In this document: positions 1 through 64,000 of the stretch, one piece after another
Numbering within the stretch: the stretch's first letter is position 1
Layout of the letters: each line of letters opens with the position of its first letter
NCBI RefSeq assembly: GCF_000143415.4
Contig: NW_003314298.1
Coordinates: forward strand, 603,014-667,013
Direction: 5' to 3'
Source of the DNA: Selaginella moellendorffii
Taxonomy: Eukaryota > Plantae > Lycopodiophyta
Length of the DNA stretch: 64,000 nucleotides
Program-made: the position numbers and the translations under genes
The notes under the pieces: model-generated
Seen by the model: the letters and a program-made list of their open reading frames with translations, nothing else
What the model was told of the DNA's origin: nothing
Databases searched by the model: none

Positions 1-3000
1 TTCTTAGAAAAGCGCAACAACCACTTTTCTACACCAACTCCAGACTCTATCCAACTCAATTGCTTTAGCCCCAAAAGTTAGCATCCCTTTCGGGTCGCAT
101 CATACAAACTATCTACCAAGGTCTAAGCTAACCAAAGTCAACTCTAACCCCTTTACTAGTTTGTATTGGCTTACGAAAACGGAATGGTTTTCGAGCAAAG
201 TGATCAATAGATCAGCCATTGGAAAAGTCTAAGAAAATTTGTGGAAAATTTTCCATCCTAAAGAAAGAATGACTCTCAATCCAGAATTGCAAACTTTCAA
301 GACTCAACCACTTCCTCCTACTAACAATTCCACATAGGTTCACCTCAACACAAGTTCTCATGATCCAAAAATATGCTTAAGCATCGAACATCTTTGCCCA
401 TCTAACCGATATCCAACATCGACACCCGCAAAGTGCAAAATGAACATCTAAAGCTTGATCACGAAGACCACATCATCGGATATCCACATTGCACTAACAC
501 TCTTCTTCAACCACCTTCAAGATCCAATGTGAAGCCAAAACACTAACAAGAAAAATGACATGGAAAATCAAGCTCTAAGGAAAATTCCTCATCACTCGAA
601 TCAACAATGCCACTTCCACTAACACAAGTGCTAGCGATGTCAATGCGTCAACCTCACACCTTCTCCATCCAATAATCTACTCCAAGTGCTAACGGATCAA
701 CAGATGAGCTATAGCAAATGAATGCTACAACCCATTCCCAACACCTTAATGGGCAAACTCAAGGAACAAAGTACCAACTTAAGCTTAGCATAATGGATCA
801 CCATTGAGAATCTAGTCAAAGCTACTACAATGCTACTTCGTGCAAGTAGACTAGCTTCTCCATCAACCACTTTGGGGTTGATCATCATTTACCCAAGCAA
901 CTTCGTAAACACATTGCTCATTATCACATGGATATGATATAAATCACAATGACTTGATCATCAATCAAGCAACACTATAAGCAATGCCCATGTCACTACT
1001 GCAAAGGTTTATGTGAATATCAAGTGCTAACTCGATTTGACAAAATGCAACATAAATGCCACACCCCATCAATAGAGATTTACAACACCTAACACCACTA
1101 ACTTTTGTTCACAACACGGACAAGCTCATGCCACTATCTTTCCGACCAAACTCAACACTAATCCAACACCAAGCTACTCAAGGAGCAATAGCAAGGTTTC
1201 TCGAAAAAGAATTGAGCATTGCAACCCAAGTCTTCCAATAACAAGCTTAGACAAAATGGTTTAGCGCTTCACTGCTATCCATCCCACAACTCACCATTGT
1301 AAAACCACCATCTCCAACATGCATCAAGATAGGGACTCTTGATTGCATGATGTGAACACAAGCAATGAGTTAACACCTCGTTGCAGATCATCTCTCCAAG
1401 AAGAGAAAATGATTTACGTATTTGATCCTTCGTCCCCGATGACTCTCTTTTCGGTCTCATCTTTGACCAAACTTTAAGCTTGCTTTCGCACTGCCTTCAG
1501 TTTAATCGAAGAAAAGTTTATGAGAAAGCACGGCCATGACTACTTGAACCAATAGACTAATCCCTATGGTCTTAATTGTTCCACTTATAATCATGCCTAG
1601 GAAGGATCCACTAGTGCCATGCTAAACAGCTACGGACCAGCCTATTTGCCACTCATAGCAAACCTAGGGAGGTTTGCTTTCACCCATGGTACATGGAACA
1701 ACTTACGGAACCACTGGAACCACCGATAGGCTTACATCAATCCTGCCAACTCAAAGTGTAACCTCAAGTTGCTAATGCGCCTCACTCACGAGCCCAAGCT
1801 CAAACTCGTGCAAACGGAACATCTCCAAACCATCCTATGAGCCCAAGCGCAAGCTCACATCATAAGGTACAACAAGGTAACCCAAAACCTATCCCAAGGA
1901 ACCAATGCGAAGTCTTTGCACCAAAACGTGTACCCACTCGGATCATTGTTTTCATCTCTGCGTATGCAACGAGAATAGTTGCCCAATCTCATTGGATAGT
2001 ACTCGCCGAGACTCATTCTCTGATACCAAATGTAGCGCACGTGGTTTTGACCCTTTGTCCTATGGTGATTTACGAAGCGGAACCTAAACCCTCTTTGTGC
2101 CACGTGACAGATGCCACATGTCACATGCCACGTGTCCATAGGAACCCGAGGTTTAGGGCCTTGGGCCACTGAACGAACGATGCCAAACTCCCAAGCGTGG
2201 AGCCAAGGAGTGATGGAACCGAACCACGGAGCAACTCTCGAGCATACAGCCCAAGGAGCGAAGGGACAGGGGCCCGGAGCGACTTGGAACAGTCTTAGAG
2301 CAACCAGCATCCCAATGCCAGGACCAGCACGCAAAACGGAGCCAAACGGAGTCTGACGCTATTTCAGCATACCAGTGGCCTAACGTGAGGATATGGGTAC
2401 TCCACCTGGAATGGAACTTGGGCTTAGACCCAAGCCGGACGCAGAACAAGAACAGGCACGCAAGCAAGAGCTAGACTATGCCTCAGGTTGGTCAACCATG
2501 CCCGACCTACCCACTATCCCTACTATACATTTGGAACCCCCCATAGCCCCCCCCCCCCCCTTGAGGAACACACGCTTTGGGCTTTCACCCCAAGCCTCCC
2601 TTAATATCAGGAGTTAGTCTCTGGGACAAGCTCAAAACTTATTAAATATGGAATGTCCCTAGATTGCGAATTTGGACATGGGACGAACACCATTGTGTTC
2701 AGAACGATCTCTACATTCCGTAGATATGCCAAATGAGCAAATCTGGACACTTTCCATAAATAGCATCTGGGACAATTTGAGACTAACACAAAGGGCATGA
2801 TAGCGAGGGTGTTTGGCAGACATGGTAAGCTATCATGTAGCGATATTGAGGGACCAATCTCAATACGCAAGGGTTCTTGTTAAGCCAGTGCAAGACAGAG
2901 CAAAAGAGAACTAACAAGCCGGGCTGAGTATGCTCAGCTAAATAGACACTTAAGAATTCCTTATGCTCATCCGGCCAAGTACAGATGCAAAGTCCAGTTT

Positions 3001-3134
3001 ACTAACACTTGAACAAGAGGGACTAATAAAGGGTCCAGCAATACCGACCTCCTGCCATCGTGGCAGTAAGGTAAGAGTGTCCGTAAGGACTAGCCGACAG
3101 GTAACTTTCGATACCCGAAGTCACATTTGCGACA
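1..3134 (-). mobile_element. LTR retroelement family A (LARD-like, non-coding internal region), 5' part; continues beyond the left edge of the window
   Basis: LTR 2031-3134 reads TGTCGC...GCTACA on the - strand. It is followed by a tRNA-iMet PBS (TGGTATCAGA, 2019-2028). Bases 1-2030 are the reverse complement of 18406-20103 apart from one ~350-bp indel. No gag/pol ORF. Confidence 0.85.
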
Positions 3135-3137
3135 CTA

Positions 3138-4022
3138 TGTGACCGTATCCTTGGTCACTACACCAGAGGACTGCTCCTCTTCCTTTCCACAATCTAGGGC
3201 TTTGGGACAACATTCTAGAACACCGTGGCTCTATGTGAGCCTCATAAGTACTCTCCCCACTTTCTGCCTTTGGGTGCTCTAGCCATGGGACTAGAGTGAG
3301 TTTTTGTTGAGCCACACCAGGTATCTAAGTAGGTAGTGCCACCCACACTTGGATTGGGAGCATTGATCATTTGATCTCCTGGGGGAGCTAGAGTCGGCTC
3401 TTGAACACTTCCCCAAGCTACCCTGCTTGTCTGTCCGTATTCACTTTAGCTTTGGACTCCTCACTAGATATATCATCAACCAACACGTGGGCAAAACCTT
3501 CTTGGGTCACACTAGCCTTTCTTGGCCAAACTAGCTCTACTGGGTCTAACCCCCACACTCTCCCTATTATACTTTTGGAACCCCCTGGAGCCCCCCCCCC
3601 CCTCCCCTTGAGGATGATTGCTTTGGGCTTTCACCCAACAGCCTATATTAGTATTCGGACTCGGACTTGGACTCGATCTTGGTCCCAGTCTCGGTTCTAT
3701 CTCGGATTCCATCCCGGACTCCATTTTGGATTCTATCCAAGACTCTATCTCAGACTCCATCTCGGGTCCATCTTGGACTTCATCTCGAACTCTTCCACGT
3801 GTCATGTGTTGGTCCTCTTGTGTCCCTTTTTTAGAGACTCACTTATTGCTCGCTTCGTGCTTGTTTCTCAAGCACCTCGTTAGGAGTTCCACTCTCACTC
3901 TCGACTTTTTGAGTCGGAGCTTTTAGTCCAAATGTGTTACGCTCATTTGGCTTCTGCCTTAGCCACTACCATATGGCACCCTTTTGGCTCCTCTTTGGGG
4001 CCTAGGGATTTTGTATCTCACA
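3138..4022 (-). mobile_element. Third related LTR (family C), probably a 3' LTR
   Basis: TGTGA...TCACA termini. Contains the shared CCCTATTATACTTTTGGAACCCCC...GCTTTGGGCTTTCACCC module and GGACTC-type repeats. The flank TCCACACTACCATAGAAG resembles the PPT flank of family B at 43266. No TSD confirmed. Confidence 0.5.
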
Positions 4023-4087
4023 TCCACACTACCATAGAAGTGGACATTGGAGATACAAAATGACAATCTAGTATTGGTGGATCTTAC

Positions 4088-5508
4088 TATAAGGAACCAA
4101 CTCCCTGAGGTGTCATAGGCTAAAAGGATCCCCGAAAGCACAACTAAATTGATAAAGAGTTCATTGGATAGGATTGAGTTTGAGATCGAGTTCAAGACCA
4201 ACTCTAAGACTGAGTTCAAGATAGAGTCCAGGATCGAGTATGAGGTTGACTCCAAGACCGAATTCAAGACCGAGTTTGAGACTGAGTTCGAGATGGAGTC
4301 CGAGACCGAGTCCGAGGTTGAGTCCAAAGTCAAGTCCGAGATCAAGTCCGAGACCAAGTCCAAGGTCAGGTCCGAGATCAAGTCTGATACTGAGTCCGAG
4401 TACTAATACAGGTTGAGAGGTGAAAGCCCAAAGCGTGTGTCTCCCAGGGGGAGGGGGCTGCAGGGGGTTCTAAAAATATAGTAGGGATAGTAAGGTCTAG
4501 GAACCAGTCTTGAAAGAACTCTCCGAGTACTAATACAGGTTGAGAGGTGAAAGCCCAAAGCGTGTGTCTCCTAGGGGGAGGGGGCTGCAGGGGGTTCTAA
4601 AAATATAGTAGGGATAGTAAGGTCTAGGAACCAGTCTTGAAAGAACTCTCCAGTGGTGTTTCCAAACTAACTTGAGGTTGAAACTAGGGTCGAGGGGCCT
4701 TGGGTGGGAGTGAGCATGGACTTGGGTGGTGCTGGAGGGGCCACCCAAGGAAGTGCTCAAGAGCAGCTCCCACTTTCTGAAGGGAAACCGACTGCAGTGC
4801 TCCCGGCTCATGTGGAATGGTGCCCCACTTGAGTACCTTGTAGCTCATTGGTGTAAGCTCCTGAGTTTGGACTTCCCGGGAGGTCACCCAGCCCAGTACT
4901 ATTCAAACCCAAGGACGCTTAAGCCAAATATCCCAAGACCCTTAACCGATTGGAAAAGGGGGTGCACTCTTGTTCATGGGCCCTTTCCCTCTATATTTGA
5001 ACCCCATGGATCGTCTCTCAAGTCGTTCCCTTTAGTTGCTTACAATTGGTCCTCATGCTTGGGCCTTCACTTTAGGATGGAAGTGGGGGGGTAGAGGTAC
5101 CCATATCGGGTCGTTAGGCCATGGTGTTTCCCCTCGGCGTCCCGAAGCAAGTGTTGCACCCAAGGCTTGGGATTTAGAGGGTCTTATGATCAAGCCTTGT
5201 TGTACCAAGGGATGTTAGAAACCTGGAGGCTTGGTGTGCTTGGCTGCTTGTGCCTGCAGGGAGTGTAGTCGAACTTTAAGTCCAATTTAACTCGGGGAGG
5301 GGGAATTGGGAGAGATTTGGGAATCCATGGATAGATGGCTAACGCTTCGTTGCTTGTGCAGTGAGTAGCTGAAACCAAGTAGGACCAAATAAGAGCTGGT
5401 ACAATAAGCAGGAGCCTTGGCAAGGGAATTTAAGCAAAGGCCAAGGTAATGTTGGTTAGATAGACGAGGTAAGTTGGCAAATTGAAAAAGAAAAATTTGT
5501 AACTTACA
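4088..5508 (+). mobile_element. Solo LTR of chromovirus family B
   Basis: Reverse complement of the LTRs at 42100-43265 and 45779-46924. T(A)TAAGG...CTTACA ends with TSD CTTAC at 4083-4087 and 5509-5513. Has an internal ~128-bp tandem duplication (~4396-4651) and GAGTCCGAGATC-type repeats. Confidence 0.88.
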
Positions 5509-5513
5509 CTTAC

Positions 5514-7800
5514 CAACCCAAAAAGTCCAATAGTCTATAGGATTGTCATCAAAGAAGAGGAGATTCCTAACAAAGACATAAACAAGGAAGGAGGGCCATT
5601 TATATAGAGCTTCAAAAGACATTCATTAAGAATATCGTTCAAGACTCAAAGTTTATTCTATCAACTATAATACAGCTTGCAAAGAAAGGAATCCATACAA
5701 CTTTCACTGCTTATGGAATCCCCAAGGACAAACTAACCTTGTCAAGGGCATTGTTGTTGTGGACAGTCAACAATAAGATTCTAATTGAGAGATTTTTTTA
5801 TCAGAGAAAAATAGAAGAATCAAAGCATCCATTCCATGACCTCTCCAACTACAATCCAAATGATGGACATAAGGTAGATCACATTGTTGATGATAAACAT
5901 ACCTTAAGCAATACATCCTCATTAACATCAATGTCCAATAATCAGGAGAGTGAGGACGATGAAGACAAAAGAGATGATGACATCCAAGTGAAAGATAAGG
6001 CACAACACAAAGATAATGAAGAGGATAATAGTGAGGCAGAAAGTGACAAGATTAGTGATGAAATTCAAGATAAGAGTCCTTCCTCATCATGAAAAGAAAA
6101 AGAAGATGATGATGAACCACCACAGAAGAAGGTTAGATGTGAACTTTGGAGCAAGGTTGCAAGCAATAGTGTAGGGATGAGCTAGGGACAAAAGCCTTCA
6201 TACAAAGCAAGAAGAAAAAGTGTCACGCAATAAATAAACCAAGAGAAGGTAGAAATGAAGGCTCTAAAGAAAGGAGTAAAAGGGTGAAATATAACAACAT
6301 AGTTACAACAATAGGGGTAAAAAAAAAAACCAATGTCAATGGGACACCCTTGTTGAGGTACAAACAATACTACTTCAACGATAAAACAATCTACAAACTC
6401 CTAGTGTCTTGGTGCATCATTGATGCAGACTACAATCACTATGCTCTTTGTCCACGATGGGTGAAAACCCTCAAGGAGCTAATGATTGTACAGGAGAACT
6501 CAATGGATCTAAGTGATGCAATCCCAATCACTATGGATGAGGATGGTTGGACATTTGTCTAAAGGATAGGCAAAGAAACAACAAAAAATCCAACAATCAA
6601 ATTCATCATCATGTCTGGGTAGCACTTGACAAAAGCAATGCAAGAGATCTCTTCTAACCTGATATACATGAAGGAGATGCAGGTAAAATTCTCAATGTGA
6701 TACTTCTAAATTATGAAGGGATCAACACCACAAGATACCATCATCGAGATATCTGATCTTGCGAACACGAAGGCAAAGAACCAACACAAAAGTAGCCTCA
6801 ATGACAAGCTTGTACATAGTTGCCACCACTAGGAGAGACTCAGGAAACTTGCCAAGAAAAAGCACAGACAAAGTGAATCAACCAAATTTGAGCTAAACAT
6901 CTTTGTCTTTGCCTTGAGTGTGAGGTCACAATTGTCCACAAAAATATCTTTCTCTATTTAAGATATATAGCCTCCTCACAGTTAAGCGTTATATTAGCTT
7001 CAAGGACAAGGACAAAGAAAAGCTATTACTCCAGCCAAGTGCAACAAAGTTTCTATTGCATATGCACAATTTGTCAGATCAATACAATATGATATTGGCC
7101 CTTTAGATAGGCTCTTGAGATTTTAACCTTGAATATGCTTTGGGGAGGCTTGGTGTGCTAACAAACATATTTTGATATAAAATGCATGATGAAGACATTT
7201 GTAATGTGCTTGGTCAAATTATACTAGAAAAATCTTTCAAAATTTCAAACTCAAGATGGAAGAAATGGTGTTGAAATTTCATCTAGACATCAGTGAGTTT
7301 GAAGTTTTCATTCTAAATGACACACCAAATAAATGTTACTGTTTAAGACAGTTTGGATGTTTGCATCCTTGTTCATTTGACCCCAACAAACTAGATACTG
7401 GTGAATTATGTACTCTAGTAGACACACTCAAGAAACTTATAAAGCATAACAGATGTCTTCTCTGATATAGTTCTTATGTGAGTGATCATATTGAGGATTA
7501 GCCAATGTTCCAACAATTTTACATGTATGAGTTTTTTGAGAAGAAGTTGGAGGCAAAGGATTGGCAACTTTATTACTTATCAAAACCTCTTCAATCACAA
7601 GATATGAAATTGATTGAATTTTTGGCAAGGATCATTTTCAATAAATTAAATGAACTTACCATTTTTACACAACTATGGCTTTCAATTTGAACATTATTGG
7701 TATGTATACTGATGCACAACAAGTCACTTTTATGGATGCTATAATAGAAAAAACAATATGAAATCGAGTCAAAGATGTTACTCTATCAGATGTATCCAAA
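5514..7800 (+). pseudogene. Degenerate coding remnant, probably TE-derived, identity unresolved
   Basis: Chain of short + strand ORFs (5739-6092 acidic, 6284-6562, 7256-7465, 7505-7690) with coding-like A-rich bias and many stops. Confidence 0.3.
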
Positions 7801-8880
7801 GATGTTTCTATATATCAATAAGTTCTACCACTTATGTGATGATATGTACTATTAAGAAACAAGGTTTTATTAGCTAGAAATTTGATATAAGAGGTGAAAA
7901 TATAGTAATATACTCACATTTTAATAAATATATCTTTGGTATATCTACTTTTTTGTACATGAGTGGGTTTTGCTTGTAAAAAACTCTTATTTTATAATTA
8001 TTATTTGCGGTATAATGGGAATCAAGATGGAATATTCCTTTAATTAAGCCTAATTAATTATCTAAGTATATGTGTTTTTAGATAATATAATTAATAAAAA
8101 TTAAGAAAATGATTAATATACTAAGTGAGACTCAAAATGGTCTCACTTTAACGAAAATGGGTTTTATTGTACACCTGACAAAAACAAAAATTAACATGAA
8201 GTGTAGAGAGGAGAAATTTGTGAGCAGTAGTAGAGAATATGGCTTATCCTGAAGTTTTTTCAAAATTTCTTTTGTAGTTGTAATTTATAATAGTCACTAA
8301 AGTTTTACTTATTGTTTAATAATTATATTTCGGTAGTGTTACAGTTAAAATACAATAATACATAAACTAAATCCATAATTGGATAAACTTGATGATACTT
8401 TAGTGGCAACCACATCACCACACATAGCTCATCACTCATCTATGTAGCATCTATTTGTATTTGTATTAACTTCAATATCCTTATAGCTTTATTACTAGCA
8501 ATGTCGAAAATTAACTCTTAAACCCAATTTTCTTTAAAAATGTGAGTATGTTACCTTTACTATTTTACATCTAAGTGTTGGAATGATATTTTATACTTTC
8601 AACCAAAGCTTTGCCTAAAACTTTTGATGCACATTTTAAAATTTTTTAATCAATTATCATTATTTGTTTTACTATTATAACATAAACCATCAGAAACCTG
8701 AATAATACAACATATCACATGCAAAAAAAGAAAAGAAAAGGAATCATTCAGTTTTAATAATTAAAATATTGGCACTTGCTCTTGATGCTAGTCCTTAAAT
8801 CTCACCACCTAAGATAATTCCATCTGCACCTCTGTAATGGAGAAGGAATTTAAGGTTATTTCTCAAAAAACTTCTCAGTT

Positions 8881-11871
8881 TTACTTACGCTTTTTCACAG
8901 TGAGCTTTGGCTCCAAACACTTGCACATTTCCGTGTTCTTAACCCATCCGAACATTCTATGTGCATACGTCTTCTGAACTCGTTCTAGTTTCCTCATGTC
9001 TGCAGTAGAATCCAGAGAGATGTCGACCAGGTCTTTCACTTTGTCCTTGGATGAGAATGCATCCAAACCTGGAGTGCAAAAGAGAACATCAAGTGATTGA
9101 AAATGAAACAGCACAAACGTACCTTGAATGACCACAATGTGTTGGAGACGATCATCTGAAGCAAAATACCGTTCCCATAACTTGAATACCGGGTGTGATC
9201 TATCCGCATCATAGCCTTTTCTCCATCCCTGAAGGCCTTTGCATTCCGGATGAGCGTCATGGAGAGCCATTGCCATGGACTGATTTGCAGGTGTCTTCTT
9301 CAGCAATGCTTCTCTGACAAGTTTCCTAGTTCTGTAACGAACACTGCTGGAAGGCACATGGGCCACATTCAAAACCAGACTGGCGTATGGCACCTTCAAC
9401 CCAGTCCAACCTTGAGGCCCTGCACTGCTACTCAACATCTGAGAAAACTCCAGAGAGCATTTAGCACATGCTAAATCAACATCAAGGTTCTCTGTGTGTT
9501 TCACCTGCACCAAAATGAGTGTCATCGTCTCCAGGCTAAACGTGTCACCAAAGAACCCAACGATGACGATGTCTATGCCCCATTCATTTTCACGGCAAAT
9601 GATTCCCATGCCAGCCTTTCCAAATTCAAGCAAATCTTTTGCGGTGAGGTCCTGCAGTCGGAAGTCGGCTTTCCTGAATAGCAAGCAAAAAAACTTGGCT
9701 TCACCCATGTTTCTGTGGATTTCTTCTTTACCACTTCCATCTGCTTGTTTTGTTTCCCCTTCACCTTCAGCAATGTGCGTACTTCCACTTGGAGCTTTCA
9801 AGGCCGTCAGCGTTGGAGATGGCGACTTCACCTCAGGTGGCGGCGTGTTTACTTTGACCTGCGCTTTTTCTCCTGGAACTTTGGACAGGGACGCTGAAGC
9901 CACCTGCGGCTGACCCTGAAGTTTTTTGTTTACTTTAACCCTGCTTCTCCTTGTGCTACGCTTCAAAGCAGAGGCCGGAGGTGGCGGCATGTTTACTTCG
10001 ACCTGCGCTTCTTCTCCACCACCTGGAGCTTTGGGGGTCGAAGATGCTGAATTCTGCTCATCTTCTCTAATAAGATCGGACAGCGACTTCCCACTTAAGC
10101 CATGGCAAAGCTCGTCAAAAGTAAAGCACTTCCATGAATTTCTGCCTAGACTATCCACTGCAAGTAGTAGCAGCACCCGTGCAACCAACTCGCCCCTATA
10201 ACCTCGATCAACCCATCCACGCTTCATCCCAGTTACAAGTGCCTCCAAGCACTCCTTCCACCCTGTCCCAGAACGCAAAACCTGTGCTGCAGCCGCTGCA
10301 ACCAGTGGCTCCGTAGCCCAATGCGTCCAAACAAGAGTGTGGTCATCAGAAATGGACATCACGCTAAGTAGGTGACTTGCAACCATATCAGTGATAATTG
10401 TGGCATGCGGATTGATGTCGATGCATACTCTGCAGCCCAGTGTAGCCAGACAAGCCTCATGTGATAGACCTCCTCCTTCAAACAAAAACTTGTTGAACGA
10501 ACCAGTGCCACCCAGGAGCTTATCTACAGCCAAAAGCAGCACGTCACCTGCACTTGCGGAAGCCTTCACCAATGCTTGCCACAGTGGCCGACCATAGCCG
10601 CAAAGACGACCCAGATCTTCAACTTGAGCAAGCAAAAGGCCACCTGTTTGTTCGTCCGATGGCAAGTCTGCCAAGAAAAAGCAGTACGCTGGATGTGCAA
10701 CTAGCTTTCCCGCCGCAGCCACTCGATCGCTACTAAACCCTAAACCAGATGCCTTATTGGGCGGCGCAAAATTGTTTAGCCTCCCGGTGAACATCACCGA
10801 CACACTTCCATTTTCAGGCAACACCCTGGAAGCCCTCCTTGCAGGAACAAATGCAGCAACAGTTGTCGGATCAGCATGCGAAGTAAACCATCGGGCTTCA
10901 TCCATGGCAAACAGGACCTTCAGTTTTCCTTTGGCAGGAGCTGGAACATTCGACAGTAGACCTTCAAGCGTGTTGTACTTCTTAAACACCTTACTTTCCC
11001 AGATGCCCCAGATATTGGTTTTCTCGCCAGGCTTCTCTTTCAGGTCGACGTCAAGGCGATTAGCAAACTCCTCCCGGGCTTGGTTTCCTATCTCCATCTT
11101 CGCCTGTACCAGTCCCCAAAAGTTCTCCCCAACCATGAGATCGTTCAAGAACTTCTTGGCATCCATGGGGTCTTCCCCGGAAGTCAGCTGCAGAAGAGCC
11201 TCGATGCATGACACAAAGTAGTCAATGCAGAAGAGCATGAACCTGCTCTGCGACAAAAGCGGAGGACCCGAGCTGAGCAATTTGATGGCGTTTGTGTAGA
11301 AGAAGTCCGCAAAGGCAGACCTTGGAGGGTACGCGGTGCCAGATGAAGCGAATGAGCAGTAGATGACGAACACACCTACATTCGCAAGCTCGCAAGTAGT
11401 CCTCGACTTTCCCCAGCCACTCGACTGAACTAACGTGACAACAGGTGCTATCATGGTTTTCTCCGTCTTCCACATGTCTCCTGTTTCTTCCAGCTTTTCA
11501 CGCAACGACTCCACGTTGTCTAATCCCCCAACTCTTTGGTACTCCTGCGCAAATGCTGATTCGGCAATACCCTCCACTCTTTTCAAGTATTCAGGTGGCG
11601 GCTGAAGGATTTCAAGGAGCTCGCGTTCCAGTTTCGACTCATCCTCCTGGAGTTGACTTGCCCGCATTTTCTCTGAGGCTATCTGCTCCTTTAGTTCGGC
11701 ATCCTCCGGGGCTTCCCACAATTTGTAGTTAAGGATTGCAATTTCCGTAAGTGCCCTCTGCAGACGAATTTTCACAAGAGCAATCTCACCTCGTTTAAGT
11801 CGCTTTTTCTCCTCCTGCTCTCCCTCTTCATCCGGCTCTCGCCGACGCTTTCTAGATGAAGAGGCGTCCAT
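8881..11871 (-). CDS. Crinkler (CRN)-type protein: N-terminal coiled coil + P-loop NTPase + C-terminal PD-(D/E)xK restriction-endonuclease-like domain
   Basis: 996-aa ORF with Walker A-like LVQSSGWGKSR, Walker B-like VLFAMDEAR, GRPLW, GYRGELVARVLLLLAVD and the REase-like GIDIVI...LILVQVK. Probable in-frame 54-nt intron at 9069-9122 (GTACGT...TCCAG). Confidence 0.75.
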   Translation of the reverse strand: MDASSSRKRRREPDEEGEQEEKKRLKRGEIALVKIRLQRALTEIAILNYKLWEAPEDAELKEQIASEKMRASQLQEDESKLERELLEILQPPPEYLKRVEGIAESAFAQEYQRVGGLDNVESLREKLEETGDMWKTEKTMIAPVVTLVQSSGWGKSRTTCELANVGVFVIYCSFASSGTAYPPRSAFADFFYTNAIKLLSSGPPLLSQSRFMLFCIDYFVSCIEALLQLTSGEDPMDAKKFLNDLMVGENFWGLVQAKMEIGNQAREEFANRLDVDLKEKPGEKTNIWGIWESKVFKKYNTLEGLLSNVPAPAKGKLKVLFAMDEARWFTSHADPTTVAAFVPARRASRVLPENGSVSVMFTGRLNNFAPPNKASGLGFSSDRVAAAGKLVAHPAYCFFLADLPSDEQTGGLLLAQVEDLGRLCGYGRPLWQALVKASASAGDVLLLAVDKLLGGTGSFNKFLFEGGGLSHEACLATLGCRVCIDINPHATIITDMVASHLLSVMSISDDHTLVWTHWATEPLVAAAAAQVLRSGTGWKECLEALVTGMKRGWVDRGYRGELVARVLLLLAVDSLGRNSWKCFTFDELCHGLSGKSLSDLIREDEQNSASSTPKAPGGGEEAQVEVNMPPPPASALKRSTRRSRVKVNKKLQGQPQVASASLSKVPGEKAQVKVNTPPPEVKSPSPTLTALKAPSGSTHIAEGEGETKQADGSGKEEIHRNMGEAKFFCLLFRKADFRLQDLTAKDLLEFGKAGMGIICRENEWGIDIVIVGFFGDTFSLETMTLILVQVKHTENLDVDLACAKCSLEFSQMLSSSAGPQGWTGLKVPYASLVLNVAHVPSSSVRYRTRKLVREALLKKTPANQSMAMALHDAHPECKGLQGWRKGYDADRSHPVFKLWERYFASDDRLQHIVVIQGTFVLFHFQSLDVLFCTPGLDAFSSKDKVKDLVDISLDSTADMRKLERVQKTYAHRMFGWVKNTEMCKCLEPKLTVKKRK

Positions 11872-14199
11872 GGTCGATATATGAATTTAGGGTAAACCAA
11901 ACTGGCCCCCTAATCCATTATCTCTTTTAGCAGCAAGTGGGTGGACATCTCTGAGCAAGGTAAACGAGCCTTGTCTGTGTTTCCAAAGCCGGAGGAGCTG
12001 GCCGGCTTCACTTACTGCCATGCGTTTCCTTTCCGCTCTGGGCTGAGGATCATGGTGGTCGCGCTATGCTCTGCATTGACAAAGTGAGCGGATGGATGAT
12101 GGGGGAGAGGTTAACCACGAGAGTGGGCTATTGAAGGTGATAAGTGGTATGGAGCTTGATGGCATTCGTGGGAGCAATCCTGACTACGACCCACAATGGG
12201 TTGTTGTGGGTGTCATGTTTTCTTGGACGACTTTTACTTCTTACGGCCTGTGGCTTTCGACATGAGGCGTCGTGTGTGGCCGAAATTCCCAAGAAGCTAT
12301 GGCTGCGTCCAACCATGTTGCCTTTACACCACTTTAGCTTCACAATAGCAAAGCTACTGTACTGTACAGAAACTGAAGTAGCTGCCTGCTTAGCGGGTTT
12401 GTAGGTGCAAATGGTACGTAGAACAAGACAGTTTGAGAATCTTAGAGTCCATAAGCCTCGAACTTGGCCGGCCTCCTCCTTGTTGGTGGGCATCTTGTCT
12501 GGATGCCTGACGATCGCTGGTGGCGATTTTGGAGTTAGGCTGCAGCGTTGATGAGTTCCATGGATAGTTCCATGGAGCCTCATGTGCCGCAAGCAGGGCC
12601 GTGGGGTGCGGGACCATTTGACGACTGTTGTTAGGGTTTTGGATTGAGAGGCAAGATCTTCCAGAAGTGGCAGTAGCAGCAGTAGCAGTGGAGGAGCTTG
12701 GTCAGGTGTTCAAGAACCAAATCAGTAGATGCTGTGCCTAATGGAGATGGAAATGTGATTTGAGGTGGATTTTATTATTACTTTGAGAGTTCTTGTGAGT
12801 ATCACTTTAATGAAAATAATTTTATTTATAGATTGAAAGAATATGTGATAGCAATGGTAAAAAAAGCATTATGGATCATGGCTAATCTCTTGTATGTGGT
12901 TATATGCAATTATGTTTCACTTGCTCACAAACACTTACTATCTCTTCATCAACATTTATCTAAGCATGGTAAGTTGATATTTATCTAGTTTTGGGAGTAG
13001 CCTTCTATACACATTCATCTAGGACTATCTCTGTTAAAGTGTTAGGAGGCTCTCTTTGGTCTAATGCTCTCAAATCTTATACATCTATTCTAATAAGGTC
13101 CATCATTTGGGGCATCTTGCCTCACATCATCAACTTTGCTCATATTGGAGAGTTTATCTTTGGTTTTTACTCAGTTTTGTCTCATTACAAGTAACATTTG
13201 AGTTCAAGGTATATTTACCTTCTTATTATTTTCTTCTAATTTTCCCAAATCTCTTAGAAATCATCGTTCTTTTCATCATTTGTATCATAAATCCTAGCTT
13301 AAATTGATATAGAGAGTATTTTGGATGGTGATGGTAGAATGTATTATGCTCATCATGTTTATATTAATGACTACTCTTGGGCAACATACAATCAAAATTT
13401 GAAGTGACAACATTGTAAAAACATTTAATTTATGATATTACTAGTAGTGTATACTATATTTAAAGAAACATTTTCCATATTAATATTAATTAACTAGCTA
13501 ATTAAACATGATTAAGCTAATATATATATATAAATTAGAAAAGTGATTAAAATACTAAATGAGACCTCCAAATGGTTTCACTTTAACAAAAATGGTCTTC
13601 CCCAGAAGTGGTTTGTATCTCCACAATACATGCAAAGGTAATTCTTAATCTAACATTGTCATTTAGTATTTGAAAAATGTCGTTGATATATGGCTCCAAT
13701 TTTCATTGGAATTGTGCCAAATTCATGTGTTGGTTGCTTAAAGACTAAGGCCATTAGATGGAGAACAATGCTCTAATCGACATTTTTGCAAGATTAATAG
13801 CAATCATGAGTGATATTAGATCTGTGTGAAATCTATATTATTATGGAGGCTAAGCCAAAATTGTTCCCTTAAAAACTATATCATCCCATGAAATATTAAT
13901 AGCAATCATCTAAAACTCAAATGTATAGGTAGACGTAGATCTGAAGCTTTAGCATAATTGCAACTTATTGTTAGGAGTTTGTCATTAAGAGGAGAGGAAA
14001 TAAACTACTAAGATAAAGATAAAAACAATAGAGAAGAAAAGACAAAACAATAGAGAAAAAATAATTTATGTTAAACACTTTGAATACAAAATCTTAGAAA
14101 CCCTCATTATATAATGTTTTAAAAAATTAATTTGGGTATAGATCCATACTAATTTTGAATGCCCATCTATTATATTTTTCAATGCGTGGGTATTCATAT

Positions 14200-15200
14200 T
14201 TGGTATTGTAATCATTCCTTTTATAATAACTTCTATCATCAAGTGAATAGTTTTGCTTATATATTATTTTATCAACTTAGGCTATATGTTAGCCTCTTAG
14301 TTGTTTAAACAAAGTTCTACACTTTTTAGCTAAATGCCTTTATTTTTTTACAAATTTGGCACTTGATTAGTGGGAGTTTGCATTCTTCCTTGCTATGACT
14401 TTCATTTTTGCATTTGATATACCAAATTCTTTGTTTGAAATTGGTTTGCAATTTGAGATTTCTTAAATAATTAGTTTCCTTATCAATAGGAATCGTCTTT
14501 TCGTCTACCTTCACTATGTCTACCATGTCATATTGTTTTGTAAGATCTTGGTAGAGAATCATGGCTTTTTTCAAGTTATTAAAATCTATATAAGCTCTCT
14601 TTATCACATGTTTACAATAATATATACAAAGGCCTTGTATGTATAGGTGTAGGCACATTTTGCCTGACATTAAGTCTTTATAATGTTTATAACACTTATT
14701 AAATCAAGTTGTATATTCCTCAATTGTCTCAAACTTTCTTTAATGAAGTTTTTGCAATTAATCATAATTTTTTCTTGAGTTTGTTTTCATGAAGAAACTT
14801 TAAGGAAAAATTTTGCTTGCTCATCAAATATGTCAAGCTTTTTGACATTATTGTTATAGTGCCAATTTTTAGCTTTAGTTTTTAGCGTATAAAGGAAAAA
14901 ATTCTTTTTCTGCCCATCTACTTGATTAAGCTTAATTGCTTTTATTTATTGCTTAATATGTAGTTATGGGTCCTCTCTTTTAATTCTAGAAAAAGATGGA
15001 TATATAATGATGGTGCTTATTGTTATTCTTGCAATTGCCATCGTACTTATCACAATTTAATAGAAAATGCTTTGTTTTGTAACTAGTATAGGTAAAACAA
15101 ATATTTAGTTCGTAAAGGAACCTAGATCACCATCAAAGGGTAAGGGTTATAAATTTAACTCTTCTTCTTTTTATAGGGAATCACTTCAGTTTTTTTATGT
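14200..15200 (-). pseudogene. Degenerate Ty3/gypsy gag remnant related to the 41046-54627 element
   Basis: Zinc-knuckle-like KCKNESHSKEECKLPLIKCQICKK matches KCKNEGHSISDCKFHSPKCQICDR in the 50898-52118 ORF. YTLKTKAKNWHY matches YTLKGKALEWYH. Interrupted at 15209 by the family A insertion. Confidence 0.65.
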
Positions 15201-15208
15201 TCCACTAC

Positions 15209-18200
15209 TGTAGCGCATGTGGTTTTTACCCTTTATCCTATGATGATTTACCATAGGATAACACCACGAAGCGGAACCTAAACCCTCTTTGTGCCACGTG
15301 ACAGATGCCACACGTCACATGCCATGTGTCCAAAGCACAGTGGTGCAGAACCCGAGTTTCAAGGCCTTGGGCCACTGAACGAAAGAACGGTGCCAAACTC
15401 CTAGGCTTGGAGCCAAGGAGTGATGGAACTGAACTATGGAGCAACTCCCGAGCATATAGCCCAAGGAGCGAAGGGACAGAAGCCCGGAGCGACTTGAAAC
15501 AGTCCTAGAGCAACCAGCATCCCAATGCCAAGACCAACACGGAAAGCGGAGCCAAACGGAGTCTGGCACTATTTCAGCATACCGGTGGCCTAATGTGAAG
15601 ACATGGGTACTCCACAAGCTAGCATGGTGTGGAGCTTGGGCTTAGACCTAAGCCGAACGTAGAACAAGGACAAGCACGCAAGCGGGAGCTAGACTATGCC
15701 TCAAGTTAGTCGGCCATGCTCGACCTACCCACTATCCCTACAATACATTTAGAACCCCCTACAGCAGCCCCCCCCTATACCCACTATCCCTACTATTTAG
15801 AACCCTGTACGCCCCCCCCCCTTGAGGAACACATGCTTTGGGCTTTCACCCGAAGCCACCCTTAGTATCAAGAGTTAATCTCTGGGACAAGCTTAAAACT
15901 TACTAAATATGAAATGGCGTTAGAATGCGAATTTGGACACGGGACGAACACCATTGTGTTCAGGCCAATCTCTACATTCCATAGATATGCCAAATTAGCA
16001 AATCTAGGCACTTTCCATAAATAGTATTTGGGACTAGAATGAGACTAACACAAAGGGTATGATAGCGAGGGTGTTTGGCAGACACGGTAAGCTATCATCC
16101 AGCAAATATTGAGGGACCAATCTCAATATCGTGGGAGTTCTTGATACTAGCAAGTGCAAGCCAATGACAAGAGTTTCTCAAACCGAGTCAAGTATGCTCA
16201 GCAAGAAACACATAGGAGTTCCTACCTTATGTTTATCCGATTTAAGTGCACGGTCAATTGATTAGTTTCTCAACTAGCTCAAGTGGGAACTGATAATGGG
16301 TCCAGCAATACCGACTTTTTGCCGTCGTGGTAGTAAGGAAAGAATATCCGAAAGGACTAGCCGACAAGTAACTTTCGATACCCGAAGTCATATTCACAAC
16401 ACTCTCCCCCCCTAGGGAAGATCGATATCCTCGTCGATGCATACTCAAGTCTAGAATACTGCCAAGGAAACAACTCCAAAAAAAATTCATGGTATTCACA
16501 CTATGTGAGAGATGCACCAATTTAAATGAGTTAGGAGGCAACCTCTTTGTCTAACGCGGATATGCTACCAGTTCAGACACCTTCCGGCCATCACCGACAA
16601 GGAAATGACTAACGAAGTCAGCCACCCTTGCTACTCTGGGTGTCACCCAGCTACAAAAGTGTGATATGCCCCTGCTCGCAAGGACATAGAGAGAAAAGTA
16701 ACACAAAAGGCATGATAGTGAGGGTGTTTGGTAGACACAATAAGCTATTATATAGCGATATTGAGGGACTAGTCTCAATACGCGAGGGTTCTTCTCAAGC
16801 CAGTGCAAGACAGAGCAAAAGAGAACTAACAAACCAGGCCAAGTATGCTCAACTAAATAGACACTTAGGAATTCCTTCTTTATGCTCATCCAGCCAAGTA
16901 TAAATGCTAAACCCAGTTTACTAACACTTGAACAAGAGGGGTTGACAAAGGGTTTAGCAATACCGACCTCCTGCCATCGTGGCAATAAAAAAAGAGTGTC
17001 CGTAAGGACTGGCCGATAGGTAACTTTCGATACCCGAAGTTACATTTGTGACACTCTCCCCCTCTAGGGAAGATTGACGTCCTCGTCGATGCATACTCGA
17101 GTCTACACCACTGCCAAGGAAACAACTCCCGAAAAAGTTCACAGTGATCACACTATGTGAGAAATGCACCAACTTAAATGAGTTAGGAGGCAACTTCTTT
17201 GTCTAACGCAGATGCGCTACCAGCTCAGACATCTTCCGGCTATTGCTGACAAGGAAATGACCAACAGAGTTAGCCACCCTTGCTGCTCTAGGTGTCACCA
17301 AGTTTAGTCCTTTCGGATATTCTTTTCTTACTGCCACGATGGCAGGAGGTCAGTATTGTTGGACCTGTTATCAGTTCCCACTTGAGCTAGTTGAGAAACT
17401 GGTCAATTGACCATGCACTTAAATCGGATAAACATAAGGTAGGAACTCCTATGTGTTTCTTGCTGAGCATACTCGACCTGGTTTGAGAAACTCTTATCAT
17501 TGGTTTGCACTTGTTAGTATCAAGAACCCCACGATATTGAGATTGGTCCCTCAATATTTGCTAGATGATAGCTTTGCCAAACACCCTCACTATCATGCCC
17601 TTTGTGTTAATCTCATTTCGGTCCTAAATACTATTTATGGAAAGTGTCTAGATTTGCTAATTTGGCATATGTACGGAATGTAGAGATTGGCCTGAACACA
17701 ATGGTGTTCATCCCGTGTCTAAATTCGCATTGTAGTGCCATTCCATATTTAGTAAGTTTTAAGCTTGTCCCAGAGACTAACTCCTGATACTAAGGGAGGC
17801 TTGGGGTGAAAGCCCAAAACTTGTGTTCCTCAAGGGGGGGGCGGGGGGGGGGGGTTCCAAATGTATAGTAAAGATAGTGTGTAGCTCAGGCATGGCTAAC
17901 CAACCTGAGGCATAGTCTAGCTCCCGCATGCATGCCTGTCCTTGTTCTGCATCCGGCTTGGGTCTAAACCCAAGCTCCACACCATGCTAGCTGGTGGAGT
18001 ACTAGTACCCATGTCCTCACGTTAGGCCACCGGTATGCCGAAATAGCACCAGACTCCATTTGGCTCTGTTTTGCATGCTAGTTTTGGCATTGGGATGTTA
18101 GTTGCTCTAGGGCTGTTCCAAGTTGCTCCGAGCTCCTGTCCCTTCGCTCTTTGGGCTGTATGCTCGGGACTTGCTCCGTAGTTTGGTTCCATCACTCCTT

Positions 18201-21200
18201 GGCTCCAAGCTTGGGAGTTTGGCACCGTTGCTTCGTTTAGTGGCCCAAGGCCCTGAAACTCAGGTTCCACACCACTGTGCTTTGGACACGTGGCATGTGA
18301 CATGTGCATCTGTCACATGGCATAAAAAGGGTTTAGGTTCTGCTTCGTGGTGTTATCCTATGGTAAATCACCATAGGATAAAGGGTAAAAACTACGTGCG
18401 CTACATTTGGTATCACAGAATGAGTCTCAGTGAGTACTATTCAATGAGATTGGGCAACTAGTCTCGTTGCATACGCAGAGATGAAAACGATGATCCGAGT
18501 GGGTACACGTTTGGGTGCTAAGACTTTGCAATCGTTCCTTGGGTATGGATTTGGTTACCTTTTTGTACCGTAATAATATGAGTTTGCTCTTGGGCTCATA
18601 AGATGGATTGAGACGTTCTGTTTACATAAGTTTTTGCTTGGGCTTATGAGTGAGGCATATTAGCAACTCGAGGTTACACTTTGAGTTGGCAGGATTAATA
18701 TTAGCCTATCAGTGGTCCCATGAGTTGTTCCAATGGTTCCATGAGTTGTTCCATGTATCGTGGGTGAAAGTAAACCTTCCCTGGGTTTACTATGAGTGGC
18801 AAATAAACTGGTCCGTAGCTGTTTAGCACGGCACTAGTGGATCCTTCCTAGGCATGATTATGAGTGGATCAATCAAGACTGTAGGGATTAATCTATTGAT
18901 TCGAGTAGTCACTGCCGTGCTCTCTTATAAATTTTTCTTGGATTGGACTAAAGGCAGTGCAAAAGCAAGCTTGAGGTTTAGTCAAAGATAAAACCGAAAA
19001 GAGAGTCATCAAGGACGAAGGATCAAACATGTAAATTATCTTCTCTTTCTGGAGAGGTGATTTGTAACGAGGTGTGACCCATTGCTCATATTCACAGTAT
19101 ACAATCAAGAGTCTCTACTTTGATGCATGTTGGAAATAATAGTCTTGCAAATGGTGAGTTATGGGATGGATAATGGTGAAATGCTAAACCATTTTGTCTA
19201 AGCTCACTATTAAAAGACTTGGGTTGCAATGCTCAATTTTTTTCTAGGGAACCTTGCTATTGCTCCTTGAGTAGCTTGGTGTTGGATTAGTTTTGAGTTT
19301 GGTAGGAAAGAAAGTGGCATGAGCTTGTCTGTATGGTGAACAAAAAGTTAATGGTGTTGGGTATTGTAAATCTCTATCAGTGAAATGTGGTATTTATGTT
19401 GCATTTTGTTGAATTGAGTTGACACTTGATTCTTACGTAAACCTTTGTAGTAATGACATGGGCGTTACTCGTAGTGTTGCTCGATTGATGATCAAGTCAT
19501 TGTGATACTCATATCATATCTATATAATAATGAGCAATGTGTTTATGAAGTTGCTTGGTTAAACGATGATCAACCCCAAAGTGGTTGATAGAAAAGTTAG
19601 TCTACTTACAAATAGTAGCATTGTAGTAGCTTTGACTGGATTTTTGATGGTGATCCATTGTGCTAAGCTTAAGTTGGTTCCTTGTTTCTTGAAGGGTTTG
19701 CCCATAAAGTGTTAGAAAAAGGTTGTAGCATTCATTTGCTATAGCTTGTCAGTTGATCTGTTAGCACATGGAGTAGATTGTGGATGGAGGTGTGTAGTTG
19801 GGACATTAATATCACTAGCACTTGTGTTAGTGGAAGTGGCATTGTTATTTCGAGTGATGAGGAATTTTCTTTAGACCTTGATTTTTCATGTCATTTTTCT
19901 TGTTAGTGTTTTGACTTCACATTGAATCTTGAAAGCGATTGACGAAGAGTGTAGTGCAACGTGAATATCCGAAGATATGGTCTTTGTGATTAAGCCTTGG
20001 ATGTTCAATTTGCATTTTGATGTTAACTTTTGGGGCTAAGGCAATTGAGTTGGATAGAGCCTGGAGTTGGTGTAAAAAAGTGGCTGTTACGCTTTTCTAA
20101 GAAAGGTGACCCTTGTGCCTTTCTTTTATAGCGTTATATTGGTGCCAGGTTGCATCTTGCATTTCATTTAGACTCTATGAAAGTAGTGAACTCTCACTGA
20201 TCCTGACTTGGTCTTGGTGGCCCTACACCTTGGTTAAGGATGGTGATGTCCAACTTAGTTGTTTGAGGCTAAAATGTTGGTACCCGTACTATAGCTTTGT
20301 CTATGAGGAGGTTGTGTACCAATATGAGTCCATCTTATGGTCTTCACTTTAGTTTCGATTGAGTGTTGATCATGCATAGCTAACCTCTTCATTGATTATC
20401 CTTATCAAAGGTTTTGTTTGATTATTGTTAGTATAGAATGATTTGCTGTTCTTCGGGATGGTAGATTGTTTCTTTGACAATGATTTTGCATATTTCTTTT
20501 TGATGGGATGGTTGATGATCTTTCTTGATGGTTAGTTGTTCTCTTTGATAGCTTATAGCTTTTCGCAATACCACAAGTTGTTTGTGGTTTGCTCTGGATT
20601 GGTCTCTTGGGTTTGAGACATCAATAGGACGTTGTTAACACTTGCTTAAGCAACTCTGGTTCCTTGGTATTGTTAACTAGGATCTATTCAGATTGACTTA
20701 TGCGATGGTTGGCATGACTAGGTGTTTGTTGGTCTTACCACATTCATTCTGTTTTGTTGATTATTGTTCGAGTTAGTTCTGATAAATTAGGATGTTATTT
20801 CCTTGGGTGATACATTCGCGAGCATTTTGCCTATCAGTCAATGATACTTTGTGTTCTTTGAGCTGTCTTTTGTAAGTTTTTTGGCATGCTATCTACAATC
20901 TTTGGTAGTTATGTTTTCTCATTGAGTGTACTTGATGATATACTTGCTATTGAATTTTGTTGGATGGTAATCCTATGTTTTCCAATGATAGTGATCTTGG
21001 TGGTTCCTATACTGTAATACTTGTTTATCAGATGATAACTTACGTGGAATACTTTTGTGTTCTAATCTAAGCTTTATTCACTGATAATTAAGTCTTTGAA
21101 TTTGGGCCAGTATAGGTAGACTGGCTTCGGCACTTTGTGTGCATGTTGAAATCTCTAGTCATGGGGTAGCTACTATCGATTGGTCACATCACCTGCCTCT

Positions 21201-21407
21201 CTATCGATGATCCTTATTCTGTTAAAAGGGCGTGACTGTGTAAACAACTCTAACTCCCTATTTACAGTAGTCTATCTAAACCTTACCGACGGGTTTGGTT
21301 TCTTTGCTCAGGAGGGTTGGAGCCTCTGGTTTCTTTCTCTATGTCCTTGTGGGCAGGGGCGTATCACACTTTTGTAACTTTCAATACCCGAAGTCACATT
21401 TGCGACA
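15209..21407 (-). mobile_element. Complete family A LARD-like LTR retroelement with an internal inversion and a PPT/LTR duplication
   Basis: TSD ACTAC at 15204-15208 and 21408-21412. 3' LTR 15209-16401 with PPT at 16402-16413. Extra partial LTR + PPT at ~16689-17065. The 5' LTR is split into 21374-21407 (-) and 17305-18405 (+), with the PBS at 18408 (+). No gag/pol ORF. Confidence 0.88.
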
Positions 21408-21766
21408 ACTACTCTCAGTTGAAGCAAAGGTGTTTTCTATGTGCCAATGCTGCCAAAAAGGAGTAGTATATAAATTCACATATTATGAATGACCATCAAA
21501 ATCATATTGGGATTTCTGATCTCTTCTTCGTTGAAGTGTACTTAATATGCTTTTAGCTCGCTCTTTTTCAAGTTTTTCTTTAGCTTACTTGAATAATGAT
21601 TTAGTTTATTCTAAAGAGAGGTTAAGATCAAGCATATCACAAGCAAATGTTTTGTAATTTTATTCTAGATTTTATGAATACTTCTTTTTAAACTATCCTT
21701 CGCTTATCAAATTATGAGGGAAATGTTATATATCTATTACTTTATTTGGTATAAACAATAACAATT

Positions 21767-22600
21767 TTATGCATAAGGACTGAAAACTCGTAGATGTCTC
21801 AAGCTAATTTGCTTCCCAATCCAAAGACGATAAGGAATATCTGCAAGAGGCTGGGTAGGTATTTTGATTGCGAATATATATATAGCTATATTAATCGCCT
21901 CGACCGAGAATGATAGTGGCATTCCTATGTGAATAAGCATGCTATGTGCACTCTCTATAAGAGCCTGGTTCATTCTTTCAGCAACTCCATTTTGAACAGG
22001 ACTATCTAGAGCTGTAAACTGCTGCTGGATACCACTCTCATTACACAGCTTCATAAAACTTTGTGCCTTGTACTCGCCACCTCTGTCACTGCGTAAAGTC
22101 TTGAGCTGCTTGCCAAGAAGAATTTCAGCAGAAGCCTTGTAAACTTTAAAGTGATCAAGAACTTCAGATTTCTTGGCCAAAAGTCTCACGACTGTGTAGC
22201 ATGAGTAGTCATTAATGAATGTAAAAAAATACCTCATTCCACGATGACTTTGGACATGGAGAGGCCCACACACATCTGTGTGAACGAGCTCAAGAGGCAG
22301 ACTGCTCTTGGATTCTGAAAACTTTGGAAATGATGTGCGTGCTTGTTTTCCTAGCACACAAGCCTCATAAAATTCAAGCTTGCCTGTAAACTTGAATTCT
22401 TGTGCATGTGCTTGATCTCTGGACATTGCTTTGAGGGCGCCTTCATGCACATGGCCTAGACGCTCATGCCACAACTAGAGATTACTCGCTCGAGTTGAGA
22501 GCACTCAATCTGGCTGCTTATCTGGAACTACCATGGTGGCATTGAGTTTATAAAGTCCAGAATATCATTGTCCATAAGCCACTGTTTGATCTGTCTTCTC
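21767..22600 (-). pseudogene. Ty1/copia pol remnant (GAG-pre-integrase + integrase core)
   Basis: Motifs WHERLGH, ELVHTDVCGP, LRSDRGGEY and PVQNGVAERMN. Confidence 0.9.
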
Positions 22601-23819
22601 GTCTGGCATAATAGCCTGCTTGGTGTTAAAAAATAAAATAGAAACCGTTGTCAGAAGCTGCACCGATTGAGAAAAGATGATACGTCAAGCCCTCGGCCGT
22701 GGACAGAGGACACGAAGCTGCTCGTGCTCACGCCAGAGGGGATCGGCTTGGAAGTCTTGGAAGTGACGAGGCTGAGGTTGGTGTTTTTTTGACATAACTA
22801 CTCAGACAAATGTTTTGCAACTTTGTAAATGTATTCAAGGAAACCACAGAGTGCTTTGTGTAGATCGTCTCGTTTTGCCACTGCCAAAGCGTACACTTCC
22901 ATCTACCCCTGGAACGTTGTTTTATGGCATGGCGTTGCAAAAACAAAATAAAGAAAACTAAAGAGAACATAGACCTGGAAGGTTGAAGCCCCGGGTGTTA
23001 TCTAGTTCGTTGAACAACAAGCATCCTAGTTAGAACAAACAGTATACGAGTAGATTCAGGCATCTTTTCTTATAAATTCAATCATTGTTTTCATTGAGGT
23101 TGGACCATTGTCATGTATGTCTTCAGCTGGATTGAAGATCGCAGGTGCCCAACGTTGTTTCTCAGCTCCCAGGTCTTTGCGTTGAGCGCAGCAAGAATAT
23201 AACTCAAAGTGCTGACAATCTCTCCAAAACGTTGACACAAAATATCTCCAATCTAGTGGCATTTTTCTTCTTGGCACACGCTATGACATGGCGTTTTTCT
23301 TATCGTCGTTGACAGCACCAGCATATCACTTGGCTTCTTCATGACAAGAAATTAGAACAAATCGAAACATGTGCGAACCTGGCAATGTGAAACTCAACTT
23401 CCAATGATCATTAGTTTTGTTAGTATTCACACAGTTTTGTCCACATCGGTGAGTTTCCTTTCGCATTGAGAATTCCTTGGCCCGTTGTTTTGCGCTTTGC
23501 TTGTTTGAGTTGTTTGAGCATATCATCTTAGCTTGACTGTGTCACTGGTTCCCTTTTGCATTGCAATCGAAAAGAAAGAGCGTGGTGTCTTCAAACGTTG
23601 AGAGTTTTAACACGAATTCTTGATCGCCTCTAGCCTTTCTTTTATCGTTGGTTATACCTCTTAGCTTGTTGCTTCGCTTTCTTGTCCCCAGCAAATCTCT
23701 GTCTTAGTCGCTTCAAAGAAAACCCCTACCTAAATGAACTTACCAGTGCGAAGCTGCCTACCTGGACCACAACCCCAACCCCAAGACTGTTGGAACTAAG
23801 CTGAACATGCACACAACCA

Positions 23820-23891
23820 GGGCAGGTAGCTCAGTGGTAGAGCACCTGGCACCGGTGTAGGAGGTCCTGGGCTCAATCCCCGGCCTGTCCA
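23820..23891 (+). tRNA. tRNA-like cloverleaf inside TRIM LTR 1 (B box mutated to GGCTCAATCC)
   Basis: GGGCAGG/CCTGTCC acceptor stem, GCTC/GAGC D stem, 72 nt. Confidence 0.65.
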
Positions 23892-24024
23892 GATCCATTT
23901 TCCAACATGGTATCGGAGCTATGGTTGGATGGCCTGTGGTAGGCATGGACTGGGCAGGTAGGGATGTGTGGTGTGTTCAGCTTAGGGGGGAGTGTTAGAA
24001 CTAAGCTGAACATGCACACAACCA

Positions 24025-24096
24025 GGGCAGGTAGCTCAGTGGTAGAGCACCTGGCACCGGTGTAGGAGGTCCTGGGTTCAATCCCCGGCCTGTCCA
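24025..24096 (+). tRNA. tRNA(Ala)-like cloverleaf inside TRIM LTR 2, non-canonical anticodon loop
   Basis: A box TAGCTCAGTGG, B box GGTTCAATCC, 7-bp acceptor stem with G3-U70 and A73, 17-nt anticodon arm, 5-nt variable loop, T arm CTGGG/CCCGG. TTTT lies just downstream. Confidence 0.75.
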
Positions 24097-24638
24097 GATC
24101 CATTTTCCAACATGGTATCGGAGCTATGGTTGGATGGCCACCTGGCACTGGTGTAGGAGGTCCTGGGTTCAATCCCCGGCCTGTCCAGATCCATTTTCCA
24201 ACATGGTATCGGAGCTATGGTTGGATGGCCTGTGGTAGGCATGGACTGGCAGGTAGGGATGTGTGGCGTGTTCAGCTTAGGGGGGAGTGTTGGAACTAAG
24301 TTGAACATGCAGGTAGGGATGTGGTAGGCATGGACTGGCAGGTAGGGATGTGTGGCGTGTTCAGCTTAGGGGGGAGTGTTGGAACTGTGGTAGGCATGGA
24401 CTGGCAGGTAGGGATGTGTGGCGTGTTCAGCTTAGGGGGGAGTGTTGGAACTAAGTTGAACATGCAGGTAGGGATGTGTGGCGTGTTCAGCTTAGGGGGG
24501 AGTGTTGGAACTAAGTTGAACATGGTATCGGAGCTATGGTTGGATGGCCTGTGGTAGGCATGGACTGGCAGGTAGGGATGTGTGGCGTGTTCAGCTTAGG
24601 GGGGAGTGTTGGAACTAAGTTGAACATGCACACAACCA

Positions 24639-24710
24639 GGGCAGGTAGCTCAGTGGTAGAACACCTGGCACCGGTGTAGGAGGTCCTGGGTTCAATCCCC
24701 AGCCTGTCCA
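24639..24710 (+). tRNA. tRNA-like cloverleaf inside the last TRIM LTR
   Basis: Same 72-nt fold. A T-stem U-G pair is converted to U-A, and there is one D-stem mismatch. Confidence 0.65.
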
Positions 24711-25859
24711 GATCCATTTTCCAACAAAGACATCCCGTCCGCCATCACTGCTCTAACCCTTCATCAACTATGAACTCTAAACTTCTATTATGTTTAGTCC
24801 AAAACAAAGCATCTTATGAGCTACTTAATTACTCATCGCTAGTCCTGTTGATCAGACAGCCTGCTGGATGGCTCTTCTATGCTGCTATTGCATGCCTGCA
24901 CAATAAACTTTTGGATCTCAGCTAGTGATAAAACCTTATAAACAAAATTACACCTTTGTTTAATGTTTGAAGAAGTTTTGGGTTTTTTTCCTCAACTTCT
25001 CAATAAGCTTATTGACAACATCTTAAACCACAATAATCATTTGTTTAAACCATTGTGGCATCTATAATGTCTGTTGTGTTAGATATAACTAAATTTTGTT
25101 TTTGTGTTTTTGGGGATCTTTTGATAAATGTATATTTTCACCTTTTTTTTCTTAAAGCAGTTGGAGATGTTGTCATTTTGGAAGGATAAATATGTTTTCA
25201 AAAATAACATGTGATAATCTCTAATAGACAAAAGAACTCAGCTGAATATTGTTAAAAGGTTAATTAGTAAATATTGAGATTCCAAGGTGATCCCAACCAA
25301 GTGCTATATTGTGCAAAAACTCCTTCGAATCAACAATAATAACCAACTCATCGGCAATAATAACTTGATTATTTTTTACTAACTTCACAACAGCAACAAA
25401 TTAGGTGGATCAATCATTTATATTTACAATAAAAACTATGGTTATTTTTATTGCATTATTTTATGTAAAACTTGGAGATCCACCATGTTCATGATTAAAA
25501 CTAGTTTCCCTAAATTGATATTGCATTTAAATAAAAAATACTCTAATAAATAACTCACCCTGACATTATTATTATAGATTTGAAGTATACAAACCAAAAC
25601 ATTTCCATGTCCCAAAGGAACACAATAGTAAATGCGTTGCTCATCAAAATATTTAATCCTTCTGGTACCTATGAGAAATTGTGTGGTATTTTGTATATGG
25701 ACTATACTACCTTTATGAAATTGAAACAAAAAATATAAATCAAGATCAAATTTAAATTATATATAAAACTAGTTCAAATAATATGGCATAACATAAAAAT
25801 ACTGAGGAATAAAAAAATCACATACAAAAAATAAATTTAATAAAATATATATTATAATT

Positions 25860-26530
25860 TGACCTTAATATGAGGCCACAAAAGCAAGCTTAATCACAAA
25901 GACAAAAGAAATTACAAACAAAGATTGTGTAATTTAAAAATAATGACTACAAAATAAACCTAAAAAATAACTCAAAAATGAGTATGGCACAAGGCCACAT
26001 GTTTAACAAAAGATATTTTCACAAAATAACTCTAAAAAAAGTTTAATATGATGCCACACACTTAGCAAAAAACATTTTTATATTATGACTCTAGAAAAAA
26101 CCTAGTGCAAGGGCACATGCTAAACTAGAAATATTTTTACAGACTAACCTAAAAAAAAACTTAGTGCAAAGCCACATGCTAAGCTAAAAACATTTTTATA
26201 AATTGACCCTAGAAAAAACTTAGTATGAAGCCTTATGCTAAGTAAGAAACAATTCCACAAATTAACTCCACAAAAAGCTCAGTACAAGGCCATAAGCTAA
26301 TCCAAAAATATTTCATCATATTTACTCTAGATAGTGCAAGGCCACATGCTAATCAAAAAATGTTTCCACAGATTAACTCTAGAAAAAACTTAGCACAAGG
26401 TCACTCTCTAAGCAAAAAATATTTTACCATAACAATTGTAAAAGAAATGAGTCACATATTAAGAAAAAATTGTTTTATCAAATAACTCAAAAAAGAGTTT
26501 GGCATAAGGCCACACACTAAATAAAAAAAA
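25860..26530. repeat. Degenerate ~60-bp AT-rich tandem repeat (about 10-11 units)
   Basis: Recurrent AAAAAACTTAGTGCAAGGCCACATGCTAAGC-AAAAACATTTT...AATTAACTCTAG at ~60-bp spacing. Confidence 0.8.
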
Positions 26531-28233
26531 ATTCCAGTATACGTGAAATTTTTTTTTCTAAAGAACGAGCCAAGCTAAGCGTGAAGTTACACACCAAGAA
26601 ATAAAAAGCAAAAGTATTTAATTAAGGCTTACCATTGCTGAAATGTTATATTCAAGTCATACTAGAAAACTTTCAAAAATCCTAAATTAAAGCCTAATAT
26701 CCATTGAAGTTGTGCAATATTGACAAGTGAAATAATCTAGTACAAAAAGGGAACTCCAAAAGCTATACTTTTATGACCAATCAAACAACACAAATAATGT
26801 GGTATAAGGAGCAAAATGCAAAAGATATGTTTTTCTGCTAAATGAAAGAAAAAGAAAAACAAGAGAAAAAAGAGTAAAATTGCTATTTATAAAAGATATA
26901 AGAGGAAAAATAAAGAATAAAAAATTTATAACAACTAAAAATATTGTGCAACATTGTAAAAATTTTATATCCAAAAAAGCATATTATATTATAAAACTAA
27001 AAATATTTTCATCTAGCATGTTCATAGCATGTGACGTCACATTAAAGAATTTTCAAGTGCAAAATATTCCCACACGTGTCAGTGAGAAATTTAGGGCTAA
27101 GGTTTCATTTTTTATGGTTTCAACAATGGGAGGCAGCAGATGTAAAGATAGATCTCACAGCTTGATAGATCAAGTTCTGATATATGCTTGGTCAGGCATG
27201 TCTGATGTAGGTTGGAAGTAGGCTAGAACAATCCATCCCCACCTCCTTTTGAGACTGTTTGTCGATAAGTTCGTCTGCCCAACGAGCTGATTTGCGATCA
27301 TATTCCTCTCTTTCCTTTTCTCTTTTCAGCCTTCTTGCGTTCTTGATCTGATCCCGCAGCACGATCTTGATCACAATCTCTTTCTGCACAAGAATTTCCT
27401 TCTGCATGAGCTAAAGTAATAAGCTTTAAAACATCCTTTCATATTCCAGATTTCTCATTGCGAAAATGTGAGCTCGATTTTAAACTCGATTTTGGAAGAA
27501 AGCAGATGATTTCGTCAGGGTGATGGCCAAACAAGGAAGGAACCTGCACGTGTTTGAAATTCTCGAATGTTTCAAGAATAAAAGAGCAAACACATCTCTT
27601 TGGTGATGTAAATCAAGGGCTTTGGAAATTAATAAAGAAGCTCCCCTTTTGGTACTTATGCCTCCAAATGGGTGTATTATTATTCTCAGATATACTGGAA
27701 TGCTGTGTAATATGCTCTACGTCTCCACCTCTTCATATAAAACTACCTTCGACACCTAGACTTTGCTCAGCAGCAGCAGGGGCCATTTCTTCATCCTATT
27801 CTTCTCTGATGCATGAGAGATAGACATGGAAGAAAAACTATTCCAAAACCAATGTGTGTTCGTTCTAGAGCATTCTCCAAGCCTGTCCTGGTTTCAGTCG
27901 TCACATCATTTTGGCCCACTCAGCAAGTGCATGATGCCTTCGTGTTTGATTAACACAAAGATCCAAGCTCAGTGCAACAAGAGCTGGAAAACAAATAAGT
28001 CTTCGTCAATTGCCTTTTTTCTTTGGTTTTAAGCATGAAAGATCAACCCTCTAGGAGGTTGCCAAGCGCTTGCCAAGCGCTTGCCAGCAGGAAGCATCTC
28101 ATAGAGACACCCGAGTTTGCAGCCCTTCACTGCACACACCACCTGAATTGTAGTCCTCATGTCTTGGGTCTAGAAGCAGATGAGGACGTGCCTCTTTAGG
28201 CCCTTTGCGGTGCAAGGTTGTCAAGGAGCATAT

Positions 28234-29379
28234 AGTCAGAGTCAGGCTTCTGCCACGTGGCACAGGGGGGACTTAGGTCAGCCACGGCCATGACCATGTA
28301 CCCTGTTTTCTCTCTCATTAGCGTCTCCTCAGATCATTATCATGGTATCAGATTGTAGATCCTGATGGTTCATCATGCTAGGAGAGACCTGTGCTTTCTG
28401 ATCAACAACCACCGACTACACAGAGTATGGAACATGACGAGTAGTAGTGCTGCTGCCAGTGCATTGGAGCAGCGTTTAATCCCTTTGTACAAGGGAGATT
28501 TTGCAAATTGGGCTGCCCTCTTGAAGGTCGTTTTCTTGGTGTGATAATTACAATGGGATTGTCGTAGGCAAAGAATCTAACCAGCCCAAGGTGCTCTCGA
28601 ATTAGCATACTGGAAGCTGCACAATAAGTGAGCCCTATTAACAATGGGTATTGGTCCAGACAAGCAGTATATTCATCTTCTTGATCTTGATAACAATGCT
28701 CTAACAAATTGAACCAATTTAACTCAGTTTCTTAATGCTCAAATGGTTGAACATGTGGTCACATTGAAGGGTGAGTTTTTCACTTTAAAGATGGATCCCC
28801 AATTGCCTGTTGAGAAGTTTATCAATGACATTCTCTACTATGAGAAGCAAATTGGGGGTCCATCTTTAAAAGTGAAGAACTCACCCTTCAACATGACCAC
28901 ATGTTCAACTGTTTGAGCACCAAGAAATTGGGTTAAATTGGTCCAATTTGTCAAGATCAAGAAAATGAATATACTCCAATAAGGGCTTGCTTGTTGCGCA
29001 GCTTCCAGTCTGCTAATTTGGGAGCACCTTGGGCTAGTTCAGGTTCTTTGCCTGCAACAATCCCATCGCAATTATCACACAAGAAAACAACCTTCAGGAG
29101 GGCAGCCCAATTTGCAAGCTCTCCCTTGTACAAAGGGATTTAAACGCTGCTCCAATGCACCGGCAGCAGCACTACTGCTTGCCATCTTCCACCATACTCT
29201 ATGTAGTTGGTGGTTGTTGATCAGAAAGCACACTGGCATGGTGAACCATCAGGATCTACAATCTGATACCATCTGAGGAGACGCTAATGAGAGAGAAAAC
29301 AGGGTACATGGTCATGGCCGTGGCCACCAGCGTCTGACCTAACCGCCCCTGTGCCACTGGCAGAAGCCTGACTCTGACT
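28234..29379. repeat. Long inverted repeat (fold-back) built from a Ty1/copia LTR-end/PBS/gag fragment
   Basis: Arms ~28234-28806 and ~28849-29379 are reverse complements with small indels. CA-TGGTATCAGA PBS at ~28343. Gag-like IPLYKGDFANWAALLKVVF and LKGEFFTLKMDPQLPVEKFINDILYYEKQI on +. Confidence 0.85.
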
Positions 29380-29873
29380 TGGATTGTGTTCTAAACTAGA
29401 GCGGTGGTTTGTTACCTGGGATGAGAAGAGAAGATTTTATGGTCTGGAATCCTCTCACTGGAGCGTCCAAGATTCTCCCAACATGGGTCTTAGACTACGT
29501 TCTTAGAACACTACAATGGTCGTCTGGAAAGCGCTATTGGGTCTGTGTAGTCAAGACAACCTAAATTTACAGGTGCCCAATCTTACCTGGGAAAGTTTGC
29601 TTGATAGAAAACAATTTATACTATAGGCTAATCTGTATGATTGATGGTTGTCATCGTATGGCTGATAGTATAATTGTATGGTGAATCTTTTTTTGTTACA
29701 ATGTTATTTGATCATAAAGGTTATGCTCAATAAACTATAATTCTTATTGATTTTTTGGAAAAAGTCCTATAAGATTAAATGTCACGGATGGGAAATTACA
29801 ATTGATTGATTTATTTAATCCTAATTTATAAACCGGGTTAAGTTTAATTGGAATATTACTTTGAATCCTAAAG

Positions 29874-30913
29874 ATGACGGCGCGACCACGCAGCCAAGCA
29901 CCAGCAGCTCCAATCTTTCGCTCAGAAAATCGCGCCATCCACAAGCTCGTCCAGGAGATCCCACACAATGTCGCTTACAATATCTCTTGCTTTTCCTTCC
30001 TTTCATCCGAAGCAAAGATCAGCAATCTGCGAGTTGATGCTCTCAATGTTGGAGTCGAGAAACTTTGCTCGTCTTATCAAAATATCCAGAGTTTCGAGCG
30101 GAGGCCAATTTCGCAAGCTTTGTTTCCTCCTCACGCGTTCTACAAATCCAAAACCGACATCAGAGAAGAACACGATGAAGAATTCGATGGTCCATCTCCT
30201 GCTGCTGAGCAAAGTCTAGAAGCCCAAGGTGACGGAAGTTTATTGTCTCTTGTGCTGATTCTGGGGTTTGGTGAAGATCTCGAGCATGAGCGCTTGATGG
30301 CACGATTTTCGGAATTAGAAGCCGACGAAGCGGCAGCAGCTGCTAAAGAGTTTGAGGACGAGTATGAGCACGATCAAGATGGTTTCTTCCGAGCTGAAAG
30401 GACCCCCATGTAAGTTTTTGAGCTTCGATTGTTTTGTTCAAAAAGTCTCTGATAAAACTTCTCTTTTCTTTTTCCAGTTTGAGATGTGGAAGCGAAAGAC
30501 TTGGAACACGACGTCTCGACTGCTCCAGACCGTCCCGAGAAGCGAAATCACGACAAGAAAAGCCTCAAAGCGAGTCACTTGATCTTCCGGAGACCGATAT
30601 TATCTATACAAGACAAGGGAAAGAGGCTATGGATCCAAAGAGCCGACGAAGCTCGCAGCAGGAACTATCAAAGGTAAATTCGTAGAGCTCAAGAAAATAT
30701 CTCAGAAACCTGTTTTTCGTTTCCAGGTTTTTGTCTCTGTGGTCGATCGAGCACCAGGGGACGCTGTTCTTGAGCTGCGACCAATCCAGGTACCCGAAAG
30801 CACCTCCATGCCAATGTCTAGATTCAAGCAAAGACATGGTGGGTGAAAAATCGCTGGAAAGTGAGAGATTTACGAGATTTTATTTGTTTTGGATGAGAAA
30901 ATTCCCAAGGTGA
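29874..30913 (+). CDS. Possible multi-exon gene of unknown function upstream of the PPR gene
   Basis: 179-aa acidic ORF ending at a GTAAGT donor (~30410). Apparent short introns end TTCCAG (~30477, ~30727). No recognisable domain. Confidence 0.3.
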
Positions 30914-30959
30914 GAAGTTTTTAATTCAGAAAAGATGTGAGATTACTTGAAAGATGTGA

Positions 30960-32681
30960 ATGTTGAGCTTACAGGAGTGTCTTGCGAGCCTCAAGTCGTG
31001 TCGAACACTCTCAAGCGTGAGAGAGCAGCACAAGCAAGTAAAATCCAAGCTTGACCTCGAGAACGATCGCAATCTCTACAGCCGGATTTCCAACACGCTG
31101 ATCGAGATGTATGGAAAGTGTGGCAGTGCCGACGACGCTCGCAAGGTTTTTGCGTCGATGCCCGAGAGCTCCAGATCTCCCTTCACGCTCTTCTCCATGC
31201 TGGTAGCGTTTGCTCGCAATGGACACCTCCGGGAGGCCAAGGAGCTCTTTGACGAGATGCCCGAGAAGGAGCTAAGCGCCTGGAGCGCGCTCATGTCGGC
31301 GTATGCCCGATCGGGGCATATGGACGAGGCGAAAACTCTCTTCGATCGAATGCCCGAGAGGGACGTGATCTCCTGGACTGCGATGCTCAATGCCTACTCG
31401 GAGAACTCGCTAGTCGAGGAAGCGAAGAAGATCTTCGATGAGATGCCCGTGAGAGACGTCGTGTCGTGGACTGGCCTGCTCGTCGCGTATGCTCAAACAG
31501 GCTATCTGATCGAAGCGAGGAGAGTGTTTGAATCCATGCCCGAGTGGGACACTGTATCCGCGAATGCGATGATCACTGCGTATGGATCGATCCAAAACGT
31601 TAGCGAGGCAAGGAAGATCTTTGAGAGCTTGCCAGCGAAGGATCTTGTGTCGTGGAACGCCGCGATCGCTGCGTATGCCCAAAACGGGTATATGATCGAG
31701 GCCAAGGCGCTGTTTGATTCCATGCCCGAGCGTAATGCCATCTCCGTGACCACGATGCTGTCGGCCTACGCGCAGGACCACAAGCTCAACCTCGCCAAGA
31801 GCCTGTTCGATTCGATGGAGGAGCGAAGCACAGCGTCATGGAATGCGATGCTCGCGGCCTATGCTCAAAATGGTCATCTCGAGGAGGCCAAGATCATCTT
31901 TGACACGGTACCTGAGCGATGCGTGGTGTCCTGGAACGCGATGGTCTCGGGGTTTGCGCAGAACGATCGCCTGGAAGAAGCCCGGGAGCTCTTCGATCGA
32001 ATGCCGGCCAGAAATATCTCGTCGTGGAACGCGATGCTAGCGGCATACGCCCAGCACAGGGACGTGATCCACGCCAAGCTCCTGTTCTTCGCAGAGATCC
32101 CCGACCGCGGCCCCGCGGCATGGATGTGCCTGATCCTCGTCCACACCTACACTGGCCAGATCGATCGCGCGGGCAAGATCCTGGCGACAATGCCGGTTCC
32201 CAGCGCCGTGGCTTGCAATGCCGTCCTGGTGGCCTACTCCCAGATCGGCCGCTTCGATCGCGCCGCAGAGATCTTCGTGTTGATGCACCTGGAAGATTGC
32301 GGCGCTGATGAGACGAGCTTCACATGCCTTCTCCTGGGATGTAGCCACAGCGGCGACATTTCGAGGGCGCGATCCATCTTCCAGTCCCTGGCCCTGGATT
32401 TCGCCAAGATGGCGCGGAAGCAGCACTACTGCGGGATGATCGATGTGCTGAGCCGTGCCGGGCACCTGCGTGACGCGCAAGAGCTCCTGGAGTCTATGCC
32501 TTACAAGCCCGATGCCGCCGATTGGAGGTCTCTGCTCAAGAACCACAAGAGAAGAGGACGATGTAGCAGCAGTAGTGATTCACGCAAAGATGTGGATGAA
32601 TCCAGCAGCGCTGTGAGAGGAGTCCTCGCGCCAAGGGACGCGCAGGGGTATATTCTCCTTGCCAACATGTTTGCTCATTAG
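30960..32681 (+). CDS. PLS-class pentatricopeptide repeat protein (array of short 31-aa motifs, E-domain-like C terminus, no DYW)
   Basis: 573-aa intronless ORF of SWNAMLAAYAQNGHLEEAKxxFDxMPER repeats, ending HYCGMIDVLSRAGHL...MPYKPDAADWRSLL...YILLANMF. Confidence 0.92.
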   Translation: MLSLQECLASLKSCRTLSSVREQHKQVKSKLDLENDRNLYSRISNTLIEMYGKCGSADDARKVFASMPESSRSPFTLFSMLVAFARNGHLREAKELFDEMPEKELSAWSALMSAYARSGHMDEAKTLFDRMPERDVISWTAMLNAYSENSLVEEAKKIFDEMPVRDVVSWTGLLVAYAQTGYLIEARRVFESMPEWDTVSANAMITAYGSIQNVSEARKIFESLPAKDLVSWNAAIAAYAQNGYMIEAKALFDSMPERNAISVTTMLSAYAQDHKLNLAKSLFDSMEERSTASWNAMLAAYAQNGHLEEAKIIFDTVPERCVVSWNAMVSGFAQNDRLEEARELFDRMPARNISSWNAMLAAYAQHRDVIHAKLLFFAEIPDRGPAAWMCLILVHTYTGQIDRAGKILATMPVPSAVACNAVLVAYSQIGRFDRAAEIFVLMHLEDCGADETSFTCLLLGCSHSGDISRARSIFQSLALDFAKMARKQHYCGMIDVLSRAGHLRDAQELLESMPYKPDAADWRSLLKNHKRRGRCSSSSDSRKDVDESSSAVRGVLAPRDAQGYILLANMFAH

Positions 32682-32699
32682 GAGAATATTCTATAAAAT

Positions 32700-33700
32700 T
32701 TTAGCCACAGTGTCCACCACCAGCCAGTCGCTACCATCTCCAGTGGCTTGCAGCTGAATCGAGGTGCGTAGCCATGCGCCGCCCACTGCGTGTGCACCTC
32801 GACACCATATCTCTGGACAAACCTGACGATGCGCTTGGAAGCAGGACGTAGCAACGAGAAGAGCAGCATCTTCTCCCTTCGCTGGCTGAGCCTGAAACCC
32901 AGGGTGCCAGTACTGAGTAACCGATGCACCCTGGGCATGCTCGTCTCTGATCAATTCCGGCCAGCTGATGCTCGGATCACTCGACGAGCGTTTGCCTGCC
33001 GTAGAAGGCCACCAGAGAAGAAACAGCCGGCCCGATAGACGCAAGAGCCTTGGAGAGCCGCTCCAAGTGTTGGCGGTCTTGTAAGAACTTGTGAATATGC
33101 AGATAGGGAGTGAAAGGCTCGTGCGCAGGCTTGTCGAAGAAGGCGGCCCCTCCGACCCGGATGTTTGGTCCGACCACCTCTAAGATGAGCACGGCGCAGC
33201 AGGATAGGAAAAAAGTTCAATGATAGGCCCGTCGCCTGGCAATGAAGTGGTCGGCGAAGTACCTCATCACTTCCACAGAAGGTTCCCCAAGGCCAAGCTC
33301 CGGCTTGATCTCAACAAGCATGACGAGAATCCATTCGCTCATGATCAGAGCTTCGACCTTGATATCAGGTTCCGCATCAAACCCACGACTGGAGACTCGG
33401 TGACCCTCAAAGTAACGTTAGGAATCGTGCTCCTCAAGTACTTGAGCAGCATCTCTGCGAAAGCAGCTTGGCGTTGCCACTTGTCATCGAAGAACTTCTG
33501 TGGGCGAAACTCCAGTCGACCGCGTCTGGCACACAGTGCTTGAGGTAGCACCGGAACAGCTCGTTTGCCAAAGGCAGGGGCACTGCGCTAGATCTCAGTG
33601 TGCTTCATGGACCAGGGGTCATCCTGTTCCTTCGCAAAGAGATTGAGTGTCCATTTGGGATATGCCTTACCGTGTAGACATGAGCAGCGCCCTGAGCCAT
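32700..33700 (-). pseudogene. Crinkler-type REase + kinase-like gene remnant
   Basis: Frameshifted pieces PLPLANELFRCYL, FFDDKWQRQAAFAEMLLKYL, LVEIKPELGLGEPSVEVMRYF, LILEVVGPNIRVGGAAF and IVRFVQRYGVEVHTQWAAHGYAPRF. The last resembles the VKFxxRYxxxAHxxLAxxGxAPxL kinase N-lobe of this family. Confidence 0.55.
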
Positions 33701-34181
33701 AGTCAACGCCCCTGGAGCCTGACATAGTCCTTGTATTCACATCGACGTTGGACGTGAAAATCAAACCCTAAATGCTAAACATATTTTTAGTTTTAAACAT
33801 ATTTAAATAAAAATGTGTATATTAATTAACCCAAAACCCTAGAGTAAATGGTTGGAATTGAAATGAATTTAATATCTATCAAAATTCCATTATGTTAATA
33901 TTAATAAATGGCATCGTAATTATATATTTAAACTTTATAAAAGGTTTTTAAACATGATTATGTCATTAGTTCTTGAGGACGTCCATTGACTTTGATAATG
34001 TTTAAAGGCACGTTTCATTTTTAAAAGCTTCTAGTCATATTTAAATTTTTTAAAATGTTTTAACCTCTTTCTTTTAAGCATGATTAAAAAATTTAAAACC
34101 CTGGTGTTTTTAGGGCTCTTGGAGATCCAGATCTATAGGCGCTCACAGGAATCCAAATGCGATCGCTGCTCCACGCCAAGG

Positions 34182-36929
34182 ATGAAGAGCTCGTCGGATC
34201 GGCCGACAGGTACCGCCATTCTTCTTGCTCCGATTCCCCTCCTCCTCCTCCTCCTCCTCCTCCTGTGCTCTTCGATCGGGAGGGGCAGCAGCCAGGGCTG
34301 CTCCAAGGACAGCCCTCTCGTCGGATTCTCGGCCGATCTCGGCATGATCCAGCACCAGCTGCGGGGCCGCGTGACCATCCTCGACGACTGTAGCTTCCGC
34401 GTCACGGGATTCGACATGATCCAGGGCTCGCCCCACGTCTGCTGGTGGGGATCTCTGGGCGAGGATTTTCGCAACCTCACGCAGGGATTCCCAGTCTCGG
34501 CCGCGCCGCTCAACCACACTCTCCTCAGCGACGACATGGAATTTCAGCTCCTGGAGAATGTGACTTGGGAAAAAATCCAAGTCCTCGCGGTCTGGGACGA
34601 GATCACAGCCTCGGACTTTGGTCACGTAGTTCTTGACTCGAGCTGGAAGAATTCGAGCTCTTCTTCTTCTTCGCAAAGAAAGGTTCCAGCCACAGTCTTG
34701 GAGAACTGCGTGGAGCTTAGCCCGCTATACAGGCTAAGGTGGAGCTTGCTTCCAGGGAATTCTAGCTCGCTTCCAGGGAATGGTTCTTCGGTGGATATAG
34801 CGCTCGAGGCAGTGGTGCCGGAGACGAAGTATATGGCGTTTGGATGGGCGATGCCAGGGAAAGAGAACTACTTGATGATGAACGCGGACGTGGTGGTGGC
34901 GGGATTTAAGAACAGGGACACACCCTTCGCGGAGGACTACTACATCAGCAAGTATAGCGAATGCAACTGGGACTTTCAGAATCCATCCGGTGTGTGTCCC
35001 GACGTTGTTTACGACAGTAGCAGCGACAACAGCACCACTGTGCTTGTCCACGGCCAGCACGTAGACGGAGTAGCGTTCGTCCGCTACAACAGGCCGCTGT
35101 ATAGCTCCGACACCAAGCTCGACGTCTCGATCGATCCCAGCGCCAACATGACTGTGATATGGGCGCTCGGTCCGCTCAAGCCACCGGACAGCTTGCAGCC
35201 GTTTTACTGGCCGCAGAACCACGGTGGTCCGGGGAGAGTCTCGTTTGGACACGTAAACTTGGTTCTCTCCGACGCTGTGAATCAGTGCTCGGGCCCCCTG
35301 GTGGCGACGGAAGCCGAGCCGACGATCGACGTGATTGTAGCGGACAGAGGCTCTCCGCTCGTGGTTACGTCGGAGGAAGCGGCACACTATCCGAATCCAC
35401 CCAGCCCGACCAAAGTTCTCCACATCAACAAGAAGGAGGCTCCCATTGTCCAAGTTGAGAGGGGCGTTCCAGTGATTTTTTCCATACAAGCGGGTCACGA
35501 CGTCGCGTTCTACATCACCTCGGACCCCGTTGGGGGGGCGACAAATCCAAACGAGACCATTTTTGCGGGTGGCCCGGATGCTCACGGAGTGTTGTCGCAT
35601 CCGTTGGCTTTGAGCTGGCTTCCAAACAGGACGACGCCGGACGAAGTATACTACCAGGCTTTCTTCGAGAAGAAGATGGGATGGAAAATCCAGGTGGTGG
35701 ATGGCGGCCTCTCGGACATGTACAATAGCAGCGTCGTTTTGGCCGAGCAACAGGTGACGGTTTTTTGGACGACGAGTGGCACGAACATATCGTTCGCGGT
35801 GAGAGGCGAGCGAAAGAGCGGCTATCTCGCGATATCCTTTGGCAGAGGGATGGTGAACTCGTTCGCCTACGTAGGCTGGGTAGGGGCGGACGGGACTGGA
35901 TACGTGAAAAGCTACTGGATCGACGGCAGGGACGCGTCAAACATTCATCAAACAAGCGAGGAGCTGTGGGACAGGAGGTGCTCGTCCGAGAAGGGTGCAG
36001 TGACTTTCGAGTTCACCAGGAGCTTGCAACCGCGGTGCTCGTCGGACAACGACAAGGCCTGCAAGAAGAACGTCGTGGATCCATCGGTGCCGCTGAGGAT
36101 CGTCTGGGCGATGGGATCAAAGTGGGACGCAAACTTCCCGTCGGACAGAAACATGCACGACAGAACGAGCAGGAAGGCAACGGTGATCTACCTGGAGAAA
36201 GGCGCGGCCGAGGCGGACGAAGAAGTGAAGCCCGTTCTCGTCGTCCACGGGTTTATGATGTTCCTGGCCTGGGCGGTCTTGTTCCCGGGAGGCGTGGTAG
36301 CGGCAAGGTATCTCAAACACTTGGAGAACAACGTTTGGTTCCAGGCACACACTTATCTCCAGTACTCGGGCGTCACCGTGATGCTGCTAGCCTTCCTGTT
36401 CGCGGCTGCCGAGCTCCGGGGCCTCCACACAGAGACGGTGCACGTAAAGCTGGGACTGTTCAGCATTCTCCTGGCTTGCTTCCAGCCGGTGAATGCGTTC
36501 TTCCGCCCCGCAAAGTCTCCGCCGGGCCAGCAGCAGCACAAGCTGAGGATGATTTGGGAGTACTTGCACGTCTACTCGGGGAGGGGCGTGCTGGTTTTTG
36601 GGCTCGTCACTTTGGCCTCGGGGATGTCTCTACTGGCGGATATCTATGGGAGCGAGCACGTCCGGGGCTTTGAGTGGGCCTTGCTCGGCTGGGTGTTCAT
36701 GGTCTCTGGGATCATTGGCTACTTGGAGCTGAGACAGTTTTGGAACAAGGGAAAAGCTCGAGAGGCTCCTCCGGCGTGGGACGCGGATGGGCGATCGGTT
36801 CACGTCCTGGACGACAGTGATGAGGAGCGCGAAGATGACTCTGCGGGCTTGCTGGTGAATGGAAACTCGCGGCACGAGTTCCCAGCGGCATCGAGAGGGA
36901 TGGAAGTCCAGCTAGAAGCATTCCATTGA
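34182..36929 (+). CDS. Cytochrome b561, DM13 and DOMON domain-containing protein (At5g54830-like)
   Basis: Intronless ORF (open from 34080; ATG 34182 precedes a poly-Leu signal peptide). DM13 (QHQLRG...DDCSFRVTGFDM...VWDEITASDFGHV), two DOMON domains, and a C-terminal b561 with VHGFMMFLAWAVLFPGG and conserved His residues. Confidence 0.93.
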   Translation: MKSSSDRPTGTAILLAPIPLLLLLLLLLCSSIGRGSSQGCSKDSPLVGFSADLGMIQHQLRGRVTILDDCSFRVTGFDMIQGSPHVCWWGSLGEDFRNLTQGFPVSAAPLNHTLLSDDMEFQLLENVTWEKIQVLAVWDEITASDFGHVVLDSSWKNSSSSSSSQRKVPATVLENCVELSPLYRLRWSLLPGNSSSLPGNGSSVDIALEAVVPETKYMAFGWAMPGKENYLMMNADVVVAGFKNRDTPFAEDYYISKYSECNWDFQNPSGVCPDVVYDSSSDNSTTVLVHGQHVDGVAFVRYNRPLYSSDTKLDVSIDPSANMTVIWALGPLKPPDSLQPFYWPQNHGGPGRVSFGHVNLVLSDAVNQCSGPLVATEAEPTIDVIVADRGSPLVVTSEEAAHYPNPPSPTKVLHINKKEAPIVQVERGVPVIFSIQAGHDVAFYITSDPVGGATNPNETIFAGGPDAHGVLSHPLALSWLPNRTTPDEVYYQAFFEKKMGWKIQVVDGGLSDMYNSSVVLAEQQVTVFWTTSGTNISFAVRGERKSGYLAISFGRGMVNSFAYVGWVGADGTGYVKSYWIDGRDASNIHQTSEELWDRRCSSEKGAVTFEFTRSLQPRCSSDNDKACKKNVVDPSVPLRIVWAMGSKWDANFPSDRNMHDRTSRKATVIYLEKGAAEADEEVKPVLVVHGFMMFLAWAVLFPGGVVAARYLKHLENNVWFQAHTYLQYSGVTVMLLAFLFAAAELRGLHTETVHVKLGLFSILLACFQPVNAFFRPAKSPPGQQQHKLRMIWEYLHVYSGRGVLVFGLVTLASGMSLLADIYGSEHVRGFEWALLGWVFMVSGIIGYLELRQFWNKGKAREAPPAWDADGRSVHVLDDSDEEREDDSAGLLVNGNSRHEFPAASRGMEVQLEAFH

Positions 36930-38156
36930 TGTGCTGAGTATATATATAACTTAGGATAGTCTGGAATTCTCACAAAAAATCTTTGTTAGTCTGTAGTCTG
37001 AAAATCAATTTTATGTGTTAAACAAAATTCAACTTAGTCAAAAGTATTCCAAAGAATTTAGTTCTTTGTTTGTTTTATAATATGCTGGAACAGCGATCAT
37101 CGTCATGAAACAAGACCATGAAGTCTCTGTGTCCATCTGTTTTGAACATTCCAACGGAAACTCGATTGCATTGTTGAGATCTTTTCTCTGCAAATCTTTT
37201 CTCCACAAATCCCTTTATAAACATATTCATGAAAGGCAATATCTTCATATCATCTTCAAGATCCAGGAGGAACTTCCCAAAGCTCTATCGAGCATGGCAA
37301 TTGGGATGGTGGCGTGCTTGATGAGGTCCACGGTCCCTTGGGATGGAACTGATATATCCTCGCAAATGCTAGATTGGAAAATTGGATGATATCGCTTGGG
37401 AAGATTTTCTTCATCACCCTCCTCTTGTTCCTTTCCCAACAACTGCCTCTAGTTCACGAACCCTTGGATATATCTCCTCCTCAGCAGAGCCATGAAACTG
37501 TGGCAGCTCTGGCACTGCGAGGTCCTGCTATTCTCTCGCAACAATTTTGAAGGTTCATAGCGTAAGGTGAGTGTTTTCGTTTTTTCTCCTTTCTCGCTCT
37601 TTTCTTTTTGTTTGATGTTAGTTGTTAGTCACAGGGAGAGTGCTATGGCCTCACAGCTAACACTATGGCAAGGTGAGAAACACAACCAGGGTAGATGAGA
37701 GTTTCCTCCCAAGGCGTCTTCCTTTCTCCAGAGCCTAGCTCTTTCTTTCTCAAGCACTGTAATGAGGTGTTGTCTGTCTTGGAGCCCAGAGTTATGGCTC
37801 CATGGCCGGGCCATAGCGTTAAAGGCCGCAAAGTGCCAACTGCATGTTTTCTCTATTGATCAGCTTTTGTTTAATTTTTGCTTTTTCTTCTCAAGCAGAG
37901 TGAGTTGCTTGGATCATGTGAAGAGAGTGAGCACTTGGATCGTGTGAAAGAGAGTAATCTGTGAGTGGTACTTGAATCATGTCAAATGTCAAAATTTAAA
38001 TATAAATTTAAAAATATTTATTTATAAAGTCTGTAAATATATTTATAAGGTCAAATACATGTATTACCATGCCTAGATAATACACTAACTACGTCCATTT
38101 CATGAAAATTCTTTGATTTGGTGTTGTCACAAAGTTGGAAAATTAAAGTTAATTTA

Positions 38157-38950
38157 CTAGTGAGGATCGACGTCATCGTCGTTGTAGAACGCCTCGGCGC
38201 TGGCCTGAACGTGAGCAGCTCGGTCGCTCGAGGTGGTGATGCAGTTGAGCTTGACGCGCTTGTCCCACGGCGGCCGGACGTTCTCCATCCCTGGGACGAG
38301 CTCCTGGATTGTCATCGGTCCCGGAGGCAGCGCGGGGAGGTTGTGGACGTAGCCTCGCTGCCTGGACGCAGCGCAAAACCATTTGGAGTTGACGAGCTCG
38401 AGAAAATGTCCTCCCAGCTCCCGCGAGGCATGAACGCTATGTTCTCGAAGTAGAAGAACGGTGGAGGGAGACTGGAAGATGGCAGCGTTCTTGATCTCGT
38501 TGGCTGCCCCATCGCCTTGGTTTCGCTGCTCCGGCAGGAAGCCATCGAAGTTGTCCTCCAAGTCGTGGAAGTTGGCGAAGAAGGTATCGTCTTCTCGTTT
38601 CCTTTTCCCGTCCGTGGTGTCAACTCTCCGGCTGCTGGCCTTGATTCTTCGTCCCACTCTCGGTAGATCCTTGCAAGGTCTGGTTTTTCTTCAAGCCGTG
38701 GTCCTTGGCAAAGATATGCTCGACGACGTCCTCGAGCTTTGCATCGTTTCCTACAGAAATCAATGAATACAAAAGTAGCAAGCATGATCATCGGTTACCG
38801 AACAATCCGAGCGCATTATCTATCTGCTCGTCTGAAAAACCCATGGATTTGAGTCTACCATGTAGATGTTGGCAGGCCTTGCGCTGTCAACGATATCCTT
38901 TGCCAGGGGCCGCCATCGTCAGAGGAGAAGCACTGCTGCGCAAGCTGCGA
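38157..38950 (-). pseudogene. DRM: DRM-type DNA cytosine methyltransferase, middle part (UBA + motifs VI-VIII + start of TRD)
   Basis: SMGFSDEQIDNALGLFG/NDAKLEDVVEHIF (UBA, intron-split), PPFFYFENIAFMPRGSWEDI, VNSKWFCAASRQRGYVHNLP and PPWDKRVKLNCITT. One frameshift. Confidence 0.85.
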
Positions 38951-38959
38951 GTAACTTTG

Positions 38960-39470
38960 ACAGATTTTCCAGCTTTGTGGCAATACTTTGATCACTAGAT
39001 CTTTTCTTTGGTTTGATCTTCGAGATTTTGATTGATGTGATCACAGAGATGCATAGAAAAGTTGTGTTTTCGCGAAGAATCCAGGCCGACTCTTTGACAA
39101 AGCTTTCTTTTTTTCATCATGTGATCTTTGCAAAATCGTTTTATGACCACAGCGAATTTGACAAGAACTTTGTGACGATTTTCGCACTGAATCTTTTCTT
39201 TCGTTTGATCTTCGAGAAATTGACTGATTTCATCACAGAGACGCATGGAAAAGTCGTGGTTTTCGTGGTCTCTTTGACAAAATTTTCCTTGTGATAACAG
39301 CGTGTTTGACACGAAAATTTCCAACTTCGTGACGATTTTCGTTTTTGGACCACTGAATCTTTTCTTTGGTTTGATCTTCAAGAATTTTGATTAATGTGAT
39401 CACAGGAGACGCATGGACAAGTCGTGGTTTATTCGAATCCAAGCAGCTCTTGACAAGATTTTCCTTTTCT
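38960..39470. repeat. Degenerate tandem repeats resembling CACTA subterminal repeats
   Basis: Repeated CACTGAATCTTTTCTTTGGTTTGATCTTCGAGA...ATCACAGAGACGCATGGA and TTTGTGACGATTTTC motifs. Confidence 0.6.
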
Positions 39471-39473
39471 CAT

Positions 39474-40039
39474 CCTGTGATCCAGAGAGCCAACCTCGTC
39501 TGGCGCAGCCCGGGGGATCCTGGCGCCGCTCAAAGTCCAGGAGCTGGAAGTAGTGCAAGGCTTCGACGTCGGGCACACGAGCTCCGGCCAGTCCCCGGCT
39601 GAGCGGATCAAAGCTCTCGGGAACGCCATGCAAGTCCATATGGTGGCATTGCATCTCTCGGTGCTGGCGGACCTCTTCCCAACTGGTATCCGGGTCCTCT
39701 CGCTCTTCTCGGGGATCGGCGGCATCGAGGTGCCGTTGAAGCTCGGTATTCCAATCAAGTTCCTCGGGAGCGTCGAAACCAACGCGGTGGTGGCATAGAA
39801 CCAGGCAGCGAGGAACACATATCGTCTTGGGCGACGTGGCTGAGCTGTCTCGAGAGAGGATCGAGGAGCTCGCTGCTCGAGCCGAGGGTGGCTTCGATTT
39901 GGTGGCCGGTGGAAGCCCGTGCAACAACTTCTCGGGTAACAACAGGACTTGGATCACTGGCGATAAGTCGCGGCTCTTCTTCGACTACGTGAGGATTCTC
40001 ACAACAGTGAGAAGCATCATGGCCAAGTCGGCGTCGTGA
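39474..40039 (+). pseudogene. DRM: DRM methyltransferase C-terminal half (TRD, motifs IX-X and I-V), on the opposite strand to the middle part
   Basis: ANLVW, ERIKALGNAMQV, RVLSLFSGIGGIEV, FDLVAGGSPCNNFSGNNR and SRLFFDYVRIL. Contains a frameshift and a premature stop. Confidence 0.9.
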
Positions 40040-40094
40040 TCGAATCCACCAGGCAAGTTCTTTTACCCCGAGAACTCTTTCCAAATCGCGAACT

Positions 40095-40600
40095 TACCTC
40101 TGCTCGAAGCAGATCTGGATGCTGCGAAAAAATGTAATCAGCTATGGCTGAGTCTTGAGCATTGGCACCTATGAAAAAGAAATATAGAGGAAGAGAATGT
40201 AAGTCATAAGCTTCGCTTGCAAAGCACAAGCAAAGAAAGACAAACGTAAGAGAAAAGCTTGCCCCTGAAAATATCTTCGAGATCAACTTGTCCATCGAAA
40301 AGGAAGGAAAAAACACTCTGGAGCCTACCTGCATTGCGAGGATCTTTGAATCGAATACCCGAAATCTCCATGGCGCGATCGATGAGCGATGATGAGAACC
40401 TCATCGCCCACAGCTCGTTTCTGCTGGATCGAGGGATCGCGCTGCGCAGTGTCGTCAGCCTGAAAAAGAGATTGAAAAGAGGGCAAGAATACAAGGGAGA
40501 ATCCAATACCTTGTAACCGTCCTCAACATCGAAAGAGAAGGATAGCGAGTCATCGTACTCGTCCTCGGATTCGGGGGAGGAGCCACACTCTACAAGCATG
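40095..40600 (-). pseudogene. DRM-like N-terminal UBA exons
   Basis: LWAMRFSSSLIDRAMEISG / ANAQDSAIADYIFSQ resembles a DRM UBA. Short GT-AG introns are visible. Confidence 0.5.
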
Positions 40601-43600
40601 GCTGGAGCGACGAAAACAAAACCTCCCGGGCTCCCAGTAAGAGGTGTCGCGGAAGATTCAACCGCAGACAAGTGTGCAAATGTTAATAATTTTGATTCAC
40701 GCTTGCATTACAAAAAATATTCCACGTGCTTCAATTAAATTGTATTATTCGGCCGTATCTTTAAAATTTGATATCTCTTTTCTCTCTCCTATGTGGCACC
40801 TAATTTTACACTTCTTTCAGAGAGGTTGAAAAGAAGCAGAGACACACAAGAGAGATATATATATATATATATATATAATTTGCTTAACTTCTCAAAGTTT
40901 ATTTTATCAATTGGTTTTGCAACCAGAATTTATCCAACCATCAAGCTCTAGTAAATAGATAGTAATTCTACCCAATCATTCATTTATTCATTCATTCATT
41001 CATGTTTACATGGTCTTGTAGTGCCCCCTTCTGCATTAGTCCAGTTGGAGAACTACAAAATCACCTCTACAATGATCTTATGAATCCTCTCTAATCTAAA
41101 CTAGATCCAAACATAAAAAGGAAAGAAATACTTAACCATGTGCTATTGCAAAGATGTTGATGTTGAGATTGATGCACATCTCACAACCTTGATCCCCAGA
41201 AGGCAGTGAGTAAGATAGGCATGGAAGAGAAGAGTAGATGTTGAGCAAGTGGAGTGTATGTTATTATGGCCAAGGATATAAAAGACAGAAAGGGGATAAG
41301 TCTAGTGTGCTATCACCAGCCTATATAACCACTACATGCCCAGTCATCCAAGTCAAGAATTTAGACCGGAAGAAATTTTGATCTCAATTCCTAACTCAGA
41401 AAATGCCTTTGTGCGAAAATCACGATGCAAAATGCATGTACCTCTCTACTCTCCGACGACTAGAGTTGAGCAGCTCTTGCAGCTCAAGCTTCCATTGTAG
41501 TGGTGGTAGCAGTTGTGGTGTTAGCCTCTGGTTCTTCCTCATAGTCCTTGAGCTTGTCGCGAGTGTAGTTCTTTATGGCAGTCTCGAGCATCTGTAGTTG
41601 GGCCTTGAGCTCCATGTTCTCTTTGGTGAGGCAGGCATTCTCGAGTTGGTACTGCTGCGCTAACTCGAAAGATTCTCAGCAGGTGTTTGGTGTTGGGAGT
41701 CCATGAGCCTGTATAGTGCAAAGGATTCCCTTTACCTGATCGAGTTCCTGAGCCATGCTTGCATTTTCTCCTCGTGTGGACGTGCAAAAACATTGCGGAA
41801 GAAGCTCTCCATGTCGTCCTGCATGTACACCGCCATGTTGGAGTTATGGTACTGCTCCAGGAAGTTTGTAGGCATGGGACGGATCACTTTCGGTTGCTGC
41901 TGGTCCTGATGATGATGCTCATGCTGCTCCGAATTGTAGTGGTGGTGCTTGTTGTTAATGTGCTCATGATGAAATTGGCGTTGCATTGTTGAACAAGGCG
42001 GCTGCATGTTGTCAGCAGTGGTGTCTGGAGCAAATGTCTGTTGCAGCTCAGCTGGCTGCTGTAGCTCGGTTGGCTGCTGCAGCAAAGATGGCTGCTCCTT
42101 GTAAGCCACAAATTTTTCCTTTCCAATTTGCCAGCTTACCTCGTCTATCCGACCAACTCTGCCTTGGCTTGTGCTAAGTTCCCTCGCCAAGGTTCCCGCC
42201 TATGGTACCAGCTCCTACTTGGTCCTACTTGGTTTCAGCTACTCACTACACGAGCAACGGAGTGTTAGCCATCCATCTATGGATTCCCAAATCTCTCCCA
42301 ATCCCCTCCCCAGGTTAGACTGGACTTAAGGTTCGGCTACACTCCCCGCAGGCACAAGCAGCCAAGCACACCAAGCCTCCAGATTCCTAACACCCCTTGG
42401 TACCACAAGGTTTAATCATAGGACCCTCTAAATCCCAAGCCTTTGGTGCAGCACTTGCTTCGGGACGTCGGGGCAAAACACCGTGGCTTAATGGCTCAGT
42501 ATGGGTACCTCTACCCCCCCACTTCCATCCCGAAGGGAAGGCCCAAGCCCCTAGGAAGGGCGAGGACCAATGAGCCACAAGGTACTCAAGTGGGGCACCA
42601 CTCCATATGAGCCAGGAGCACCGCAGTCGGTTTCCCTTTCGGGAGTGGAGTTGCTCTTAAGCACTTCCCTGGGTGGCCCCTCCGGCACCACTCAAGCCCA
42701 TGCTCACTCCCACCCAAGGCCCCTCGGCCCCAGTCTCAACCTCAAGTCAGTTTGGAAGCACCATTGGAGAGTTCCTTCAAGACTGGTTCCTGGACCTCAC
42801 TATCCCTACTATACTTTTGGAACCCCCTACAGCCCCCCCCCCCCCCCCCCCCTGGGAGATGCACGCTTTGGGCTTTCACCCCTTGACCCTTATTAGTATT
42901 TGGACTTAGTCTCTGGCTCGATCTCGGACCCGATTTCGGATCCGACTTCGGATTCAGTCTCGGACTCGATCTCGGACTCGATCTCGGACCCGATCTCAGA
43001 CCCGACCTCGGACCCGACCTCGGACTCGGTCTCGGACCTGATTTCGGGTCTCGGACTCCGTCTCAAACTTGGTCTCGAACTTGGACTCGAACTCGGTCCC
43101 CGAGTCGGTCTCGGACTCGATTCCGGACTCTATCTCGAACTCGGCCCTAGAGTCGGTCTTGGACTCGATCTTCGACTTGGTCCCATCTGATGAACTCTTT
43201 GTCATTTTGGTCATGCTTTTGGGGTTCCTTTAGCCTACGACACTTCGGCGGGTTTGTTCCTTACAACTCCACCACCCATAGAAGAAGTTCGATGCCCACA
43301 TCGAACATTTCGTTTTATCCTACAACTTGTTGACCATGTCTCCGGGGGCATCCCCCCCACTTAGCGGTGTGCCTAAGTTAGCCTCCCCGGCCAAGAGCCC
43401 ATGACAACAGAATATAGGTGTCTCTATACCCCTCACCTCACCACGCCCTAGTATGGGGACTTGAACCCAACCTTGCTTTACTAGGGGGTTGGGACTTGAA
43501 CCCAACCTCCGTAGAATATGTCTACGGATTTGACATCCCCGCGGGGAGTCGGGCGTAGTGCCCTACGCCTGGTCGACCTATCCAACCCATGCTAATTAGC

Positions 43601-43664
43601 TTACCTTCGGCGCGCCTTTGGGTCCCAATATATGCCACTTGCTCAACTTTGCAAATTGATATTT

Positions 43665-44850
43665 TTAATTGAATTTTGCACAAGTACATAGAGTTCTGCC
43701 ATGCAAAAATTCCTCCACTAGATCTCGCGCGTTCGCTAGGTTCTCCTCCGGTTCCCATGTTGCTTCGCAGTGTGGAAATCCTTTCCACTTCACATGGAAC
43801 TCTCTCACCTCGCGTTCTTGTTGCTTGCTCTTGCGCGCATTGAGGATGGCCTCGACTTCGTATTCCTCTTCCCCTTGGATAACCTTAGGTAAAGGTTTCA
43901 CTTGGTCCTTGCGAAGCGGATCCTCAAAGTACGGCTTAAGTAAGTTCACATGGAACACTGGGTGCACCTTCCCCATCTCTCAAGGAAGTCGGAGTCGGTA
44001 AGCCACTTTACCGATTTGTGCCTCAATCTCGTAAGGCCCCGCGAACCTGCTTAAGGAACTCAAGATCAATTCATTTACAGGAATACATGCATCTTTACCT
44101 TTGGGTCAACTTTCGGCTGATCCCACTTGGTAGCCTGAGGTTCTTGGTGTTCAGCCACACCTTCTCCCCAACTTGGAACTCTACATCTCGACGCTTTTGG
44201 TTTGCGTATTTAGTTTGCCTTTGTTGAGCCTGTTCCAAGGAATCCCTCACTAGATTCCAAATGCTGAGTCTTTCCGCCGTGAATGCCTCCACTGCGGGCA
44301 ACTCTCCATGATACTCGGCCACGCCGAGTTCCACAGGACCTTCAATAGCTCGCCCATTGATGACTTCCCATGGACTCACCCCGATACTCGAATGTGGTGA
44401 GTTGTTATAACACATTTCCGCAAGTCCCAAATGACTTACCCAATCGGTCTGATCTCCCGAGACATAGCATCGCAAATAATCCTCCAATTGCCTATTCACC
44501 CTTTCTGTTTGTCCGTCTGTTAAGAAGTGTTAGTGCTAACAACTTGACTTAATACCCCATACCTGTCTGTGGGTGATAGGCTGTGCTGAATTTCAACTTG
44601 GTGCGATACTGTTCCAGGAGAGTCCTCCAGAACCTACTGGTGAAGATCTTATCTCGATCTGAGATAATCTCTTCCGGTCTTCCCCGCACTTGAACCACTT
44701 GTTCGAAGAATAGATTCGCCACACCTTCCACATCCACTTCCGTTGTGGTGGGTATGAAATGTGCCATTTTCAAAAATCGGTCCACCACCACGAATATCGC
44801 ATCAAACCCCTCGCTTAGGGGGAGTCCTGTGATGAAGTCCATCGTAAGAC
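43665..44850 (-). pseudogene. Integrase core + GPY/F + chromodomain, interrupted by two introns (44517-44562, 44047-44098)
   Basis: TMDFITGLP...VVDRF...IISDRD...STAYHPQT^DGQTERVNRQLEDYLR...KLTQR^FAGPYEI...VHPVFHVNLLKPY...YEVEAIL...VKWKGFPHCEATWEPEENL. One TGA after AYRLRLP. Confidence 0.9.
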
Positions 44851-45719
44851 AGGTTATCGTTGAAATGCACCTTGATGGCCGCATCCAACGCTTCCTTGTA
44901 GTTAGTCAGGTTCCACCGCATCACTTCACCGCGAGCCCAGGTTTGCAAACCTGATATGAAGGCATGGAACGCATCCATATCCCCCATGTCCATGACAAGT
45001 ATCCTCTTTGCCATAAACCCATTCACATACTCCTGAATGGTTCCGGTCTGCTTCAGCCTATTCAGCTCGTCCCTTAGATGCAGAGTAGCATTCGGAGGAA
45101 CGTAAGTTGCGCGGATCCTCGCCTTCATCATTTCCCAAGTGGCCACCGGTCCTTCATTGGCCTCTGTCGTTCTCCACCAAGACTTGGCATTATCTGCCAA
45201 GTATGGTTTTGCACATGGGACCTTCTCCGAGCTCGGTAATCGCAACGCTCGGAAGTAATCCTCCATATCATAAAACCAATCCTCCACCACCTTATAGTCG
45301 TTCACTCCCTTGAAGACCGGTGGGGGCTTTGGTTTGTACTTGGGAACTGCCTGAGGGACTGATTCCACTTTGGTCTATTCGACCTTGTCTGGTTTTGCCT
45401 CAGTCCCTGCCGAAGGGTCCACACCTTCTGCGCTGCCAGCATCCGCAGTCTTTCGCCTTTTCTTGCGCTTCTCATCACGCTTTAGCTTGCGTACGAGAGT
45501 CTCCAGCAGGGCATTGGTCTGTGCCAATTGTCCTTCTAGCACATCCAATCGAGCCTTGGACGACCGAACCTCACCACCAGACTCCTGTTTGGATGTTGCC
45601 TCACTGGAGTCCTCCTCATGCAAGGATTCCTCATCCATAGCCTCCTGTTCGACCGGAGGCTCCAGCTCTGGAGGAGGTTCCGTCTCTGCCTGGGTTCGCT
45701 TATGTCCTGCCCTTGCCAT
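44851..45719 (-). pseudogene. Gag of the nested chromovirus (one in-frame TAG at 45375)
   Basis: ORFs 45375-45719 and 44802-45368 are in frame. Retrotrans_gag-like YLADNAKSWW...LRDELNRLKQTGTIQEYVNGF...FISGL. Confidence 0.85.
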
Positions 45720-48306
45720 CTCCCAACAATCCGCCTCTATCCTTCGCTAGAACTGAGGAAGACGCTCCGATACCAAATTGTAAGCCACAAATTTTTCCTT
45801 TCCAATTTGCCAGCTTACCTCGTCTATCCGAAAAACTCTGCCTTGGCTTGTGCTAAGTTCCCTCGCCAAGGTTCCCGCCTATGGTACCAGCTCCTACTTG
45901 GTCCTACTTGGTTTCAGCTACTCACTGCATGAGTAACGGAGTGTTAGCCATCCATCTACGGATTCCCAAATCTCTCCCAATCCCCCTCCTCGGGTTAGAC
46001 TGGACTTAAGGTTCGGCTACACTCCAGGCACAAGCAGCCAAGCACACCAAGCCTCCAGATTCCTAACACCCCTTGGTACCACAAGGTTTAATCATGGGAC
46101 CCTCTAAATCCCAAGCCTTGGGTGCAGCACTTGCTTCGGGACGTCAGGGCAAAACACTGTGGCCTAACGGCCCAGTATGGGTACCTCTACTCCCCCACTT
46201 CCATCCCGAAGGGAAGGCCCAAGCCCCTAGGAAGGGCGAGGACCAATGAGCCACAAGGTACTCAAGTGGGGCACCACTCCACATGAGCCGGGAGCACCGC
46301 AGTCGGTTTCCCTTTCGGGAGTGGGAGCTGCTCTTGAGCACTTCCCTGGGTGGCCCCTCCGGCACCACTCAAGCCCATGCTCACTCCCACCCAAGGCCCC
46401 TCGGCCCCAGTCTCAACCTCAAGTCAGTTTGGAAGCACCACTGGAGAGTTCCTTCAAGACTGGTTCCTGGACCTCACTATCCCTACTATACTTTTGGAAC
46501 CCCCTGCAGCCCCACCCCCCCCTTGGGAGACGCACGCTTTGGGCTTTCACCCCTTGACCCGTATTAGTATTTGGACTTAATCTCTGGCTCGATCTCGGAC
46601 CCGATTTCGGATTCGATCTCGGACTCGATCTCGGACTCGATCTCGGACCCGATCTCGGACCCGACCTCAGACCCGACCTCGGACTCGGTCTCGGACCCGA
46701 TTTCGGATCTCGGACTCCGTCTTGAACTCGGTCTCGAACTCGGACTCGAACTCGGTCCCCGAGTCGGTCTCGAACTCGATTCCGGACTCTATCTCGAACT
46801 CGGTCCTAGAGTCGGTCTTGGACTCGATCTTCGACTTGGTCCCATCCGATGAACTCTTTGTCATTTTGGTCATGCTTTTGGGGTTCCTTTAGCCTACGAC
46901 ACTTCGGCGGGTTGGTTCCTTACACTCCTCAGCACACTGGTATGGTGAAGATGGCTGCTCAGCAGGCTGTGGCAACGAATGTTGGTGCTGCTCGGCAGGC
47001 TGCAACGGTGGAGGCTGCTACTGCTGAGGCTGGTGTTGCTCGGCGGTCTGCTCCATGGGTGGTTCGTAAAAAATGTTGTGCCCCTACTCAATGGATGGTG
47101 GATTTGTAACCGTCTCAGGATTTTCAAGAATATCCTGCATCAGCGAAATGTGATCGTCCACTAGAATTGTTGTACTTGGAGACAGAGATTGTGCTGGTGC
47201 ATGCGGTGGTGATGGTGGCAAATCCGGCTGCAGTGAGCTAGGAGGCTACAAGCTCTTCGTTGATGGCTGTGTAGGTGCCAAACTCTGCTGCCGTTTTGTT
47301 TTGGATCTAGAAGTTCTCGTTGGTTGTTGTCGTCTCGGCACTATATGCTGGATTGTTTGCACATCACTGTCATCACTATCAATCTGTGGAGGCGCAATGT
47401 TTCTTCTGCCTTGTCCCCATGTCTTTCTTTGTGGAGTTGCTATTGTCTTTCACTGGACCTTTTTCTTCTCGGTATTCATCAAGTGTTCTTCAGCTTGGCA
47501 CTTTGAACTTTTTGTGACTTCATGCTGTGGAGGCAGAGGTGGTGGACTGTAGACCACTATGGCTTGACTTCTATGCGTGATGATGGCTCGGACATACGGT
47601 AGTACCAGTGTCCTCACACATTTCTTCGCGTTGAGTTCTCCTGCCACCTTCTTAAGTTCCCTACGAAACTTCGGGATCACATATCCTGCTAAATCCACTT
47701 TCTTCCCAGCTTGAAGATCCTCATAAATGAAGGCCACAGATCTGCTCACTGTCGTGGCAGTCTTCCAAAATTCCAGGTTGAGAACAAGGAACTTGAAGAT
47801 TTTGTAGAGCTCGTCCTTGACGTTGGAGAATTGCAAACTAAGCACTGAGTTGTTGTGCGTGGAGCAGAGACTGGCTCGCCTTCGTCTAGGAGACATAGAG
47901 CTGTTGCCACCTCCAAATCTTCAAGTTCAACTTGGCCGGTGGCGAGATCCATCAAGTGAGCCTTCTCGTTGCTCACTTGATTCATGAGATATTCTGCCAT
48001 TCGTTCTGCAAAGTTGAAGAGTCCGTGAGTGCGAGTCCAACACTTAACATCGTCATTGAATTGCCACTCAAGATTTTAAGAAAGGATGACGGTTTCTGTC
48101 TGGGATGTTTGCTTGGTTTGCATTGTGTCGACTCTTCGGTGCTGTTGAGAATGCTCTTGTACCTGTGATGCAAATAGAGGAAAAGATATGAGCACTCTTT
48201 CTATTCTTGTGAACACACTCTTTTTGTTTCTTTTGTGGGCACTCTCTTTTCTACTTGCTTTCTTCTTGTTTCTCTTGATTGGTGTGTTTCTTAGAATCTG
48301 ATACAC

Positions 48307-50800
48307 TCATTTGAGATGAGTGAAAACACCTAACTGACGATCACTCTCTAGCACTCTTGTGATCTCAAGATTTGCTTGCAACATTTTCCTTGCTGTAATT
48401 TCTTCTGCAAAATGCCCTCCAGAGCAACTAGCATGGGCCTCTTCTAGTAACTCGTATGTCTCTTCTTGTGAACATACACATCTTCTTAATATATTATCAT
48501 GTCCAATTCTATAGAGTCTTCCTCCGACGATTGAGTATCGTCGTGTCCTCAAGACAAATTGTTTCCTTTGATCTTGTGTGGTACATGATGTGGGAACCTT
48601 TGTAGTTGTTAAATAATTAAAGATTTCTTGAAGTGTATCATGGGTGGTAATCTTAAAAAGATGTGAATCAGGTAAGTCATCATTAGGATCTTGTATATTT
48701 TCTTCGGTTGTAATTCTATTGAGATGATCAGCTTGTTCATGGTATTTGCTTGGTTTGTGAACTATTTCGAAATTGAATTCTTGTAATAACAAAAACCATC
48801 TTGCTATTCGTCCGCTAAGGATGGGTTTGTTGAGTAGATGAATCAATGCTTGATGATCAACGAATATTTTGACGTTGTTGGAAAGTAAATAATGTTTGAA
48901 TTTGGTCAAGGCATATATCATGCCTAAGGCTTCTTTCTCTGTGGTTGTATAATTCATTTCAGGTGGAGAAAGTCGTCAACTTGCATAATATATGGGGTGA
49001 TCACGATGATCATCTTTTATTTGGCAAAGAATTGCTCCTAATGCATAGTTAGAGGCATCAACTTGTACGAGAAATTCTTGAGTCCAGTTTGGTTGGACCA
49101 GAATTGGTGCCTGTGTAAGTTTTTCTTTGAGTACCAAGAATGCCTACTGACATTCTTGAGTCCAGTGATAGAATTTGTCTTTCTTAAGTAACTCAGTTAA
49201 TGGTGTAGTGACTTTGGCATAGTCCTTGATAAATCTTCTATGGTAACCCATCTTGCCCAGAAAACTGCACAAGCTTTTAAGATCATGAGGTGGTTGCATT
49301 TTCATAATGACGTCGGTTTTAGCTTTATCGATTTGAATGTCTTGAGTGGAAACAATGTGGCTAAGTAGTATGCCTGATTTAACAAAGAAAGTACATTTTT
49401 CAGGATTCAGAGCAACTTGGTTTTGTCTGCATTTGATAAAACATTTTTTAAGGTATTCAAGGTGTTTGTTTTTAGGTCCAAAGACAATCCAAATGGCATT
49501 CGCATGTATGCGTATGCTCCCCATGGACTTATGAAAGTTGTTTTATGTTGATCCTTGACAGTTATATGTACTTGATTGTAGCCTGAAAAACCGTCAAGAT
49601 ATGAGTACATCTCATGTCCGGCAACGGCATCAAGTATTTCATCTGAAAATGGGATGGGAAAGGCATCTTTTGTAGTGGCATCATTTAACTTCTTGTAGTT
49701 TACACAGATGCGTAATTTCCCATTTTTCTTGGGTACAATGACTAAAGGTGATAGCCATTGGGCATTTTGTATTGGATATATGAATCCTGCTTCAAGGAGC
49801 TTGTTAATTTCAGCTTTTACTTTCTCAGCAAATGTTGGATTCATCCGGTAAACAGTTTGTTTAACAGGTTGAATTCCTGGAAGTAATTTGATTCGATGTG
49901 TATATAATTCAGGTGGTATACCCTTGAGGTCTTTATATGACCATGCAAAGACATCTTTATACTTAGTAAGGAGCATAGTAGCCTTAAGTTTAAAAGGTTT
50001 GTCGAGTTGTGTAGCTATTAAGATGTTTTGTGGGTTTGAGGGAACCTCTAGATTTAATTCTTCAATATCTTCATTGATATTTACACGAAGTTTGAATTCT
50101 TGATTTTCAATGGTGAGTGCTAGTTCGTCTTGTATATCTAGATGATATTCTATAGGTTTTAGTTGTTCAAGTTATATCGTTAGTCTTGCTTTTTGTATGG
50201 TGGTTTTTATTGTATGTTTCTTCTTTAAATTGGGTTGTTTTGAATCTTCATAGCCTTGACACTTGGTTATAGGAAGTATCCTGTTGAGGTCAATTTCTTG
50301 AATTGCCTTAAGTTTAGGATATGCTTCAAATAATATAGCTTCTTCAAGATCATCTAAGCCTTCTTGCCAATTGTATTCTTGAACTTGTGTTGGTCGAAAA
50401 CTTCTTGAGATTTTCTTGCTTGTCAATATTGATATTTTAGTTTGTCCTTGTTGGGATTGGATACATATCTCATATTCCATCCCATACTGTGCAGAAACAA
50501 CTTTATTAAGCCAAGGTTTGCATAACAAGATTTTGTAAGAAGATTCTTCAATCGGCATTTTTAACACAACAAAGTTAACTTTAAATTTATGTCCTTTGAC
50601 TGTCATAGAGACATCACGAATGATGCCTGCTAGTCTGACAACTCTTTGATCAGCCATGCGTACATTGAATTGTGCAATTTGTATATTGCCCAATCCTAAA
50701 GCTTTGCATAGTGCATATTCGATGATATTAACCCCAGAACCTCTATCGAGGATAACTCTTTCAATATGATTTTTGCTGATATGTATGTTGATACAAGGTA
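48307..50800 (-). pseudogene. Pol (protease, RT, RNase H, integrase N-terminus) of the outer gypsy element
   Basis: VILDRGSGVNII (PR), KKNGKLRICVNYKKLN...YLDGFSGYNQV...MPFGL (RT, YxDD segment deleted), NYTTTEKEAL...VDHQAL (RH), and EAHASCSGGHF followed by truncation. Confidence 0.9.
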
Positions 50801-50897
50801 CATTATCATCATAATCACCAGGTTGGATTCTTTGAGCTTATTCTTGTTGTGTTGGTTGAGATTGGTGTTTTTCTTGTATACGAGCTTCAGGGATCCT

Positions 50898-52661
50898 TCA
50901 ATTACATATTTTCAAGATTTGGTCTTTCATATATAGTGCTATTTGCAGTATTTGTTGTAGGGTTAAAGTAATTCTCTGTTGTAGTATGTGCTCGGCAATG
51001 GTTATATGCTCATCTTGAGTAAAGCTTAATACTTGAGTTTGGTTGTCTTGATTGTATATTTGATCATTAATAATTTCGGGATCTTTGTTTTGAAGCTTTT
51101 GTTGAATGGTGTTAAGTATTTTCTTACTCTTTTTCCACTCAGTATTCTCGATTTCTAATGCGTGATCACTTTCATCTTGTTCTTCATAATTATCAGGTTG
51201 TTGACATTCATATTGTGTTCTTGTGATTGCCAGAACTTCTGGTTCTTCAGTCCTTAATTGTTCTTCATCTTCTATAGCAACTGCTGCTTGAATTACTCGT
51301 GCTGTTGATGGTCTTCCACTAGGAGCTTGATTGACTCTTTGGTTTTGTGGATTGTATTGTTGTCGAATTTGATTTTCTTGTGGTTGATTTTGTCTTGGTT
51401 GATAATTCTGTTGCGATGCTTGATTGTTGTAATTATTATATTGCCTTTGTTGGCTTTGGTTGTAGTTGTTCCATTGTGGACGTTGATAATTGTTTTGGAG
51501 TCCATTGTATCGTTGTTGGTTGTAATTGCCTCTATAATCACCTTGTCCTTGATCATAGTTTTGATTTTGTGAGGGATTATATCCACGATTATATCCTTGA
51601 TTATATTGTTGATTATCTTGGTAATAATAGTTTCTTGGTGGTCTTTGTTCTTGATTGTTGTTTCCTTGATAATTTTGTTGTGGTGTTCCTTGTTGAACAT
51701 TTTCCACTCTTGAAACTTCAGTGGTATTCCTATATCGACAATTCTTGGCTATATATCCTTCTCTATCACAAATCTGACATTTGGGTGAATGAAATTTACA
51801 GTCTGAAATAGAATGTCCTTCATTTTTGCATTTTGTACAAAAGACTCCTTGTTTAAGTTCTGTTGAAGCTAACTTCTTCAATACATGTTTAATGTCTTTT
51901 CCCTGTGTCTGTTTCTTTTTGGTCCTGATTAGTATTTCTTCCTCTTCATCATCTAAGTCATCATTAATATGAGAAGATTCACCTTTAGTGAACTGCTTAA
52001 AACGTTTCTCAAGTTTTAAGATTCCTTGAGATAGTGAATCAACACTTTCTTCATCTGGTGTATCAGCTAATGCGATCATGTTGCGATAGGCTTCTCGTAA
52101 TCCTTGTATATAAGACAAACTCTTGCCTTTGTCGGTGATGAGATCTTTACATTTCTTTGCATGTAATTTGAATCATCTAGTATAGTCTTGTATTCCTTCC
52201 TTTGGTCGTTGTTTTATATTCTTAATGTGCTCATAATGCTCCTCTGGTGTTCCTCTAGCTGGGAATTGTTCCTTGAATTGTTCAAGTTTTTTGTCATGTG
52301 GTACAGAATCCTCTAGTGTATGATACCACTCAAGAGCTTTTCCTTTAAGTGTGTATGGGAAAAGTATGTCTTGATGATGTTCTTGATTGTTCATTTTGAC
52401 AATCTGGTTGAATTGTTTTACATGTAATTCTGAATCTTTTGACTTACTTCCTGTGAAAATTGGATATGTAACCATGCTTCCAATTGTACTCATCGGATTG
52501 ATGATTGCCATAGGTGGTTGTAGATTTTGTTGGTTGAGTTGTTGTTCTGGTGAGTCCCGATTTGAGTAATCTGGTGCTATGTATTCTGCTTCTTCAAATG
52601 CCTCAAACTCTGGGCCGTCTTTGATATTTAGTTCTTTGTTATTTTTAACTGGGTTGCTCAA
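50898..52661 (-). pseudogene. Gag of the outer gypsy element
   Basis: FPYTLKGKALEWY, KQRPKEGIQDY, CTKCKNEGHSISDC/CQICDREGY zinc knuckles and an N/Q-rich tail. Contains stops and a frameshift. Confidence 0.85.
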
Positions 52662-53172
52662 CTCGGCAACTTGAATTTGTTTATCCTCTTTGTCGTACTT
52701 GTTTAAAATCGTTTCTAAAATTTGTTACTATTGTTGTTCTAATTTCTCTTTTACTACCTTTTCCTTTTTCACTTCTCGATTCTTTTGTCGAAGATCTCTT
52801 TCTCGGATCTTGATTGGGTCTGGTTTCTGTTTGTACATTCAGTTTGCTAAGTCTTCTCAACTTGAATGTCAAGGTAAGTTTCCTGAATTTGTGTTCTGCC
52901 TAAATTGTCTTGAGTCAATTGTTGTTCTTCATAGATTGCAAAGTCAAGCTCTTACGTCTTGAGTCTGTTGCAAGTTTTGATTTTATAGTATAAATGCGAA
53001 GTCAAGCTTTTGTGTCTTGAGTCTTCAATTGAGTTTTTTTTTCTTTCTCAATTCTTCCCAAGTTTCTTCTCGAGGTCACTTTCCTGAGTCTAGCTTAGGA
53101 AAGGTCTTGTATTTGGAAAATCAGATGGTGTAAGTATGCACTATTTTGTTTGTTGGAAGGAGGCATGTTTTG

Positions 53173-53820
53173 TCATAAATTGATTGATTTAGCTGTTTGC
53201 TGGTAAATTTTGGATATTACTCGCCAACTTTGGGATCGAGCAGGTATGCAAATGATTGCAATTCTCTCTACTAGTCCAATCTTGAATAATTGTTTTAATC
53301 TCTTACAGTGTGTTAGTTGTTTTCGAATGCGAGCTCTCACCATGAACTTTTGTGTTTCCCAATCTTTGGTACGATTTGAAAATGCTGAATATAGCAGTGG
53401 TTGTATTTTTAATGTCCTGTATGTTTCTTGTCTCAAGTGACGTCCACACATCAAAGTATGGATTCTAACAAATTCTTGTTGCTTTAAGCCTACGTGTGCT
53501 CAAATCTATCTAGTGTGCTTTTCTCTATGGTTGATTTCATGATGGTGCATTTCCCTAATGCTGAGTCTTACTTTTGCTTGCTTACAAGTGTTGCATCGCC
53601 ATTTTGGATAGCACTGCTTGTATGGTTTTGCACAATTTCTGAATCCACACAAAAGGCAATCCTCGTATCTTGTACAGCTTGTGTCTCCAAATGGGCAGTC
53701 GTGCTTTTTCATTCTTCCTCCATCACTAGCCGCTAGAATTTTTCTTTGGTTGTTTCCTTGTCGTTGATTCTTGAAATATTTTTTTTCTTCAACCTCTCGT
53801 TAAAAGCGATTTCGCTCACA
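53173..53820 (-). pseudogene. Cys-rich 5' extra ORF between the PBS and gag
   Basis: ORFs 53506-53712 and 53173-53454 are in the same frame, separated only by TAG/TGA. Cys cluster HDCPFGDTSCTRYEDCLLCGFRNCAKPYKQCYPKWRCNTC. Confidence 0.55.
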
Positions 53821-55407
53821 CTCCAAGTCTTCCACGACTTAGGTGGCTTCAATCTTCAAGTGTTTTTTATGTTTTCATGCTTGTTAACACTTGCTTTCTC
53901 TGATTTCTTGTCGGAGATTCTTCAAATATTTTGATGTGCAAAATATTCTTCGTCATCAACCTCTCACCAAGAGGCAGTTATGGAAGATGCTTGGACTTTC
54001 TAAGAAGCAGGGGATCACTAGATGATCGTAGTCTTCAAGCGCTTGATCTCTAGCATGTTTGCCATGCTTCTTGCTGTAGATTTTTGTCGATTTTCTTCTT
54101 TTTGTCTCTTTTTGCTTTTCCCTTGATTCTTGACTTCGGCTTCTTCTTTTAGTTGTGGCTAAGGCTTCTAGTATTTGTTCTTTGGGTGCTCTTCACTTTG
54201 CCTATCCCACCGTGGTCGCCAAAGTGGAGAACTACAAAATCACCTCTACAATGATCTTGTGAATCCTCTCTAATCTAAATTAGATCCAAACATAAAAAAG
54301 AAAGAAATACTTAACCATGTGTTGTTGCAAAGATGTTGATGTTGAGATTGATGCACATCTCACAACCTTGATCCCCAGAAAGCAGTGAGTAAGATAGACA
54401 TGGAAGAGAAAAGTAGATGTTGAACAAGTGGAGTATATGTTATTATGGCCAAGGATATAAAAGACAGAAAGGGGATAAGTCTGGCATGCTATCACCAGCT
54501 TATATAACCACTACATGCCCAGTCATCCAAGTCAGGAATTTAGACCGGAAGAAATCCTAATCTCAATTCCTAACTCAGGAAATGCCTTTATGAGAAAATC
54601 ACGATGCAAAATGCATGTACCTCTCTACTAGTGGGTTATGGTGTGCAAGCTGGAGGATGGTTGCCCTTGCACAACGTTTGTTTGCCCACAGACATGCAGA
54701 TTTGACCCCCGTCATAGGGCACATATTGATAACGTGGTCAGACATCTTCGACTTTCTCGAGGCACGTCAGGCAAAAGTAGAGTGCTCGCTGGATTTTCAG
54801 TTTAACCTGCCGGCCAAGTTCAACAAGGAGGCAATGATGGCCTATGCAGCAAGTTCCAAGGATCCTCCTGTTCCTTGGCGGTTGTATACTTCAAAACCGC
54901 AGGTTGACAGTGGCAATGTGGACGTTGTAGAGGACGTTTTCGGTGGTGCACATGGAGCACCACTGGAGTGCTTTCCATGTCCAGAATTCTAAGTTGTCTT
55001 GAGAATTTCATCTAAATCCAGGGCCCAATGTCAAGGTCCATGTCAAGGATCATCACCAGTTCTGAACAAATGCCAGTGCTCGCCATCACTGGAGCACTTG
55101 GCCAGTGAATCGAGGTGTGAGTAAGGAGTCGGATGCTGCAACAACCGAGAATGGAGTTTGTGACGTGCTTTGTCACTCTTTCTCAATATTATAAATCGCC
55201 GAGCCTAAAAATTCTCGAGACCTGGTTACAATCTGCTGTTTAAATTTGACGTGTCAGCAAACTTTAAAATTTTTTAAAATATATTGTGGAACATAAAACA
55301 GCAAAAATTACCATGCATCACAAGAACAGCCTCCTTTGAAACAGTGAAGTTGCTCACCGTCTTGACCAAGATCCTCTTTCTTTTCAGAAATCACTTTTTC
55401 TGAGGCA

Positions 55408-56200
55408 TCACTCTGCACATCCATATGTTATTACTGACAAGAACATTCGGTTTGTGAGATTATTGAAGCAATGATATGCAATTGCAATTTGTTGCAATTG
55501 GCGTGCCAAAAGTTCTCTTCTTTCACATACCAACCTCATGAGCTCACCTTGTATTTCATTTATATTAGGATGAGACCAATCCCCCACACGAAATGGGTGC
55601 ATCTTTCCACCAGGCTTAAATGAGAGACGCTGGGCAGCCAAGCCAATCCAAAGTGGACCTGAAAACTTTGGTCTTTGGTCTTTGGTTCAGGGGATGGCGC
55701 TGAAAATAGAGTTCATTGATGAGTCTAACTCGGGGATTGCCAATTCTTTCGGCGTAGACCAAAGAACTCCGTTTGCATGTCCACTTTGGCCATCTCCCAG
55801 TGTCTTTCAAAAGTCCAATTCTGCGTGAGATCGATCTAGACCCTAATGCCCATTGAAGAAAGAGCTTTGTAAATGCGAAGCTCCCAATCTGCCCCAATTC
55901 TATTCACAATTTTCAGGCAATTATCTCAAAAGATCATTTTGGCTGGCAATTAGGGCAGAGATCTTGATTCATTGATTTTAAATTTGCAATTGTTACTTTT
56001 ATACATACAATGGTCTCTCAATTATACATTGCATAGTAAACTCTACAAAACAAAGGTGGAGTTTGCTCGCGATCATTGCGTTCCAGACCATTGTATCGTG
56101 CCAGGGTATCCACGAGAAGACGTGATCGGCACAGCGGAGGTCTCCCAGCGGCGACATACAAGAAGAGAAAAATCCAGAAGCACGCAAGATTATTTGAATA
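55408..56200 (-). pseudogene. PPR (E/E+/DYW-type) pseudogene fragments
   Basis: ADHVFSWIPWHDTMVWNAMIA and FRVGDWSHPNINEIQGELMRL...IAIAY. Confidence 0.6.
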
Positions 56201-56727
56201 ACAAAACGAAACCTATCTATCAGATACGGTGCTCGTGCATGAAATTTGTGACGAAACTCTAGGCAAAGAATGTCACGTCCTCTATTTCACAGCGCTTGGC
56301 TTAGAAAAGTTTCAGTATAATGATTTTTTGAAGTGTGAAATCAAATTCTGATCCACCATCTGATACGCAATAAAATCATTGATATGCTTACCTAGAGGAG
56401 TCGCTTTTCAAAATCGATCAGTTCTTTCCATCTCGTTCTTGCCAATCTTCTGTACAACTTGCATGAGCGTGTCACATTGACCACCACTCGAAGTTCTACA
56501 GAGGATTGGCAAGAATTAGAACTGATGGATTTTGAAATCAAGTAAACATATCAATGGAAGACGGATTTTATTGCGTATTAGATCAGGTGGATTTGAGTAC
56601 ATTTCACGCCACACAATATAGTGAGTTGGCAATAGGTCACGAACGTATCCATTCTCCCTGTCTCCATTTTCATAATATCGGTGCCCAGAAATGGCGTGCA
56701 GGTTTTACAAAGCAAGAGCAGCCTTAA

Positions 56728-56975
56728 ATGTACTCTAATAAACATACTTTGTTTATTCTAGTCAATATGTTTGACTACTTGCGGAGAAGTGGAACCAATG
56801 CAAGTGGACGAGCCCGCATGAGCGTGAACCCAAGCCCCTTGCCCACGTCCACCTCTTTACCATCCGGTGTTCTCCAGTTGAACTTGAAAAGAAGATTGGC
56901 AAGAATGAAATGAATAACAGTCATCCCCAAGTTCATTGGCAGGATCGCTGGCCAAAGCCAAATGTCATGAGTCAT
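56728..56975 (-). pseudogene. Partial duplicate of the cytochrome P450 3' end and 3' flank
   Basis: Near-identical to ~60385-60620. Encodes ILANLLFKFNWRTPDGKEVDVGKGLGFTLMRARPLALVPLLRK*. Confidence 0.85.
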
Positions 56976-58084
56976 GATGAGTGACTTAGGAGCAGTTATG
57001 GTTAAACTAAAACATAAGTTACCAAGTGATGGAGAATGATGTTGAGAGATATGATGGTAAGAGTCAATAAACATGATGTTTGCCTATTTAGGTATTAAGC
57101 TTTTAAGCATAAAAGTGGCAAGAGGATGATGGATTGACAATGTATACAACCATGCAACACAAACCCTCAAGTAAGCAACAATCAAAAGTCAAAAGTCAAA
57201 GTAGCATATATAGTGTTAGATAAAATGCAAAACATCACGGATGAGTGGACAAAACTTGTCAAGTGAAATGCAATAAGGATGATGCTACTATCAATATCAA
57301 AATTGGTGATGCACCTCGAAAAACCAGGTACTTCAAAGGCATTTCTTTTATGTCATGAACTTTTTTGTTCCCTTAGAAACTGAAGAAAAAAAAAGAGTGA
57401 TGTTTGTTTCTTTGAAGATAAAAATGATAGTTCCAATGATGAATTAGGTTGGTTGTAGATAGAAGTGATTGACTATGTTTGTGACGTGAATTTATGAAGA
57501 TAATGTTGAACATTGTAAAAATAAGTATATGCAAGTAATTTCAGTCGATTTAAATCAGTTATGGCCATAGAAGACGTGATAGATATGCACATAATAATGA
57601 GGACTTAATGTTTCCTTGCTATACTCTTAACTATTATGGCCTTGGAAAAAATACATCTACATCCAGAGGTAGTCGACTATGAATTGATATGGCTGATTTC
57701 ACAGGCAATGAAACTATCACTATGTGGATGTATCCCGCTGTACCAGCAATTTGCAAAAGAAAAGTGGTTGAAGATAATTGGATTTGAAGTTGTCCTAGCA
57801 GTACTAATGTATGATAGAGGAACATGGAGATATGTGTTAAAAGTTAGTCACTCAACTGTCATTGAAGAAGTTAGTCTAGAACCTCCTATTGTATTTTTCT
57901 GTCGCAAATTTTATCAAATTACACAAAGGACATAATATGGTTGGGTCAATTGAAGCCATTAAAACAGTGTTGAGATAATTGTTGTGGATAATTGTGGTTT
58001 AGATGCTACACTGAGATAATTTGTCTCATTCACTATGTATTTTGACCTTATTACCATTGATTAGCATGACAAGCATGACTATAA

Positions 58085-59100
58085 TTACACCAGTAATTGA
58101 ACCCAGAAGAATTTGATATTTAACAAAAGTGTACCGACAGTCCTCAGCCATGACATCACCTTTTCCATCTTGATGCCCTTGAGATTTATAAGTTGCACTG
58201 CTCGATTGTTATGCATGTTTAGAGCGTAATCCCAAATCATGGTCGTCCAGGAAACCAAGCTGCACATCTTCATGCTCTCAAAAATTTTGAGATTGTCCAA
58301 GTTGACATAAACTTGTGTGAAAGCTGTCCAGCAGACAATGGTCTTGCATGGGATCTAGTGAAAGAACCTATGGCCTCATCAAAATGCCCATTCTCGGCAT
58401 ACATGAGGAGCATCACACTCCAAAGCCTGGTTTCTTCTCCTGGATTTGATCGAAGATGTTCTTTGCGAGGGTGATGAAGCCTTGGCAGCCATAAAGCTTG
58501 CACCATAGCACATAAATTGATCCAGCATGGAATCAAACTCTTTTGTGGTGGCCAAATCCCTGAGCATTCACCAAGATCATCACAATTTGCACTGCATTAG
58601 TGAAGGGAAGATGACGGAATGCCCTGTCAATTCTTCAAGGAATCCATTGTGAACGTAGCACAGTAGTAGATTTGTCCATGACACGAGATCCTTGGCATTC
58701 GATCAAAGGTCGATTTCACTGCCTCGATTTGCCAAGTGTTGTGATAATTGAGTTCCAAGGCAGTAAGATAGCCTGGCAGTTGCGGATCCAGAATACCGCC
58801 ACATATCCAATGAGCATCGAGATCTGCGAGACAAGATCGTGAAACTCCACCCCATTAAACGTGTTCTTGGCATGCTTAAGATGCCTAGACTAGGCAAATG
58901 AGCGAGATCCAAGAGACCACATCATGATCCGTCATGGAATCCAAGATCTTCTTCAGATTGGATCTCTATATGTAGGATTGCACAAATTCCACTGCACAGC
59001 GGCTCTTGGCAAATGTGATCACCAATGTCAAAGAAGAGTCACACAGCGTAGGCATGGACCATCATGTTCCAGGTCGCAATCGAAGAGCTTAGTAGCACTG
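58085..59100 (-). pseudogene. Degenerate PPR pseudogene
   Basis: KIFESMKMCSLVSWTTMIWDYALN and WSVMLLMYAENGHFDEA, with many frameshifts. Confidence 0.65.
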
Positions 59101-60433
59101 GAGGTGTGCCCGACAGCAAGCGGCTGGTTCATATTTTCAAAGAAGCAACAGTCAAATGATTGTGGTACAGCACTGTATATTTGTGTTTTATTTTTAAAGA
59201 GAAGTTATTGGCAGAAACTTCCAACTTTCGAGAAAGCATGGTAGAGAATGTCACTTTTTGAGATACACTTCTGGAGAATCCCTGTTTTTCAAGGCAAGAA
59301 TCCACCATTCTCTCTTCATTTTCAGTGAGAAATTTGTCTAGCATGACTGGATTAACGACAGCTAAAATTTATGTGGAAAACTTTAGAACACAGAAGTTAC
59401 AAGTTGGTCTTTCGTTGAGAATGAGCATGTGCTCACTGCCCCATTAGTTTTTTGATAGGATGCTGTGGATTGGACAACAAGGACTTATGACATTGTTCTA
59501 TTGGTTCTTTGGATGAGCAATGCATCAAGGTTCAAGTGTGAAAGTTTTCAATCAGGTCTGAGCCAGTAATTATAGTCTCTTGAAGAAATTGTTAAGGAAT
59601 GTTACAATCAGAAGTCAAAATTTCCTAAATGGAACCTCTGACCTCTTTGTCATCAGAACTCCAGTTTTTCAAGCCTTCTGGATTGATGAGATCTCATCAA
59701 TCCAACACGCAGCTTTGGCAGCCACAATTATGTCTAGAGAATTGTTGCTCCTGCCTGTATCATGAGTCCCTTCAATTCCATGTCTCTGCAATTGAGGCAC
59801 TTGCAAGCTTGCTCGGTCCTTGATTAAAAAATCCATCAATATGGCCAAGGTAGCCTCTAGCAATACTTGTCTTTCTATTCTGAGCAGAAATGCAAAAGTT
59901 AATCCCAGGGACTTAACTATTGCCAAGGCACTATTTTTTAAAGTGAGTTGATGATGTTATGTGGCATCACTACTAAAAAAATTTAAAATTGGACAAAGCA
60001 GTAAAGTGTAAAAATGTGAACCATTTCCTTGTAATGGTTTACCTTTTGACAAACTAATTTGTCTCTTAAAAAGAAATTCACATAAGAACTATAAGAAGTT
60101 AGTGCAAGTAAAGCAGGAAGGGAAATGGTAATGGTAATAAAAGAAGAAACTTGGTGCATTGTTCTTGTCTTAAATAAATTTGCAACCATGAACAAAAAAC
60201 ATCTTTGAAGACTTAATTTTGTGTAGGCCAGCATAGCTGGATTCATGGCTAGTTTACAGGTTGTTTGACATGTTAGAGCCCAAAAATGGGCCTGGTATCC
60301 AAACAAAGCTAAGCAAGACCAGAACAGATTAGGGATCATGGCAGATTGGGAGCTTCCAATCTAACCTTCGTAAAAAGCAAGGAAGCGTACTTTAATAAAC
60401 ATACTCTGTTTATTCTAGTCAATATGTTTGACT

Positions 60434-61760
60434 ACTTGCGGAGAAGTGGAACCAATGCAAGTGGACGAGCCCGCATGAGCGTGAACCCGACCCCCTCACC
60501 CACGTCCACCTCTTTACCATCCGGTGTTGTCCAGTTGAACGATTAGCAAGAACAAGATGAATAGCAGTCAACCCCAAGTTCATCCCCGGGCAGGATCGCC
60601 GGCCAAAGCCAAACGTCATGAGTTCCACGGCCGCATTGAATTCGCTGCTCATCCTCTCCGGGATGAACTCCAGAGGGTTCTCCCAGATGTTTGGATCCCG
60701 GCCGATAGCGTAGAGGTTGATCAACACTTGGGTCTTGGCTGGGATCATGTAGCCAGCTTCTTCAAGCTTTCATACACGTTGATAACAAATTTGGAGATCT
60801 AGCGAGGATCAAACCTTTTAGACTACTTACCTTACACTCGGCGGTGGATTCGCGTGGAACAATGAGTGGCGGCGGTGGGTGCTTGCGCAGGCTCTCCTTG
60901 ACAATCGCGCCGAGGTACTTGAGCTTGGGAATGTCGGCCTCGCTCACCATGGTGCTACTAGCAGGGATCACGTCGTCCAATTCCTTCTGGGCTTTTGCCA
61001 AGATTTGTGGATGAAGAAGTAGCTCTATGAGAGCCCATTCTATCGCTGTGGCAGTCGTGTCCAGCCCTGCACTTCCTAGCAAGGACGGCCAACGAGTTAG
61101 TCAACACTCAAGTCAACCCCTAGTCTTACCAGCATGAGGCACCGGATGGTAAGATCTGACATGTTGTCGAGCGAAAGCAAGACGTCCAGGAAGCTCTCGC
61201 CGCCATGTCCTTGCTTGGCTATAGTCAGCTTGGGCAGCGAGAGATCCATCCATTTAAGCCATGGGACGTAATCGCCGATGTGTAGCCTCCCGCTCAGCTC
61301 GTTCCCCTGGCGGACCAAGCGGAGGAAATCGTTGGCACCGAAGGTCCGGCTCGTCCCAAACACGAGTGTTTGTATGATCTCCAAGGTGAGGACGGTGACC
61401 TCCTGGGTCATGTTCACCGTTCTTCCTAGATTCTGGGAGAGCATCGCCAGGAACTTCTCCATCTCCGCTTGCCTCACTGCCGCAAAGCTCCCCACGCGGC
61501 GCGCGGTGAAGAGCTCGAGCGTACAGATCTTGCCGAGCCCCCTCCATCTCGCGCCATAGCGCGCGAAGATGAGATCGTCTGGGAGGATCGCCTCGGCAAA
61601 CGTGAGCGATGGCCGCGAGGAGAAGGTCCTGTCGTGGGTCTTGAGGATCTCTTGGGCGATCTTGGCTGACGAGATGACGAGCGTGGGGGTGTAGCCCAGG
61701 CGGAGGTACAAGATCGGGCCGAGATCGAAGAGGATGAGATGCTTTAAAGCTTTGGCTGGC
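60434..61760 (-). pseudogene. Cytochrome P450 (CYP71-clan type) pseudogene, 3 exons
   Basis: [21 protein letters not shown] (I helix), KESLR (ExxR), PERM and FGFGRRSCPG (heme). N-terminal anchor missing, internal deletion after LPKL, and a frameshift after HLVLAN. Confidence 0.88.
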
Positions 61761-62794
61761 GCGCGACAAGGAAAAGATCTCCATCCCTGAGCGACCAGGA
61801 GATGATCCGGCGCCACATCATCAATTTCTTTTCGGCCTAAATCAGAGCGACCGCAAAAATAACGTCTTTATTTTTTAGAAAGGTTGTTTCTCAACGAAAG
61901 GCTTCCAGTTTATAGAAGTTTCCATGCGTCATTCACTGATGGTTTCAGCGTTTACCTAAATTCAACTTAAATCTATATTAAAAGTATTTAATGGTAGTGA
62001 TTTTACTGTGGTTAACTCCAATTTTATTGTGGTCAACACACTTTAGTTAATTAAGAAACAATAGCATTAAGGACTGATTTTAGGTTTAGAATTTGTACAT
62101 TTCACAATTTTTTAATCCACAATATTCAATGGGCCAACTTTTATGAATTTTGTGATTTATGAGCTGTGAGACAAAGGACGTTCATCCCTAGACAAATTTC
62201 ATGCATGAGCACACCGCTTGATAGACACTCTTGTTGTGAAAGCACTCTACTTTTATATGTTGTATTTACTTTTAATTGGGAGACTTTGAGAGTAGTTGAA
62301 TTTAAAATCAAAGTCTGGCATAGTTTTAATTGCATAACAAAACCAAGTCTCAATAAACAAGAAGAAAGAAATAAAAGTTTCCAATCCAACCTTCTTAACC
62401 ATGGGAGTCCATGATCACAGCTTCCCTCAAATCGTTACTGCCATCACCGATCCAGAAAGATATCCATGGACGAATCCCTGAAACTCTTTGTCCACCTCTC
62501 ACAAAGCCTCCCTTGCCCGTTGATTAGCATTGCCATTTTGAGGCTCTTAATCCAGATGGTCTTCACATGTTCTGTGAGTGTCGCTCACAGAAACAACTAT
62601 ATAGGCTCACCTATCTAGTTGCTGTACCCCTTGATACCTTGAATCCCTGGCACTGCCGTTGGACGCCCGGTCTGGCATGCCTGGCAAATGTGAGACTGTG
62701 AATCCCATGAGCCAAGTAGTGGATCATCTGGACCATCCAAATGCTGGTCTTCCATGTCATCTTCTGCTTCTAAGCCAGCTGATTTGCCTTCTGT

Positions 62795-63537
62795 TGTTGT
62801 TTGCCTGTGTTACTCCAAGTTCTCTCCCATTTCTTCACTTTCTTCTTCTTTAGCATCTAAGTTTGCCTTCCTAATAACTCATCTGGTGGTGTGCTTTCAG
62901 TGCTCACTGGTTGCATATCAACTTCTTCTCCTTCTTCTGTGCTGGAACTTTGCTGGCAGGGAGCTTCCCTAAGGTTGTTCCTAGGTATCATCTGGAACGT
63001 AGAGGAGCTGGACATGATTCTGTCTTTCCACAGCAGATTCTGCTAGACCATAAGAATGCGCTCTTCAAGCCTTCTTCAGCCATGAATGCGGAGTGGGATT
63101 TCAGTGAGCAAATATCCTCACTGAAATCCATGTTGTTTGCCTGTGTTACTCCAACTTCTCTCCCATTTCTTCACTTTCTTCTTCTTCAGCATCTACGTTT
63201 GCCTTCCTAATAACTCATCTGGTGGTGCACTTTCAGTGCTCACCGGTTGTCCAGTGCTTTTTCAACAGTTGGCCCGAGTACCAAGGCACACTTCATTGTT
63301 AGAGAGAGGTAAGCTGGCGCTAATGCCAACCAGGATTATCCAGCACGAAAAGACAGACGGTTACCTGATATATACTTCCATTGACAATGAAATCCCACTC
63401 CGCATTCATGGCTGAAGAAGGCTTAAAGAGCACATTCTTATGGTCTAACAGAATCTGCTGTGGAAAGACAGCCTCATGTCCAGCTCCTCTATGTTCCAGA
63501 TGATACCTTGGAACAACCTTAGGGAAGCTCCCTGCCA
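62795..63537. repeat. Local duplication plus inverted repeat
   Basis: ~62795-62912 is repeated directly at ~63131-63247. ~62955-63103 is repeated inverted at ~63388-63537. Confidence 0.8.
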
Positions 63538-64000
63538 AAACAGGTCCAAATTCCCCATCTTGTTGCAGTTCTTTGTACTGTAGCTTGCCACCCTTAGGAA
63601 TGAGTATGTTGCAAACAAAACTCTCTAACAGCTTTGCTTGGATATCCTAGATATCATTTGGTTGCTCCACCAACAAGAAACGTTTCAATCTTGGTAATTA
63701 AGTGTTGAAATAACATGAATATAAAAAGTTGTATTTAAGTGTAATGGCACTTTAAAAGTAATTATAAGATTAGGACCTCATGAGACATCAGACTTGCAAA
63801 GTCTAAAAGCTGAATAATTTAATGGAGTTAAAAGATAATCTTAAAGGCTGAGATGTATTGTGCCTAATGGAGGATCATGAGATCTAAGTATGAAAATAAT
63901 GAATATCTTATTAATGGCAAAAGATGCCATATTAAAGTCAAGAAAAGGTGTTTATAGAAGAAAAAAAACTTTTGCAAAGAGTTGTGTGCAAACACAATAA

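Follow-up and report, generated by a model that had tools for sequence, protein, structure and literature searches.

A Helenus-1_SMo insertion in Selaginella moellendorffii, probably expanded into a short and internally rearranged tandem array

Helenus elements are TRIMs with tRNA-derived sequence in their LTRs, named by Kojima 2024 (Biology 13:119, PMC10886601) and grouped together with Ajax and Cassandra as TRIMp3 (PMC10886601). The sole plant family, Helenus-1_SMo, comes from Selaginella moellendorffii (assembly GCA_000143415.2) and has an LTR of 120 bp, an internal domain of 85 bp, a full length of 325 bp and a TSD of 5 bp (PMC10886601; Repbase). The animal and fungal members, such as LTR-11_DR, for which tandem arrays have also been seen, share the tRNA-like LTR with the element described here, but those of animals differ from it in their 4-bp TSDs and Gypsy-type PBSs, and most of the fungal families differ in priming from the tRNA anticodon loop (PMC10886601). 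Cassandra (Kalendar 2008, 2020) is likewise a non-coding TRIM with an iMet PBS in which each LTR holds a Pol III module from a small-RNA gene together with a terminator, and it too forms short arrays, in which some three LTRs alternate with internal domains (Kalendar 2020). The Cassandra module is however 5S-derived, with boxes A and C, rather than tRNA-derived, and the elements are longer, at 565-860 bp (PMC10886601). Experiments have moreover shown that Cassandra is transcribed, while transcription of Helenus is inferred; within the TRIMp3 class, of which the present locus is an example, Pol III transcription has been shown for Cassandra only. The tRNA-derived SINEs (SINE2) resemble the present element in their tRNA-like head, in the A and B boxes that form an internal Pol III promoter and in being short and non-autonomous, yet they have neither LTRs nor a PBS or PPT and depend for their mobility on LINEs, through target-primed reverse transcription, whereas the element described here is fully of the LTR type.

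The window analysed is a 64-kb stretch of S. moellendorffii DNA, and the block of interest occupies its positions 23788-24726. Our reading of this block, to which we give a probability of about 0.93, is that it represents one insertion of Helenus-1_SMo which is now a short, internally rearranged tandem array of three full LTRs and two full plus five partial internal domains, within one TSD.

Anatomy of the locus and its identity with Helenus-1_SMo

The three LTR copies are 120 bp long, differ pairwise at 2-4 positions, and in every case begin with TG and finish with CA (Table 1). The PBS, TGGTATCGGAGC, lies immediately 3' of LTR1 and LTR2, and the PPT, AGGGGGGAG, immediately 5' of LTR2 and LTR3. 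The PBS matches at 11/12 positions the plant iMet PBS used in Cassandra searches, TGGTATCAGAGC (Kalendar 2020). The 5-bp TSD, AAGAC, is present as a single pair adjoining the block on both sides, and its length is that of the plant and fungal Helenus elements. Coding capacity is absent, the ORFs across the block being mechanical read-through of the repeats with no retroelement ORF among them, and the arrangement of short LTRs around a short non-coding internal domain is that of a TRIM. The LTR-retroelement signals listed in the initial annotation of this stretch, namely an iMet-type PBS, a PPT, the TSD and the lack of an ORF, were thus all recovered at 23788-24726. Its 8-bp terminal inverted repeat held for LTR1 and LTR3, in which all 8/8 bp pair, but not for LTR2 and the published consensus, which carry TGTTAGAA and reach 7/8.

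Table 1. Features of the Helenus-1_SMo array, in positions of the window (L and I with a number denote positions in the LTR and in the internal domain).
Feature	Positions	Strand	Remarks
TSD left copy, AAGAC	23783..23787	+	
LTR1, 120 bp	23788..23907	+	2 changes vs Helenus-1_SMo LTR consensus: L5 A>G and L85 T>C (L85 inside B box)
tRNA-like unit of LTR1	23820..23891	+	48.7 bits; A box 23827-23837; B box mutated to GGCTCAATCCC at 23870-23880
Internal domain, 85 bp	23908..23992	+	PBS 23908-23919, PPT 23984-23992; 84/85 vs published consensus (I65 is T, not C)
LTR2, 120 bp	23993..24112	+	120/120, identical to published Helenus-1_SMo LTR consensus
tRNA-like unit of LTR2	24025..24096	+	52.7 bits; G3.U70, discriminator A, anticodon stem 4 bp, loop 9 nt, CCG at anticodon position
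Rearranged middle	24113..24606	+	partial LTR and I pieces, mapped onto the LTR+I unit
LTR3, 120 bp	24607..24726	+	4 differences vs consensus
tRNA-like unit of LTR3	24639..24710	+	46.5 bits; one D-stem pair broken
TSD right copy, AAGAC	24727..24731	+	

Each of the three LTRs contains one tRNA-like unit, called by ARAGORN as a 72-nt tRNA with the anticodon CCG (3/3) and matched end to end by the Rfam model RF00005 with scores (Table 1) that exceed the gathering score of 29. Within the window, the A box sequence TAGCTCAGTGG and the B box sequence GGTTCAATCCC are confined to this block, and both boxes are intact in the consensus and in two of the three LTRs. A CAA upstream of the unit and a TTTT downstream of it had been pointed out from the first, and both are in place, the former at -6 to -4 and the latter 6 nt past the end of the unit, at LTR positions 111-114, where it forms the sole run of four or more T in the block.

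When the published consensus was compared with the locus letter by letter, LTR2 proved identical throughout and the first internal domain departed from it at one position, I65, at which the later internal copies of the block carry the consensus base. A search by tool with a 57-nt core likewise gave 0 mismatches to the published consensus. The locus agrees with Helenus-1_SMo in its dimensions, in the sequence of LTR2, in PBS and PPT and in where the tRNA-like unit lies, and differs from it in that the present copy is a three-LTR array with six partial units rather than the canonical 325 bp. The family is thus already known, having been published in 2024, and is not new. The initial annotation had recognized no described family with such a structure, a claim of novelty that fails because Kojima 2024 had catalogued this one, as a tRNA-LTR TRIM of equal dimensions and sequence; its view of the element as a TRIM with a tRNA-like LTR module, the tRNA counterpart of Cassandra, is by contrast the way in which the family is described there (PMC10886601).

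The rearranged array

From 23788 to 24139 the block is a clean LTR-I-LTR followed by the first 27 nt of a further internal domain. The 939 bp in full are not the single unit of ~325 bp that was originally proposed but consist of LTR-I-LTR, six partial units and a third LTR. The pieces that follow from 24113 are, in order, I1-27; LTR57-120 joined to a full I and LTR1-24; I50-61; I32-85 with LTR1-10; I29-85 with LTR1-24; I50-85 with LTR1-22; and I3-85, which leads into the full LTR3. There are six jumps between pieces, each with a microhomology of 1-6 nt. The junction from LTR24 to I50 is present twice, indicating that a piece which already contained it was copied again. All pieces from 24250 onward carry C at I65 and G at L5 and have 1 nt deleted at I47. 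Those among them that reach LTR position 14 have T at L14 in common; the first unit is free of these variants of the later pieces, except for the G at L5 in LTR1.

These features bear directly on the alternative that the middle of the block, 24113-24606, is an artefact of assembly and that the insertion in reality has the simple form LTR-I-LTR or LTR-I-LTR-I-LTR. Short tandem repeats are known to assemble poorly (Kalendar 2020), and the segment 24316-24519 is covered by no contig in four sequencing runs. This gap neither confirms nor refutes the assembly there, and contigs that fit two places are common (51 in run X1 and 113 in run X3). The microhomologies at the junctions are typical of real template switches, one junction is duplicated together with its surroundings, and the pieces share private variants that are missing from the first unit. 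We therefore consider an artefact unlikely, although it is an alternative that retains some weight.

Because only one TSD encloses the block, a single insertion is indicated. If the array is real, as we believe, the extra partial units could have arisen during or after this insertion, through microhomology-mediated template switching or slippage and through unequal recombination, as in the short Cassandra arrays with three LTRs; alternatively, the cDNA that was inserted may already have been multimeric. Arrays of the Selaginella family are not described in Kojima 2024 (PMC10886601), and the microhomology-joined array is in this respect a small addition to the published family description.

Transcription and replication

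In the proposed model, the A and B boxes of the tRNA-like unit would recruit Pol III, as inferred in Kojima 2024, where the Pol III promoter of Helenus is stated to be without experimental validation (PMC10886601). The start of transcription would lie a little 5' of the unit, near LTR position 30. Nothing else in the LTR resembles a terminator but the T4 (LTR positions 111-114), and a genomic RNA would be obtained if this weak T4 were read through in the 5' LTR and ended the transcript in the 3' LTR. The product would be a terminally redundant RNA of ~290 nt, with an R of ~84 nt and a U5 of ~6 nt. A T4 only 6 nt past the tRNA-like unit would be expected to stop many Pol III transcripts ahead of the PBS, which counts against the model.

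Contigs from sequencing runs give hints of RNA. Two runs, X3 and X4, are probable RNA runs according to the guess of the tool, and their contigs give no strand, ends or polymerase. The contigs of X3 total 37 Mb, which fits a transcriptome, and their summed depth is 14,000-155,000 over the element as against 0-23 over the flanking repeat. In X1, a DNA run of the same organism, the reverse is seen, with the flanking repeat deeper than the element, so that X3 is not plain genomic DNA. X4 contains a 235-nt contig, at a depth of ~2,500, which is identical to 23883-24117 and passes through the T4 to reach the PBS. Its length exceeds the 205 nt of one LTR+I cycle by 30, as expected of a cycle that closes on itself in a k=31 graph, and on this ground the contig would represent such a cycle. 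The contigs of X3 and X4 are compatible with a terminally redundant read-through RNA. In X24, the only run recorded as RNA-seq and available as raw reads, 4 reads were found, all of them from another diverged copy, a scarcity that is compatible with a non-polyadenylated RNA, with tissue specificity or with silence. The RNA evidence is accordingly new but weak.

The genomic RNA could instead be made by Pol II or by read-through from a neighbouring gene, in which case the tRNA-like part would be a passenger or the source of short, dead-end Pol III transcripts. The presence of the T4 so close behind the unit in every LTR speaks for this, as does the fact that no experiment exists for any Helenus (PMC10886601), and a few reads from a diverged copy, as in X24, are what a read-through transcript would yield. 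The A and B boxes, however, are not only intact in the consensus and most LTRs of the locus but are conserved in Helenus families of three kingdoms (PMC10886601), and with its 32 bp the U3 upstream of the unit leaves little room for a Pol II promoter. The sequence is moreover scarce in the RNA-Seq cDNA of X24 (for which polyA selection is not on record) and very deep in the two probable RNA runs, as would be the case for a non-polyadenylated RNA. Transcription by Pol II or from a neighbour thus appears unlikely, and Pol III would be the likelier polymerase. A more ambitious proposal is that transcription of Helenus-1_SMo is active and abundant and yields a non-polyadenylated RNA extending past the first T4, and that the hairpin of the PPT and LTR start possibly serves replication or drives the rearrangement of the array; this we put forward as tentative and somewhat doubtful. 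If it is true, expression of a Helenus element would be documented for the first time by the contigs of X3 and X4.

For replication, reverse transcriptase and integrase would have to be supplied in trans by an autonomous LTR retrotransposon. The PBS 12-mer TGGTATCGGAGC recurs on the minus strand at 45764-45775, in an unrelated LTR element with a Retrotrans_gag domain, and because the identical 12-mer serves this unrelated element, the one-base PBS variant probably reflects the organism's own initiator tRNA. This second element was considered as the autonomous partner and rejected, its likeness to the Helenus internal domain stopping at the 12-nt PBS. Both plant Copia and plant Ty3/gypsy elements have an iMet PBS and a 5-bp TSD, and since the two superfamilies share both features, PBS and TSD cannot name that of the partner.

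In addition, LTR positions 9-32 recur in inverted orientation within the internal domain, and this copy folds the PPT and the LTR start into the loop of a hairpin. This hairpin of internal domain and LTR start, the array with its microhomology junctions and the depth of the element in the probable RNA runs are the small additions of the locus to what is known of the family.

The tRNA-like unit and other copies of the family

The detailed structure of the tRNA-like unit departs from that of a decoding tRNA. The anticodon arm has a stem of 4 bp, the closing position being G.G, and a loop of 9 nt with A at the U33 position, while the acceptor stem, with G3.U70 and discriminator A, is at odds with the CCG anticodon. 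G3.U70 and discriminator A are alanine identity elements for AlaRS. The properties of a functional tRNA gene, that is, a 5-bp anticodon stem, a 7-nt loop with U33 and agreement between anticodon and acceptor, are hence all missing from the unit. The cloverleaf has a folding energy of -24.8 kcal/mol compared with -27.9 for the MFE fold, and with a z-score of -0.39 the folding is no better than that of shuffles. The cloverleaf comes from homology and differs from the thermodynamic optimum; thermodynamic stability was accordingly dropped as support for it, the MFE fold being a different one and shuffles performing equally well. The earlier statement that 72 of the 120 LTR bases form a full cloverleaf consequently stands as far as the tRNA calls of ARAGORN and Rfam and the A and B boxes are concerned, but has to be qualified by the 4-bp anticodon stem and by an MFE fold that is not the cloverleaf. 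Because the anticodon loop has 9 nt and U33 is absent, the unit would appear to be a promoter module rather than a decoding tRNA.

It is very improbable, against this background, that the locus contains three genuine functional tRNA genes (for tRNA-Arg-CCG or, going by the acceptor stem and its alanine identity elements, tRNA-Ala) that lie in a repeat by chance. ARAGORN and Rfam do call complete tRNAs, above the gathering score, but besides the irregular anticodon arm and the conflict between anticodon and acceptor identity, a conflict of isotype that recurs in most Helenus families (PMC10886601), the units sit at a fixed position in LTRs accompanied by TG..CA, PBS, PPT and TSD, and the D stem is broken in one copy and the B box mutated in another. 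Predictions of tRNA genes in the genome are inflated by Helenus-1_SMo, which at this locus accounts for three false calls of tRNA-Arg-CCG within 1 kb. Scarcely credible is the further idea that a tRNA-derived SINE entered the LTR of one TRIM copy as a one-off event, for although Kojima proposes a SINE2 insertion into the LTR of an ancestral TRIM as the origin of Helenus, the unit is present in 3/3 LTRs of the locus, in the published consensus, which was built from the copies of the genome (PMC10886601), and in several diverged DNA contigs with other flanks.

The contigs in question come from X1, in which several diverged contigs of 92-96% identity span the LTR including the tRNA-like part and at least four exit the LTR precisely at its first base, into different flanks. 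The tRNA-like part is therefore a family trait. Among the variants found in contigs, C>T and G>A transitions predominate; some of the variants keep pairs as G.U and others break them. An exact-pattern scan of metagenome contigs with a 27-mer of T arm, acceptor and trailer gave no match. A 207-nt contig of X1 links 23784 to 24729 without the element; because its flanks are ~6% diverged, it represents an empty site in the flanking repeat that is either paralogous or diverged. The summed contig depth of X1 over the LTR, ~4,000-6,000 compared with 110-240 for single flank contigs, suggests, as a rough guide only, tens of LTR copies.

A hairpin at the internal domain-LTR junction

In Helenus (Helenus-1_SMo), a non-coding TRIM with a tRNA-like unit in each 120-bp LTR, positions 55-78 of the 85-bp internal domain repeat LTR positions 9-32 in inverted orientation (window 23962-24024), with 20 of 24 aligned positions identical and one gap, a match whose score was equalled in none of 1000 shuffles. 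When the two copies pair, the 15-nt hairpin loop between them therefore contains the PPT together with the initial 8 nt of the LTR. The same inverted copy is present at every later internal domain-LTR junction of the rearranged array. Internal positions 45-54, immediately before it, are a direct repeat of the 10 nt with which the tRNA-like unit begins. The RNA of internal domain plus LTR has a folding z-score of -4.15. The hairpin may favour the template switching observed in the array.

Sequencing depth over Helenus and its flanks

The internal domain and LTR (window 23857-24621) reach very high contig depth in X3 and X4, two probable RNA runs, whereas almost no reads fall on them in the certified RNA-seq run (X24); this contrast is possibly a first sign that non-polyadenylated RNA is made from a Helenus element.

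On both sides of the insertion (window 23500-23750 and 24732-24830) the sequence is itself repeated and transcribed, and Helenus thus landed inside another repeat family. Contig depth here rises to about 11,000 in a DNA run (X1), several diverged paralogous contigs match, and stranded X24 reads map to the flanks, many fitting only in part, with joints near 23568-23693 that skip about 57-123 nt.

Other LTR elements in the window

A gag-bearing LTR element lies on the minus strand, its LTRs separated by only about 2.5 kb and its PBS exactly identical to that of Helenus. Two further PBS-like 12-mers may mark other LTR retrotransposons.

LTR-element features in the window
Feature	Position	Strand	Detail
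LTR element	42099-46900	-	LTRs, PBS, Retrotrans_gag domain
Its LTRs (roughly 1.1 kb)	42099 to about 43230; 45778 to about 46900	-	94-97% identity
Its 12-bp-period tandem repeat	about 42909-43232; about 46568-46891		within the LTRs
Its Retrotrans_gag domain	44802-45368		
Its PBS	45764-45775		TGGTATCGGAGC
iMet-PBS-like 12-mer	2017-2028	-	one mismatch
iMet-PBS-like 12-mer	35104-35115	-	one mismatch

Follow-up and report, generated by a model that had tools for sequence, protein, structure and literature searches.

A 2025 review describes plant LTR retrotransposons as generally intron-free and names Ogre and EVADE as exceptions. Dependence of Pol functions on splicing is already known, both in Ogre and in foamy viruses. 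In Ogre elements (Ty3/gypsy, Tat lineage), an intron has to be excised from part of the transcripts before the Pol domains behind it can be translated, and this intron persists in the genome (PMC6317226, PMC12786077). In the Ty1/copia elements BARE1 and EVADE, spliced RNA is translated and unspliced RNA serves as the genome; for BARE1, packaging draws on an uncapped, unspliced and R-bearing pool and translation on a capped and partly spliced one (PMC3735527, PMC5580714). Foamy viruses make their integrase from spliced RNA only (PMC7828637), and the Penelope-like elements retain introns through retrotransposition (PMC8557442).

The chromovirus of the lycophyte Selaginella moellendorffii described here resembles each of these systems in part. 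It is not of the Ogre type, since both of its introns lie inside the integrase. In BARE1 and EVADE the intron is coding sequence, and its splicing removes Pol capacity (PMC3735527, PMC5580714), whereas the spikemoss introns are non-coding, contain stops, and their splicing creates integrase capacity. Splicing in foamy viruses removes gag and yields a subgenomic RNA (PMC7828637); the spliced RNA of the spikemoss element, in contrast, has almost its full length, and no cis-acting signal would be lost from it unless its ends differ. Penelope-like elements are non-LTR elements with another mechanism, and their characterised introns are located either upstream of the core or in the 5′ UTR (PMC8557442). 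Searches of the open-licence literature brought up no account of introns in this family, nor of any within the integrase core of an LTR element; subscription papers, Repbase or supplements may contain one.

Structure of the element and of its two introns

The window, i.e. the whole stretch of DNA analysed, comprises 64,000 nt of the S. moellendorffii genome (assembly GCF_000143415.4, contig NW_003314298.1, positions 603,014 to 667,013), and all coordinates refer to it. An earlier note made from these letters alone had ascribed paired LTRs, a primer binding site (PBS), a polypurine tract (PPT) and a target-site duplication to the element. All four were found, the PBS and PPT as PBS-like and PPT-like sites and the target-site duplication as the 5-bp AGGAG (Table 1). 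The PBS-like site was called against what we take to be the Met-type motif. The two LTRs, with TG..CA ends, are 96.5% identical, which on presumed substitution rates corresponds to an age of 1.4-2.6 My, to be taken as a rough guide. Together with gag, and with an integrase followed by a GPY/SH3-like module and a chromodomain, these features are those of a Ty3/gypsy chromovirus.

Table 1. Features of the chromovirus copy in the window, in transcriptional order.
Feature	Position	Strand	Details
Target-site duplication AGGAG, 5′ side	46925..46929	-	
5′ LTR	45779..46924	-	1146 bp, TG..CA
PBS-like 12-mer, initiator-Met type	45764..45775	-	one mismatch to motif
gag, 5′ part	44852..45719	-	ATG at 45719; truncated by internal deletion; Retrotrans_gag PF03732, E 1.7e-13
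Internal deletion junction	44850..44851	-	2-nt TG microhomology, not GT..AG
Integrase exon 1, as kept	44563..44851	-	core with two predicted catalytic aspartates; rve PF00665, E 6.2e-10
Intron 1	44517..44562	-	46 nt, phase 1, GTATGG..TAACAG (GT..AG), 37% GC
Integrase exon 2	44099..44516	-	418 nt; predicted catalytic glutamate at 44505-44503
Intron 2	44047..44098	-	52 nt, phase 2, GTAAAG..AAGCAG (GT..AG), 35% GC
Integrase exon 3	43665..44046	-	GPY/SH3-like module (SH3_Tf2-1, E 1.8e-7), chromodomain (Chromo, E 1.5e-16)
PPT-like sequence	43266..43278	-	
3′ LTR	42100..43265	-	1166 bp, 20-nt G run
Target-site duplication AGGAG, 3′ side	42095..42099	-	

The window copy is a dead, non-autonomous derivative. 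The rest of gag, the protease (PR), reverse transcriptase (RT) and RNase H (RH) domains and the integrase zinc finger are all missing from it, one in-frame stop interrupts gag (45377-45375), and another interrupts exon 3 (43982-43980), the exon that contains the chromodomain (about 43862-43707, minus strand). This second stop is a private change of the window copy, as probable-RNA contigs and DNA-like contigs read a sense codon there. Family copies elsewhere run on past 44851/44850 on both sides, seen as loose ends in DNA as well as probable-RNA contigs. Given the 2-nt microhomology and the lack of splice signals at this junction, it represents an ordinary internal deletion; a gag-integrase fusion arising as a splice product was considered and discarded, the lost segment having no GT..AG ends. 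A further AT-rich GT..AG stretch of 50 nt lies at the end of the chromodomain exon (43687-43638, minus strand) and is a possible third intron, the excision of which would open the frame to 43522. The contig from run X19 (see below) reads through it with one inserted base, and the spliced contig from run X15 stops at 43718, short of the stretch.

Recomputation gave the same coordinates, lengths and ends for the two inserts in the integrase as the earlier note, and their excision at GT..AG in silico restored frame and conserved motifs, with AYHPQT-DGQTERV at the first junction and SRKLTQR-FAGPYE at the second. The note's further claim that each insert would introduce a stop if kept also held: the stop lies four codons into intron 1 and comes immediately in intron 2. 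Only splicing brings exon 2 into the frame of exon 1. A branch-like motif is present in each, CTAAC at 17 nt from the 3′ end in intron 1 and TTGAT at position -23 in intron 2; both inserts also have GT..AG ends and a YAG acceptor, as in U2-type spliceosomal introns, and the coding DNA on either side is of higher GC content (49-51%). Their size, which had been called host-like, is close to that of two candidate host introns in the window, of 54 nt each. Ends of the GT..AG type arose by chance in shuffled inserts with probabilities of 0.009 and 0.014, or 1.3e-4 jointly. If all GT/GC..AG pairs up to 8 nt from the ends are considered, the right phase is given for intron 1 by the 46-nt pair alone and for intron 2 by the 52- or the 49-nt pair; probable-RNA contigs use exactly 46 and 52 nt.

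Short direct repeats of 4-5 nt flank the introns: ACAG (GACAG with the family letter at 44521) at the first and AGGT at the second, which is bordered at both ends by an AG|GT context. A duplication-type origin may be compatible with such repeats, splicing being unaffected either way; at 4-5 nt, with the obligatory AG included, they are too short to name the route of intron gain. Introners, a mobile family, occur as many similar introns at unrelated sites; introns 1 and 2 have no stretch longer than 8 nt in common, and the window contains no second copy of either.

Homologous proteins align to the three integrase pieces in three different frames, breaking off and restarting at the inserts. With the introns removed, indel-free alignments were obtained across the first junction in all 174 covering homologues and across the second in 133 of 148 (set of 181 homologues, largest indel 9 residues); a cruder regular-expression count of the junction motifs, giving 143 and 122 of 181, was set aside in favour of these alignments. 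Since the homologues are predicted proteins, this establishes colinearity at the protein level and not always intron-free DNA. Metagenome contigs contributed 11 related loci, of which 10 are short GC-rich fragments; in the locus L005, the DNA itself joins exons 2 and 3 in a single frame, without intron 2.

Assignment to the SM1-Galahad family

The window element is a deleted copy of a high-copy S. moellendorffii chromovirus family, and matches SM1-Galahad by its features. The assignment was made on the described features of that family. SM1-Galahad was reported in 2012 with hundreds of copies, none intact and many deleted, with LTRs of 1076/1146 bp containing G tracts, a Met PBS, and PR, RT and RNase H (PMC3350952). 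Its main ORF of 3885 bp stops at the integrase core and has no chromodomain; it is followed by two short ORFs, left unexplained, of which the first has 316 bp and the second, with the chromodomain, 309 bp (PMC3350952). The window element has in common with it LTRs over 1 kb with G tracts, the Met PBS, the ORF breaks, a group I chromodomain (chromo box FHVKWKG) and the host, and a 5′ LTR of 1146 bp appears both in the window copy and in the 2012 listing. Naive ATG-started ORFs in the window measure 318 nt and, for the one that includes the chromodomain, 309 nt, against the 316 and 309 bp reported. In PMC3350952 the three ORFs are treated as separate; here they are the three exons of one gene. 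Neither ‘intron’ nor ‘splic’ occurs in its main text, and its supplement text contains neither ‘Galahad’ nor ‘intron’; sequence tables or Repbase entries could carry a mention of the introns. The single consensus ORF of 3885 bp implies, if the assignment is right, that no frame-breaking intron exists upstream in gag, PR, RT or RH.

The sister family SM2-Galahad, intact and also present in hundreds of copies in the same genome, has a single ORF of 4731 bp that includes the chromodomain (PMC3350952). In the same study SM1 grouped with Galadriel, with shifting positions, and REXdb leaves some Selaginella chromoviruses unclassified; the word ‘Selaginella’ is absent from the supplementary text of REXdb. 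The best named relatives of the integrase are Haematococcus proteins with 46-49% identity. Protein searches returned no close family member and none from another Selaginella, the best match having 48-50% identity over the exon; the gag protein query gave no match, and viral contigs contained no relative.

Retention of the introns in family DNA

The possibility that the inserts are unique to this copy, which would have spoken against the earlier note, does not apply, as they are present in family contigs of two sequencing runs. The DNA run X1 (about 200 million letters) has 50,854 contigs on the element. Its summed contig depth, which is not to be taken as copy number, is 466k inside the 3′ end of intron 1 as compared to 619k at the exon site 44452, and is not depressed in the bin with intron 2 (960k). 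Depth drops in the middle of intron 1, to 54k-114k at 44540-44542; we read this dip as indel variation, indels being listed there, and lower intron occupancy could also give it. No joint at either intron was present among the best 15 of at least 118 joints in X1. In X4, a small run of unrecorded kind that is DNA-like, with all 30 bins covered, none of 65 contigs shows a joint across either intron, and gap-free contigs run through both, with a depth of 36.8 at intron 1 and 36.2 at intron 2. A diverged copy in X4, with 47 differences in 288 nt (about 16%), also has intron 2. Intron-less genomic copies thus do not dominate the family; rare ones may exist.

Splicing in probable RNA

Three studies, represented by the runs X15, X17 and X19, provided contigs of probable RNA. 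This status is an automated guess. The RNA nature of these runs is supported by their small size (26-37 million letters) and by the few contigs, 2-10 each, that they have on a high-copy family, compared to the 50,854 of X1.

For both introns, the check proposed in the earlier note, a search for joints at 44516/44563 and 44046/44099, returned the exact joints. A single 2,500-nt contig of X15 (depth 11.2) skips 46 and 52 nt at these positions, with CT..AC ends on the plus strand in both cases. It extends 1,464 nt upstream into sequence that the window copy lacks and so derives from a longer family member; for the family, PMC3350952 gives the domain order PR-RT-RH-INT. X17 has intron 1 in both states, skipped at a depth of 10.1, where the shorter flank measures 30 nt, and retained at 6.3; its intron 2 is retained (depth 2). 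In X19, intron 1 is retained in a contig that shares six variants with the spliced contig of X15, five of them in exon 2 and absent from X4 (44134, 44386, 44389, 44392 and 44443) and the sixth at 44597. One haplotype hence occurs in both forms, spliced in X15 and with intron 1 in X19, and this speaks against an intron-less lineage having given rise to the spliced contig. Overall, intron 1 is removed exactly in two of the three probable RNA runs and intron 2 in one of three (one contig, one study). The retained forms could be DNA carry-over or pre-mRNA. We consider it very likely that both inserts are real, family-wide and spliced introns.

Three raw RNA runs, of each of which about 12% was covered, gave 70, 28 and 44 reads, almost all on a piece of the LTR. 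They contain no intron joint, their internal cover being too thin to count either way. The reads of all three runs fall on one strand of this 350-nt LTR piece (45964-46317) and carry constant foreign sequence on either side, as expected for an LTR fragment in another transcript elsewhere in the genome.

Coding constraint and catalytic residues

Differences between family members were tested for synonymy in 39 of the listed 40 of 159 difference rows, one gag row being dropped, i.e. in a small and filtered sample. Read in the spliced frame, 13 of the 15 sites that differ between X15 and X4 are synonymous, as compared to an expectation of 34% for transitions (p 4e-5); in exon 2, the frame of which only splicing opens, 6 of 7 are. 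The changes private to the window copy are synonymous in 10 of 24 cases, as under neutral decay.

Under the D,D(35)E assignment, which we take to apply to this integrase, the predicted catalytic residues are D5, D65 and E101 in spliced numbering. Intron 1 interrupts codon 97 and so precedes E101 by four codons. The earlier note had proposed that production of integrase and chromodomain depends on splicing, and the logic of frames, stops and predicted catalytic residues bears this out at the level of the sequence.

A proposed mode of replication and its alternatives

We propose that the family probably replicates from unspliced RNA, that spliced RNA alone would give an active, chromodomain-bearing integrase, and that the two RNA pools are sorted. 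The introns would have been gained in this lineage, as the homologues are intron-free and the sister SM2-Galahad has a single ORF. Translation of unspliced RNA would yield a polyprotein that ends four codons into intron 1, i.e. Gag-PR-RT-RH and a dead integrase stub; as the stop precedes the third of the three predicted catalytic residues, this product would be without the catalytic glutamate. RNA that keeps intron 2 alone would encode a catalytic core lacking the GPY/SH3-like module and the chromodomain, and fully spliced RNA the whole polyprotein. Splicing would in this way set the ratio of integrase to Gag and not that of Pol to Gag. According to the 2025 review, Ty1 loses an inserted intron when it transposes. 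Each new LTR copy passes through RNA and the DNA of this family keeps its introns, so that the RNA that is reverse-transcribed must be mostly unspliced. We infer from this a selective copying or packaging of unspliced RNA, most likely with separate pools as in barley BARE1, the packaged one unspliced and the translated one spliced. In its fullest form, to which we incline with some reserve, host-type introns were gained in the catalytic core of the integrase and were kept through to hundreds of copies by reverse transcription of only unspliced RNA, splicing acts as the on-switch of integration, and retention of intron 2 alone could yield an integrase devoid of its chromatin-targeting domain.

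Sorting of RNA pools may be dispensable if splicing is merely inefficient, so that most packaged RNA bears introns and the rare intron-less copies fail to take over, being held back by poor expression, integrase excess or silencing. The comparable spliced and unspliced depths in X17 (10.1 and 6.3), the exclusively retained form in X19 and the compatibility of the X1 data with rare intron-less copies are all in keeping with this idea. If about half of the RNA is spliced, however, a few rounds of unbiased copying would suffice to eliminate both introns, barring counter-selection of intron-less copies, yet intron 2 is found in a copy about 16% diverged, and the multi-copy consensus of 2012 is broken at the same places (PMC3350952). 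We regard this explanation as unlikely. The family might instead be integrase-defective, its unspliced RNA supplying Gag, PR, RT and RH, the integrase of SM2-Galahad acting in trans and splicing being incidental. An intact sister with hundreds of copies next to an SM1 family with no intact copy (PMC3350952) fits such a situation, but the lineage variation in exon 2 that is synonymous at 6 of 7 sites in the splice-only frame, the exactness of both cuts and the restriction of the exon 3 stop to the window copy do not, and we hold it to be quite improbable.

The remaining two explanations call the introns or the retrotransposition itself into question. Spliced contigs might originate from an intron-less DNA subfamily or processed copy, the inserts then being never-spliced footprints in a dead lineage. 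The guessed RNA status of the runs and the short direct repeats around the inserts leave some room for this; it is opposed by the haplotype found spliced in X15 and unspliced in X19, by the lack of any joint in the 65 contigs of X4, by the features of the inserts, both of which are AT-rich and of host-like size and have canonical ends and a branch-like motif, and by the contrast between 26-37 million letters with 2-10 contigs in X15-X19 and about 200 million letters with 50,854 contigs in X1. Its probability seems to us very low. Finally, an element that spreads as DNA, by way of a Ginger-like transposon or of segmental duplication, would spare its introns reverse transcription, and integrase-derived DNA transposons are known in Selaginella from the literature. 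Such a mode of spread is hardly credible for an element with gag, PBS- and PPT-like sites and an LTR pair bordered by a 5-bp target-site duplication; the window also contains a solo LTR, and the family is reported with PR, RT and RNase H (PMC3350952).

Replication from unspliced RNA, the reading we prefer, bears on several wider points. The textbook test for retrotransposition asks whether introns have been lost on the way through RNA, and this family keeps two that contain stops. The RNA that is copied and the RNA that is translated must be kept apart although they differ by 98 nt. The choice of genomic RNA by LTR elements becomes testable by counting intron-less and intron-bearing copies in assemblies as well as spliced and unspliced RNA in particles, and the family offers two intron gains that can be dated and from which hundreds of copies descend. 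The introns also explain why no ‘intact’ copies of so abundant a family were recorded in 2012. Annotation pipelines based on ORFs may likewise class intron-bearing autonomous families as dead.

Other features of the window

A diverged and apparently solo LTR of the same family occupies positions 4090-5508 on the plus strand, with 75-90% identity in three segments. Related repeats of about 1.1-2.7 kb (429-3136 and 15209-20019; 80-85% identity) have a motif of roughly 110 nt in common with the LTR of the element. A second Ty3/gypsy remnant, AT-rich and with gag-, PR-, RT- and RH-like frames interrupted by stops and frameshifts, lies at 48307-52724 on the minus strand and ends near 48300. The minus strand also carries an open frame of 1001 codons (8881-11886), absent from the protein collection as searched, in which a P-loop-like motif and, near 9122-9069, a candidate 54-nt intron that keeps the frame are found, and a cytochrome P450-like gene (60400-61870) with apparent frameshifts and a candidate 54-nt intron near 61130-61077. 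A frameshifted fragment at 39481-40039 (plus strand) resembles the C-terminus of a DRM-type cytosine methyltransferase, judging from the motif IRVLSLFSGIGG, which we presume to be characteristic of such enzymes. An imperfect inverted repeat of 1.1 kb, 79% self-complementary, is located at 28234-29379.
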